From Akkermansia muciniphila ATCC BAA-835 (lineage in GTDB: Bacteria; Verrucomicrobiota; Verrucomicrobiia; Verrucomicrobiales; Akkermansiaceae): a stretch of DNA of 32,000 nt. This document shows positions 1 through 32,000 of the stretch, in pieces. The stretch is from positions 1,380,001 through 1,412,000 of the forward strand of contig NC_010655.1 in assembly GCF_000020225.1 (NCBI RefSeq), in the 5' to 3' direction. Numbering within the stretch: position 1 is the first letter of the stretch; each line of letters begins with the position of its first letter. The notes under the pieces were generated by a model. It made no database searches, was not told the DNA's origin, and saw only the letters and a list, made by a program, of their open reading frames with translations. A program made the position numbers and the translations under genes.

Positions 1-1649
1 ATCCTCTGGGGAAATATATTGCCAAGGTTTACAAGAAGGAGAAAACATGGCTTGATTTCATGAAGCCTGTTGAAAGGCTGATGTTCCGCCTGTCCGGGAT
101 TAATCCGGAGGAAGAAATGAACTGGAAGCAGTTCCTGCGGGCTTTATTGACCGTAAATCTGTTCTGGTTCGTATGGGGGATGGTTCTTCTGGTCAGCCAG
201 GGGTACCTGCCCCTCAATCCGGACGGCAACGTCGGACAGACGTGCCACCAGGCGTTCAATACATGCATTTCATTCATGGTGAATTGCAACCTCCAGCATT
301 ACAGCGGAGAGAGCGGTTTGACCTATTTTACGCAGTTGTTCGTGATTATGCTGTTCCAATTTATTACGGCAGCTACCGGCATGGCCGCAATGGCAGGGAT
401 CATGAACGCTCTCAGTAAGAAGACAACTAAAACGATTGGAAACTTCTGGGATTACCTCGTGTTGAGTTCTACCCGCATTTTGCTGCCTCTTTCTCTGGTG
501 GTCGGATTCATCCTGATTACTCAGGGTACGCCGATGGGGTTTGACGGTAAGATGGAAGTGACAACCCTTGAGGGAGTGGAACAAACCATTTCCCAAGGGC
601 CTGCCGCGGCTGTTGTGCCCATTAAACAGCTGGGAACGAATGGCGGCGGTTATTTCGGCGTTAATTCATCCCATCCGCTGGAAAATCCGACTTACCTTTC
701 CAACATGGTCGAATGCTGGTCCATCCTGATTATTCCGATGGCGATGGTTTTGGCCTTTGGTTTTTATCTCAAGCGCAAGAAACTGGGATACAGTATTTAC
801 GGCGTGATGTTGCTTGCCTTTTTAATTGGCGTTTGCATTAACGTGTATCAGGAGATGAACGGCAATCCCCGCATAGAAGAGATGGGCATCGTCCAGGAAA
901 GCGGGGCTATGGAAGGTAAGGAAATCCGGCTCGGATCCGCGGCTACAGCTTTGTGGAGCGTCGTTACGACAGTTACGTCAAATGGGTCCGTCAACGGGAT
1001 GCATGATTCCACCATGCCTCTTTCAGGCATGATTCAGATGTTGAACATGCAGATTAATACGTGGTTTGGCGGCGTCGGGGTAGGGTGGATGAATTATTTC
1101 GCCTTCATGATTATAGCCGTGTTCATCAGCGGTCTGATGGTGGGAAGAACCCCCGAATTCCTGTGCAAGAAAGTAGAAGCCCGTGAAATGAAAATCGCTT
1201 CCATTGTGGCGTTGCTCCACCCGTTTGTGATTCTCGTCGGAACGGCTCTGGCTTGTTATCTGTTTGTTTACGCGCCGTCGTTTGTGGAAGGCGAAGGAGG
1301 GTGGGTCAATAATCCCGGCTTTCATGGATTGAGTGAATTCCTTTACGAGTATACTTCAAGCGCTGCCAATAACGGTTCCGGGTTTGAAGGGCTGGCCGAT
1401 AATACCTGGTTCTGGAATTACTCATGCGGCATTGTCCTCATTCTGAGCCGTTTCATCCCGATCATCGGCCAGGTTGCCATCGCCGGGCTTCTGGCGGGCA
1501 AGAAGTATATTCCCGAGACGTCCGGAACGTTGAAGACGGATTCCGTAACGTTCAGCGCCATGACTTTTGCCGTGATTTTCATTGTTGCGGCTTTGTCCTT
1601 CTTCCCTGTCCATGCCTTAAGCACCATTGCCGAACATCTGAGTTTGTAA
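1..1649 (+). CDS. kdpA: Potassium-transporting ATPase subunit A (KdpA), 5' end outside the window
   Basis: The reading frame is open from nt 3. Residues PLGKYIAKVYKKEKTWLDF precede the track's Met at 60, so the true start lies upstream of the window. The protein is polytopic and hydrophobic, with KdpA-type pore-loop motifs (NLQHYSGESGLTYFTQ, GTNGGGYFGVNSSHPLENP, ANNGSGFEGL). kdpB and kdpC follow directly. Confidence 0.95.
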   Translation, partial: PLGKYIAKVYKKEKTWLDFMKPVERLMFRLSGINPEEEMNWKQFLRALLTVNLFWFVWGMVLLVSQGYLPLNPDGNVGQTCHQAFNTCISFMVNCNLQHYSGESGLTYFTQLFVIMLFQFITAATGMAAMAGIMNALSKKTTKTIGNFWDYLVLSSTRILLPLSLVVGFILITQGTPMGFDGKMEVTTLEGVEQTISQGPAAAVVPIKQLGTNGGGYFGVNSSHPLENPTYLSNMVECWSILIIPMAMVLAFGFYLKRKKLGYSIYGVMLLAFLIGVCINVYQEMNGNPRIEEMGIVQESGAMEGKEIRLGSAATALWSVVTTVTSNGSVNGMHDSTMPLSGMIQMLNMQINTWFGGVGVGWMNYFAFMIIAVFISGLMVGRTPEFLCKKVEAREMKIASIVALLHPFVILVGTALACYLFVYAPSFVEGEGGWVNNPGFHGLSEFLYEYTSSAANNGSGFEGLADNTWFWNYSCGIVLILSRFIPIIGQVAIAGLLAGKKYIPETSGTLKTDSVTFSAMTFAVIFIVAALSFFPVHALSTIAEHLSL

Positions 1650-1733
1650 ATTTAGGGTAGAATACGTTTACCACCAATAACATATTTACATATTTCCGTT
1701 CCAGTTTCTGGAATTGAAAAAGAAATCTACGAT

Positions 1734-3767
<2,034 letters not shown>

Positions 3768-3786
3768 CTGAAATAAATATATTGTT

Positions 3787-4371
3787 ATGAGAAATTTAGT
3801 GAAATCATTGCGTCTTACACTTGTCTTTTGCGTCTTTTTCTCCATATGCTACATCCTGGTGCTGTGGATATTCGGATTGATTGTCGGCCCTGGCGGAGGA
3901 AATGCGGAAACCCTGGTTTTGAACGGGCGCGTGGTAGGCGCCGCCAATGTCGGGCAGCAATTCACGAAGGATATTTATTTCTGGGGCCGTCCGTCCCATG
4001 CGGGCGACGGTTATGACGCGTCCAGTTCATCCGGCAGCAATAAGGGGCCGACCAACGAAGAATACCTGGCCGACGTGAATATTCGGATAGATTCGTTCTT
4101 GAAGAAACATCCTTATTTGGAACGGAAGGATGTCCCTTCCGAAATGGTTACGGCCAGCGCTTCCGGCCTGGATCCGCATATCACTCCGGAGAGCGCCTAT
4201 GTGCAGGTGAAGCGCGTTGCCAAGGCCCGCGGCATGGAGGAGGGGGCGGTGAGGTCTCTTGTCGATCAGGTCGTGGAAAAACCGCTGCTGGGCATGTTTG
4301 GCACGGAGAAGGTCAATGTGCTTAAGTTGAATATTGCTCTTGAGAAGGCTGATCCTTCAGGGAAGCATTAA
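3787..4371 (+). CDS. kdpC: Potassium-transporting ATPase subunit C (KdpC)
   Basis: 194 aa with a single N-terminal TM helix and the KdpC-typical ASGLDPHITPESAYVQVKRVA segment. It starts 19 nt after the kdpB stop. Confidence 0.93.
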   Translation: MRNLVKSLRLTLVFCVFFSICYILVLWIFGLIVGPGGGNAETLVLNGRVVGAANVGQQFTKDIYFWGRPSHAGDGYDASSSSGSNKGPTNEEYLADVNIRIDSFLKKHPYLERKDVPSEMVTASASGLDPHITPESAYVQVKRVAKARGMEEGAVRSLVDQVVEKPLLGMFGTEKVNVLKLNIALEKADPSGKH

Positions 4372-4387
4372 TTTCCTGATTGTTTAG

Positions 4388-4492
4388 GGCGGCAATGGCG
4401 ATTCCGGATTTGGTGATAAATTGCCGCCTTGAAAAAATGAAATCAATTGCGGGCTTCATGTCATGGTAACGCCCGCAATTGATTTTCATTTT
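4388..4492 (+). terminator. Two tandem stem-loops between kdpC and kdpD-N (probable intrinsic terminator/attenuator)
   Basis: Hand-paired. Hairpin 1: 4388-4396 GGCGGCAAT pairs with 4420-4428 ATTGCCGCC (9 bp, 23-nt loop). Hairpin 2: 4434-4454 pairs with 4471-4492 (about 21 bp with one bulged T at 4486, 16-nt loop). Hairpin 2 has a GC core GCGGGC/GCCCGC flanked by an A-rich 5' arm and a T-rich 3' arm. Confidence 0.45.
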
Positions 4493-4551
4493 CAAAAGAT
4501 TCTGTAAAATCAACAAGATGTTTTTAACCGCAGGAGCCGGGTGAATTTAAT

Positions 4552-5679
4552 ATGATTGACGGAAGTAACGGAGCAGAGCACTTTCTTGACCTGATACGGC
4601 GTTCTCGAAGGGGAAAGTTCAAGATTTACATTGGTATGATGGCCGGAGTAGGCAAGACGTACCGCATGCTGCAGGAAGCCCATGAATTGCTGAATAACGG
4701 CATTGATGTCAGAATCGGTTACGTTGAAACCCACGGGCGGCCCGGGACTGAAGCCATGCTCCGGGGGGTGCCCGTCATCCCGCGTAAAGTGGTTTTTTAC
4801 AAAGGCAGGGAGATTGAAGAAATGGACCTGGACGCGATTCTTCAAGCCCGGCCCGAGTTGGTTATTGTTGACGAACTGGCTCATACCAATGTGGAAGGGA
4901 GCCGCCATCGCAAGAGATGGGAAGACGTGATGGAGCTGCTTGACGCCAATATTAATGTGATTTCCGCGATTAATATCCAGCATATCGAAAGCCTGAGCGG
5001 CGAAGTGAAGGAGATTACGGGGATTGAGATGAAGGAACGGGTTCCCGACAGGATTTTGCAGGAGGCGGACGAAGTGGTGAATATCGACCTGACGTCCGAG
5101 GAATTGATCGGCCGCCTCAAGGCCGGCAAGATTTACCGGCCTGAAAAAATCCAGATTGCCCTGGATAATTTTTTCAGAACGGAAAATATTCTTCAGCTGC
5201 GTGAACTGGCATTGAAGGAAGTTGCTTTCCGAGTGGAGAAAAAAGTGGAAACGGAAGTATTCCCGGCAGTTTCTTCCGCCAGAAGGGAAAAGATTCTGGC
5301 CTGCATCAGCAGCAATGAACAGACGCCCCGGCACATCATCCGAAAAGCATACCGGATTTCCTCGCGTTACAGTACGTCGTTTATCGCCCTTTACGTCCAG
5401 ACGCCAAGGGAGTCCCCCGACCGCATCAATCTGGCGTCCCAGCGCCATTTGCTTAATCATTTCAAGCTGGTGGCCGAACTGGGAGGGACGGTGAAGCAGG
5501 TGAGTGCGGAAGACATACCCCAGGCGATCATCGCAACGTGCAGGGAATATCATATTACGGCTATTTGCATGGGGCATCCCGCATTCAAAATGCCCGGAGC
5601 CATGTTCAAGATACTGGGATATAAACAATTTCTGCGTGTCTTGTCGGAGATGAAGATAGATTTAATCATCATTGCATAA
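4552..5679 (+). CDS. kdpD: Truncated KdpD: KdpD N-terminal (P-loop) domain + Usp-like domain only, with no membrane or histidine-kinase part
   Basis: 375 aa. It carries the KdpD_N hallmarks GMMAGVGKTYRML (P-loop), VDELAHTN and INVISAINIQHIES, followed by a Usp-like C-terminal half. The ORF stops without TM helices or HisKA/HATPase motifs. Confidence 0.85.
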   Translation: MIDGSNGAEHFLDLIRRSRRGKFKIYIGMMAGVGKTYRMLQEAHELLNNGIDVRIGYVETHGRPGTEAMLRGVPVIPRKVVFYKGREIEEMDLDAILQARPELVIVDELAHTNVEGSRHRKRWEDVMELLDANINVISAINIQHIESLSGEVKEITGIEMKERVPDRILQEADEVVNIDLTSEELIGRLKAGKIYRPEKIQIALDNFFRTENILQLRELALKEVAFRVEKKVETEVFPAVSSARREKILACISSNEQTPRHIIRKAYRISSRYSTSFIALYVQTPRESPDRINLASQRHLLNHFKLVAELGGTVKQVSAEDIPQAIIATCREYHITAICMGHPAFKMPGAMFKILGYKQFLRVLSEMKIDLIIIA

Positions 5680-5936
5680 AAAACAGAGGTAAATTTGAAA
5701 ATAAGGCCGGAGCCGGTTCTTTTCACAGGAAGCAGGCGATGAGATTATCATGCTTGTCTTCCCTGAGCGGAACGGATTGTTGCCGGCAGTTTCCATTATA
5801 GCCTCCCCGGGGGCGTTTTCCGTTACCATTCCCGGGCGGGGCGGCCCCTTTTATTTTTTTCCGTCTGGTTGTCTGAAAAACAGTCCAATGTTCCGGTCCG
5901 CCGCATCTCCGGCAGCACCTTTGTTGAAAAAGAATG

Positions 5937-5983
5937 TAGAATTCCCGGAGGAGCAGCATTCTTAAAAGTGAAACGATAACGTT
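5937..5983 (+). promoter_or_regulatory. Conserved upstream element, copy 1 (upstream of the SUMF1-like gene)
   Basis: TAGAATTCCCGGAGGAGCAGCATTCTTAAAAGTGAAACGATAACGTT. It aligns by hand to 7099-7146 with 41 identical positions in 48 columns and one 1-nt gap. A second short shared block, TTATCAT(A/G)AACA, follows 24 nt later (6008-6019) versus 26 nt later in copy 2 (7173-7184). Confidence 0.5.
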
Positions 5984-6031
5984 CCGTCTTCCATAGAGGA
6001 GCGGCGGTTATCATAAACAGAAGGAACAGTT

Positions 6032-7018
6032 ATGAGCATCAATTTGCAAAAAGTCATTATAGCCGTATGTGCGGCCGCAACGGTCAGTGCGGGATTCGCA
6101 GCCCGCACCGAGGGGGCCAAACTGCACCGATTCAGCACTACTATCGAAAAAGAGAGGCCGCAGTTGAATGAAGAAACGAAACGGTTGATTGCTTCCTATC
6201 GCCGGGACCCGTCCGAGGCTAATCGGTCGGCTTTGAGGAAACAGGTCGGGATTAATTACGACAAGGTCCTTGACCGAAAAAAGGCGAAGCTTGAAGAATT
6301 GAAACGAACGGCCCGGCATGCGTCCAAGATACAGGAAATGCAGGAGATCGTGGATGAAATGGTTCAAAACAGGGAAGCGCGCATCGACCAAAGCATGCGG
6401 CGTTTCAGTGATCCGCGATTCAGACCAGGTGCCCGCTATGCAGATGGCGGGTATTTGCCGGTGCTCGGAGCTTCCTGGAATGTATCAATTGCATATACTC
6501 CGGTTACCAATGAGGATTATGCCCAATTCCTGAAGGCAACGGGAAGGAAGGCTCCTAAGGATTGGGATAATGGCGCCATGCCTGCCGGCAAAGGGAGGCA
6601 TCCCGTGGTGAATGTTTCCTATGACGACGCTTCTGCCTATTGCCAATGGTTGTCGCTCCAGGATAGGAAAGCCGTTTATCGCCTGCCGACTGAAGAGGAG
6701 TGGGAGTTTGCCGCCGGGCATATGCCCAAGGATGCGGATTTTAATTGCGGCGAGAGAAACGGGACATCTCCCGTGGACGCCCATGCCGCGACATCCGGCG
6801 CCTGCGGAGCGATTGATATGTGGGGCAATTGCTGGGAATGGACTTCTTCTTCAGTTGAAGTTTCCAAGGCCGTGGCACACGGTAAAACGGTCATGGCGGT
6901 GAAGGGAGGTTCCTGGCGTTCGCCGCGGACGAGCTGCCGAACTGAGCGGAAAGGAGAAGGAAGGGAATCTTCTTTCGCTTTCAGTGATGTCGGTTTCCGG
7001 GTCGTCCGCGAAGGTTGA
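6032..7018 (+). CDS. Secreted SUMF1/FGE-sulfatase-fold domain protein with an N-terminal coiled-coil region (probably not a true formylglycine-generating enzyme)
   Basis: 328 aa. An N-terminal signal-like segment (VIIAVCAAATVSAGFAA) is followed by a charged helical region. The C-terminal part is FGE-sulfatase-like (HPVVNVSYDDASAYCQWLS, YRLPTEEEWEFAA, GNCWEWTSS, KGGSWRS, GFRVV). Confidence 0.85.
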   Translation: MSINLQKVIIAVCAAATVSAGFAARTEGAKLHRFSTTIEKERPQLNEETKRLIASYRRDPSEANRSALRKQVGINYDKVLDRKKAKLEELKRTARHASKIQEMQEIVDEMVQNREARIDQSMRRFSDPRFRPGARYADGGYLPVLGASWNVSIAYTPVTNEDYAQFLKATGRKAPKDWDNGAMPAGKGRHPVVNVSYDDASAYCQWLSLQDRKAVYRLPTEEEWEFAAGHMPKDADFNCGERNGTSPVDAHAATSGACGAIDMWGNCWEWTSSSVEVSKAVAHGKTVMAVKGGSWRSPRTSCRTERKGEGRESSFAFSDVGFRVVREG

Positions 7019-7098
7019 GGGGGGATTCCATGCGTTTCAGTTTCTTACAGGCAATAGAATCTGGCTGGCAGACCTGATGGAAATTCCGGCCGAATTGG

Positions 7099-7146
7099 TA
7101 GATTTCCCTAAGGAACTGCATTCTTGAAAAGTGAAACGATACCGTT
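7099..7146 (+). promoter_or_regulatory. Conserved upstream element, copy 2 (upstream of the small cationic peptide gene)
   Basis: TAGATTTCCCTAAGGAACTGCATTCTTGAAAAGTGAAACGATACCGTT. See copy 1 for the alignment. It ends 31 nt before the ATG at 7178. Confidence 0.5.
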
Positions 7147-7177
7147 TCAGAAAAAATATCAACCCTCATTGATTATC

Positions 7178-7390
7178 ATGAACAAGCTCATTATTCCTGC
7201 AATTATTGGAATATTCGGTCTGGCTCCCGGTACGGTTACTGCCAACGCGGCGGAATCAACAACAGCCTCCTTTTCTGTTCAAATACTGAAAAAGAAACCG
7301 GAGGCGTTGAAGTACGGCCTGAAACACGGCCTCAAGAAAGGTTTGAAACACGGTCTGAAAAAAGGCAGGATAAACGGCGGTAAAAAATAG
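7178..7390 (+). CDS. Small secreted polycationic repeat peptide (70 aa precursor)
   Basis: The ATG at 7178 is preferred over the track's TTG at 7124, which lies inside the conserved upstream element. The product begins with a signal peptide, MNKLIIPAIIGIFGLAPGTVTANA, with an A-x-A type site. The mature part is AESTTASFSVQILKKKPEALKYGLKHGLKKGLKHGLKKGRINGGKK. A strong terminator hairpin lies 17 nt after the stop. Confidence 0.6.
   Translation: MNKLIIPAIIGIFGLAPGTVTANAAESTTASFSVQILKKKPEALKYGLKHGLKKGLKHGLKKGRINGGKK
7316..7363 (+). repeat. In-frame tandem 12-nt repeat x4 encoding (GLK[HK])4 inside the small peptide gene
   Basis: ggcctgaaacac / ggcctcaagaaa / ggtttgaaacac / ggtctgaaaaaa, read directly from the sequence. 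It encodes GLKH-GLKK-GLKH-GLKK. Confidence 0.8.
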
Positions 7391-7407
7391 TCGCCGTCAT
7401 CTTATCT

Positions 7408-7437
7408 GCTGCCGGGCCTGCAGCCCGGCAGCGTTTT
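7408..7437 (+). terminator. Rho-independent terminator of the small peptide gene
   Basis: A perfect 10-bp GC-rich stem (GCTGCCGGGC / GCCCGGCAGC) with the 5-nt loop CTGCA, followed by GTTTT. Confidence 0.7.
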
Positions 7438-7514
7438 CCCATCAATAAGGACGTTTTATCACCTGTAGTGCGGAAACATATCTGACTTCCGTACAGCTTT
7501 GATACATTGCCCAT

Positions 7515-7539
7515 CATGTCTTAAAAAGTCAACATATTG
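7515..7539 (+). promoter_or_regulatory. Possible degenerate third copy of the core upstream element, in front of the MBL-sigma-kinase operon
   Basis: CATGTCTTAAAAAGTCAACATATTG versus the core CATTCTT(G)AAAAGTGAAACGATA(A/C)CG. About 20 matches in about 27 columns, but 4 gaps are needed. The match is weak and could be chance. Confidence 0.25.
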
Positions 7540-7555
7540 AGAAGAAAGGCGTTTT

Positions 7556-8395
7556 ATGGTAAAATGGTTGTTGTGCGGAGCCGCCATGATTTCCGGCATC
7601 GTGATCGCGGCTGAGTCGGAAAATCGTTCATTCCAATTTGGAAATTTTGAGGTGATTGCTGTTCAGGATGCTCTTTCAGCGATGTGGGTCGAATTATTCC
7701 CGGGTATGTCGGAAGAGGAGTTCCTCCGCTTAACCGGAGGCGGGAGGGTTCCTTCTTCCGTGAATGTTTTCCTGTTGAAACGCGGCGACGGAAAAATCAT
7801 TCTGGTGGACGCAGGGAACGGAGGAAAACGGGGCGGGATGCTTCGTAAACTTGAACAGAGCGGCGTTTTTCCGGAGAGCGTCGATTTCATTTTACTCACC
7901 CATATGCACGGCGACCACATCGGAGGATTGCTTGGGAAACATGGCGAAGCCGTTTTTTCCAGAGCCCTCGTCTATGTTTCCATGCCGGAATGGGAATTTT
8001 GGCAAAATGGTACGGTCGGACTACAGGGAAAACAGGTTCGGAAGGTGTTGCATGCTTACGGCAGCCGGGTGAGAACATTCCGGTTTGGAGAAGAAGTTCT
8101 GCCCGGCATCAAGGCTCTTGACGCTTCCGGGCATACACCCGGGCATACCGTTTTTGAGACTGATTCCCTGCTGATTGTCGGAGATTTGCTTCATGCTGCC
8201 GCGCTCCAGATTCCGCGTCCGGAGGTTTGCACGATTTACGATATGAATCCGTTCGGAGCGGTTCAGGCCCGGCGGCGCTTTTATGAGTTTGCGGCTTCTT
8301 CCTCGAAGCCGGTCGCCGGAATGCACCTGCCGTATCCCGGAATCGGCCGGATAGGAAGGAGTGCGGCGGGATATGTCTATCTGCCCGGAAAATGA
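7556..8395 (+). CDS. Secreted MBL-fold metallo-hydrolase
   Basis: 279 aa with an N-terminal signal-like segment (WLLCGAAMISGIVIAAES). It has the metallo-beta-lactamase motifs LLTHMHGDHIGG (HxHxDH) and DASGHTPGH. The stop is only 25 nt before the sigma factor start. Confidence 0.85.
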   Translation: MVKWLLCGAAMISGIVIAAESENRSFQFGNFEVIAVQDALSAMWVELFPGMSEEEFLRLTGGGRVPSSVNVFLLKRGDGKIILVDAGNGGKRGGMLRKLEQSGVFPESVDFILLTHMHGDHIGGLLGKHGEAVFSRALVYVSMPEWEFWQNGTVGLQGKQVRKVLHAYGSRVRTFRFGEEVLPGIKALDASGHTPGHTVFETDSLLIVGDLLHAAALQIPRPEVCTIYDMNPFGAVQARRRFYEFAASSSKPVAGMHLPYPGIGRIGRSAAGYVYLPGK

Positions 8396-8420
8396 GAAAG
8401 GATAAAAAAGACACGGTACA

Positions 8421-9017
8421 ATGACGCAAGCAGAAACAGCATGCCCGGATGCCTGGGGAAGCCATTTCCTTGAATACCGGGGAAGGCTTCTTGCCCTGGC
8501 CCGGAGGAATTTGAATCCGGTTCTTGCCCGGCGCGTTTCGGCGGAAGATGTGGTTCAGGAGGCTCTGCTGGCAGCCTGCGGGAAAATGGCTTTTTTTGAA
8601 AACAATCCGGAGATTCCTGTCTATTTCAAACTGCGGACGATTCTGTTCCAGACCCTTACGGCTATGGAAAGGAAGCATCTGCAATGCCTCAAGAGAGACG
8701 CCTGCAGGGAAGTGAATGTGACGGATGACGGCGTGGGGCCCGCTGCCCGGTTGGATTGGAACCGGTTTGCAGATACCGTGACCGGGCCTCTTACCCGTGC
8801 CGTCAGGGCGGATCGTTATACATTGCTCCGGAAAGCGGTCGAGGCGCTGCCCGAAAACGATCGGCAGATTCTTGAACTCCGCCATTTTGACGACATGTCC
8901 AATGCGGATTGTGCCGAAGTCCTGCATATTGGGCCGAAAGCCGCAAGCATCCGCTATGTGCGGGCGCTGCAGCGGCTTCGGAAGCAGCTGATGGAGTTAA
9001 CCGAGTTTCAGCCATGA
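8421..9017 (+). CDS. ECF-type sigma-70 family sigma factor (planctomycete/verrucomicrobial type, kinase-associated)
   Basis: 198 aa. Sigma region 2 (SAEDVVQEALLAA) and region 4 HTH (LPENDRQILELRHFDDMSNADCAEVLHIGPKAASIRYVRALQRLRKQL) are present, with no regions 1 or 3. Its stop overlaps the kinase start (ATGA at 9014-9017). Confidence 0.9.
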   Translation: MTQAETACPDAWGSHFLEYRGRLLALARRNLNPVLARRVSAEDVVQEALLAACGKMAFFENNPEIPVYFKLRTILFQTLTAMERKHLQCLKRDACREVNVTDDGVGPAARLDWNRFADTVTGPLTRAVRADRYTLLRKAVEALPENDRQILELRHFDDMSNADCAEVLHIGPKAASIRYVRALQRLRKQLMELTEFQP

Positions 9018-11317
9018 AGGGGAAGATTTCTCTGGAAGATCTGGTTGAACAATTCCTGGATCAGTGCCGTTCCGGCAATGTTCCCGATATTCAGGATTTT
9101 GCCGGGGCGCATCCGGAGTTTGCTGCCGAGTTGCTGGCTCTTCTTCCGCTTGTGATGGAGATGGAAGATTGGAGCGTTGAAAAAAAACAGGGAATTATGC
9201 CTCCGGTTCACGATTTTCCCGATTTGGAGGGGGACGATTACCGGCTGATTCGGAGACTAGGCAGCGGCGGTATGGGGGTGGTATTTGAAGCGCTGCAATT
9301 GTCCCTCAACCGGAAAGTGGCCCTCAAGCTGTTGTCTCCGTTGCTGCTGCAGGATGCCGCCCAACGCAGCCTGTTTGAGCATGAGGCGCATGTGATTGCC
9401 AGGCTTCATCATCCCAATATTGTCAGAATTTTCAGTGCCGCGTGCCGTCCGGGATGTTGTTATTATGCGATGGAGTTGATAGAAGGCAAGAGTCTGGACG
9501 GATGTGAATTCAGTAATCCGTATGAGATAGCCCGCATTGGCCTCCAGGCCGCCAGGGCGATTGCGTACGCCCACCGCTGCGGCATTCTGCACCGCGATAT
9601 CAAACCGGCGAACCTGTTGCTGGATGAAGCGGGGGAAGTACACGTCAGCGATTTTGGACTTGCTTTTCTGCTTCAGGGGAGAAATGAAGTTATTGAGAAG
9701 GAAGGAGCTCAGAGCGGAACACTGCGGTATATGTCCCCGGAGCGGCTGGTGCATGGAGTCAATACCTTTTCCAGCGATCAGTATGCGTTTGGGGTGACGC
9801 TTTATGAGCTTGTTGCAAAATCCCCGCCGTTTCCGGGGCTAGCTCCTGAAGAATTGATGGAACGGATTTGCAGGGAACCGGTTCCGCCGTTGAAGTGCAG
9901 CGAACCCGACTTGGCCGCGATTATTAACAAGTGCGTCAGTTTCCGTCCGGAGTCGCGCTATCGAAGCATGGACGAACTTTCTGAAGATTTGCTGCATTTT
10001 TTGAATCATGAACCGGTCGGGGCCTCCTCCCCGTCTCCGGCCAGGCGGTTGCAGCTGTGGATGAAACGTAAACCGGCTGTTGCCGTATTGTCTTTGGCTG
10101 CGGCCCTGTGTGCGGCCGCTTTCGTTGTCGCGTTGGGCGCCGGTTATCTGCAGACGGCGTCTGCGCTGAAACTGGCGGAAAACAATGCCGCAGTTGCCGA
10201 TGCGGCTTTGTCACAAGTGTTCACCCGTATTGCGGAGCAGCCCCCTTCACAGAAAAATACGCAGCTGCTTTCAGCTTTGCTGCCCTATTACAGGATGATC
10301 GCCAGAGGAAAAAATCTGCCGGAGTCAAAGGTTTGCGAGGCCAATGCCGTCATCGGGGAATGCGCACTGCGCACCGGGAGTTATGCTCTTGCGGAAGAAG
10401 CGTTCCGCAACATGATGAAATTCAGGAAAGACGCTTTTCCCGTCAACCAGTTGGCGACGGCTTTGAAAAAACAGGGTAAAGATAAAGAGGCAACGGAACT
10501 TTTCCGGCAGGTGGCCGACCGCTTTGCGATGTCGGAGCGGGCGGAGGATCGGTTTGAAACGGTCCGCGCGTTGCTGGCTTTGTCCGGTTCTCCGGAGAGT
10601 GTTGAGCGTTCCCGGGCGTTCGGAATGTTGGAAACATTGTTGGAGGATGATCCTGACCATCCTGAATACCGTTTTCAATACGCACAGCTTTTGGCCGGAA
10701 ATCCCCGCCTTTTCCGGGAGAGGCGCATTCCCGGCATTGAACCGAATGCAGCCGTGCTGCTCCTCCAGCTTGCCGGCGCCTATCCGGAACGGCCGGAATA
10801 CGGCCTGGCGCTGGTAGAGCTGATGCTGAAGAAACTCCGGTATGCCAGGAATTTCCGGGAACATAACCAGAGGGAACTTGCCGATACGGTGAATCTTTCC
10901 GAAAGGCTTCTCGGGCGTTGGCCGAATGATCCGCAGATTATTTCCGGCATGGTCCGGCTGCATGCACGGTATATTGGGGCCCTGCGACGCGAAGGAAAAG
11001 ATGCCTGGGCCCGAAGGGAAAGCGACCGCCTGCAGGGCATCCTGGAAGTTCTTTTTTACAATCCCGAGATTTCCGATGCCGTGAAAGAAAGCCTGATCCG
11101 CCTCCAGCTTCAACGTTTGAAACTGTTACGGCATGACGGCCGGAGTTATGAAGGAGAGGATCTGCGGAAAAAAATCAGCCGGGAGCTGGGCTTTTACCAC
11201 GGACCGATGCTCCGGGTGTTCCGGGAGGAGTTGGATAAAGCCGGGCCGGATGATGAATCCTCCGTCGGGAAGAGTGAAGATTCCATTATTTTTGAACGCA
11301 CCAAGCAAGGTTTGTAA
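9014..11317 (+). CDS. Membrane Ser/Thr protein kinase with a C-terminal extracytoplasmic helical-repeat (TPR-like) domain
   Basis: The ATG at 9014 is preferred because of the ATGA overlap with the sigma stop; the track's start at 8909 lies inside the sigma gene. Hanks kinase motifs are all present: GSGGMG, VALK, HRDIKPANLLL, SDFGLA, GTLRYMSPE. One TM helix follows (AVAVLSLAAALCAAAFVVALGAGYL), then about 380 aa of helical repeats. Confidence 0.9.
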   Translation: MKGKISLEDLVEQFLDQCRSGNVPDIQDFAGAHPEFAAELLALLPLVMEMEDWSVEKKQGIMPPVHDFPDLEGDDYRLIRRLGSGGMGVVFEALQLSLNRKVALKLLSPLLLQDAAQRSLFEHEAHVIARLHHPNIVRIFSAACRPGCCYYAMELIEGKSLDGCEFSNPYEIARIGLQAARAIAYAHRCGILHRDIKPANLLLDEAGEVHVSDFGLAFLLQGRNEVIEKEGAQSGTLRYMSPERLVHGVNTFSSDQYAFGVTLYELVAKSPPFPGLAPEELMERICREPVPPLKCSEPDLAAIINKCVSFRPESRYRSMDELSEDLLHFLNHEPVGASSPSPARRLQLWMKRKPAVAVLSLAAALCAAAFVVALGAGYLQTASALKLAENNAAVADAALSQVFTRIAEQPPSQKNTQLLSALLPYYRMIARGKNLPESKVCEANAVIGECALRTGSYALAEEAFRNMMKFRKDAFPVNQLATALKKQGKDKEATELFRQVADRFAMSERAEDRFETVRALLALSGSPESVERSRAFGMLETLLEDDPDHPEYRFQYAQLLAGNPRLFRERRIPGIEPNAAVLLLQLAGAYPERPEYGLALVELMLKKLRYARNFREHNQRELADTVNLSERLLGRWPNDPQIISGMVRLHARYIGALRREGKDAWARRESDRLQGILEVLFYNPEISDAVKESLIRLQLQRLKLLRHDGRSYEGEDLRKKISRELGFYHGPMLRVFREELDKAGPDDESSVGKSEDSIIFERTKQGL

Positions 11318-11520
11318 ATTGTCCGCTTACCGGCACTCAGCAATTTGTTGTGTGAGGGGAAAAGGAAAGCGTCCCGTTCCGAGCGGCGCTGGTGCAGAAG
11401 AAGGCGGGTATTTGCCTCCGTTGCAGGCGGAGTGTCAGATGCGTTCCTGATGCATTTTTGTTTTCCGAGCCAGCTTTTTGTTCCAAGGCGCTTCCTGAGA
11501 TAAATTGTTGTATTCCCTTG

Positions 11521-11550
11521 TTGACTTCCAGTTGGTGGAACCCATATGCT
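11521..11550 (+). promoter_or_regulatory. Candidate sigma-70-type promoter for the aldo/keto reductase gene
   Basis: TTGACT (11521-11526), an 18-nt spacer, then TATGCT (11545-11550), ending 37 nt before the ATG at 11587. This is a pattern match only. Confidence 0.3.
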
Positions 11551-11586
11551 CGGATGATATATCAAAATTTCAACCATCAACGTTTA

Positions 11587-12735
11587 ATGAGCATGTATAA
11601 ACACTATTCTGACGGCCGCCGCCGCTTTCTCAAAATGTCCGCCTTGTTCGGTACGTCTGCGCTGATTTCTCCGGCCATTGCCCGGGCAGAGGGCGGGGGT
11701 GCCGATTCTCCGGAAAACGGCGGCTTTGCCGCCTCCCGGAGCCGGACGCTTGGCAAGGGCTCCTGTGCCTTGGAAGCTTCTCCCCTTGGCTTCGGAGTCA
11801 TGGGAATGACCTACAACCGCAGCCAGTCTCCCTCGCGTGAGCAGTGCATCCGGCTTCTTCATGAGGCCGTGGAGCGCGGAGTGACTCTTTTTGATACGGC
11901 CATCATCTACGGCCCCCTGAGCAATGAACTTCTGGCCGGGGAAGCTCTTTCCCCCTTCAGGGGGAAGATCAGCGTCACTACCAAGTTCGGGCACGAAGTT
12001 ATTAACGGAAAGGGGACGGGCCGCCAGGACAGCCGCCCGGAAACCATCCGGCGCTACTGCGACGAGTCGCTGCGCCGTTTGAAGGTGGACGCTATTGAAT
12101 TATTCTACCAGCACCGCTTTGATCCCAGGATTCCCGTTGAAGATGTAGCGGGAACCATCTCCGAACTGGTCAAGGAAGGCAAGGTGCGGCGCTGGGGCAT
12201 GTGCGAAGTCACTCCCGGTACAATTCGCAGGGCCCACGCCGTCCATCCCCTGACAGCCATTCAGAGTGAGTACCATCTCATGCACCGGGATGTTGAAAAC
12301 AATGGCGTTCTGGATGTCTGCCGTGAACTGGGTATAGGCTTTGTCCCCTACAGCCCGCTCAACAGGGGATTCCTGGGGGGCTGCATCAATGAATACACGC
12401 AATTTGACCCGAACAACGACAACCGCCAGACCCTGCCGCGTTTCACGCCGGAGGCCATGAGAGCCAATATGCGTATTGTCAATATTCTGCAACAGTTTGG
12501 GAGGACGCGCGGCATGACTTCCTCCCAGGTTGCCCTGGGATGGCTGCTGCAAAAGGCTCCTTATATCGTACCCATTCCCGGCACCACTAAACTGTCCCAT
12601 CTGGAAGAAAACCTGCACACGCTTGATTTTACCTGCTCTCCGCAGGAGTGGGCGGAACTGGAGAACGCCGTAGCCGCCACACCCGTGACCGGAGCACGCT
12701 ACAACGCGGAACAGCAAAGGCAAGTAGGGCATTGA
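11587..12735 (+). CDS. Aldo/keto reductase with a twin-arginine (Tat) signal peptide
   Basis: The start at 11587 (MSMYKHYSDGRRRFLKMSALFGTSALISPAIARAEG) gives a consensus-like RRxFLK Tat motif. AKR catalytic tetrad context is present: LFDTAIIYG (Asp, Tyr), VTTKFG (Lys), FYQHRFD (His). The track's longer N-terminal extension from 11392 looks non-coding. Confidence 0.9.
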   Translation: MSMYKHYSDGRRRFLKMSALFGTSALISPAIARAEGGGADSPENGGFAASRSRTLGKGSCALEASPLGFGVMGMTYNRSQSPSREQCIRLLHEAVERGVTLFDTAIIYGPLSNELLAGEALSPFRGKISVTTKFGHEVINGKGTGRQDSRPETIRRYCDESLRRLKVDAIELFYQHRFDPRIPVEDVAGTISELVKEGKVRRWGMCEVTPGTIRRAHAVHPLTAIQSEYHLMHRDVENNGVLDVCRELGIGFVPYSPLNRGFLGGCINEYTQFDPNNDNRQTLPRFTPEAMRANMRIVNILQQFGRTRGMTSSQVALGWLLQKAPYIVPIPGTTKLSHLEENLHTLDFTCSPQEWAELENAVAATPVTGARYNAEQQRQVGH

Positions 12736-12963
12736 CCCGATTTGTTTGCCGGGATAAACGGCAATCGCAACGGCGGCCTCCGCAGAACGTTCGTCAGGCG
12801 TTCCATACTATCCGGAATTCCTTGTTGATTCCGTTTTTACGGATTGTCTGAAAAACATTTCCTTCTGAAAGCATTCTGCCGGAAGAAGGGGATGTGTTGT
12901 TGCGTGAAGCGAGTAGCCTCCATTTGCCCCTCCCGGCAGCAGGCCCAGGCGTCAGCACCTTCT

Positions 12964-13428
12964 TCAAATTTTTTGTTTCAGGAAGGAATCCATCCATTCC
13001 GGGTTCACCTGTGGCAGAGGTTCGCCTTTGTCATATGCCTCGCAGCACTGGCCGATATACTCCATTTTGATTTTGGAGTATTTCAGGCATTTTTTCAGTT
13101 CCCGAATGCGCGTTTTCATGGCCTGATGCCCTTCCTGCAACATGCGGTAACGTTCGCGCAATGTCGAATTACCTTGGCGAACCAGGTGAAAAAAGCGTTT
13201 GATCTCCTTGAGTTCCAATCCAGAATGCTTAAGGCAAACCAGCCCCAGAAGTTCTTCCATTTCCTTGCGGTGGAAGACACGGCATCCCGCCCCGTTTCTC
13301 GGGATGTCCAGGATTCCTTCTTCTTCAAAAAAACGCAGATTGGACGGCGTGATGCCTGTCAATTCCGAGACTTCCGAAATGGAAAGGCACATGTCTTTCT
13401 GTTCTCCAAGTTCTGATGCGTCTTGCAT
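12964..13428 (-). CDS. MerR-family transcriptional regulator (NmlR/AdhR-like)
   Basis: MerR HTH: LSISEVSELTGITPSNLRFFEEEGIL, followed by a coiled-coil dimerisation helix. An alternative start at 13392 (MCLSISEV...) would put the Cys of LVCLKHSGLELKEI near residue 53. Confidence 0.85.
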   Translation of the reverse strand: MQDASELGEQKDMCLSISEVSELTGITPSNLRFFEEEGILDIPRNGAGCRVFHRKEMEELLGLVCLKHSGLELKEIKRFFHLVRQGNSTLRERYRMLQEGHQAMKTRIRELKKCLKYSKIKMEYIGQCCEAYDKGEPLPQVNPEWMDSFLKQKI

Positions 13429-13448
13429 GAAGACACTATGGCTTTTTC

Positions 13449-13676
13449 TTAGGCTGCGGGAAACGACAATTTCCGTGTATGGGCGGGGAAGCCGGTTATT
13501 ATTGCCTTTTTAAGGTACATGGCATTCATTTTCTCCAACTGCATGCGGCCTTCCGTTTTTTCTGGAGTTTCCAGCAGCGCTGTTCCGGTTCCGGTGTATT
13601 TTTCATATTCCTTTACATCAAAGGTTCCGGGGGATATGGTCCCCGCGTTTTTCAGCAAGGCAATGATTCTTTTCAA
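13449..13676 (-). CDS. Candidate small ORF (75 aa) upstream of, and co-directional with, merR; function unknown
   Basis: The translation MKRIIALLKNAGTISPGTFDVKEYEKYTGTGTALLETPEKTEGRMQLEKMNAMYLKK... is protein-like in composition rather than Arg/Pro/Gly-rich like the shadow ORFs. It ends 20 nt before the merR ORF. However, its first 14 nt overlap the divergent aldolase start, and no family was recognised. Confidence 0.25.
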   Translation of the reverse strand: MKRIIALLKNAGTISPGTFDVKEYEKYTGTGTALLETPEKTEGRMQLEKMNAMYLKKAIITGFPAHTRKLSFPAA

Positions 13677-14700
13677 CTGTGATTACAGTGAAGGCGCCCA
13701 TGCGGATATTCTCCGCAGAATGGCGGAAACGAATATGGAGCAGACTGCCGGTTACGGGGAGGACCCCTATTGCGACCAGGCCCGGAAGCTGATTGCCGGC
13801 TTGTGCGGCAGAACGGATCTGGATATCCATTTCCTTATCGGCGGGACCCAGACCAATTTCACGGTAATTGCGGCGGCGCTGCGTCCCCATCAATGCGTGC
13901 TGTGCGCGGACACGGGCCATATCAATGTGCACGAGTCGGGAGCCGTTGAGGCTTGCGGACACAAGGTTTCCGCTATTCCTTCCCCGGATGGGAAGCTGAC
14001 GGCCCGGCAAATTGAGGAGGCGTGGCACGCCCACTGGGATGACGAGACCCGTGAGCATATGCCTCAGCCCCGGATGGTTTATATTTCCCAGCCGACCGAA
14101 TTGGGCACCATTTATTCCAGAAAGGAACTTCAGGAAATTTCCGGAGTCTGCCGCCGGCGGGGGCTGTATTTGTATATGGACGGAGCACGCCTCGGCTACG
14201 GCTTGTGCGATGAGGACAATGACCTGGATTTGCCGGCGATTGCCTCCCTTTGCGATGCTTTTTACATCGGCGGCACGAAGGTCGGCGCTCTGTTTGGTGA
14301 AGCCCTGGTTCTGCGGCATGAGGCCCTGAAGGAGGATTTCCGTTACATCGCCAAGCAGAAGGGCGGCCGTCTTGCGAAAGGGCGGCTTCTGGGCATTCAG
14401 TTCCTGGAGCTGTTCCGCGACGGCCTTTATTTCCGGCTGGGCGCCCATGCGGACCGCCTGGCTGTGATGCTGCGGGATTTTTGCCGTTCCAGAGGGCTGG
14501 CGCTTCCCTTTTCCAGCGGAACGAACCAACAGTTTGTCACGATGCCCGATTCCGTTCTGGAGGAGCTGGGGAGGAAATACGGTTTTGCCTATTTGCGCCG
14601 GGAGGATGAAACCCACAGCACGGTGCGCTTCTGCACGAGCTGGGCCACCCGAGAGGAAGACGTACGGGAATTGATGGCGGATATCGCCCGCCTGTGCTGA
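13663..14700 (+). CDS. PLP-dependent threonine aldolase / beta-eliminating lyase family protein
   Basis: The start at 13663 (MILFNCDYSEGAHADILRRMAETN...) fits the family N-terminus. Family motifs are present: FLIGGTQTNFTVIAA, HINVHESGA, YMDGARLGYGL, and FYIGGTKVGAL (PLP lysine context). The track's extension from 13519 looks non-coding. Confidence 0.85.
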   Translation: MILFNCDYSEGAHADILRRMAETNMEQTAGYGEDPYCDQARKLIAGLCGRTDLDIHFLIGGTQTNFTVIAAALRPHQCVLCADTGHINVHESGAVEACGHKVSAIPSPDGKLTARQIEEAWHAHWDDETREHMPQPRMVYISQPTELGTIYSRKELQEISGVCRRRGLYLYMDGARLGYGLCDEDNDLDLPAIASLCDAFYIGGTKVGALFGEALVLRHEALKEDFRYIAKQKGGRLAKGRLLGIQFLELFRDGLYFRLGAHADRLAVMLRDFCRSRGLALPFSSGTNQQFVTMPDSVLEELGRKYGFAYLRREDETHSTVRFCTSWATREEDVRELMADIARLC

Positions 14701-14796
14701 AATTTCCCTCCGTCCGGCAATGCCGGGAAACTGCGGAAAGGGACGTTCCCCCATTCGTTTGCGGAAAAGCATTTTTGTCTTTCCGGGAGGAACCTG

Positions 14797-16125
14797 TTGA
14801 GCCATGATATGGTTATGCCCTTAATCGTGGGACAGGAATGGCGGAGGAGAATTTCCCGCATGCAGTGGCTGCTGAATGCCGTGCTGGCGGTGGAGTGCCT
14901 TAGCATGCCTTTTTTTGCCGCCGGGGCGGTAGCTGGGATGGTCTGGTACGGAGGACGCAGGATGGGGGCTGACTGGGGCTGGCTGGCGGGAGGCGCCCTT
15001 GCCGCCGCAGGTTTATTTTTGGCGGTGTGGGGGTGGCTGCGGCTCCGGGGCCGTTTTTTCAGCAGGCGTGATACGGCGGCCTTTTTGGATGAACAGCTGG
15101 GGTTGCATGCGGCGTTGAGCGCCGGTGAGGAATGGGGCAATGCCGTGGAGGCAGGGGAAAGCTCGGTACGGGGGAATTCCGTGCTGCGGATACGTTCCGC
15201 CTGGTGCCTGGCCTGGCTGGCGGGAGGCGCGGTTCTTATGGCTTGCGGGGCTTTTTTGCCGTTGCCCGCGCCGCAAGCCGTAGGGCAGCTTCCGGATTTG
15301 CCGCCCGTTCTGGCCCGGGTGGGGGAAGTCCTGGACCGCCTGGCGGAGATGGAGAGCGTGGATAATAAGAGCCTGGAGCCTTTCCGGGAGCAGTTGGAGG
15401 ATTTGAAAAGAATGCACCGGAATGAGATGTATTCCCATGCCGGACTGGAAGCGGCGGATGCCCTGAAGGGGAAAACGGCAGCGGCCGTTGCCGGATTATC
15501 CAATCAGATGTATCGGACGGATTCCGCCCTTTCCCTGCTGGACAGTCTGAATGGAGCGTCCAGCCCGGAGGCGATGCAGTCCCTTCAGGAGGCGTTGACG
15601 GGAATGGAGTCCCTCGCCCTGCAGCCGGGCGGCATCATGAGCCGCCAGCTCCAGGAGCTGGAGGCTTCCCTGCCTTCCCGGCAGATTGATCCGGAGACGG
15701 CCCTCCGTCTGCGGGAACAGCTGGAACGGGCCGCCCAGCAGCTGCGGAGCATGTGCGGGCAGTGCGGCATATCCCTGATGGCGTCTCCGGATGACCGTAC
15801 CGTGATGGAAGCCGGGCAGGGAGAGGGAAGTGAACCCGGACGAGGAGGAACGGGGCGTGGACGCGGGGACGCTCCCCTTGCCTTTGAGATGGAAGAGCGC
15901 CCCCGGCTTGACACGGTTTCCAGACGGGCGGTTCATGAGGACTTGAGCCGCGCCGCTCTGGGGGAAGCTGCGGGGGTGGAGTCGGCGGCTCCCTCCCCGG
16001 AAGGGGCTGGAAATGGACTGGAACACGGCGGCCGGGGGGCTCGTCCGGCCCGCGGTGGAGATGCCGTGTGGTCTGATTGCCTTACTCCTCAGGAACAGTC
16101 AGCCCTGAAGGAAATTTTCAGATAG
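14797..16125 (+). CDS. Membrane-anchored coiled-coil / low-complexity protein of unknown function (possibly DUF4175-like)
   Basis: Two N-terminal TM helices (LLNAVLAVECLSMPFFAAGAVAGMVWY, WLAGGALAAAGLFLAVWGWL) are followed by a third hydrophobic segment. Then comes a long Glu/Leu/Gln-rich helical region and a Gly/Arg-rich tail. The start is uncertain: TTG at 14797, or ATGs at 14809, 14815 or 14860. Its 3' end overlaps the convergent VWA gene by 8 bp. Confidence 0.55.
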   Translation: MSHDMVMPLIVGQEWRRRISRMQWLLNAVLAVECLSMPFFAAGAVAGMVWYGGRRMGADWGWLAGGALAAAGLFLAVWGWLRLRGRFFSRRDTAAFLDEQLGLHAALSAGEEWGNAVEAGESSVRGNSVLRIRSAWCLAWLAGGAVLMACGAFLPLPAPQAVGQLPDLPPVLARVGEVLDRLAEMESVDNKSLEPFREQLEDLKRMHRNEMYSHAGLEAADALKGKTAAAVAGLSNQMYRTDSALSLLDSLNGASSPEAMQSLQEALTGMESLALQPGGIMSRQLQELEASLPSRQIDPETALRLREQLERAAQQLRSMCGQCGISLMASPDDRTVMEAGQGEGSEPGRGGTGRGRGDAPLAFEMEERPRLDTVSRRAVHEDLSRAALGEAAGVESAAPSPEGAGNGLEHGGRGARPARGGDAVWSDCLTPQEQSALKEIFR

Positions 16126-18697
16126 ATTGATTGTTTTCTCCTGAAGGCCGGGAGCGCGTACCCCCCTGCCGCGGTTGTCCCCGGGGAAGCAGGCCGGTCC
16201 TGGTAAACAGAGCGTCCAGAACAAGGAGGACGCAGGTGCTCCACAGCAGGATGGGACGGAGTTGGAGGCTTGTTCCGGGCCTCGGTTCCCGGAAAATGGA
16301 GGGAAGGTCCATCCTTTCCCTGCCTCCGGTCCGGTTCACCAGGTCCAGGAAAGCGTTGCCGGATTCAGGCGGCATGGCCCATTCCGGGTCCACCTGCTGG
16401 CTGACAGGGCCGAAGGGGATAACGCTGCCGCCGATGCGGACCGCGCCCCGCGCCATGACTCCGTGCGGGAGGGGAAAGCTGCACTGGAATATTCCCGGCT
16501 GCAGGTGTTCCCAGATACCGTTTTGTGTACGGGAGCTTTCTTTTCCGGAGAGTTCCAGGGATATTTCCGGCATGCGTTCCGCCAGGCGCGGGATGTTTTC
16601 CTCACTGTAGTAAAGGCGAATCCGTAACCGGTCTCCTGCCGTGTCCGCCCGCACGGAGTATCCCTGTGGGGGATTTTTCCTGTTGAGCCACCGGGCCAGG
16701 GTTTGGATAAGGTCTCCGTAGCTATCCCATTGCTGGATGTTTTTTCCGAGTTCTCCTCCCATGGCGAACGTAACGGCGGCCGTCCGTCCCGTTCCCCTGT
16801 TCCAGAAGGAGACCAGGGGCGCCGCGTTTCCGTCTTCCGTTACGCAGGCTGCTGTTGCTCCATTCCTTAAATAACACAGGTTATAACCGTCTACGGCAGG
16901 GGGCCATTCCGGCTGGCCGGCTGCAATTTGAAGCCAGCCAGCCGTGCCGCGCAGGAGGGTACGTTCCCTGATGAAGGCGGCCCGGGCCACACTGACGGTT
17001 TCCTGTGCAAAGATGCTGGGGATATCCCCCGGACGGTCGCAGAAGAAGATGCGCCCCCGTCCCAATTCCGCTATTTCCCTGAGCAGTCCGGCATCGGCAC
17101 TTTTTTCCGTTCCCAGTGCGATGACGCTTACGGTAACCCCTTCCTTAACCATTTCTTTCAGAGTTTCCCGGTAGTCGGCAGGTTCTTCGGAATCGTCAGC
17201 ATCTGCAAAGAGGAGCAGATGCCGTGTTCCGGCCACGGAACGTTGCAGTTCCTGCCAGCCCGCTTTCAGCCCGGCGCCGATGAAGATTCCTCCGCCCATG
17301 GAGGCAATCCTGGAGACGCTGGATATCATTTTCTTCCGGTTAGGGCCCAGACTGCTTAGCGTGACAATAGGGTGCGGTTCGCTGTCCACGGCGTGGACGG
17401 AGATGAGATCCTGGTCGGACAACAGGGAAATGGTCTGGCAGGTTCCGGCATTGGCCAGATCCATTTTCGTCTTTCCTCCGGGAACGGAACAGGACATGGA
17501 TCCGGAACGGTCCAGAACGATGCTCATGGCCGTCATGAGCTTCATCTTGTCCTTCTTCATTTCCATGGAAACGGGGAGCAGTTCGTCAATGGGGGAGGAG
17601 AAGTATCCGCCGGAGCCGAAACTATGCCTGCCCCCGCACATGAGCAGGCCGCCGCCCTGTTCCCTCACGTAATAGTCCAGGGCATGCAGAAAGTCCGGCG
17701 GGACGGAGGATGCGGAGAGGTTGTTGATGATGACCAGCCCCACGCCGGAGAGGTGGCGGGCATCAAGCTGGTTCAGGCCGGACGGTTGTTGGACGCGGAA
17801 TCCCTGCGCTTCCAGGAAAGGCGCCAGGGGGTCGCGGTCGTAGCCGGAGAGCAGCAGGACGCCGTTTCCTCCCGTCACTTCAAGGAAGCTGACGGCACGG
17901 TTGTTTTCAGGGATTGGATCGTTTTGCGGCGTTATGGTCATTTCATAAGCGGAACAGCCGGGTGTGGAGAGCCTGTCCGCCAGCTGCACCGTGGCTTTGC
18001 CGTTGAGCAGGGTAGCCGTCCCCCGCAGCGGAGCCCCTCCGTTTTTGCTGATTTGCCACGGAACGGTGATGGCCGGGCCGGGAGGGCCTGCCAGGGTTGC
18101 TTCTAAAATAAAGGCTTCGCCGGGCCGGATACGCGCCGGGGTTCGGATTTGTTCTATGCGGATGTCCGCTTCCCGGAAGGTGACGGACAGGCGGTAGTCC
18201 ACCGGAATCCGGGACTGGATGAGCTGTTCCGCCGCCTGGTCCAGCGGCGTGGTGGGCCAGCCGTCCGTCAACATCAGGATGCGGTTCGTCCGGTTCGGGG
18301 ACATCAGGGCCATGGTATAGGCCAGGGCCTGTTCCATGTCCGTTCCGGCGGTTCCCCCGGCAAAGACGGGGTCTCCGCGTCCCCGGAGCACGGCGGATTG
18401 CGCGAAATCCACCAATCGGACGCGGTCCCCGGCATGTTTGTGCCGTTCCAGAATAGCCTGGATTTCCTCTGCCCCGGCTGCCGGAATTCCCGCCGTGGAA
18501 TTTGATCGGTCCACCAGCACCCACAAGTCCATGCCTTTGCCGCCCCTGTCAAGGGCAGGCTGAGCCAGGGCCAGCAGCAGGCAGGCCTGCAGAAGGAGGC
18601 GCAGGGGGGAGGCCAGGCGCAGACGCCTGTATTTCCAGCCTGCCGCCAGAAGCAGGGGGATCAGGAAGAACCATTCCGGGGTGTTGAATTGAATCAT
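16118..18697 (-). CDS. BatA_N - VWA - GATase1-like (DUF1355-type) - VWA multidomain membrane protein
   Basis: 859 aa. The N-terminus MIQFNTPEWFFLIPLLLAAGW is of the aerotolerance-regulator (BatA_N) type. VWA domain 1 has an intact MIDAS (VLVDRSNSTAG, MLTDGW). A GGGLLMCGGRHSFGSGGY segment is typical of the amidotransferase-like fold. VWA domain 2 also has an intact MIDAS (IVLDRSGSMS). There is a C-terminal TM helix. Its start overlaps the upstream stop (ATGA at 18694-18697). Confidence 0.85.
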   Translation of the reverse strand: MIQFNTPEWFFLIPLLLAAGWKYRRLRLASPLRLLLQACLLLALAQPALDRGGKGMDLWVLVDRSNSTAGIPAAGAEEIQAILERHKHAGDRVRLVDFAQSAVLRGRGDPVFAGGTAGTDMEQALAYTMALMSPNRTNRILMLTDGWPTTPLDQAAEQLIQSRIPVDYRLSVTFREADIRIEQIRTPARIRPGEAFILEATLAGPPGPAITVPWQISKNGGAPLRGTATLLNGKATVQLADRLSTPGCSAYEMTITPQNDPIPENNRAVSFLEVTGGNGVLLLSGYDRDPLAPFLEAQGFRVQQPSGLNQLDARHLSGVGLVIINNLSASSVPPDFLHALDYYVREQGGGLLMCGGRHSFGSGGYFSSPIDELLPVSMEMKKDKMKLMTAMSIVLDRSGSMSCSVPGGKTKMDLANAGTCQTISLLSDQDLISVHAVDSEPHPIVTLSSLGPNRKKMISSVSRIASMGGGIFIGAGLKAGWQELQRSVAGTRHLLLFADADDSEEPADYRETLKEMVKEGVTVSVIALGTEKSADAGLLREIAELGRGRIFFCDRPGDIPSIFAQETVSVARAAFIRERTLLRGTAGWLQIAAGQPEWPPAVDGYNLCYLRNGATAACVTEDGNAAPLVSFWNRGTGRTAAVTFAMGGELGKNIQQWDSYGDLIQTLARWLNRKNPPQGYSVRADTAGDRLRIRLYYSEENIPRLAERMPEISLELSGKESSRTQNGIWEHLQPGIFQCSFPLPHGVMARGAVRIGGSVIPFGPVSQQVDPEWAMPPESGNAFLDLVNRTGGRERMDLPSIFREPRPGTSLQLRPILLWSTCVLLVLDALFTRTGLLPRGQPRQGGTRSRPSGENNQSI

Positions 18698-20421
18698 GGG
18701 CGCAGGGAGATGTCTGGGACGGGAGGAAGCCAGGAAAGAATCAGGGCCAGGAACGCCAGCGCCAGCCAGAGGGGGGCCAGAGGGTCACGTTTCATGTGCC
18801 GGAGCGCCTCTTCATGGGGCTGGGGAAGTCCTGTGTCAAACGTGGAGCAGTGGGAAAAATCTCCCATCCGGGCGTCGGAGAACCAGACGGAGCCTTGGAA
18901 CAGGGGTGTTTTCCCTTCTCCGGGGGGGAAGATTTCCACATATCCGGTTTCTTCCGGGAGCCTGCCGTTAAAGACAGTTTCACGGCGTTCTCCCCCGGGC
19001 ATGGTTTGAATGAGTTTTCCGCCTGCGGGCATGGATAAGAGAGTTCCTCCGGGAAGGTTGCCGTAATGTGTTCCGGGCAGATTCTCCTGTACGGATTGCA
19101 TGAATCTGCGGGTCATGAGCAAGGGCGCCGGAACGCGGTCCGCATTGGATTTTTCCCAGGGCCAGTTGAGGAAAAGGCGTTTCCCGTCCACCCAGGCCAG
19201 GGGGGATTCCCCCTGCCAGAGCAGGACTCCGGCTTTTTCCCCCGGCTTCATGGAACCGATGGAGGGGATGAGCAGGCCGCTCCAGTTCAGCCCGTCAGTC
19301 AGCGGATGCCGTTCCGCCGTGACAGCGCCGTAAGATGGTTTGCCGCTGGCTGCAAATATGATGGCCGCTTTTCCGGGGGGACTGGCATTTTCCGTTTTTC
19401 CCTCCAGCAGGAGGAGGTCGGGATCTGAGCCGTCCGGGACGGGGGAGAATCCCGGCAGGCTATTGATGATATTGCGGAAGATTTTTCCGGATTTTTCTGG
19501 AATTTCCATGCTGACGGCGACGGGGGCGGGAGCGGAGCGGACCAGCAGGAGCTCATTGTCCGCCGGGAAGGCGTCCGTCGGGAGCCGGAGCACGGCCTTT
19601 CCGCTTTCAGGAGGGAGGCTGTATTCAAATTCCGTGACAGTTCCTGGATTCAGGAACAGGGAACGCCGGGCAGGAGGACGCCCGCTTTCCGTATGGATGG
19701 AGATTTCGCTCCGAAGAGGGGATGGGCTATTGTTTTTAACGGCAATCCTCCAATGGCCGGGGCCGGCGGCCTCCACCGGGGTTATTCCCGCAAAACCCGC
19801 ATTTTCCAGAGGTTTCCCTACACCCCGTGCGGATTGGCCGGCGGGAACCCTCCGGGCAGTGGATGTAATCAGGCGCGTGATTCCCGTTGGCCCGGCAACG
19901 GCTGTGGCGGTGCGCAGGGCAGGGGCCAGGTCATGTGTTCCTTCGCGCGGCTGCCAGAGATCCAGGGCGCGCAGGGCCTGGCGGACGGACGGCCCCCGGT
20001 AGAGCGGCTGTCCGGAAGCCCTGCTGCCCATGAGAACCCATGTGACCGGGATTCCGCACCGGAGGATGGTGTCCATGTCTTCGGAGACGGCATTCACGGC
20101 TTCTTGACGAAAGGGGGCCATATTTGCGGAATCATCCAGAATGAAGACTACGGTCTGGCCGGAGCCTTTGCCGGGCCAGACAGGAGCGGCCAGAACCCAG
20201 GTAAGCAGGAGGACGGCCAGAATTTGCATCCAGAAGGAGCGTGATATGCGTAACCTGTCCCAGGCATTACCCTCATGGGCCTCCGGAGCCAGAGCTTCCA
20301 ACAGGAAGAGCGTGGCCGTGGCCTGTGTTTTTGTTTTGTGCTGGAGGAAATGGATGGCGGTGATGAGGGGGATGGCCAGAAGCGCCCAGAACGCGGTCGT
20401 GTTGGTGAAGTGGGGGAGCAT
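18694..20421 (-). CDS. BatA_N (aerotolerance-regulator N-terminal) domain membrane protein with a VWA-like region
   Basis: The preferred start at 20421 (MLPHFTNTTAFWALLAIPLITAIHFL) matches the BatA_N pattern; the track's start at 20469 would overlap the DUF58 gene. A second TM helix follows, then VVFILDDSANM, a degenerate DxSxS motif. Confidence 0.8.
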   Translation of the reverse strand: MLPHFTNTTAFWALLAIPLITAIHFLQHKTKTQATATLFLLEALAPEAHEGNAWDRLRISRSFWMQILAVLLLTWVLAAPVWPGKGSGQTVVFILDDSANMAPFRQEAVNAVSEDMDTILRCGIPVTWVLMGSRASGQPLYRGPSVRQALRALDLWQPREGTHDLAPALRTATAVAGPTGITRLITSTARRVPAGQSARGVGKPLENAGFAGITPVEAAGPGHWRIAVKNNSPSPLRSEISIHTESGRPPARRSLFLNPGTVTEFEYSLPPESGKAVLRLPTDAFPADNELLLVRSAPAPVAVSMEIPEKSGKIFRNIINSLPGFSPVPDGSDPDLLLLEGKTENASPPGKAAIIFAASGKPSYGAVTAERHPLTDGLNWSGLLIPSIGSMKPGEKAGVLLWQGESPLAWVDGKRLFLNWPWEKSNADRVPAPLLMTRRFMQSVQENLPGTHYGNLPGGTLLSMPAGGKLIQTMPGGERRETVFNGRLPEETGYVEIFPPGEGKTPLFQGSVWFSDARMGDFSHCSTFDTGLPQPHEEALRHMKRDPLAPLWLALAFLALILSWLPPVPDISLRP

Positions 20422-20449
20422 GGCTTGGGGGGAGAGTAAAGGGTGCGGT

Positions 20450-21319
20450 TCAGGAGAGTTCCACGGCACCCTGCCGTAATGCTTCTCCGGACAGGGCTTC
20501 CGTCAGCGTCCCCTTGCAGGGGATGCGGGCAAGAACGGCCTGGCGGCGCAGGCAGGCAGAAATCCAGAGTTCAAAATGGGCGGCGTAGGCGCGGGCGTAC
20601 CTCCGGGACAGGGAAGGGGTGATGAGCTGGCGGCGCAGGTGGCCGGATTCACAGTTTTTGAGTCTGGCGTTGCCGGCGGGGAGTTCCGCTTCTTCCTGCA
20701 GCGTGGGTGCCAGGATGACGGACATCCCTTTTAAGGAGGCCATGGTTTCCAGAAGGTTGTCCGGTTCCCCCGGGTAGAGCAGGTCGGAGATGAAGATTTT
20801 CATTCCATTGGGGCGCCAGATGGAAATGGAGGGCATGGATTCATCCGGGGGAAGGCTCTGGATCTGCGCTTCCCATTGGCCGGAGAGAACATCTTCCTGG
20901 TCCAGGGGGATGATACGGCGCCCTTTCACCGCATGAATCTTCACCTGGGCTCCCGTTCCGATGGCGGAGAGCAGGCAAAATTGAAGCAGGCCCCGCGTGC
21001 GTGCCGCGCGCTCTTCGTGAAAAAACATGGATTCGGAAACATCTACCGCCACGTCTACCTGCGGTGACAGTTCCGCCCGGAAGATTTTCATGGTGAGCTG
21101 GCCGGTTCTGGCGTACGCCGCCCAATGGATATCCCGCGGGTCATCCCCCCACTGGTAGGAACGGCTTCCCTGGAAATCGATGGAGTTGCCTGCTCCCGTT
21201 CCCTCCCAATGGCCCTGTGTTCCTTTCCAGGCGCAGCAGGAAAAGGGCAGCCGGAGACGGCGCGCCGCCTGTTCGGCGTCCGGCTGGATCACCTGGCTGG
21301 GGAAGGGGAAAGAGGTCAT
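20450..21319 (-). CDS. DUF58 domain protein
   Basis: DUF58 core: GAGNSIDFQGSRSYQWGDDPRDIHWAAYARTGQLTMKIFRAE...VDVAVDVSESM. The start at 21319 (MTSFPFPSQ...) avoids a 71-nt overlap with the upstream permease gene that the track's start at 21424 would create. Confidence 0.85.
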   Translation of the reverse strand: MTSFPFPSQVIQPDAEQAARRLRLPFSCCAWKGTQGHWEGTGAGNSIDFQGSRSYQWGDDPRDIHWAAYARTGQLTMKIFRAELSPQVDVAVDVSESMFFHEERAARTRGLLQFCLLSAIGTGAQVKIHAVKGRRIIPLDQEDVLSGQWEAQIQSLPPDESMPSISIWRPNGMKIFISDLLYPGEPDNLLETMASLKGMSVILAPTLQEEAELPAGNARLKNCESGHLRRQLITPSLSRRYARAYAAHFELWISACLRRQAVLARIPCKGTLTEALSGEALRQGAVELS

Positions 21320-21353
21320 GGGGATGGGGGGGAGGCAAAACGGCGGGCAAGAA

Positions 21354-22802
21354 CTATTCCCGTTCCCGGCGGGAATTTCCCGGTTTCTGGAGAGGTTCGG
21401 GGGATGCGTTCCGGAATATGTCAAACCAGTGTTTGCTGGTGAGAGCCAGCACCGCTATTCCGGCAGCCAGGTCCATCAGGCTGAACAGGGAAAATTTGCT
21501 GAAAGCCGGCAATGTTTCTTGTCTCAAAAGTTCAGATAAATACCCTCCGGGGAGAAGGGGGACGGACAGATTCACGCCCCACAGCACGTTTTGCACCAGG
21601 CATAGGATGAGGCAGATCATGGTGTACGTCAGTAGGGTATTGTTTTTCAGTTTTTCCCAGAACGGTTTCAGAAGCATGGCCGGCATGGTGATGGCGTACC
21701 AGCCGCCTGCTGCGAGGCAAAAGAGCCGTTGAGGGGACTGGAATTCGGGGACGGATGCCATGCGGTCTATCAGATACACGGCGATAGCCGCCATGGCGCA
21801 GAGCAACAGGGTGAACAGGACGCTCCCCGGCATGCCGGGGAGGAACAGCAGCTGCTGGAGCCTGGAGAATCTTTTGTTTTTCATTTGCTCCATGTGGATG
21901 GGAAGGAGGCGGGCAGGCGTGTTCAGGTTGATAATCATCAGGAAAATTCCGTAAACCATGACAAAAATGGAATTTCCGGTCATGATGTTTTGAATGGAGC
22001 CGCTTGCGTTTTCCAGAAAGGGGAGGGGGAGGATGGAGGCTGCGAAAAAAGCCAGCAGAAGCTTCCGCAGGGGGGCGGCCGTGTTTTGTGCGGCAGGGGA
22101 GAACCATTCCCTTGCCAGCAGAAGCAGGGATGAGATGACCAGGAAGGCGTCCGCCAGGACGAGGAATATCAGGAGAACGCCTTCTCCCGCTCCATCCCGG
22201 AAAAAATCCAGCTCCGCATGGTTGCCTCCCAGGGTCAATATACCGATTCCCATGAGGGAGAAAGCGATGATGCGCATCAGAGAGGGCATGGCGGACGCCC
22301 ACAGGGTATATGCAGTCAGCATGCCGGAACCCAGGTAAAGGAGGAAAAACAGGGTTACATCCTGTACCAGGTCAATTTCTCCGTAGTAATACCGGATGAG
22401 AAAGAAGGGCAGGGAGATAAAGGCAATCAGCAGGGATTGGGCCATGAAGGATATCCATTTTCCCAGCACGATGCGGCCTGCGCTCTGCCTGGTGAGCAGC
22501 AGCAGTTCGTTGTTTCGGGTGAGCAGTTCGTTCCTGATGGAGGTGGAGGCCCTCAGCGGCATGATGAAGAGCAGGGCGACGACCATGGTAACCCAGAAGA
22601 TGATCTGGCATCCGTCGGGGCTGACGAAGGGCTCCCCGTCAAGAGGATTGATGATGAAGCTGAACAGGAAGAAAAAGGAGAGCAGGGAGGGCACTATGCT
22701 GACCAGGAGGATGAATGACGGCGTTCTGAGACCCTGGCGCAATTCCTTGACCAGAGCGGAGGGCATCCATATGGGGAAATCAAGAGAGCGGGTGGTATTC
22801 AT
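21354..22802 (-). CDS. Polytopic membrane protein, presumed permease partner of the adjacent ABC ATPase
   Basis: 482 aa and hydrophobic throughout (roughly 10-12 predicted helices by eye). Its start overlaps the ABC ATPase stop (ATGA at 22799-22802). No specific family was recognised. Confidence 0.75.
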   Translation of the reverse strand: MNTTRSLDFPIWMPSALVKELRQGLRTPSFILLVSIVPSLLSFFFLFSFIINPLDGEPFVSPDGCQIIFWVTMVVALLFIMPLRASTSIRNELLTRNNELLLLTRQSAGRIVLGKWISFMAQSLLIAFISLPFFLIRYYYGEIDLVQDVTLFFLLYLGSGMLTAYTLWASAMPSLMRIIAFSLMGIGILTLGGNHAELDFFRDGAGEGVLLIFLVLADAFLVISSLLLLAREWFSPAAQNTAAPLRKLLLAFFAASILPLPFLENASGSIQNIMTGNSIFVMVYGIFLMIINLNTPARLLPIHMEQMKNKRFSRLQQLLFLPGMPGSVLFTLLLCAMAAIAVYLIDRMASVPEFQSPQRLFCLAAGGWYAITMPAMLLKPFWEKLKNNTLLTYTMICLILCLVQNVLWGVNLSVPLLPGGYLSELLRQETLPAFSKFSLFSLMDLAAGIAVLALTSKHWFDIFRNASPEPLQKPGNSRRERE

Positions 22803-23806
22803 GAGGCGGGGATGGATGGGGTTTCCTGGGAAGAGGCGGGATTCTGCCGCGGGGCCGGTTCCCCGCTGCCGTGGATAAGGATGTCCACAAAAGCTTCTTC
22901 CAGACGGCGTTCGCTACGGTGGAAATCAATTACGGGGAGGTCGAGGCAGAGCTGGCGGAGTTCCGCAGCCACAGCTTCCGGTTCGCAGGAGACGAAGGCG
23001 GCCACTACTTTCTGTTGCTGTACATGGCGCACTTTCCATCCCCGGCGGAGGGCCAGCCATTCCTCCAGTGAGGCGGTGTCGTCTCCGGCGGTGCGGATTT
23101 CAAAGGCGTATCCGGATTCCGTCTGGCGGTGCAGCAGGTCTTCCATATTGCCGTCATGGATGACGGTTCCTGCATTCATGAAGATGAGGGCGTCGCACAT
23201 TTCCCCCAGTTCCGAGAGAATATGGGAGCTGATGAGCAGCGTTTTTCCACGCGCTTTGAGCAGATGCACCAGATTTTTGAATTCAAGGCGCGCTTTGGGG
23301 TCCAATCCTGCCGCCGGTTCGTCCAGAATGAGGAATTGCGCGTCGCTGATCAGCGTACGCGCCAGGCAGAGCCGCTGCGTCTGCCCTTTTGAAAGTTTAT
23401 CGATCATCTGGTTCTGGAGGCCGGCCAGTTCCGTGAAGTCCATCACTTCGTCCACAGCGTCCAGTAAACGTTCCCTGCCCATGCCGCAGGCCCTGGCGAA
23501 AAAATCCAGATATTCCCGGACGCTGGTGTTTTTATAGGGGTGGAAATAGTCCGGCATCCATCCGATGCGGGAACGTGCCAGTTCGGGATGATCCACAACA
23601 TCGGCCCCGTTGAGCCTGATGTGGCCGGAGTCAGGCATTTCCAGCGTGGCCAGCATGCGCATGAGGGTGGTTTTGCCGGCTCCGTTGGAGCCAATCAGGC
23701 CGACGACCTGGCCCTGGCGGATGACGAAGGAGGCATTGTTGACGGCTTTCAGCGGACCGAATGATTTGGACAGTCCGGAAACTTCCAGCAGTAGGGGCGT
23801 ACTCAT
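22799..23806 (-). CDS. ABC transporter ATP-binding protein (ABC-2/exporter-like) with a ~100-aa C-terminal extension
   Basis: Walker A GSNGAGKTT, signature LSKGQTQRL, Walker B FLILDEPAAGLD, H-loop SSHIL. Confidence 0.93.
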   Translation of the reverse strand: MSTPLLLEVSGLSKSFGPLKAVNNASFVIRQGQVVGLIGSNGAGKTTLMRMLATLEMPDSGHIRLNGADVVDHPELARSRIGWMPDYFHPYKNTSVREYLDFFARACGMGRERLLDAVDEVMDFTELAGLQNQMIDKLSKGQTQRLCLARTLISDAQFLILDEPAAGLDPKARLEFKNLVHLLKARGKTLLISSHILSELGEMCDALIFMNAGTVIHDGNMEDLLHRQTESGYAFEIRTAGDDTASLEEWLALRRGWKVRHVQQQKVVAAFVSCEPEAVAAELRQLCLDLPVIDFHRSERRLEEAFVDILIHGSGEPAPRQNPASSQETPSIPAS

Positions 23807-23808
23807 GG

Positions 23809-25392
23809 TTATTCGTGCGGCAGGGGAGTGACGGGGCCGGAGACGGTGACGGAGGTTTTTTCCCAGTTAATGGAAGGCAGGGTGGGGATGGGGCCCAGTT
23901 CCCCGCCCGCCGGTTCCATGGATGCCCGGAAGTGCAGCGGGGGAGGGCCGTCCGGTTCTTCTTCCGGCAGGAACGGGGATGCCTGCATTTTACGGCCGGG
24001 AGGCAGTTGTTCAAGAATCCAGTATTTTCCGGAGGCGTCCCGGTAGGTGAGTCCGTTCAGGGTTCCGGGAAAGGTGCTTTGGAATACGGGCGCCCCGCCG
24101 GGGCGCGTCTCCAGCAGAGTGAGCGCCGCCCGTGTGGAAACCGGCATGATGATCCGGTGCTGGAGCGTGGAGCGGCTGGTGAACCATTTTCCCCCGCATT
24201 CTTCCCCTTGCCGCGCCGCGCCTTCTATGGGTTTTTCCTTAATGGAGCCGCGCGCCTTGCTCATGCGTGCTCCGGTGATGCCGGCGTTTTCCGGCAATTG
24301 AAATGTATTGTTCAGCAGGACGGAGGTCTTGCAAATCTGGTTTTGGGAGATCAGGGCGGAGTGGTCCTGCGGATTAACCTGGATAAGAACTTCCCGGCTG
24401 CCCGTCCCTCCCGTGCCGTCTCCGGCCAGAATCAGGAGCAGCAGAAGAAGGGAAAATCCCACGGAAATGGCCGGGATCAGCAGGAACAGCCTTTGCCTTT
24501 TGCCTGCGGGAGCCCACAGGAACAGGCTCAGCGGGCCGACAAGCACGGCAAAGATGATCAGCCCCAGCCCCAGCGTGGTGGATGGGGCTGAGAAATAATA
24601 GGGAGCGGCGGAGGTAATCTCCGGGTAACAGTTTCCCTTTTCGTGGAGGTTGATGAATTCCTTCAGTTTCAACTTTTTTTCTTCTTCCGGCAGGCCGTCC
24701 AGGGACGGAACGTGCAGAATGCGCCCGTTTCCCAGCAACCGGGTGGAAACGGAAAGCCCCCTGTCACCGATGAGCCACAGGTTTCCCCCTCCCGTCACCC
24801 ATTGGCGGATGGCTTTGCGGTGGGCTTCGTCAAAATGGGTACGGTAGGTTTTTTCCGGGATGATGAGGCAGGTCTGCCCCTCGTACATCCGGTAGTCGGC
24901 TGGCCATTTCATCAGGTCGCAGGAGGAAACGGCCGCGTTATAGGAAGATTCGGAAAGCAGGTGCCAGTCCGCCGGAGCGCCTTCCTGGATAACCGCGACC
25001 ATTTTCCTGTGCTCCGTATCCGTGGGAATGGGGGAAGCTCCTTCATGGTTTTCCTTCACTTCGTAGACGAGATTGTAGGAGAGGAGAGGGTAAACGACTG
25101 CATGAACGCTTTCCCGGGCCGGAATGAAGAACGGATAAGTATGGCTGGTTCCCCTGTTTCCGTTCCACCCTTCATGGAATTGAAGAGTGGCTTTTCTGTC
25201 CGAGCCGGTGGTGTTTTCCAGCTTCACCCGGAGAGGGACGCGGGCGTTGTTCGCGCTGTAGTCAAATGCTTTCTCCACGGAAACGGCGATGGGGGGAGCG
25301 GCGGCCGGTTTTGCGTGGAGCGGGAGAATATTGAATGCCGAAAGAAGGAAGAGGCTGAAGAACAGCCATGAACGGGAGAGAGGGCGGCGCAT
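23809..25392 (-). CDS. Unknown envelope protein: signal peptide, ~270-aa domain, two TM helices, ~190-aa domain (possibly GldG/ABC-auxiliary or DUF4350-like)
   Basis: 527 aa. Signal peptide: MRRPLSRSWLFFSLFLLSAFNILPLHA. The central hairpin of TM helices is LGLGLIIFAVLVGPLSLFLWA / LFLLIPAISVGFSLLLLLLILAG. The WVTGGGNLWLIGD segment resembles amidotransferase-like auxiliary domains. Its stop is 2 nt before the ABC ATPase start. Confidence 0.75.
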   Translation of the reverse strand: MRRPLSRSWLFFSLFLLSAFNILPLHAKPAAAPPIAVSVEKAFDYSANNARVPLRVKLENTTGSDRKATLQFHEGWNGNRGTSHTYPFFIPARESVHAVVYPLLSYNLVYEVKENHEGASPIPTDTEHRKMVAVIQEGAPADWHLLSESSYNAAVSSCDLMKWPADYRMYEGQTCLIIPEKTYRTHFDEAHRKAIRQWVTGGGNLWLIGDRGLSVSTRLLGNGRILHVPSLDGLPEEEKKLKLKEFINLHEKGNCYPEITSAAPYYFSAPSTTLGLGLIIFAVLVGPLSLFLWAPAGKRQRLFLLIPAISVGFSLLLLLLILAGDGTGGTGSREVLIQVNPQDHSALISQNQICKTSVLLNNTFQLPENAGITGARMSKARGSIKEKPIEGAARQGEECGGKWFTSRSTLQHRIIMPVSTRAALTLLETRPGGAPVFQSTFPGTLNGLTYRDASGKYWILEQLPPGRKMQASPFLPEEEPDGPPPLHFRASMEPAGGELGPIPTLPSINWEKTSVTVSGPVTPLPHE

Positions 25393-25416
25393 GGGGGAAG
25401 GGCTGAGGAGGTGTGG

Positions 25417-26442
25417 TCAATGAATTTTTGCGGCGGCCAGGGAATCCGGCAGGGGCTTGTTCTGGGCAGGGATTTCCCTGACCAGGCGGTTGATGACTGC
25501 GGCGGGTGTCTGTCCGTCCAGACGGGCCGTGTGGTTGAGCAGGATGCGGTGCTCCAGCACGGGATGAATAACGGCCTGCACATCCTCAAAGGAGCAGAAA
25601 GCGCGCCCGTGGCGCAAAGCTCGGGCTTTAGCGGCAGCCGCCAGGCCCAGGGCCGCCCGGGGACTGGCCCCGTATTTAACGCCTCCGGAGGCTTCCGATT
25701 CTCCGGGATGCGTAGCGTTGACCAGCCTGCCTATATAGTCCGCCACCACTTCGGGAATGGCTACATTCCGGGCCATTTGCATGAGTTCCTGCAATTCCTG
25801 CGCGTTCAAAACCGGGGATATTTCAGGTTCCACGCCCATTTCCCGGTTGAGGACAATGCGGGCCAGCACATCCGCCGGTGTGCGGTTGACGTTGATTTTG
25901 AAAAGGAAGCGGTCCAGCTGGGCTTCCGGCAGGGGAAAGGTTCCTTCCAGTTCAATGGGGTTCTGGGTGGCAAGCACGAAAAAGGGGGAGGGGAGGGCAT
26001 GGGTCTCTCCCATGACGGTGACGCGGCGTTCCTGCATGGCTTCCAGCAGGGCGGACTGGGTCTTGGGGGAGGCGCGGTTGATTTCATCCGCCAGCATGAT
26101 GTTGGCGAAGACGGGCCCTTCCTGGAAGATGAAGTTTTTTGTTCCGTCCCTTTCCTGAAGAACCGGGGTTCCCGTGATGTCTCCCGGCAGTAGATCGGGT
26201 GTGAATTGGACGCGGCGCGCTGTGATATCCAGTGCCCTGGAGAGGCCTTTGACCAGTTCCGTCTTGCCCAGGCCGGGCAGGCCCTCCAGCAGGATATGCC
26301 CGCGAGCCAGTACGCCAATGAGAACCAGTTCAATGAGATCCTTTTGACCGAACAGGACCTGGTTCATGGCGGCAGCCAGAGCACGGAGCTTTTGCATGGC
26401 GCAGCCAAGTTCTTCCTGAGAGAGGATAGGGGGGGTATTCAT
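25417..26442 (-). CDS. MoxR-family AAA+ ATPase
   Basis: Walker A LEGLPGLGKT, the MoxR-typical RVQFTPDLLPGDITGT, and Walker B IMLADEINRASPKTQSALLEAMQE. The start is ambiguous: 26442 (MNTPPILSQEE, 341 aa) or 26505 (362 aa). Confidence 0.92.
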   Translation of the reverse strand: MNTPPILSQEELGCAMQKLRALAAAMNQVLFGQKDLIELVLIGVLARGHILLEGLPGLGKTELVKGLSRALDITARRVQFTPDLLPGDITGTPVLQERDGTKNFIFQEGPVFANIMLADEINRASPKTQSALLEAMQERRVTVMGETHALPSPFFVLATQNPIELEGTFPLPEAQLDRFLFKINVNRTPADVLARIVLNREMGVEPEISPVLNAQELQELMQMARNVAIPEVVADYIGRLVNATHPGESEASGGVKYGASPRAALGLAAAAKARALRHGRAFCSFEDVQAVIHPVLEHRILLNHTARLDGQTPAAVINRLVREIPAQNKPLPDSLAAAKIH

Positions 26443-26675
26443 GGGAAACTGCCGGATTTCCGCGGCTTTTGGGAAAAAGACCGGGCATTTGTTAGATTTC
26501 TTCATGAACTTATGCCATGCATCCAGAGGGGCTGCAAGCGGAAAGATAGAGGGACCTGTTAATTTTCAGTAATATGAAGAGAAAATACCCTGCGGGGTTT
26601 GAGTGGTAAATGGAATTGCCGCAATATATGTTCCATCTGTTGAAAAAAGAAGGCTTCCTGGCATGTATTATTGTC

Positions 26676-27860
26676 ATGCCTTCCGTATATCCCCCCGGCA
26701 ACGAACGCATTTACGTGGTGGACGCTCTGCGCGGCTTTGCCGTAATGGCGATCATGCTGCTGCATTTTCTTGAACATTTCATCTATAATTCCTATCCCGT
26801 GGCTTCTTCCCCAATGATGGAAGCGGCCAACCAGCAGTTCAAGGAGGTCTTTTTTTTCCTGTTTGCCGGCAAGTCCTACACCATTTTCGCCCTTCTGTTC
26901 GGATTCACTTTTGCGGTCCAGTACCGTAACCAGGCCCGGAAGGGAAGGGATTTTGCGGGCAGGTTTGTCTGGCGCATGTGCCTGCTGGCGGTGTTCGCCT
27001 GCATGAATGCAGCGTTTTTCCCGGGCGGTGATGTTCTGCTGACTTTTTCACTTGCAGGTTTGTTGCTGGTGCCGTGCCGCCGGTTGAAGACATCCTCGCT
27101 GGTGGCTTTGTCCCTGTTTTTCCTGGCCCAGCCGCTGGAGTGGGCCTATGCGGCGGTGCAGTGGATGCATCCGGGTTGGGTTCCTCCCTCCCTGTCTGTT
27201 GCGGAATCGTACGCTTCCTTAAAATCCGCCGTGGATACGGGAAATTTCTGGGTGATGGCCTGGGAGAACCTGACTACAGGACAATGGGCCAGCCTGGCAT
27301 GGGGTATTGAAGCCGGGCGTTTGATGCAGGCTCCGGGTCTGTTCCTGCTGGGGTTTGTTCTGGGGCGCCAGGATTTCTTTTTGCAGAATGACGGAACGGC
27401 TGTGTTCTGGACCCGCGGACTGCTATTTTCCCTGGCCGGGGCCTGTGCATTTTACGTGGTGATGTGCCTGCCGGGGCTGCCGGGGCCTGTGCATACCGTG
27501 TTTAGCATGTGGCACAATGTTTGCTTTACCGGCGTATGGGTGGCCGGGTTCGTTCTGTTGTACCGGCTGGAATATTTCAGGAAAGCGACGGCTCCGTTGC
27601 TGACCTACGGGCGCATGAGCCTGACCAACTATGTTTCCCAGTCCGTGATCGGCTCCCTGATTTTTTTCCCGTATGCACTGGGGCTAGCTCCCTACTGCGG
27701 GTATCTGGCCAGTTTTGTGGTCGGCTTTGCCGCCATGACCGGACAGATATGGTTCTGCCGCTGGTGGCTGGAGCGGCACCGCTACGGGGTGCTGGAAGGA
27801 TTGTGGCACCGGGCGACATGGCTGGCCGCCGGGAAGGTTTCCGCTCCGGAACACCGGTAA
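26676..27860 (+). CDS. DUF418/YeiB-like polytopic membrane protein
   Basis: The start at 26676 (MPSVYPPGNERIYVVDALRGFAVMAIMLLH) matches the family-typical N-terminus. There are multiple TM helices, and the C-terminal WFCRWWLERHRYGVLEGLWHRATW resembles the DUF418 tail. Confidence 0.75.
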   Translation: MPSVYPPGNERIYVVDALRGFAVMAIMLLHFLEHFIYNSYPVASSPMMEAANQQFKEVFFFLFAGKSYTIFALLFGFTFAVQYRNQARKGRDFAGRFVWRMCLLAVFACMNAAFFPGGDVLLTFSLAGLLLVPCRRLKTSSLVALSLFFLAQPLEWAYAAVQWMHPGWVPPSLSVAESYASLKSAVDTGNFWVMAWENLTTGQWASLAWGIEAGRLMQAPGLFLLGFVLGRQDFFLQNDGTAVFWTRGLLFSLAGACAFYVVMCLPGLPGPVHTVFSMWHNVCFTGVWVAGFVLLYRLEYFRKATAPLLTYGRMSLTNYVSQSVIGSLIFFPYALGLAPYCGYLASFVVGFAAMTGQIWFCRWWLERHRYGVLEGLWHRATWLAAGKVSAPEHR

Positions 27861-28233
27861 GAAACGGGGGCCGGCGCAATGATGTTTCCCGATACTTGCG
27901 GGACGCTTTTTAGCGTCTTCTGCCAAAGCCGGTGATTTATCCGGACGGAGGATGCATCCGGTTCCGCAAGGGGCATTTTGGAGAGGAGACATGGAACAGG
28001 GGGCAGAGGCAGGAGGAAAAGGGATGAACGTTTCATGGCGGCGGGAGACATGAAAGCGCGGTATTTTTTGAAGAATGGCTTTCCGGGAGATTTTTTCCAC
28101 AGGGAACGGTCTGTTTTCCTGGGGATGGCGTGCCGCGCCCTCTCCGGTCCGTGTTCCGGCGGCTTTTCCGACGGACTGATGCAGGAGGGGATTCCGTACC
28201 AGATGGCGCTTTTCTTTAAAGGGGAGATGTAGT

Positions 28234-29232
28234 ATGGCATGGTGTATGGAAAGGAGGACGGGCATAGGCGGTTTTTTCGGGCTGGAATTGCCGGAGTACG
28301 GCAATTTCCCGCAATGGCATCCCGGCAGGAGTGTAGCCGTGAATTCCGGCAGACGCGCTTTGGAATATATCCTGCGCCGCCTGGGGGATGTGCGCTGTGT
28401 CCGTGTTCCCCTGTATACATGCCGGACGGTGGTGGAAACGATGGAACGGCTTGGCATTCCCGTGATTACTTACCGCATTGACGAACGCCTGGAACCGGAG
28501 GAACTGCCGGAATTGGAAAAGGGGGAATACCTTTTGTACACCAATTACTTCGGAATCAAGGAGAAATGCGTGGACCGTCTGGCTTCCCGGTATGGCGGCA
28601 GCCTGATTGTGGACAATGCGCTGGCCCTGTATTCTCCGGCCCGTTCCGGAGTGGCCTCCCTGTACAGCCCGCGAAAGTTTTCCGGTCTTCCTGACGGGGG
28701 GATCGCCGTGATGGATGCGGAGCGGTCCTTGCCGGAACCGGAGGAGCGGGACGAATCCCTGCCTGCCGCCGCTTTTTTGCTGGAATGCCTGGAGCATGGG
28801 CAGGAAAGGGCTTCCGCCGCCTGTGAACGGAATGAACGGCGCTTGCGGAATACCCCGCTGCGAAGGGTTTCCCGGCTGACGGAGCGACTGATGAGCGGCA
28901 TTGATTATGAACAGGCGCGGCTGCTCCGCATGAATCATTTCCTTTTTCTTCATGAAAGGCTGGGCCATTTGAACCGTCTTTCCGTGGAGGCGGATTCCTT
29001 GTCCGCTCCGTGTTATTATCCGTTTTGGACAGCTTTTCCCGAGCTGAGGAACGTGCTGATTGATAAGCGCGTTCTGATGCCTCTCCTGTGGCCGGAGGTA
29101 TTGGAACAGGCCCCTGCCGGCAGCCTGGAACGGAAACTGGCGCTGCATCTTCTGCCGCTTCCTGTGGACCAGCGCTGCGGGCCGCAGGACATGGAACGCA
29201 TCGCCCGGATTGTGGAGGCATTCTATTCCTGA
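28234..29232 (+). CDS. Short DegT/DnrJ/EryC1/StrS (WecE-like) aminotransferase-family protein
   Basis: 332 aa. The segment AVNSGRRALEYILRRLG...VRVPLYTCRTVVETM matches the family N-domain. LYSPRKFSGLPDGGIAV fits the PLP-lysine context (S-x-x-K...GG). The C-terminal LLPLPVDQRCGPQDMERIARIVEAF resembles the WecE C-terminus as I remember it. Confidence 0.6.
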   Translation: MAWCMERRTGIGGFFGLELPEYGNFPQWHPGRSVAVNSGRRALEYILRRLGDVRCVRVPLYTCRTVVETMERLGIPVITYRIDERLEPEELPELEKGEYLLYTNYFGIKEKCVDRLASRYGGSLIVDNALALYSPARSGVASLYSPRKFSGLPDGGIAVMDAERSLPEPEERDESLPAAAFLLECLEHGQERASAACERNERRLRNTPLRRVSRLTERLMSGIDYEQARLLRMNHFLFLHERLGHLNRLSVEADSLSAPCYYPFWTAFPELRNVLIDKRVLMPLLWPEVLEQAPAGSLERKLALHLLPLPVDQRCGPQDMERIARIVEAFYS

Positions 29233-29310
29233 AGAGAAGGGAGGATTATTTTGTTAGACAGTTGGATAAGACGTTGACGATACGTGAATGAATGTTCTAA
29301 CATTTTTGGT

Positions 29311-29994
29311 ATGTCCGACTGCCTTTCCTCTCTGGGCTATCCTTTCCGTGGAAGGCCCATGGTTTTTGTCTTTTCCGTCATGATGGTATGGGGCATGTTC
29401 CTGGCGGCCCGGGATGTTCTCATCGGATGGATTGCCGCCTTTTGTTTTCTGCTGCCTTTCATGTGCGCCTTTTTCATGAAAATGGTGAGGCAGTCCGCCA
29501 TGGGAGAAGAGGATATCTGCCCCTTTCCTGAACTGGATGAATGGCTTGACTCCCTCATGCTGCCTTTTGTCCGGCTGGTGGTGTGCATCATCGTTTCCTT
29601 CCTTCCTTTCGCCGTGTATGCGCATACTGCGGCCTGGGCGGCGGATACTCCCCTGGCGTGGCTGTTCCTGGCGGCGGGTGTGATTTACTTTCCCGGCGTA
29701 TTCATGAGAACCTCCGTTCGGGAACGTTTTTCCGGTCTTTCTCCCGTGGGCTGGTGGGGGCTGGTCAGAAGGGCTCCCTTTTCCTATGCCGGGTTACTTG
29801 GCGCCATATGCGCCGGGGGATGGATCATCCTGAACCTTCCTTCAGGGCCTTTGATGGATTTCGCCATGGTGCCCGTGAAGCTGTATGTCGCTTGCGTGTT
29901 GATGAATATGTGCGGACTGTTCATGCTCAAGCATGAATTTGCCGGGGAGGAAGAGGTCGGCAGCTTTTCCCCTTCCGGGCCTGCGGCCTCGTGA
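29311..29994 (+). CDS. Hypothetical polytopic membrane protein
   Basis: About 5-6 hydrophobic helices. The ATG at 29311 is preferred over the track's GTG at 29284. No family was recognised. Confidence 0.55.
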   Translation: MSDCLSSLGYPFRGRPMVFVFSVMMVWGMFLAARDVLIGWIAAFCFLLPFMCAFFMKMVRQSAMGEEDICPFPELDEWLDSLMLPFVRLVVCIIVSFLPFAVYAHTAAWAADTPLAWLFLAAGVIYFPGVFMRTSVRERFSGLSPVGWWGLVRRAPFSYAGLLGAICAGGWIILNLPSGPLMDFAMVPVKLYVACVLMNMCGLFMLKHEFAGEEEVGSFSPSGPAAS

Positions 29995-30031
29995 TGCTGC
30001 CGCCTTTCCGGCGGGCCGGGAACAGGTGAGT

Positions 30032-31084
30032 TTATTTGGCGGGTTCCTTGTCCAGGTTCAGGATACCCAGTACAGACATGTTGCCTTCCGCATCTTTTCC
30101 GGAGGGGAGATAGACCTTCGCATTGTTCAGCATGTTTTCAAAGGCCTTGGCGCGGAGCATGTTCGGTCCCATGGCCTTTTCCTTCAATGCCAGTCCTTCC
30201 GCTTCCGCCCGGGCTGCTTCCAGGGCTGCTTCCGCCTGGGCCTTGCCCCGCATGACAATGACTTTGGCCTCCGCTTCTCCCCGGGCCAGGTTAGCGTTTA
30301 CTTCCTGGCGCGCTATTTCCATTTTCATGGCGCCTTCCGCCTCCCCGCGTGCACGCTGGATGGCGATGTCTTTCCGGGCGATTTGAAGTTCCGTTTCCTT
30401 GCGTTCGTTTTCCTGAGTCGTCTGAACTTTTCTGACGACGGATTCAATGATGGCCTGCGGGGGATTTGTTTCCCCCACGGCTACGGAATCCACAATAAAG
30501 GGGGTGCCGTCCAGCCGCTTGCTTAACTGCGTGTAAACGTTGTCGGAAATTTTTTGCAGGCTGCCGGAGGCGTCCAGGGCATTGTACTGGCTTAATTCCG
30601 CCCGCACGGCTGTACGGAAAGGCTGCTGAATGAAATTTTTGTAGGCAAAGAGCATGATTTCGTCCGCCACTTCGTCATCATTGCGGCCGGAGCTTTGGGC
30701 GATGCCTCCGTAATCTTCCATGAATTCCTTTACCCGGGACGGGTCCAGCCGGTAAACCAGAGAAGCTTTGCAGGAGATGGGGAGCTTGTCCTTGCCCAGA
30801 ATAGCCCCTCCATTGCGGGCGTCGAATTCTTCCACCGTGGTATCCGGCGTGATGGAAACCTTGCTGACTTCCTTTCTCCACGCCCATCCCGTGGAGGACG
30901 GCCCGATCAGGATGCCTTCAAACCTGTTCTGTCCGAAAATGGGTTTGGAATAGACATATCCGGCAAAGCCGGACAATACGCGCTTGTTGCTGAAATTCTG
31001 GAAGGCAAAAATGGCGGCGCCCACAGCGACGAAGATGACGGCGGGAATGAGCAGGGAGAAGGCGGTTTTGGGAGATTTATTCAT
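30032..31084 (-). CDS. SPFH/band-7 (prohibitin-family) membrane protein
   Basis: 350 aa with an N-terminal TM anchor (LLIPAVIFVAVGAAIFAF) and an SPFH-like core. An Ala/Glu-rich coiled coil follows (RARGEAEGAMKMEIARQEVNANLARGEAEAKV...AEAALEAARAEAEGLALKEKA). Confidence 0.85.
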   Translation of the reverse strand: MNKSPKTAFSLLIPAVIFVAVGAAIFAFQNFSNKRVLSGFAGYVYSKPIFGQNRFEGILIGPSSTGWAWRKEVSKVSITPDTTVEEFDARNGGAILGKDKLPISCKASLVYRLDPSRVKEFMEDYGGIAQSSGRNDDEVADEIMLFAYKNFIQQPFRTAVRAELSQYNALDASGSLQKISDNVYTQLSKRLDGTPFIVDSVAVGETNPPQAIIESVVRKVQTTQENERKETELQIARKDIAIQRARGEAEGAMKMEIARQEVNANLARGEAEAKVIVMRGKAQAEAALEAARAEAEGLALKEKAMGPNMLRAKAFENMLNNAKVYLPSGKDAEGNMSVLGILNLDKEPAK

Positions 31085-31333
31085 GACAGGGCAGCGGTTG
31101 TGACGGTATCCAACATAAGATGAGGCTGGTGAAAATCAAGTTATCTTTTCCTGTGCGGCCGGGAAAAGTATTCTACTGAAGAAACTCTTTCCGGAAGAGG
31201 GAATGCGGCAAAGTCTGTCCTCTTCTGAACACAGGGGAGTGCCGGAAATGTCTTATCCGGCAAAGGCTGCCTGTTCCGTGGGGGGATTCCGGCGAGGTGC
31301 CGGACCTCCGCCCCGGAGGCGGGCCTCCATTTG

Positions 31334-32000
31334 GGTTAAGGTGATGAATGTAGCCATTACGGGATCCGGAGGATTTATAGGGAGTCATTTGTCCAAGCGT
31401 CTTGAGATGTTCGGGCATCGGGTGACGCCCTTGCGGCGCTATCTGTTTGCCCAGGAGGGCGTGGATTGTCTGGCGCAGGCCCTGGCGGGATGCCATGCCG
31501 TCATCAATCTGGCCGGAGCGCCCATCGACCGGCGCTGGACGGATGCCTACAAGAGGGAGCTGGTGGAGAGCCGCATCATGACCACCCGCAAGCTGGTGGA
31601 AGCGGTCAACAGGTTGCATGAACCGCCGGGAGTGATGATTTCCGCCTCTGCTGTCGGGTACTATGGCTCGTCCGGCGGCTGTCATGGGGAACTGGACGAT
31701 CCGGAAGCGGATTCCTTTCTGGCGGAATTGTGCGTGGCCTGGGAAAAGGAGGCCGGGCTGGTGAACAGCTCCGTGCGGCTGGTCCTTACCCGGTTTGGCG
31801 TAGTTCTTTCTCCGGATGGAGGGGCGCTCCCCGAGATGATGCGGCCGGCCCGGTTCGGCGTTACGGCAACCGCAGGAAATCCGGATCATCTTTTTTCCTG
31901 GGTGGCTTTGGAAGATCTGGCGGATGCCCTGGTCTTCATTATGGGCCGGCAGGATATTTCCGGCCCGGTCAATGTAACGGCGCCGGAGCTCACCACCAAC
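31334..32000 (+). CDS. YfcH/TIGR01777-type SDR epimerase-family protein, 3' end outside the window
   Basis: Hand-translated from the ATG at 31334: MNVAITGSGGFIGSHLSKRLEMFGHRVTPL...INLAGAPIDRRWTDAYKRELVESRIMTTRKLVEAV...SASAVGYYG...LFSWVALEDLADALVFIM. The frame stays open to the window end. The ORF is absent from the track because no stop codon lies within the window. Confidence 0.85.

What the first reader, a model, noticed from the sequence alone, without database searches (positions are those of the whole stretch)
5937..7184. ~48-nt upstream element shared by two neighbouring secreted-protein genes, with a possible third copy at the sigma operon: candidate ECF regulon signature
**Seen in the sequence**
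- 5937-5983 and 7099-7146 align with 41 of 48 identical columns. The perfect core is AAAAGTGAAACGATA, preceded by GCATTCTT.
- Both copies are followed at nearly the same distance (24 and 26 nt) by a second shared block, TTATCAT(A/G)AACA. In copy 2 this block contains the ATG start; in copy 1 the equivalent triplet is ATA.
- I found no other copy in the remaining intergenic regions of the window.
- A weaker match (7515-7539) precedes the MBL-sigma-kinase operon.

**Inference**
- Copies in front of two target genes plus the sigma's own operon are what an autoregulated ECF regulon looks like.
- I could not fit a canonical GGAAC-N16/17-CGT ECF promoter to the element.
- A repressor operator, a conserved 5'UTR or small RNA, or a duplicated leader are equally possible.
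Basis: partly seen in the sequence, partly recalled or inferred. Interest (0 to 1): 0.7.

Follow-up and report, generated by a model that had tools for sequence, protein, structure and literature searches.

The report
Alternative-sigma promoter pair with leader hairpin
The two repeated stretches are most likely twin promoters read by the neighbouring kinase-controlled alternative sigma factor of Akkermansia muciniphila, each followed by a small hairpin at the predicted start of the transcript. The same arrangement recurs next to the same sigma/kinase pair in gut and environmental relatives.

Summary
5937-5983 and 7099-7146 share 41 of 48 columns, far beyond chance. The claimed third copy (7515-7539) is not a copy.

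The window is Akkermansia muciniphila. The module of FGE-like secreted protein, small Lys/Gly-rich secreted protein, optional MBL hydrolase, ECF-type sigma and TPR Ser/Thr kinase recurs in Lentisphaeria, Victivallis, Planctomycetia and Kiritimatiellae.

What is conserved across these lineages is TGTAGAWTTTTC-N9-GCATTCTTAA, with an invariant 15-nt gap between TGTAGA and GCATTC. The motif sits upstream of the FGE-like gene and the small gene, and sometimes other neighbours. It occurs only where the sigma/kinase pair is adjacent.

That repeat begins at the predicted +1 (G5970, G7133).

The sigma operon has its own sigma-70-like promoter (TTGATA-N17-TAAAAA, 7499-7527), so autoregulation is not supported here.

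Best reading: two promoters dependent on the adjacent sigma, which is probably activated by phosphorylation, plus a 5'-terminal leader hairpin. No transcription start or sigma dependence has been measured. The genome-wide distribution in Akkermansia could not be tested.

The parts
5935..5940 (+). Predicted -35 box TGTAGA of the promoter of the FGE-like gene
   Evidence: Invariant hexamer in 29-30 of 30 unique sites from other organisms, always 15 nt before GCATTC. The weight-matrix score of the whole site is 31.8 bits.
5956..5965 (+). Predicted -10 box GCATTCTTAA of the promoter of the FGE-like gene
   Evidence: GCATTCTT was fixed by the search pattern. The flanking C21, A30 and A31 were not, and are conserved. 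The box is not TATAAT-like (read from the sequence).
5970..5985 (+). Inverted repeat GAAACG-ATAA-CGTTCC starting at the predicted +1 (G5970).
   Evidence: The Y35/R36 rule places +1 at position 36 of the motif. The fold is weak on the + strand (-1.3 kcal/mol, one A.C mismatch) and better on the - strand (-5.8). Homologous hairpins sit at the same place in about 20 of 29 sites.
6032..7018 (+). Target gene 1: secreted protein with an FGE-sulfatase domain, 328 aa
   Evidence: Pfam PF03781, E = 2.6e-33. Full-length homologs are 61-79% identical in relatives. The same protein is in A. muciniphila genomes as ACD04980.1.
7097..7102 (+). Predicted -35 box GGTAGA of the promoter of the small gene
   Evidence: The weight-matrix score of the whole site is 27.6 bits. 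The spacing is the same 15 nt.
7118..7127 (+). Predicted -10 box GCATTCTTGA of the promoter of the small gene
7133..7148 (+). Hairpin GAAACG-ATAC-CGTTTC at the predicted 5' end of the small-gene transcript (+1 about G7133)
   Evidence: -7.1 kcal/mol, z = -4.1, 0 of 200 shuffles fold as well.
7178..7390 (+). Target gene 2: small secreted protein, 70 aa, a signal peptide followed by GLKxGLK repeats
   Evidence: Homologs start MNKL or MKKL and carry (K/M)NGLK repeats. The 88-aa (TTG 7124) and 73-aa (TTG 7169) public annotations start inside or just after the promoter.
7408..7438 (+). Terminator-like G+C-rich hairpin (GCTGCCGGGC / GCCCGGCAGC, then GTTTT) after the small gene
   Evidence: Read from the sequence. 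Equivalent hairpins follow the small gene in L007, L009, L011 and L147. The consensus scan did not call it because the T run has only 4 T.
7499..7527 (+). Sigma-70-like promoter TTGATA-N17-TAAAAA of the MBL-sigma-kinase operon.
   Evidence: Relatives have TTGAYW-N17-19-(TG)nTATATT at the same place (L007, L011, L028, L041, L045, L147).
7556..8395 (+). MBL-fold hydrolase, an optional member of the module
   Evidence: Pfam PF00753. Closest NCBIfam model is the AidB-type lactonase, below cut-off. Present in L009, L147 and L061, and downstream of the kinase in L013 and L149. Absent in L007 and L011.
8421..9017 (+). ECF-type sigma factor, 198 aa; presumed reader of the two promoters
   Evidence: Sigma70_r2 and r4 only. 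Best NCBIfam match is TIGR02984, 131 bits, below cut-off. Region 2.2 reads (S/T)(A/P)ED in all 12 orthologs.
9014..11317 (+). Hanks-type Ser/Thr kinase with a hydrophobic stretch that looks like a membrane-spanning segment and a C-terminal TPR domain. Its start overlaps the sigma stop (ATGA).
   Evidence: Pfam Pkinase, E = 1.4e-43, plus TPR. Adjacent to the sigma in every related locus with enough flank.

Best explanation
The element has two parts.

**Its 5' two-thirds is a promoter.** It has a -35-like box TGTAGA(W)TTTTC and a -10-like box (C)GCATTCTTAA, 15 nt apart. I infer it is read by the ECF-type sigma factor encoded 1.3-2.5 kb downstream (8421-9017). That sigma is probably switched on when the co-translated membrane TPR Ser/Thr kinase (9014-11317) phosphorylates the conserved Ser/Thr. 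This residue replaces the first Asp of the DAED core-binding motif.

One copy drives the secreted FGE-like protein. The other drives the small secreted Lys/Gly-repeat protein.

It is the first arm and loop of a repeat that begins at the predicted transcription start. It most likely forms a 5'-terminal stem-loop on the mRNA that protects it from 5'-end-dependent decay.

The sigma/kinase operon is transcribed from its own housekeeping-type promoter. The system is therefore wired as constitutive sensor, then post-translational activation, then two (locally clustered) output genes.

**Shown:** the motif, its fixed geometry, its orientation and position before genes, its strict co-occurrence with the sigma/kinase pair across four PVC lineages, and the hairpin propensity.

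**Inferred:** which sigma reads it, the +1 position, the phosphorylation switch, and the hairpin's function.
For: 1. Loci ascertained by protein only:
- Six related loci were fetched through the FGE-like protein (L007, L009, L011, L013, L147) or through the sigma alone (L149-L151 add three more).
- All carry the motif upstream of both the FGE-like or FGE-domain gene and the small gene, on the coding strand, about 80-100 nt before the start codon.
- In the sigma-anchored loci the 2-3 sites score 20-45 bits against 6 bits or less elsewhere in 16.6 kb.

2. Public genome scan:
- A strict pattern scan of 596 Gb of genomes gave 52 loci, against roughly 70 expected by chance.
- 19 of these are PVC bacteria. 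There the site precedes FGE-like orthologs, small K/N/G-repeat proteins or other neighbours.
- tblastn finds sigma and kinase orthologs next to the site in every PVC locus with enough flank, and in none of the 33 non-PVC hits.

3. Motif geometry:
- The spacer is invariant.
- Conservation at unconstrained positions (7-12 TTTTTC, 21 C, 30-31 AA) has the shape of a promoter.
- Y35/R36 fits the -1/+1 rule, and G37 lies at +2.

4. Negative controls:
- Orphan FGE homologs without the sigma/kinase pair (L014, L148) lack the motif.
- In the complete 5.1-Mb Lentisphaeria chromosome (L022) all strict matches lie in the one sigma/kinase locus.

5. The sigma:
- It has (S/T)(A/P)ED where canonical sigmas have DAED, in 12 of 12 orthologs.
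- No anti-sigma is evident next to it, and the kinase gene overlaps its stop codon.
- This fits published kinase-activated ECF groups (PMC7826278, PMC8103513, PMC8999054).

6. The hairpin:
- Mean fold energy is -7.0 kcal/mol, against -3.2 and -2.5 in flanking control windows (Wilcoxon p = 3e-4 and 5e-4).
- About 20 of 29 sites start a stem at motif positions 33-38.
- 82% of cells are paired, against 21-48% when the 3' arm is slid.
- Unrelated stem sequences occupy the same place in L009, L036, L055, L061 and L147.
Against: - No transcription start, no expression data and no sigma dependence are available for any of these sites.
- The boxes do not contain the AAC (-35) and CGT (-10) signatures typical of most ECF promoters.
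- I could not compare them with the promoter predictions of the ECF classification, because its supplement is not held.
- The sigma gene is not preceded by the motif in the window, which is unlike most ECFs.
- Formal covariation in the hairpin is thin: 3 double-change cells, with shuffle controls 19-179 of 500.
- Copy 1 folds poorly on the sense strand (-1.3 kcal/mol) and better on the antisense strand (-5.8).
- Over 32 sites the sense strand is only marginally better than the antisense strand (p = 0.096). A DNA palindrome is therefore not excluded.
- The strict-pattern scan returned no Akkermansia hit even though copy 1 fits the pattern. The source region seems masked, so the genome-wide distribution in Akkermansia is untested.
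Confidence: 0.72

Rival explanations
1. The conserved 50 nt is an operator. A DNA-binding regulator (repressor or activator) binds it, in particular the inverted repeat GGAGC-N6-GCTCC / GAAACG-N4-CGTTYC at +1 to +16. Transcription comes from some other promoter.
For: - The inverted repeat is palindromic in DNA.
- Copy 1 pairs better on the minus strand.
- The sense-versus-antisense preference is not significant.
- Loop and stem sequences are fairly conserved, with A45 in 27 of 30 sites.
- Both Akkermansia copies share the same derived stem.
Against: - No transcription-factor gene is conserved in the module. Only the sigma and the kinase are.
- The two most conserved boxes, TGTAGA and GCATTCTTAA, are not symmetric. 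They sit at promoter spacing.
- No alternative promoter-like site is conserved upstream of these genes (one search finds none near either copy).
- Stems with unrelated sequence occupy the same position in several lineages.
- The divergent-operon sites lack the repeat altogether but keep the two boxes.
Confidence: 0.12
2. The similarity is only a recent local duplication or gene conversion of a leader in A. muciniphila, with no regulatory meaning (a 'duplicated leader').
For: - The two Akkermansia copies are more alike over -14 to +12 than the two copies within the closest relatives L147 and L009. They share 15 of 15 in the core.
- A second 11-of-12 block follows at a similar distance.
Against: - The two-copy arrangement with the same boxes occurs in more than 15 other species from four lineages, at orthologous positions.
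- The similarity is therefore ancient and constrained.
- Gene conversion may explain the extra identity in Akkermansia, but not the element itself.
Confidence: 0.04
3. The element encodes or belongs to a structured regulatory RNA (a riboswitch or a small RNA) rather than a promoter.
For: A conserved hairpin lies in the leader, and the loop A residues are conserved.
Against: - No Rfam family reaches threshold anywhere in the window.
- The structured part is a single stem of 5-7 bp in a 45-62-nt leader.
- The most conserved bases lie upstream of any plausible transcript start and show no pairing.
- No terminator or Shine-Dalgarno-sequestering alternative fold is evident.
Confidence: 0.05
4. The motif is a promoter, but it is read by another alternative sigma factor encoded elsewhere in the genome, not by the adjacent one.
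For: - The sigma's own operon lacks the motif in the window.
- No direct sigma-promoter link has been measured.
Against: - The motif is physically linked to this sigma/kinase pair in every lineage, despite different flanking genes.
- It is absent from orphan homologs of the target gene.
- In L056 a variant of the motif precedes the sigma gene itself.
Confidence: 0.07

Closest known systems
Target promoters of extracytoplasmic-function (group 4) sigma factors, e.g. E. coli sigma-E or B. subtilis SigW
   Same: - Bipartite -35/-10 boxes with a rigid spacer.
- A T-rich tract after the -35 box.
- A small, locally clustered regulon of secreted or envelope proteins next to the sigma gene.
   Different: - The boxes read TGTAGA and GCATTCTTAA instead of GGAAC/GAAAC and CGTC/CGTA (my own knowledge of those consensus sequences).
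- The sigma operon is not preceded by the motif in Akkermansia or in most relatives.
Ser/Thr-kinase-activated ECF sigma factors (EcfP/PknT of Vibrio parahaemolyticus and EcfK/PknS of Xanthomonas citri, group ECF43; planctomycetal groups ECF59, 61, 62, 217)
   Same: - The sigma gene is immediately followed by a transmembrane Hanks-type kinase.
- No anti-sigma factor is evident.
- A hydroxyl residue sits in the DAED motif of region 2.2 (PMC8999054, PMC8103513, PMC13147305).
   Different: - Here only the first Asp is replaced (S/T-A/P-E-D), so two acidic residues remain. ECF43 has QTTA or STTA.
- Group membership could not be assigned.
- The outputs here are an FGE-fold protein and a repeat peptide, not polymyxin resistance or a type VI secretion system.
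5'-terminal stabilising stem-loops of bacterial mRNAs (e.g. the ompA leader)
   Same: A short stable hairpin begins within 0-3 nt of the predicted 5' end of the transcript.
   Different: - The 5' end is only predicted.
- No half-life data exist.
- The loop sequence (GNNAAA) is more conserved than a pure stabiliser needs.
- Copy 1 in Akkermansia is weak.

Membership tests
ECF sigma-dependent promoter | Two conserved boxes at about -35 and -10 with a fixed spacer | tested here: met
   TGTAGA and GCATTC are separated by exactly 15 nt in all 30 unique sites. The flanking unconstrained positions are conserved.
ECF sigma-dependent promoter | Located upstream of, and co-oriented with, genes. Co-occurs with the cognate sigma gene. 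| tested here: met
   The motif is absent from orphan target homologs L014 and L148.
ECF sigma-dependent promoter | Canonical AAC in the -35 box and CGT in the -10 box | tested here: not met
   The consensus is TGTAGA / GCATTC. A GCGTTC variant occurs only in L056 and L148.
ECF sigma-dependent promoter | Positive autoregulation: the same motif precedes the sigma operon | tested here: not met
   The best window score upstream of MBL or sigma is -18.7 / -27.6 bits. A sigma-70-like promoter is there instead. Only L056 has a variant upstream of its sigma.
ECF sigma-dependent promoter | Transcription start 6-8 nt after the -10 box, and dependence on the sigma | not testable with these tools
   No 5'-end or expression data for this locus were found. 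The Cappable-seq paper PMC4782308 covers A. muciniphila, but its held supplements did not appear to contain a per-site table for that species, and I did not open them.
Kinase-activated ECF sigma factor (ECF43, 59-62, 217 type) | [quoted passage not shown] | tested here: met
   Pfam. The sigma stop and kinase start overlap at 9014-9017. Synteny holds in all relatives.
Kinase-activated ECF sigma factor (ECF43, 59-62, 217 type) | Ser/Thr replacing acidic residues of the DAED motif in region 2.2 | tested here: met
   (S/T)(A/P)ED in 12 of 12 orthologs, S40 in the window protein. Only one of the acidic positions is replaced.
Kinase-activated ECF sigma factor (ECF43, 59-62, 217 type) | Assignment to a named ECF group by the classification's profiles | not testable with these tools
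   The ECF group models and supplement are not held. Best NCBIfam match is TIGR02984 (planctomycete subfamily 1), 131 bits against a cut-off of 184.
5'-terminal stabilising mRNA stem-loop | A stable hairpin at the extreme 5' end of the transcript | tested here: inconclusive
   Hairpins are enriched at predicted +1 to +3. However, +1 is only predicted, copy 1 is weak, and the strand preference is not significant.
Known cis-regulatory RNA family (Rfam) | Match to a curated covariance model | tested here: not met
   No match at gathering thresholds in the whole window.
Dispersed intergenic repeat or miniature mobile element | Many copies irrespective of gene context | tested here: not met
   There are two copies in 32 kb and none elsewhere. 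In a complete Lentisphaeria chromosome all strict matches lie in one locus. The whole A. muciniphila genome could not be scanned.

The most novel reading that the evidence does not exclude
The inverted repeat at +1 to +16 has a nearly invariant loop adenine, and in Akkermansia the same derived stem appears in both copies. On this reading it is not just a stabiliser. It would be a specific second control point. One possibility is a binding site for a post-transcriptional regulator. Another is that the holoenzyme itself senses it during promoter escape.

The two outputs would then be gated twice. The secreted FGE-fold protein and the Lys/Gly-repeat peptide might in turn feed back on the periplasmic TPR domain of the kinase. 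That would make a self-contained, horizontally mobile sensing module shared by gut PVC bacteria.
Probability: 0.15. Interest if true: 0.65.

Novelty: new member of a known kind. Interest (0 to 1): 0.45.

Why it matters
Akkermansia muciniphila is a widely studied gut commensal, yet almost nothing is known about how it senses its surroundings. This analysis turns an anonymous repeat into a concrete, testable circuit. A membrane TPR Ser/Thr kinase leads to a phosphorylatable ECF-type sigma factor. That sigma reads two defined promoters driving two secreted proteins.

The promoters could serve directly as reporters to find the signal the kinase senses. The motif TGTAGA-N15-GCATTCTTAA allows the regulon to be predicted in Lentisphaeria, Victivallis, Planctomycetia and Kiritimatiellae.

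It also adds a promoter consensus for a kinase-linked ECF lineage. For that class, only ECF43 members have been studied experimentally in the papers I could read.

Tried and rejected
- **Rfam scan of the whole window:** nothing.
- **Sigma-70 and terminator consensus scan:** no promoter call at either copy. It does not find the real terminator-like hairpin after the small gene.
- **Sigma-54 reading:** GG-N10-GC does not fit (by eye).
GGAAC in copy 2 (7113-7117) is 20 nt from CGATA and is not conserved in relatives.
- **Metagenome scan with the FGE-like alignment:** the tool picked generic FGE peptides and returned distant FGE-domain genes.
- **Genome scan:** it returned no Akkermansia locus although copy 1 fits the pattern. 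The genome-wide question for Akkermansia stays open.
- **Literature:**
  - No paper mentions the guessed locus tags Amuc_1154-1159.
  - The supplement of the ECF classification is not held.
  - Jogler et al. 2012 is not held.
  - The supplements held for the Cappable-seq paper did not appear to hold an Akkermansia table; I did not open them.
- **Covariation test on the GGAGC-type hairpins:** only weakly positive.
- **Sense-versus-antisense folding:** not decisive.
- **Second shared block TTATCATRAACA:**
  - In the FGE-like leader it is the conserved stretch before the Shine-Dalgarno sequence (CATAAACAGAAGG, also in L039 and L147).
  - It is not conserved before the small gene in relatives.
  - I treat the copy-2 match as conversion or coincidence.
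- **PDB sequence search of the FGE-like protein:** only generic FGE-fold hits, the best being the FGE-like domain of kinase ToxD.
Full report
**1. Where we are**

The FGE-like protein of the window is found, residue for residue, in complete 2.66-Mb genomes of Akkermansia muciniphila. Its accession there is ACD04980.1. The sigma is ACD04983.1 and the kinase is ACD04984.1.

The gene order, is:
- kdpFABC
- a KdpD sensor-domain gene (4552-5679)
- copy 1 of the element
- a secreted protein with an FGE-sulfatase domain (6032-7018)
- copy 2 of the element
- a small secreted protein (7178-7390)
- a terminator-like hairpin
- an MBL-fold hydrolase (7556-8395)
- an ECF-type sigma factor (8421-9017)
- a Hanks-type Ser/Thr kinase with a hydrophobic stretch that looks like a membrane-spanning segment and a TPR domain (9014-11317, its start overlapping the sigma stop)
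- an aldo-keto reductase

**2. The observation**

The two stretches align with 41 of 48 identical columns and one gap.
- The local alignment score of the two intergenic regions is 62, against 16.6 +/- 2.2 for shuffles.
- The 15-mer core is exact only at 5964 and 7127.
- The second block, TTATCAT(A/G)AACA, is at 6008-6019 and 7173-7184. It matches 11 of 12, and 4 of 1000 shuffles do as well.

The proposed third copy fails. A weight matrix built only from sites in other organisms gives 31.8 and 27.6 bits for copies 1 and 2. The next best site in the window scores 5.0, and shuffled sequence reaches at most 12.9. The best score in 7440-7560 is -18.7.

**3. What is conserved elsewhere**

Full-length homologs of the FGE-like protein are 61-79% identical. 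Those with a taxonomic label are MAGs assigned to Lentisphaeria, Planctomycetia and Limisphaerales.

I fetched the loci of five of them, and a module recurs in different flanking contexts. The module is the FGE-like gene, a small gene of 71-95 codons, an optional hydrolase, a sigma of 198 aa and a TPR kinase of about 750 aa.

Upstream of both the FGE-like gene and the small gene, every one of these loci has TGTAGA followed by 15 nt and then GCATTCTTAA. It lies just downstream of these boxes.

**4. Public genome scan**

I scanned 596 Gb of species-representative genomes for TGTAGAWWYY-N11-GCATTCTTA. This found 52 loci, about the number expected by chance. However, 19 are from Lentisphaeria, Victivallales (including Victivallis vadensis DSM 14823), Planctomycetia and Kiritimatiellae.

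In those 19 loci the site lies about 35-270 nt before one of the following:
- an FGE-like ortholog
- a small secreted (K/M)NGLK-repeat protein
- a divergent operon starting with a tiny membrane peptide plus a methyltransferase-like protein
- a PSCyt2/PSD1 plus DUF1501 pair
- another FGE-domain protein

tblastn finds sigma and kinase orthologs (60-76% and 50-72% identity) beside the site in every such locus with enough flank. It finds none in the 33 non-PVC loci, which look like chance matches inside genes.

No Akkermansia locus was returned, although copy 1 fits the pattern. The source region appears to be masked in that collection, so the genome-wide count in Akkermansia is unknown.

**5. An unbiased test**

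Three further loci were fetched through sigma homologs alone, at 63-65% identity. Each has two or three sites scoring 20-45 bits. All lie upstream of the small gene, an FGE-domain gene or a divergent neighbour. Nothing else in 16.6 kb scores above 6 bits.

Conversely, two FGE-like homologs that are not next to a sigma/kinase pair (L014, L148) have no such site. L148 keeps only a GCGTTCTTAA box and a hairpin.

In a complete 5.1-Mb Lentisphaeria chromosome, all three strict matches are in the one sigma/kinase locus.

**6. Anatomy**

I number the T of TGTAGA as position 1.
- Positions 1-6 and 22-29 were fixed by how the sites were collected, so their conservation is circular.
- Positions 7-12 (TTTTTC), 21 (C) and 30-31 (AA) were not fixed, and they are conserved.
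- Position 35 is a pyrimidine in 25 of 30 sites and position 36 a purine in 26 of 30. This is the usual -1/+1 pair.
- Position 37 is G in 27 of 30 sites.

This places TGTAGA at -35 to -30 and CATTCT at -13 to -8. The predicted starts are G5970 and about G7133. This step is inference.

The boxes are not TATAAT-like. The Cappable-seq study reports a -35 element and a TATAAT box for A. muciniphila promoters in general (PMC4782308).

**7. The 3' part of the element**

Starting at the predicted +1, most sites carry an inverted repeat. The commonest form is GGAGC-GNNAAA-GCTCC. In Akkermansia it is GAAACG-ATAA-CGTTCC (copy 1) and GAAACG-ATAC-CGTTTC (copy 2).

Evidence for a hairpin:
- Over 29 unique sites the mean fold energy of positions 33-64 is -7.0 kcal/mol. 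Flanking control windows give -3.2 and -2.5 (p = 3e-4 and 5e-4). About 20 sites start a stem at positions 33-38.
- On an alignment of 17 homologous leaders, 82% of cells pair, against 21-48% when the 3' arm is slid. Only three cells show double changes, so covariation is weak.
- Stems of unrelated sequence occupy the same place in L009, L036, L055, L061 and L147. This favours structure over a fixed protein-binding sequence.

Evidence that limits the claim:
- Copy 2 folds well (-7.1 kcal/mol, z = -4.1). Copy 1 folds poorly on the sense strand (-1.3) and better on the antisense strand (-5.8).
- Over 32 sites the sense strand is only marginally favoured (p = 0.096). RNA hairpin versus DNA palindrome is not settled.
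- The divergent-operon sites lack the repeat. It is therefore an accessory to the promoter, not part of it.

**8. The sigma operon**

After the small gene comes a G+C-rich hairpin (7408-7438). Then comes TTGATA-N17-TAAAAA (7499-7527). Six relatives have TTGAYW-N17-19-(TG)nTATATT at the same place.

The operon therefore looks constitutively transcribed. Only L056 has a motif variant (TGTAGA-N15-GCGTTCTTA) upstream of its sigma.

**9. The sigma**

It has only regions 2 and 4. Its best NCBIfam match is the planctomycete subfamily TIGR02984, below cut-off.

In 12 of 12 orthologs, region 2.2 reads (S/T)(A/P)ED where sigma factors usually have DAED. Published work shows that kinase-linked ECF sigmas are activated when a Thr (ECF43) or Ser (ECF59/60) in this motif is phosphorylated. 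The phosphate restores the negative charge needed to bind core polymerase (PMC8103513, PMC8999054, PMC13147305, PMC7826278).

Here two acidic residues remain, so the switch may be partial. This step is inference, and I could not assign the ECF group.

**10. Verdict**

The element is best read as a pair of promoters for the adjacent kinase-linked ECF-type sigma, each followed by a leader hairpin.

It is wrong for the third copy and for autoregulation. The emphasis on the 15-nt core is misplaced.

The extra identity of the two Akkermansia copies over -14 to +12 is not seen in the closest relatives (L147, L009). It suggests a short gene-conversion tract or a shared sequence-specific constraint.

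This is a new, well-delimited example of a known kind of element, in an organism where it is directly testable.

Noticed in passing
window 7124-7390: Public annotations give the small ORF as 88 aa (TTG 7124, inside the predicted -10 box) or 73 aa (TTG 7169). Homologs begin MNKL or MKKL, which points to ATG 7178 and 70 aa. The family is a signal peptide followed by (K/M)xGLK / KNGLK repeats ending in NG(D/G)KK.
   Followed up: partly
L031 about 1567-1740 (+ strand): In a Planctomycetaceae MAG a motif copy is fused directly to the last 51 codons of the sigma gene. The junction is ATTCTTGA, shared by the -10 box and the sigma codons for Ile-Leu-Glu. This looks like a microhomology deletion that removed the small gene and most of the sigma.
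   Followed up: partly
L056 about 1825-1855: Upstream of the sigma gene of a rumen Lentisphaeria MAG there is TGTAGA-N15-GCGTTCTTA. This is a variant of the motif with a more ECF-typical CGT in the -10 box, so autoregulation may exist in that lineage. The same GCGTTCTTAA box, without TGTAGA, precedes the orphan FGE homolog in L148.
   Followed up: partly
window 6032-11317 compared with L007-L064: The module proteins are 57-79% identical between Akkermansia (Verrucomicrobiota) and Lentisphaeria, Victivallis and other PVC relatives, which is high for different phyla. The flanking genes differ in every lineage. This suggests horizontal spread of the whole module among PVC bacteria. The G+C content of the module is not anomalous in the window.
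   Followed up: partly
L063 (- strand, site at 5674), L022 (- strand, 7342), L015, L149 (- strand, 6399): A third promoter copy points away from the FGE-like gene. It drives a tiny membrane peptide (MYIDAGTGSMLLQA...) followed by a 450-490-aa protein with a weak methyltransferase signature. These sites lack the +1 hairpin. Akkermansia has no equivalent in the window.
   Followed up: partly
window 4433-4492: A 22-nt inverted repeat (86% complementary, 16-nt loop) lies between kdpC and the KdpD sensor-domain gene. The latter is only 375 aa and shows no histidine-kinase domain in Pfam.
   Followed up: no
window 7556-8395: The MBL-fold hydrolase, first gene of the sigma operon, is closest to AidB-type N-acyl-homoserine-lactone lactonases (147 bits, cut-off 360). 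In relatives it is present, absent or moved downstream of the kinase.
   Followed up: no
Genome-contig collection: Copy 1 matches the scanned pattern exactly, yet no Akkermansia locus was returned. The source region or genome seems to be masked in that collection. Absence of Akkermansia hits there is therefore not evidence about regulon size.
   Followed up: no

Follow-up and report, generated by a model that had tools for sequence, protein, structure and literature searches.

The open reading frame at positions 7178–7390 of the window (the whole stretch of 32,000 nucleotides that was analysed, in which all features described here lie on the forward strand) is a genuine conserved coding gene of Akkermansia muciniphila, and it is paired with the gene for an exported FGE-fold protein rather than standing alone. 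The data are best read, and on balance we find this reading somewhat probable, as describing a small exported protein that is an output of an envelope response and acts together with its FGE-fold partner. The first-pass annotation had described a stand-alone gene for a secreted, strongly cationic small repeat protein, preceded by a conserved upstream element and followed by a terminator. The ORF, its composition, the motif and the hairpin bear out most of this description, but "stand-alone" is functionally wrong, since the FGE-fold gene is the most constant neighbour and one promoter motif is common to both genes in PVC-type cassettes.

Coding evidence, start codon and family

The mini-gene, as it is called here, starts with ATG and comprises 70 codons and a stop codon, and 723 blocks of the public assemblies contain the exact protein sequence. 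NCBI already lists the product, at 88 or 96 aa, as a "hypothetical protein". Of the two annotation errors that the first-pass annotation called frequent for such small ORFs, a missed gene does not apply here, while a misplaced start probably does. The TTG at 7124, which gives the 88-aa model, is rejected as the likely start because it lies within the -10-like box GCATTCTTGA of the motif described below, and because the N-terminal extension that it adds is unrelated to that of the orthologue P0140. Judged from the sequence, the annotated TTG start is probably wrong.

The ORF is retained in homologues from 97% down to about 33% identity, together with the signal peptide and the repeat, and the length differences correspond to whole 4-aa units. 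Alleles with three repeat units (66 aa) occur within the species, and such length changes are likewise all in frame. The dN/dS values of the mini-gene lie between 0.11 and 0.32. The first-pass annotation had suggested looking at conservation, Ka/Ks and frame-breaking indels in the repeat; the frameshifted variants found (P0013 and P0015–P0019) are only single-member clusters, whereas the intact clusters hold 98 and 203 sequences. These few assembly variants, and the absence of a Shine-Dalgarno sequence before ATG 7178, are in line with an untranslated ORF, that is a small non-coding RNA or a chance frame. Such an absence is, however, normal for genes of the window, 14 of the 19 checked being without the sequence, and GGAGG precedes the ATG in the orthologues from loci L084, L086 and L088. 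A comparison with Rfam yielded nothing in the window at the gathering score, nor in the region 5600–7600 at E ≤ 1. Together with the preserved frame, the in-frame indels and the dN/dS values, this makes an untranslated ORF highly improbable.

The unnamed family to which the protein belongs comprises at least 196 clusters, whose members consist of a signal peptide, a (G-[LAM]-K-x)n repeat and a C-terminal NG[QKR][IV]NGxKK motif. The number of repeats ranges from 3 to 16 across the family and the invariant columns are K49, G51, G55, G59, G63, G67 and K70, while the best conserved part is the extreme C-terminus, NGx[IV]NGxKK. No Pfam family was matched by the mini-protein at E ≤ 0.01, and NCBIfam gave nothing significant for it, the FliH model reaching 18.7 bits compared to a cut-off of 293. 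In PADLOC, which holds models of anti-phage defence components, no match was obtained for the mini-protein, the FGE-like protein or the sigma factor, and the generic kinase domain alone was matched.

Some relatives of the mini-protein give faint or precomputed matches to PF09811, and one is labelled FliH by JGI. The period-4 G-x-x-x-G run, predicted to be helical, is weakly similar to what is found in the deca-GX3 proteins Yae1/Lto1 (PF09811) and in FliH/YscL. Unlike the mini-protein, these are cytoplasmic proteins with other domains and without a signal peptide, and the resemblance is one of repeat type, not of ancestry.

Signal peptide and cationic repeat

The first 24 codons (MNKLIIPAIIGIFGLAPGTVTANA, 7178–7249) encode a candidate signal peptide. 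The N-terminus consists of MNK, the hydrophobic stretch LIIPAIIGIFGLAPGTV and then TANA/AE, the slash marking the predicted cleavage after A24. In a rule-based check this position, with A-N-A at -3 to -1, is consistent with the -3/-1 rule for Sec and SPase I, and the hydrophobic segment has a Kyte-Doolittle value of 1.9 in a 19-residue window. The Sec-type signal peptide proposed earlier is in agreement with the sequence rules for the n-region, the h-region and the small residues at -3 and -1, and Sec export with SPase I cleavage is predicted on these grounds. The MKK start, hydrophobic core and AxA-type cleavage site are all kept in the orthologues. There is no Cys in the mini-protein, which is therefore not a lipoprotein.

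The mature Lys-rich peptide of 46 aa (7250–7390 including the stop codon) ends in the conserved GRINGGKK. Its composition is 12 Lys, 1 Arg and 2 His against 2 Glu, as had been counted before, with no Asp, 7 Gly, a net charge of +11 and a pI of 10.5. Within it, four 12-nt units at 7316–7363 (GGCCTGAAACAC, GGCCTCAAGAAA, GGTTTGAAACAC and GGTCTGAAAAAA) encode the GxxxG-type sequence GLKH-GLKK-GLKH-GLKK, which confirms the (GLK[HK])4 repeat encoded by a 4 × 12-nt tandem repeat. TRF analysis gave a period of 12 with 3.9 copies and 68% matches, and a period of 24 with 86% matches. The G, L and K codons vary among the units at synonymous sites only, so that the repeat is better kept in the protein than in the DNA. 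AlphaFold2 places a single helix at residues 41–67 with pLDDT of about 62–74, in a model of low confidence for the whole peptide (mean pLDDT 58). For the repeat core the prediction is a single amphipathic helix that has a stripe of Gly and Leu and a face of Lys.

Such properties bring to mind a cationic amphipathic effector that would be released from the cell to kill competitors or to bind polyanions (mucin, LPS, DNA) of the host or the environment. In common with magainin, pleurocidin and designed KLAKLAK/GLK peptides, the mini-protein is short, Lys-rich and Gly-containing, with a potentially amphipathic helix, and its moderate hydrophobic moment across the repeat (0.33–0.53) is comparable to that of magainin (0.51). 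All 16 tabulated family members are cationic, with net charges of +5 to +13. At locus L088 the promoter-like motif described below also faces a divergent operon with a sulfatase-like gene, and glycoside-hydrolase genes are found nearby, which hints at sulfated glycans. The peptide is, on the other hand, much less hydrophobic than magainin-type peptides, the Eisenberg mean hydrophobicity across the repeat being -0.1 to -0.46 compared to +0.2 and +0.57 for the controls magainin and melittin. Only one in four of the repeat residues (~25%) is Leu, and many relatives have Asp or Glu at every second repeat. A Sec signal leads only across the inner membrane in a diderm cell, the called genes of the inspected loci showed none of the exporter, immunity or processing functions that are typical of bacteriocin loci, and the gene is part of a signalling cassette where its constant neighbour encodes an FGE-fold protein rather than a transporter. 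Of the antimicrobial-like composition noted at first sight, the cationic charge holds. Peptides of that class have a substantial hydrophobic face, with a mean hydrophobicity near or above 0 and roughly 40–60% hydrophobic residues, and the negative mean hydrophobicity found here speaks against it, as does the lack of export and immunity genes in the inspected loci. A classical antimicrobial peptide is the less likely reading, and we regard the broader effector role as unlikely.

Promoter-like motif and the sigma-kinase pair

No sigma-70-type promoter was found upstream of the mini-gene. The region holds a promoter-like bipartite motif at 7097–7127 (PWM score 36 bits), which consists of GGTAGA (7097–7102), 15 nt and the -10-like box at 7118–7127. 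The family consensus of the motif is TGTAGAtTTTnC-N9-GCATTCTTAA, in short form TGTAGA-N15-GCATTCTTAA, and the boxes may also be written TGTAGA and GCATTCTT. A PWM scan of the 32-kb window with a threshold of 12 bits returned two sites only, the second (TGTAGA-N15-GCATTCTTAA, 5935–5965) being located 5' of the FGE-like gene and followed by a weaker hairpin at about 5970–5985. The conserved upstream element seen in the first-pass annotation is thus real: it is duplicated 5' of the preceding gene (5932–5990), with three matches compared to 0.02 expected by chance, and its core is the hairpin TGAAACG-ATAC-CGTTTCA at 7132–7149 (dG -7.1 kcal/mol, z -3.3), just after the -10-like box.

This hairpin probably lies at the 5' end of the transcript. 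Most related sites have a hairpin at equal offset, usually GGAGC/GCTCC, and the RNAalifold consensus contains 5 pairs, 3 of them with compensatory changes, at a weak covariation term of -0.13. We consider a palindromic operator for protein binding less likely, given loops that range from 4 to 8 nt. Downstream of the gene, an intrinsic-terminator-like hairpin at 7407–7437 comprises an 11-bp stem (7407–7433) and UUUU (7434–7437), with dG of -23.7 kcal/mol and z of -4.3; the hairpin position is kept in the relatives L083 and L091, where the stem sequence differs. The earlier term "textbook terminator" fits the strength of the hairpin but is slightly generous, as a generic terminator scan did not flag the site because of the short T-run.

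The same motif with fixed spacing is present 5' of the mini and/or FGE-like genes in L083, L084, L086, L088, L091 and L094. The spacing is identical across the 14 unique training sites. What follows them is in all cases an FGE-like or mini gene, the sigma operon of L094 or a single divergent operon (L088). Metagenomic loci amounting to a further 505 kb contain 29 sites that score 18 bits or more, all in loci with a mini gene and most of them about 80 nt upstream of the mini gene or of a divergent FGE-like gene. The motif tracks with the presence of an ECF sigma gene close by (4/4 compared to 0/18 assessable loci; Fisher p = 1.4e-4, the loci being phylogenetically non-independent), which is in agreement with the previously proposed link to the adjoining sigma/kinase pair.

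This pair is preceded by the gene of an accessory metallo-beta-lactamase-fold (MBL) hydrolase (7556–8395), which is found in only some cassettes: it is present in L083 and L091 and follows the kinase in L088, while it is absent from L084 and L086, where an alpha/beta-hydrolase-like gene comes after the kinase. Among the matches listed for the MBL protein in genome contigs there was no Akkermansia locus, and the best was Victivallis (59%). The ECF-type sigma factor of 198 aa (8421–9017) matches Pfam Sigma70_r4_2, r4 and, weakly, r2, and its best NCBIfam model is the Planctomycete-type TIGR02984, at 131 bits and thus below the cut-off of 184. It is highly conserved across cassettes, with the motif [ST]-[AP]-E-D-[VI]-V-Q and a TGPxT linker motif. 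The gene of a Hanks-type Ser/Thr kinase (9014–11317) overlaps the sigma stop codon. The kinase domain occupies about residues 75–340 and a single TM segment about 355–377, and the following approximately 390 aa, with TPR-like matches, are presumably periplasmic. No anti-sigma gene or domain was recognised among the cassette genes, and in the window no motif copy lies 5' of the MBL, sigma and kinase genes; autoregulation is therefore not evident in the window.

ECF sigma factors controlled by Hanks-type kinases are known from ECF43 (EcfP/PknT of Vibrio parahaemolyticus and EcfK/PknS of Xanthomonas citri), and ECF59-62, ECF217, ECF267 and ECF283 are also kinase-linked (PMC13147305, PMC7826278). 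The cassette resembles these in having a sigma gene followed by an overlapping gene for a transmembrane Hanks-type kinase, in the lack of a recognised anti-sigma, in a conserved Ser/Thr that starts the acidic motif of region 2.2 and in conserved Thr residues of the linker (PMC13147305, PMC7826278). The equivalence with the Vibrio EcfP/PknT type that had been suggested was not borne out. ECF43 has lost the acidic DxxD of region 2.2 and carries an uncharged QTTA-type phospho-Thr motif (PMC13147305), whereas the cassette sigmas carry [ST]-[AP]-E-D-[VI]-V-Q-[ED], in which only the first acidic position is replaced; the sigma of the window keeps E-D-V-V-Q-E and, unlike ECF43, has TIGR02984 as its best model, under the cut-off of that model. 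At the sequence level, both the sigma/kinase overlap and the co-occurring bipartite motif are found, as for a target of a kinase-linked ECF sigma.

The FGE-fold partner and possible roles of the peptide

The partner gene (6032–7018) encodes an exported protein of 328 aa, which combines a helical domain at the N-terminus with an FGE-sulfatase (C-type-lectin-like) fold at the C-terminus (Pfam PF03781, 2.6e-33). Foldseek analysis of the AlphaFold2 model confirms a generic FGE fold, with matches to ToxD, CarF, human and bacterial FGE, PvdO and PorK, and gave no match for the N-terminal helical domain. Aligned homologues have 61–79% identity, and the few source names span Planctomycetia, Lentisphaeria and Limisphaerales. 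As in the MBL and mini proteins, the N-terminus contains a hydrophobic signal-like segment. In the type strain, the kdp genes upstream bear the tags AMUC_RS06140-06155.

In 48 of 80 metagenomic loci a mini homologue lies within 300 nt of an FGE-like gene, in either order and sometimes divergently, and the spacing is often 15–60 nt. The order FGE-like, mini, (hydrolase), sigma and kinase recurs amid unrelated flanks in L083, L084/85, L086/87, L088 and L091, and distant mini members are found beside an FGE-like gene (L092) or right after the sigma and kinase genes (L094). About 18 long loci, outside the motif check, hold mini and FGE-like genes without a sigma gene within 6 kb, and the pair can therefore work under other regulation.

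The tight pairing in either order would also suit a multi-site substrate or precursor that is modified or cut in the periplasm by the FGE-fold protein, possibly aided by the MBL or alpha/beta hydrolases, whose genes are frequent accessories. The identical repeated units recall multi-core precursors. Very many polar residues of the FGE-like protein are invariant (for instance GHMPKDADFNCGE, WGNCWEWT and RTSCRTE), and together with a dN/dS of about 0.1 this is more enzyme-like than scaffold-like. True FGEs have two catalytic cysteines, C-x-x-x-x-C. The partner shares the PF03781 and Foldseek matches with FGE-fold proteins but differs from true FGE in its signal peptide and in a further, conserved helical domain at the N-terminus, and its C-terminal motif GGSWxSPRTSCRTE has a single Cys, the first cysteine being replaced by Ser. 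Neither Cys nor the C-x-P-x-R motif of FGE substrates occurs in the peptide, and no particular chemistry suggests itself for the pair. Moreover, FGE chemistry requires O2 whereas the hosts are gut and rumen anaerobes, and FGE-fold proteins also occur as pure binding or structural modules (PorK, Mtd, TvpA). We consider it distinctly unlikely that the peptide is primarily such a precursor.

Another role to be weighed is that of a feedback modulator, in which the sigma-induced peptide binds the TPR-like domain of the kinase and tunes the pathway down or up. C-terminal tails are often clamped by TPR domains, and the C-terminus NGx[IV]NGxKK is just the best conserved part of the family, while the kinase offers about 390 aa with TPR-like matches beyond its TM segment. 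In L094, L098–L100, L102, L113 and L169 the mini gene adjoins the sigma and kinase genes, with no FGE-like gene detected in the sequence examined. Small periplasmic regulators encoded beside sensor kinases are an established class (PMC12714742, PMC4160245). Similarly to CpxP (with CpxA) and DbfQ (with DbfRS; PMC12714742), the mini-protein is small, has a Sec signal and is encoded beside a membrane sensor kinase, and like cpxP the mini-gene is apparently induced by its own pathway. However, there is no sequence similarity to CpxP, DbfQ, Spy or other named families; the mini family has a low-complexity GxxxG/Lys repeat that varies from 3 to 16 units, which is not usual in a specific ligand. The FGE-fold protein, and not the sensor, is the most constant neighbour of the family, and in 46 of the 80 loci, where the mini gene adjoins an FGE-like gene, neither sigma nor kinase genes were detected in the flanks examined. 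A modulator of the CpxP/CpxA or DbfQ/DbfS kind is thus given only a small chance.

The reading that we favour, an envelope-response output working with the FGE-fold protein, can be put as a sequence of steps. An envelope cue would be perceived by the TPR-like domain beyond the TM segment, and the kinase would then activate the co-encoded ECF sigma factor. The sigma factor with RNA polymerase would recognise TGTAGA-N15-GCATTCTTAA 5' of both the FGE-fold gene and the mini-gene, the latter being transcribed into a short monocistronic mRNA that carries a 5' hairpin and ends in a terminator of its own. In the envelope, which we infer to be its final location, the peptide would interact with the FGE-fold protein as a binding partner or substrate, and it may also coat anionic surfaces there.

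Implications

The cassette and the peptide were not found described in the literature searched on ECF43 and kinase-linked sigmas, on Planctomycetes and formylglycine, and on Akkermansia ECF sigma factors, and compared to the kinase-linked ECF groups in those papers neither the FGE-fold and GLKx-repeat outputs nor the motif TGTAGA-N15-GCATTCTTAA was found. What was an isolated "hypothetical protein" is now placed in a unit with a sensor kinase, a sigma factor, a promoter motif and two output genes, and a regulon and a binding motif are predicted for an orphan family of kinase-linked ECF sigma factors in PVC bacteria. The partnership between the FGE fold and the GxxxG-Lys repeat is highly conserved and uncharacterised, with no Pfam or NCBIfam model for the peptide and no description of the pairing in the papers searched.

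It is tempting to speculate, at a low probability, that the GLKx-repeat peptide and the exported FGE-fold protein represent an unrecognised two-component envelope system of PVC bacteria and other gut and rumen anaerobes. The FGE-fold domain would bind or modify the Lys/Gly units, which would yield a new modified cationic peptide or a polyanion-binding coat, with the Ser/Thr-kinase-activated sigma factor as the switch. A. muciniphila is among the leading gut bacteria considered for therapy, and host effects have been reported for several of its exported proteins; if the speculation is true, this two-component envelope system could in Akkermansia act on mucin or on the host.

The mini-gene and its product

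The ORF of the mini-gene lies at 7178-7390 (+), with an ATG start and 70 codons plus stop, and its product is predicted to be cleaved between MNKLIIPAIIGIFGLAPGTVTANA and AESTTASFSVQILKKKPEALKYGLKHGLKKGLKHGLKKGRINGGKK. The n/h/c arrangement at the N-terminus is that of a Sec-type signal peptide, with A-N-A at -3 to -1, in line with the export predicted in the first-pass annotation, and the composition stated there for the mature 46 aa (12 K, 1 R, 2 H and 2 E) was reproduced exactly; the mature peptide also contains 7 G and has a net charge of +11 and a pI of 10.5. A lipoprotein is ruled out by the absence of Cys. The (GLK[HK])4 stretch is indeed encoded by four 12-nt units (7316-7363), reported by TRF as period 12 with 3.9 copies and as period 24 with 86% matches, and the G, L and K codons differ between units only synonymously. 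Codon 42 (7298-7300) is Glu in the window strain (KKKPEALKY) and Lys in the other alleles listed (KKKPKALKY), so that the window protein is slightly less cationic than the product of those alleles (+11 vs +13). The downstream element, earlier called a textbook terminator, is a strong, GC-rich 11-bp hairpin at 7407-7433 (+) (dG -23.7 kcal/mol, z -4.3) followed by UUUU, but it is absent from the list of a generic terminator scan because the T-run is short.

Translation of the mini-gene is established as far as sequence analysis allows. In the proposed Ka/Ks comparison, dN/dS was 0.11-0.32 in the mini-gene; the neighbouring FGE-like gene had values of 0.09-0.12. Within the species the repeat has 3 units in some alleles (66 aa) and 4 in others (70 aa), and the intact protein clusters have 98 and 203 members. 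The frameshifted forms listed are single-member clusters, except for the representative of P0001 (34 members), which is frameshifted at the 3' end. HMMER, run exhaustively against 1.84 billion representatives, gave 22 relatives, and a profile search 196 clusters at E<=1e-5. In all relatives inspected, a signal peptide is followed by a linker that varies and then by (G-[LAM]-K-x)n with 4-16 GxxxG steps, and the C-terminus, NG[QKR][IV]NGxKK, is conserved. No Shine-Dalgarno sequence was found before ATG 7178, nor is there one in 14 of the 19 window genes checked, and GGAGG precedes the start in orthologues of other lineages. A search of Rfam gave no match for the unit, and we regard a non-coding role for it as most improbable. 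Pfam and NCBIfam hold no model for the peptide family, for which 'hypothetical' is the only name in use.

The ORF ends in an A7 run (7380-7390, GGT AAA AAA TAG), at which the P0001 representative has a -1 frameshift that adds 19-20 residues and reads through the terminator; either the run is prone to slippage or this frameshift is an assembly error.

The suspicion that automated annotation had missed or mis-started the ORF was half right. The gene was not missed, since near-identical proteins are already named 'hypothetical protein [Akkermansia muciniphila]', and an identical protein is listed for 723 blocks of a public assembly collection; its start, however, is probably wrong. The NCBI models (88 or 96 aa) begin at an upstream TTG at 7124. 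As this TTG (7124-7126, start of the 88-aa model) falls within the -10-like box GCATTCTTGA, the database protein probably carries 18 residues too many. The extension, MKSETIPFQKKYQPSLII, has nothing matching it in the orthologue P0140, for which an unrelated extension is called. ATG 7178, which aligns with MKK starts in most orthologues, is taken as the start.

Given an alignment of 14 sequences, AlphaFold2 models residues 41-67 as one helix (pLDDT about 62-74 there, mean 58). With a period of 4, Gly, Leu and Lys would each line up in a stripe that winds slowly; the peptide has a hydrophobic moment of 0.33-0.53 and a negative mean hydrophobicity. Similarities were limited to other GxxxG-repeat helices, namely a weak one to FliH (18.7 bits, cut-off 293) and faint or precomputed Yae1_N matches on some relatives; none was found beyond these. 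All 16 tabulated family members are cationic (+5 to +13, pI 9.7-12), that of A. muciniphila being among the most charged, and many have Asp or Glu in alternate repeats. A diffusible antimicrobial or host- or polyanion-binding effector, as the cationic composition had suggested in the first-pass annotation, is nevertheless unlikely: against the antimicrobial reading speak the low hydrophobicity, the acidic residues in relatives' repeats, the lack of export or immunity genes among the called genes inspected, and the nature of the constant neighbour, an FGE-fold protein.

Gene neighbourhood and the FGE-fold partner

The description of the gene as "stand-alone" is contradicted by its recurrent pairing with an FGE-fold gene. 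The order in the window is kdpB, kdpC, an N-terminal kdpD fragment, the FGE-sulfatase-fold protein gene (6032-7018), the mini-gene, an MBL-fold hydrolase gene (7556-8395), an ECF sigma factor gene (8421-9017) and a Hanks-type Ser/Thr kinase gene (9014-11317). In loci retrieved through FGE-like homologues (72-79% identity), a gene order of FGE-like, small ORF, (hydrolase), sigma and kinase is found again at L083, L084/85, L086/87, L088 and L091 between entirely different flanking genes, and the small ORFs are clearly homologous to the mini-protein. When non-Akkermansia mini-proteins were used to seed a metagenome scan, 80 loci were obtained. An FGE-like gene lies within 300 nt in 48 of them, on either side and in some divergently, and a sigma gene follows in 8 (kinase gene detected in 5 of these). 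Neither gene is present in 22, about 7 of which are low-complexity false matches and the rest longer proteins with a signal peptide and GLKNG repeats. These counts show that the invariant association is that of the mini-gene with the FGE-fold gene, the sigma/kinase pair being an additional layer in PVC-type cassettes.

Aligned homologues of the FGE-like protein show 61-79% identity, and the few source names among them come from Planctomycetia, Lentisphaeria and Limisphaerales. The protein combines a helical N-domain, which is conserved, with a C-domain of FGE/C-type-lectin-like fold, and Foldseek matches of its modelled fold include ToxD, CarF, FGE, PvdO, PorK, TvpA and Mtd. It has an invariant RTSCRTE with a single Cys, whereas true FGEs have two catalytic cysteines. 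A classical FGE-substrate relation is excluded, as the FGE-like protein has one Cys instead of two and the mini-protein none; that the mini-protein is a multi-site substrate or precursor of an FGE-like enzyme seems to us quite doubtful.

Two further features of these loci were observed. The KdpD homologue of the window (4552-5679, 375 aa) has the N-terminal KdpD sensor domain, and no histidine-kinase domain was detected in it; in the type strain the kdp genes (AMUC_RS06140-06155) are reported to be down-regulated by ox-bile (PMC7671984). At L098 (6001-6867), as also at L099, the sigma-kinase genes are preceded by a tandem pair of mini-protein paralogues (88 and 178 aa), with no FGE-like gene within 6 kb.

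Promoter-like motif, sigma factor and kinase

The conserved upstream element noticed earlier is real, a second copy being found upstream of the preceding gene (3 matches vs 0.02 expected). TGTAGAtTTTnC-N9-GCATTCTTAA precedes both the FGE-like gene and the mini-gene in every PVC-type cassette, and the spacing, GTAGA-N15-GCATTCTT, is the same throughout. The window has copies at 5935-5965 and 7097-7127; scores of the training sites are 36-50 bits, and no other site in the 32-kb window reaches even 12 bits. Metagenomic loci totalling 505 kb contain 29 sites of at least 18 bits. Every one falls within a locus that has a mini gene, and most are located some 80 nt before this gene or before a divergent FGE-like gene. 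When loci were dereplicated and restricted to those with 2.5 kb or more on each side, motif and nearby sigma gene occurred together in 4/4 and were both absent in 18/18 (Fisher p = 1.4e-4, the loci not being phylogenetically independent). No sigma-70-type promoter was found upstream of the mini-gene. This co-occurrence leads us to infer that the cassette sigma factor has the motif as its cognate promoter, in which case the FGE-like gene and the mini-gene would be dedicated sigma targets.

At most motif sites a short hairpin follows 6-8 nt past the -10-like box, in the window at 7132-7149 (TGAAACG-ATAC-CGTTTCA, dG -7.1, z -3.3) and elsewhere usually GGAGC/GCTCC. The RNAalifold consensus has 5 pairs, 3 with compensatory changes, and a small covariation term; this modest evidence makes a 5'-terminal stem-loop of the mRNA plausible.

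Related elements occur at other positions. At L094 (2771-3099) motif and hairpin lie upstream of an operon of a 44-aa hydrophobic ORF (MEIVITAMSITLLIIGFAGIL...), sigma and kinase, which suggests autoregulation, and possibly a small membrane peptide, in that lineage. On a Lentisphaeria contig (L088, about 4850-4888, minus strand) a third TGTAGA...GCATTCTT copy faces a divergent operon encoding a 50-aa ORF, a 451-aa protein without Pfam match and a 776-aa sulfatase-like protein, so that in some lineages the regulon may extend further and have a link with sulfated glycans. The block CCTGTAGTGCGGAAACATATCTGACTTCCGTACAGCTTTGATA (7461-7500), located between the mini-gene terminator and the MBL start, is conserved at L083 and L091. 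A hairpin can form there (-10 kcal/mol, z -2.2), and the sequence GGAAAC within the block resembles an ECF -35 box; the block may be a promoter or regulatory element of the MBL-sigma-kinase genes.

The sigma factor is highly conserved between cassettes, and its best NCBIfam model is the Planctomycete-type TIGR02984, with a score under the cut-off. The likeness to the Vibrio polymyxin-responsive EcfP/PknT pair proposed earlier does not extend beyond the architecture: ECF43 is marked by an uncharged QTTA in region 2.2 (PMC13147305), where the cassettes have [ST]-[AP]-E-D-[VI]-V-Q-[ED]. A conserved Ser/Thr (S43 in the window; residues 40-50) takes the place of the first acidic residue in the DxxD motif of region 2.2; this position and a conserved TGPxT in the sigma2-sigma4 linker (residues about 120-130) are candidate phospho-acceptor sites. 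The kinase consists of a cytoplasmic kinase domain, one TM segment (residues about 355-377) and a presumably periplasmic region of about 390 aa with TPR-like matches. Both the FGE-like and the MBL proteins begin with a hydrophobic signal-like segment. The MBL hydrolase, an optional cassette component, has its closest relatives among the matches listed in a species-level genome scan in Victivallis (58-59% identity), and no Akkermansia genome is among those matches; its best NCBIfam model, an AidB-type lactonase, scores far under that model's cut-off.

Possible role of the mini-protein

We somewhat favour the mini-protein as the exported output of an envelope response controlled by the kinase/sigma pair, in which it would serve as a partner or substrate of the FGE-fold protein and might also act on anionic envelope surfaces. 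It could instead be a feedback ligand of the TPR-like domain of the kinase, by analogy with CpxP/DbfQ, as the conserved C-terminus and the mini-genes abutting sigma-kinase genes at some loci would allow; the many loci with a mini and FGE-like pair and no kinase gene nearby make this improbable.

Parts of such an output system have precedents. An ECF sigma factor with a Hanks kinase is a known signalling architecture, the same as in the cassette, and small periplasmic proteins attached to envelope sensors are likewise a known class. The papers searched yielded no account of either the motif TGTAGA-N15-GCATTCTTAA or the pairing of an FGE-fold protein with a GLKx-repeat peptide.

Follow-up and report, generated by a model that had tools for sequence, protein, structure and literature searches.

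Among the closest described relatives of the locus analysed here are the Bat (Bacteroides aerotolerance) and Cmd (RL3499-RL3502 of Rhizobium leguminosarum) systems and the equivalents in Borrelia and Leptospira, in which a single operon encodes a MoxR ATPase (AAA_3), a DUF58 protein and BatA_N proteins that have two transmembrane (TM) segments and carry a VWA domain with a MIDAS motif. Prediction puts their large domains on the periplasmic side, and the VWA domain of the BatA-type protein BB0173 has been placed in the periplasm by experiment (PMC5700661). An ABC component is not part of the description of the Bat-type operons of Bacteroides, Borrelia, Leptospira and Rhizobium in the same paper. 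A second arrangement is that in which a hexameric AAA+ MoxR protein works with a VWA/MIDAS adaptor (RavA-ViaA, NorQ-NorD and CbbQ-CbbO; PMC9976466 and PMC3893208); in each of these the gene for a known client enzyme lies close by. Three ABC systems are also relevant. NosDFY(L) (PDB 7o0y, 7o17, 7qba and 7znq) combines the ABC-2 (type V) fold with the NosF ATPase and a dedicated periplasmic partner, and shows that an ABC-2 unit can serve a periplasmic assembly process rather than simple pumping. GldA/GldF/GldG comprises an ATPase, an ABC-2 permease and a membrane-anchored periplasmic auxiliary of the GATase1-like class (DUF4350/ABC_transp_aux). The mycobacterial efflux pump Rv1217c-Rv1218c (8k1o) has a fused double ABC-2 permease of ~500 aa and a separate ATPase.

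The window is a stretch of 32,000 nt of the Akkermansia muciniphila ATCC BAA-835 genome, and contains the genes that we call A to H (Table 1). An initial annotation had described seven packed genes on the minus strand at 16118-26505. All seven ORFs are present at these positions in the order claimed, and the junctions proposed for them are borne out; from B to H these are 24 nt, 2 nt, an ATGA overlap, 34 nt, 28 nt and a further ATGA overlap. No intrinsic terminator was found between the seven genes in the window. The extent proposed was too short, however, since a conserved eighth gene (A) lies on the plus strand at 14815-16125, convergent with gene H and overlapping it by 8 nt.

Table 1. Positions of the genes A to H and of the adjoining intergenic region in the window.
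Feature	Position	Strand	Basis
Gene A, 436-aa membrane protein	14815..16125	+	Homologous to gene upstream of MoxR in L001/L003
Gene H, 859-aa double-VWA membrane protein	16118..18697	-	Pfam VWA, GATase1_like, VWA_CoxE
Gene G, 575-aa BatA_N protein	18694..20421	-	Pfam BatA 4e-6
Gene F, 289-aa DUF58 protein, ATG start	20450..21319	-	Pfam DUF58 2.5e-14
Gene E, 482-aa fused (tandem) ABC-2-type permease	21354..22802	-	AF2 model, Foldseek, family Pfam matches
Gene D, 335-aa ABC ATPase	22799..23806	-	Pfam ABC_tran 3e-31
Gene C, 527-aa orphan-family protein	23809..25392	-	AF2 model; profile matches in relatives
Gene B, MoxR (MRP-subfamily) AAA+ ATPase, ORF 362 aa	25417..26505	-	Pfam AAA_3 3e-62, AAA_lid_2 2e-17
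Intergenic region separating the divergent MoxR ORF and plus-strand DUF418 gene	26506..26609	.	Gene layout

Compared with Bat/Cmd, protein C, an ABC ATPase and an ABC-2 permease separate MoxR from DUF58 in this operon, and there is an additional orphan membrane protein, A. The TPR/SH3 proteins BatB/C/E and BatD are absent, G as encoded in the window lacks a MIDAS motif, and H has two VWA domains together with a GATase1_like domain. We found no paper that describes this arrangement, and literature searches on the genes themselves yielded neither a publication nor a Tn-seq value. Our best explanation is a derived MoxR-DUF58-BatA_N/VWA module of the Bat/Cmd type, with a GldAFG/NosDFY-like ABC-2 unit (C-D-E) fixed between MoxR and DUF58. 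With a confidence a little better than even, we propose that the eight genes encode one conserved envelope machine of the inner membrane and periplasm, driven by two ATPases, i.e. a Bat/Cmd variant specific to Verrucomicrobia whose mechanism we infer.

The distribution of the arrangement was surveyed in a collection with one genome per species, where a pattern for the permease found relatives in 414 stretches. Among the 80 best loci of these, 79 are named Verrucomicrobiota, so the suggestion in the initial annotation that the arrangement is lineage-typical was correct. Full flanks were available for 44 loci from the Akkermansiaceae, Verrucomicrobiaceae and Opitutaceae. MoxR and C are present in 42 of the 44, DUF58 and BatA in 38 and VWA in 36; the loci were chosen through the permease, and these counts are silent on how many Verrucomicrobia have MoxR-DUF58-BatA-VWA without the ABC unit. 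The operon genes are always collinear. A homologue of gene A lies upstream of MoxR in 31 loci and is convergent in two further Akkermansia loci; those directly upstream of MoxR in L001 and L003 match with E = 2e-34 and 8e-19 respectively. The order A-B-C-D-E-F-G-H is seen in L001-L004 and L085 and in HMM mapping of 84 loci, and the junctions in distant relatives are overlaps or gaps of at most 75 nt. On this comparative evidence gene A is the eighth conserved component of the system. In the permease and ATPase trees the groups fit the taxon labels (Akkermansia, Opitutaceae and Verrucomicrobiales), which suggests that the operon has been vertically inherited.

MoxR and C adjoin the ABC pair in 42 of the 44 permease-chosen loci. 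The ABC genes are therefore an integral and conserved part of the operon, and not the chance insertion that the initial annotation had allowed for; its expectation for that case, that most relatives would lack the ABC genes, fails. Judged by gene neighbourhood, MoxR, C, the ABC ATPase and the permease are the most tightly linked block. The operon could nevertheless hold two independent systems that merely share a transcript. In that case C-D-E would be an ordinary ABC-2 efflux pump that entered a Bat-like MoxR operon early in the ancestry of the Verrucomicrobia and has been inherited since without functional interaction. Bat/Cmd operons elsewhere function with no ABC unit (PMC5700661), D and E stand alone in some loci (L043 and L066), and the closest fold matches of the permease include the mycobacterial pump. 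Against this, the gene order recurs across the phylum and survives family-level divergence even though identity has fallen to 25-35% in the least conserved members, C and E, so the grouping is more than chance. Start and stop codons overlap across module boundaries, as at E/F in L001 and L003. In broken versions of the operon MoxR keeps its place beside C-D-E rather than beside DUF58, G and H, as in the BCDE loci L040, L047, L075 and L084, which come from one narrow clade and count as approximately one evolutionary event. G and H are apart from the remainder in the Opitutaceae strain TAV1 (L086), and in Roseibacillus by virtue of a 5-kb insert. A near-invariant cytoplasmic loop in C moreover has no obvious role in a simple pump. 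We therefore regard two unconnected systems as unlikely, at perhaps one chance in five.

The Walker A, LSKG, Walker B and H-loop motifs of gene D are 98-100% conserved. Its nearest solved relatives are ABCA3/4/7/1, NosF and Rv1218c, and the protein is an ABC ATPase that belongs to the ABC-2/ABCA/NosF/GldA class and bears a C-terminal extension. Gene E gives no match in a sequence search of the PDB. Its AF2 model (pLDDT 84) is all-helical with ~12 TM helices, and Foldseek ranks the fused pump 8k1o and NosY highest (probability 0.97, TM-score on the target ~0.5), the likeness to NosY being at the level of the fold only, with Foldseek E-values >0.1. The top match, 8k1o, is itself weak (E = 0.26, TM-score 0.28), and auxiliary, MoxR and VWA partners are all missing from that pump. 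Five of 30 family members give weak matches to Pfam ABC2_membrane_2/3, down to 5e-6, and an N-terminal motif VKELRQGLR is invariant. The model thus indicates a fused ABC-2 protein of twelve helices, similar to NosY and Rv1217c. The system lacks a gene for a substrate-binding protein, which argues that the ABC unit is not an importer.

Gene C had been described as bitopic. It has instead three hydrophobic segments, of which the first is a signal peptide or anchor and the other two form a TM hairpin. The AF2 model (pLDDT 82.6) and the predicted topology give a periplasmic β-sandwich after the first segment, then an α/β domain, the hairpin and a periplasmic all-β domain. The cytoplasmic loop of the hairpin has the near-invariant sequence A-x-x-G-K/R-R-x-R-L-F. 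The window protein has no Pfam match. The family has 690 representatives at E <= 1e-30; among 66 diverse members, 18 match DUF4350 (best 6.9e-5), below the Pfam cut-off in every case, and one matches ABC_transp_aux. The central domain thus looks to be a divergent member of the DUF4350/GldG class, so that C is probably the periplasmic auxiliary subunit of the transporter.

These matches raise the question whether the operon encodes a counterpart of GldA/GldF/GldG of gliding Bacteroidetes, serving surface motility or associated with secretion, the more so as GldA is the best NCBIfam match of D (189.5 bits, 8.9e-56) and the GldG family ABC_transp_aux is represented in the C family. The GldA score is less than half of the equivalog cut-off (402.6), however, and all scores against the Gld/DUF4350 families fall below their cut-offs. 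Other gld genes are absent from the window, and the single 6-TM permease of GldF type is replaced by the fused 12-TM protein. The genes run auxiliary-ATPase-permease and sit within a MoxR operon, and C differs in its central TM hairpin and additional all-β domain. A. muciniphila is described as non-motile. We consider a Gld equivalent very improbable.

Both motors of the proposed machine have intact ATPase motifs. In MoxR, the Walker A sequence GLPGLGKT and Walker B sequence LADE are 100% conserved in 64 sequences, and the closest solved structure is 2r44 (6e-71). The DUF58 protein F is a soluble VWA-like protein with no TM segment; its MIDAS motif (DVSES at residue 93) retains the aspartate and both serines of DxSxS in all of 67 sequences. 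Gene G has TM segments at 8-26, 59-77 and 547-565, i.e. two N-terminal and one C-terminal, flanking a large domain that lacks DxSxS in the window protein. Gene H is the most conserved component, with 46-50% identity across the phylum. An N-terminal hydrophobic hairpin is followed by VWA 1, GATase1_like, VWA 2, a C-terminal domain, and finally a TM segment with an arginine-rich tail. The layout initially proposed, BatA_N-VWA-GATase-like-VWA, is upheld for the VWA domains and the GATase1_like domain (Pfam 5e-15 and 8e-9; VWA_CoxE 3e-6 for the first VWA). The Pfam BatA match is not significant, and the N-terminus is called BatA_N-like from its profile homology to G (~280 aa; hhalign 89%, E = 2e-6) and its topology. 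Both MIDAS motifs (D63-x-S-x-S in VWA 1 and D396-x-S-x-S in VWA 2) are intact and 100% conserved in 45 sequences.

A MoxR-vWA type of anti-phage or conflict system would account for a MoxR that passes the Pfam bpMoxR threshold (54 vs 27 bits) and an ABC ATPase with generic matches to PADLOC ATPase models. But AAA_3 far outscores bpMoxR, seven of the eight proteins have no PADLOC match, and the Pfam search revealed no β-propeller or effector domain. The trees suggest vertical, phylum-wide inheritance, and GC values along the operon (0.57-0.64) do not clearly point to a foreign origin. Such a role is extremely unlikely.

From the TM segments and the positive-inside rule, MoxR, DUF58 and the ABC ATPase are predicted to be cytoplasmic, while the bulk of C, G, H and A would be periplasmic, each protein anchored in the inner membrane. 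No outer-membrane component of the system was found. In the envelope machine that we favour, D2-E with C would act as an exporter or mechanotransducer, delivering or reshaping an envelope component or driving movements of the periplasmic domains of C. The periplasmic MIDAS domains of H may capture a partner or product, with G and A as scaffold. Working from the cytoplasm with DUF58 as its VWA-like adaptor, a MoxR hexamer could assemble, remodel or gate the membrane complex; plausible points of contact are the cytoplasmic loop of C and the tails that G and H extend into the cytoplasm. Envelope and aerotolerance phenotypes have been reported for cmd and bat mutants, so by analogy the role of the system is likely to be in envelope maintenance or biogenesis.

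The same parts might alternatively form a machine for maturation of, or cofactor insertion into, a periplasmic or membrane enzyme, the ABC-2 unit acting like NosDFY, which delivers copper to N2O reductase, and MoxR/VWA like NorQD or CoxDEF. E and D have NosY and NosF among their best structural and sequence matches, conservation of the MIDAS motifs is strict, and MoxR chaperones mature dedicated complexes, with cofactor insertion by NorQ/NorD as one example (PMC9976466 and PMC3893208). Yet no candidate client enzyme is conserved beside the operon, in contrast to RavA-ViaA, NorQ-NorD and CbbQ-CbbO, and most of the VWA domains are predicted to be periplasmic. The flanks differ in every lineage (L001 and L085 have cytochrome oxidase genes there, L002 a kinase and L075 ClpC), and nearly all of the lineages sampled have the system, irrespective of metabolism. 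C does not form the β-helix of NosD, neither NosZ nor NosL is present, the permease is a fused tandem, and MoxR, DUF58 and the VWA proteins lie outside the Nos system. We regard a maturation machine as improbable.

Gene A has no match to Pfam families. It has three predicted TM segments and a long helical, low-complexity C-terminal region, and an alignment of 14 sequences covers the family, with the conserved C-terminal motif GGxAVW...LTPxExxALKxFFK. The protein would have 442 aa if started at the TTG at 14797. The region 26506..26609 is presumed from the gene layout to contain the operon promoter; a scan for the sigma-70 consensus found no site there. Six of the seven minus-strand products are exact matches to the deposited proteins ACD04989-ACD04994 of ATCC BAA-835 (H is ACD04989.1, G is ACD04990.1 and F is ACD04991.1), which agree with the starts of the 289-aa DUF58 and 575-aa BatA proteins. 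For MoxR, an internal ATG at 26442 gives a protein of 341 aa, and this is probably the start because the orthologues have 339-341 aa.

The seven consecutive minus-strand ORFs described in the initial annotation as a MoxR/DUF58/BatA/VWA operon with an ABC exporter in its middle (genes B to H, listed in the table) were found with coordinates and spacings that agree with that description. Gaps of 24 nt (B/C), 2 nt (C/D), 34 nt (E/F) and 28 nt (F/G) separate neighboring genes, and the pairs D/E and G/H each overlap by 4 nt (ATGA); a scan of the operon revealed no terminator-like sites between its genes. However, the set was not complete at seven; an eighth conserved gene (A) lies beyond these coordinates. 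It is read from the opposite strand and converges on H, with both stop codons inside an 8-nt overlap (16118-16125). Each of the eight products is matched exactly by an Akkermansia muciniphila protein, and six of these proteins are ACD04989-ACD04994 of strain ATCC BAA-835. The start of MoxR is more likely to be the internal ATG at 26442, since the orthologues are 339-341 aa in length.

Genes of the operon in the window, with the occurrence of their families at 44 permease-selected loci having full flanks
Gene	Coordinates	Strand	Product	Full-flank loci with family
B, MoxR	25417-26505	minus	362-aa ORF	42/44
C	23809-25392	minus	527 aa	42/44
D, ABC ATPase	22799-23806	minus	335 aa	
E, permease	21354-22802	minus	482 aa	
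F, DUF58	20450-21319	minus	289 aa from ATG	38/44
G, BatA	18694-20421	minus	575 aa from ATG	38/44
H, VWA	16118-18697	minus	859 aa	36/44
A	14797/14815-16125	plus		31/44 (upstream of MoxR)

The same order of MoxR, an orphan protein of ~545 aa, ABC ATPase, permease, DUF58, BatA and VWA recurs in three unrelated assemblies, with overlapping or short junctions and permeases that are 30-35% identical to that of the window. Relatives were sought by a degenerate-pattern scan with a permease profile, taking one genome per species, and were found in 414 stretches. Among the best 80 of these 414, all except one carry names from the Verrucomicrobiota (79/80; Akkermansiaceae, Verrucomicrobiaceae and Opitutaceae). 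The exception is a contig (L019; CAYQAQ010000216.1) of a MAG named 'Brocadiaceae' (Planctomycetota) that carries the operon and nests inside a verrucomicrobial clade in the permease tree; it has probably been mis-binned.

HMMs of the eight families were mapped on 84 loci using the envelope coordinates of the best hit per family, and the genes were collinear in every case. Occurrence was counted at the 44 loci having at least 6 kb upstream and at least 8 kb downstream of the permease. The ABC pair is no chance insertion, its neighbours being kept at 42 of the 44 loci for MoxR and C and at 36-38 for DUF58, BatA and VWA; as the loci were picked via the permease, these counts state that the permease is nearly always accompanied by the MoxR and VWA genes, the converse being outside the reach of the survey. 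The suggestion made earlier that the arrangement could be lineage-typical is borne out, i.e. it is typical of the phylum and no peculiarity of the A. muciniphila genome. The 120 matches listed in the search with H were all close verrucomicrobial relatives, so that its comparison stays within the Verrucomicrobiota. The groups in the permease and ATPase trees fit the taxon labels of the loci, suggesting vertical inheritance. This speaks against the operon being a defence system, which we think extremely improbable; a PADLOC search gave generic similarity for the ABC ATPase and left the seven other proteins unmatched.

MoxR, C, D and E are the most tightly linked block, an argument that the tie of MoxR to the transporter unit is no looser than its tie to DUF58 and VWA. 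Gene A is missing or relocated in several lineages, in Roseibacillus DUF58 and BatA are parted by 5 kb of inserted, unrelated metabolic genes, and in Opitutaceae TAV1 (L086) G and H stand by themselves. The MoxR-C-ATPase-permease unit lies between unrelated flanks, with no DUF58, BatA or VWA gene nearby, in one narrow clade (L040, L047, L075 and L084, with L071 and L073 also listed). A flanking gene is 74-87% identical among these loci, whose close relationship means that they represent about one event. There are two tandem copies of the same unit in L081, and the ABC pair only in L043 and L066, two full-flank loci on different branches of the tree. Two or three tandem fused ABC-2 permease genes lie within the operon in L037, L042, L053, L064, L068 and L076, which include Prosthecobacter MAGs. 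The ABC genes might alternatively encode an efflux pump that has merely hitch-hiked with the MoxR and VWA genes. Both the pattern of linkage and the start/stop overlaps across the module boundaries weaken this explanation, which we regard as unlikely.

We note some additional genes at particular loci. A gene of ~370 aa located 3′ of the permease in the narrow clade was considered as a substitute for DUF58, G and H and was rejected, having no similarity to the operon families. It has the look of a soluble protein of the aldose-epimerase type, judged by sequence alone, and is conserved only because the clade is closely related. A TPR gene follows DUF58 in Roseibacillus L033 only. In L001 an extra gene of 273 aa (12402-13223) separates DUF58 from BatA and has a start/stop overlap with each of them; its only match was a faint one to Peptidase_M50 (E=0.009).

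The MoxR protein matches Pfam AAA_3 (3e-62) and AAA_lid_2; its Walker A and B motifs are 100% conserved in 64 sequences, and the closest solved structure is 2r44. The DUF58 protein (Pfam DUF58, 2.5e-14) is encoded in the same operon, three genes off MoxR and not adjoining it. It is predicted to be soluble, and its DxSxS motif is 100% conserved. G matches Pfam BatA (4e-6), and the window protein has no MIDAS motif. H matches VWA (5e-15), GATase1_like (8e-9) and, in the first VWA domain, VWA_CoxE (3e-6); each of its two VWA domains has DxSxS, and both MIDAS motifs are 100% conserved. For H, to which a BatA_N domain was first assigned, the Pfam BatA match is not significant; the N-terminal ~280 aa of G and H are homologous (hhalign 89%). 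In both proteins an N-terminal hairpin and, before a basic tail, a C-terminal TM helix are predicted, which implies that their bulk is periplasmic. The same topology has been found by experiment for the BatA-type protein BB0173 (PMC5700661).

The ATPase D (Pfam ABC_tran, 3e-31) has the Walker A, signature (LSKG), Walker B and H-loop elements of an ABC-2 (type V) transporter, all 98-100% conserved, and its nearest solved relatives (ABCA3/4/7/1, NosF, Rv1218c and LptB) belong to the ABC-2/type V neighbourhood. The AF2 model of E (pLDDT 84) is all-helical with ~12 TM helices. The best Foldseek matches were a fused ABC-2 pump (8k1o) and NosY, with probability up to 0.97, a TM-score of ~0.5 on the target and E>0.1. 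Five of 30 relatives of E match Pfam ABC2_membrane_2/3, down to 5e-6, the window protein itself being unmatched. Its N-terminal motif VKELRQGLR is invariant. There is no gene for a substrate-binding protein, and an importer is therefore unlikely. GldAFG provides a precedent for an ABC-2 unit with a dedicated periplasmic partner, as does NosDFY, where the likeness of E to NosY is at the level of fold only. The best NCBIfam match of D was to GldA, but its score of 189.5 bits against the TIGR03522 cut-off of 402.6 shows that it is no GldA equivalog. A gliding-type Gld system is very unlikely, given that the family cut-offs are missed and the other gld genes are absent from the window.

In the AF2 model of orphan protein C (pLDDT 82.6), a signal peptide or anchor precedes a beta-sandwich at 35-112, which is followed by an alpha/beta domain at 131-249, a TM hairpin at 272-325 and, at 329-520, a domain that is all beta. 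By the positive-inside rule, both large domains are predicted to lie in the periplasm and the inter-helix loop WAPAGKRQRLF in the cytoplasm. This loop is nearly invariant (A294, R299, R301, L302 and F303). Against 1.84 billion representatives, the profile of the family retrieved 690 relatives at E<=1e-30. Many of these, at 700-1087 aa, carry N-terminal extensions that are long and variable (P0247, P0253, P0262, P0291 and others), and the conserved core of the family (profile positions ~153-530) begins at the alpha/beta domain. Scanning ten of the long relatives gave no Pfam match for eight and faint DUF4350 matches over the conserved core for two.

Within 66 diverse members of the C family, 18 match DUF4350, the best at 6.9e-5, and one matches ABC_transp_aux (the GldG family) at 0.097; no further Pfam family recurred among the 66. 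The window protein is unmatched, and in both members whose coordinates were checked the DUF4350 match covers the alpha/beta domain. All of these scores fall under the Pfam cut-off (30.4 bits for DUF4350), which makes the similarity a lead short of family membership. To judge from its predicted topology and these faint similarities, C most plausibly serves the ABC-2 unit as an auxiliary subunit in the periplasm. Foldseek comparison of the whole model with the PDB returned generic beta-sandwich matches only (TM-scores <0.2), the C and E profiles had no match among PDB sequences, and neither C nor A resembled any other operon family in profile-profile comparisons. The A, C and E proteins of the window had no match in Pfam or NCBIfam.

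In L001 and L003 the gene directly 5′ of MoxR is a homologue of A (E=2e-34 and E=8e-19, respectively). The location of A at the far end of the operon on the opposite strand is seen only in Akkermansia (L005-L007). The family, for which there is no Pfam family, has three predicted TM segments, a long helical region of low complexity and the conserved C-terminal motif GGxAVW...LTPxExxALKxFFK. The gene of 461 aa following H in L002 was tried as a counterpart of A and ruled out, having no similarity.

Mutants in MoxR-DUF58-BatA/VWA operons are linked to aerotolerance, envelope integrity and virulence; we know of no molecular job established for these operons. They occur in several phyla (Bacteroides, Rhizobium and spirochaetes), with envelope and cell-shape defects in cmd mutants and an aerotolerance phenotype for bat (summarized in PMC5700661). 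The window operon shares with Bat/Cmd a MoxR with intact Walker motifs, a DUF58 gene in the operon, and BatA_N double-TM/VWA-MIDAS proteins. It differs from the Bacteroides type in having no TPR/SH3 proteins (BatB/C/E) and no BatD (none of the eight proteins gave a Pfam or NCBIfam match to TPR, SH3 or BatD), and from Bat/Cmd in having four extra conserved genes, two of which (A and C) represent families without a Pfam model. Compared with the MoxR-vWA-beta-propeller ternary system, bpMoxR scores 54 bits on MoxR, but the operon lacks a beta-propeller domain. The full-text literature searched gave no account of an ABC transporter embedded in a MoxR/DUF58/BatA operon, nor any mention of the guessed locus tags Amuc_1164-1169.

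The eight genes are a conserved, collinear unit with two intact ATPase motors, intact MIDAS sites and an ABC-2-like permease, and we are confident that they function as one. MoxR, DUF58 and the ABC ATPase are predicted to be cytoplasmic, and the bulk of C, G, H and A to be periplasmic. On balance we favor an eight-gene envelope system as the best explanation overall, with a role that is probably in envelope maintenance by analogy with the cmd and bat phenotypes. A machine that inserts a cofactor into an enzyme is a rather improbable alternative, a conserved client gene being absent nearby.

The division of labor within the proposed envelope system can be sketched only tentatively. D2-E together with C would be an exporter or mechanotransducer, and H with G and A would be a periplasmic MIDAS scaffold receiving its product or partner. 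MoxR and DUF58, the latter acting as a VWA-like adaptor, might assemble, remodel or gate the complex from the cytoplasm, with the invariant loop of C as a candidate point of contact. It is possible, though doubtful, that the whole is a two-motor machine, in which MoxR/DUF58 engages the C loop to gate or assemble a transporter that feeds or moves the G-H-A scaffold. If so, this would provide the first mechanistic handle on Bat/Cmd-type MoxR-VWA modules in envelopes.

A module fixed to an ABC-2 transporter and a GldG/DUF4350-like partner points to a step of export or mechanotransduction. The variant adds testable parts in the form of two families of orphans and a cytoplasmic loop that is invariant, and the operon offers a testable route into the function of Bat-type systems. 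The host is a gut commensal of medical interest, the envelope biology of which bears on colonization and on immunomodulatory surface components. A genetic system for A. muciniphila has been published, according to its citation in PMC12570417 (Davey et al. 2023).

Elsewhere in the window, at 60-5679, kdpA, kdpB and kdpC are followed by an ORF of 375 aa that matches the N-terminal KdpD sensor domain only (PF02702), in which no histidine-kinase domain was found. The longest ORF for a Ser/Thr protein kinase with TPR-like repeats (8909-11317; 802 aa, TTG start) overlaps a gene for an ECF-type sigma factor (8421-9017); a large Pkinase gene lies just downstream of the operon in L002 too. The region 27684-31889 has a strongly negative AT skew (-0.23 to -0.33) and several ORFs of 197-350 aa without a Pfam match, except for a Band_7/SPFH protein at 30032-31084. 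Long ORFs on opposite strands overlap there (28216-29148 on the minus strand and 28234-29232 on the plus strand). Lastly, protein clusters at 90% identity mix the products of neighboring genes, the pairs being MoxR and the 527-aa protein, DUF58 and BatA, and A and threonine aldolase, and several homologue matches (P0085, P0098, P0101 and P0110) join domains of adjacent genes; public assemblies in which gene calls are fused or read through presumably account for this.
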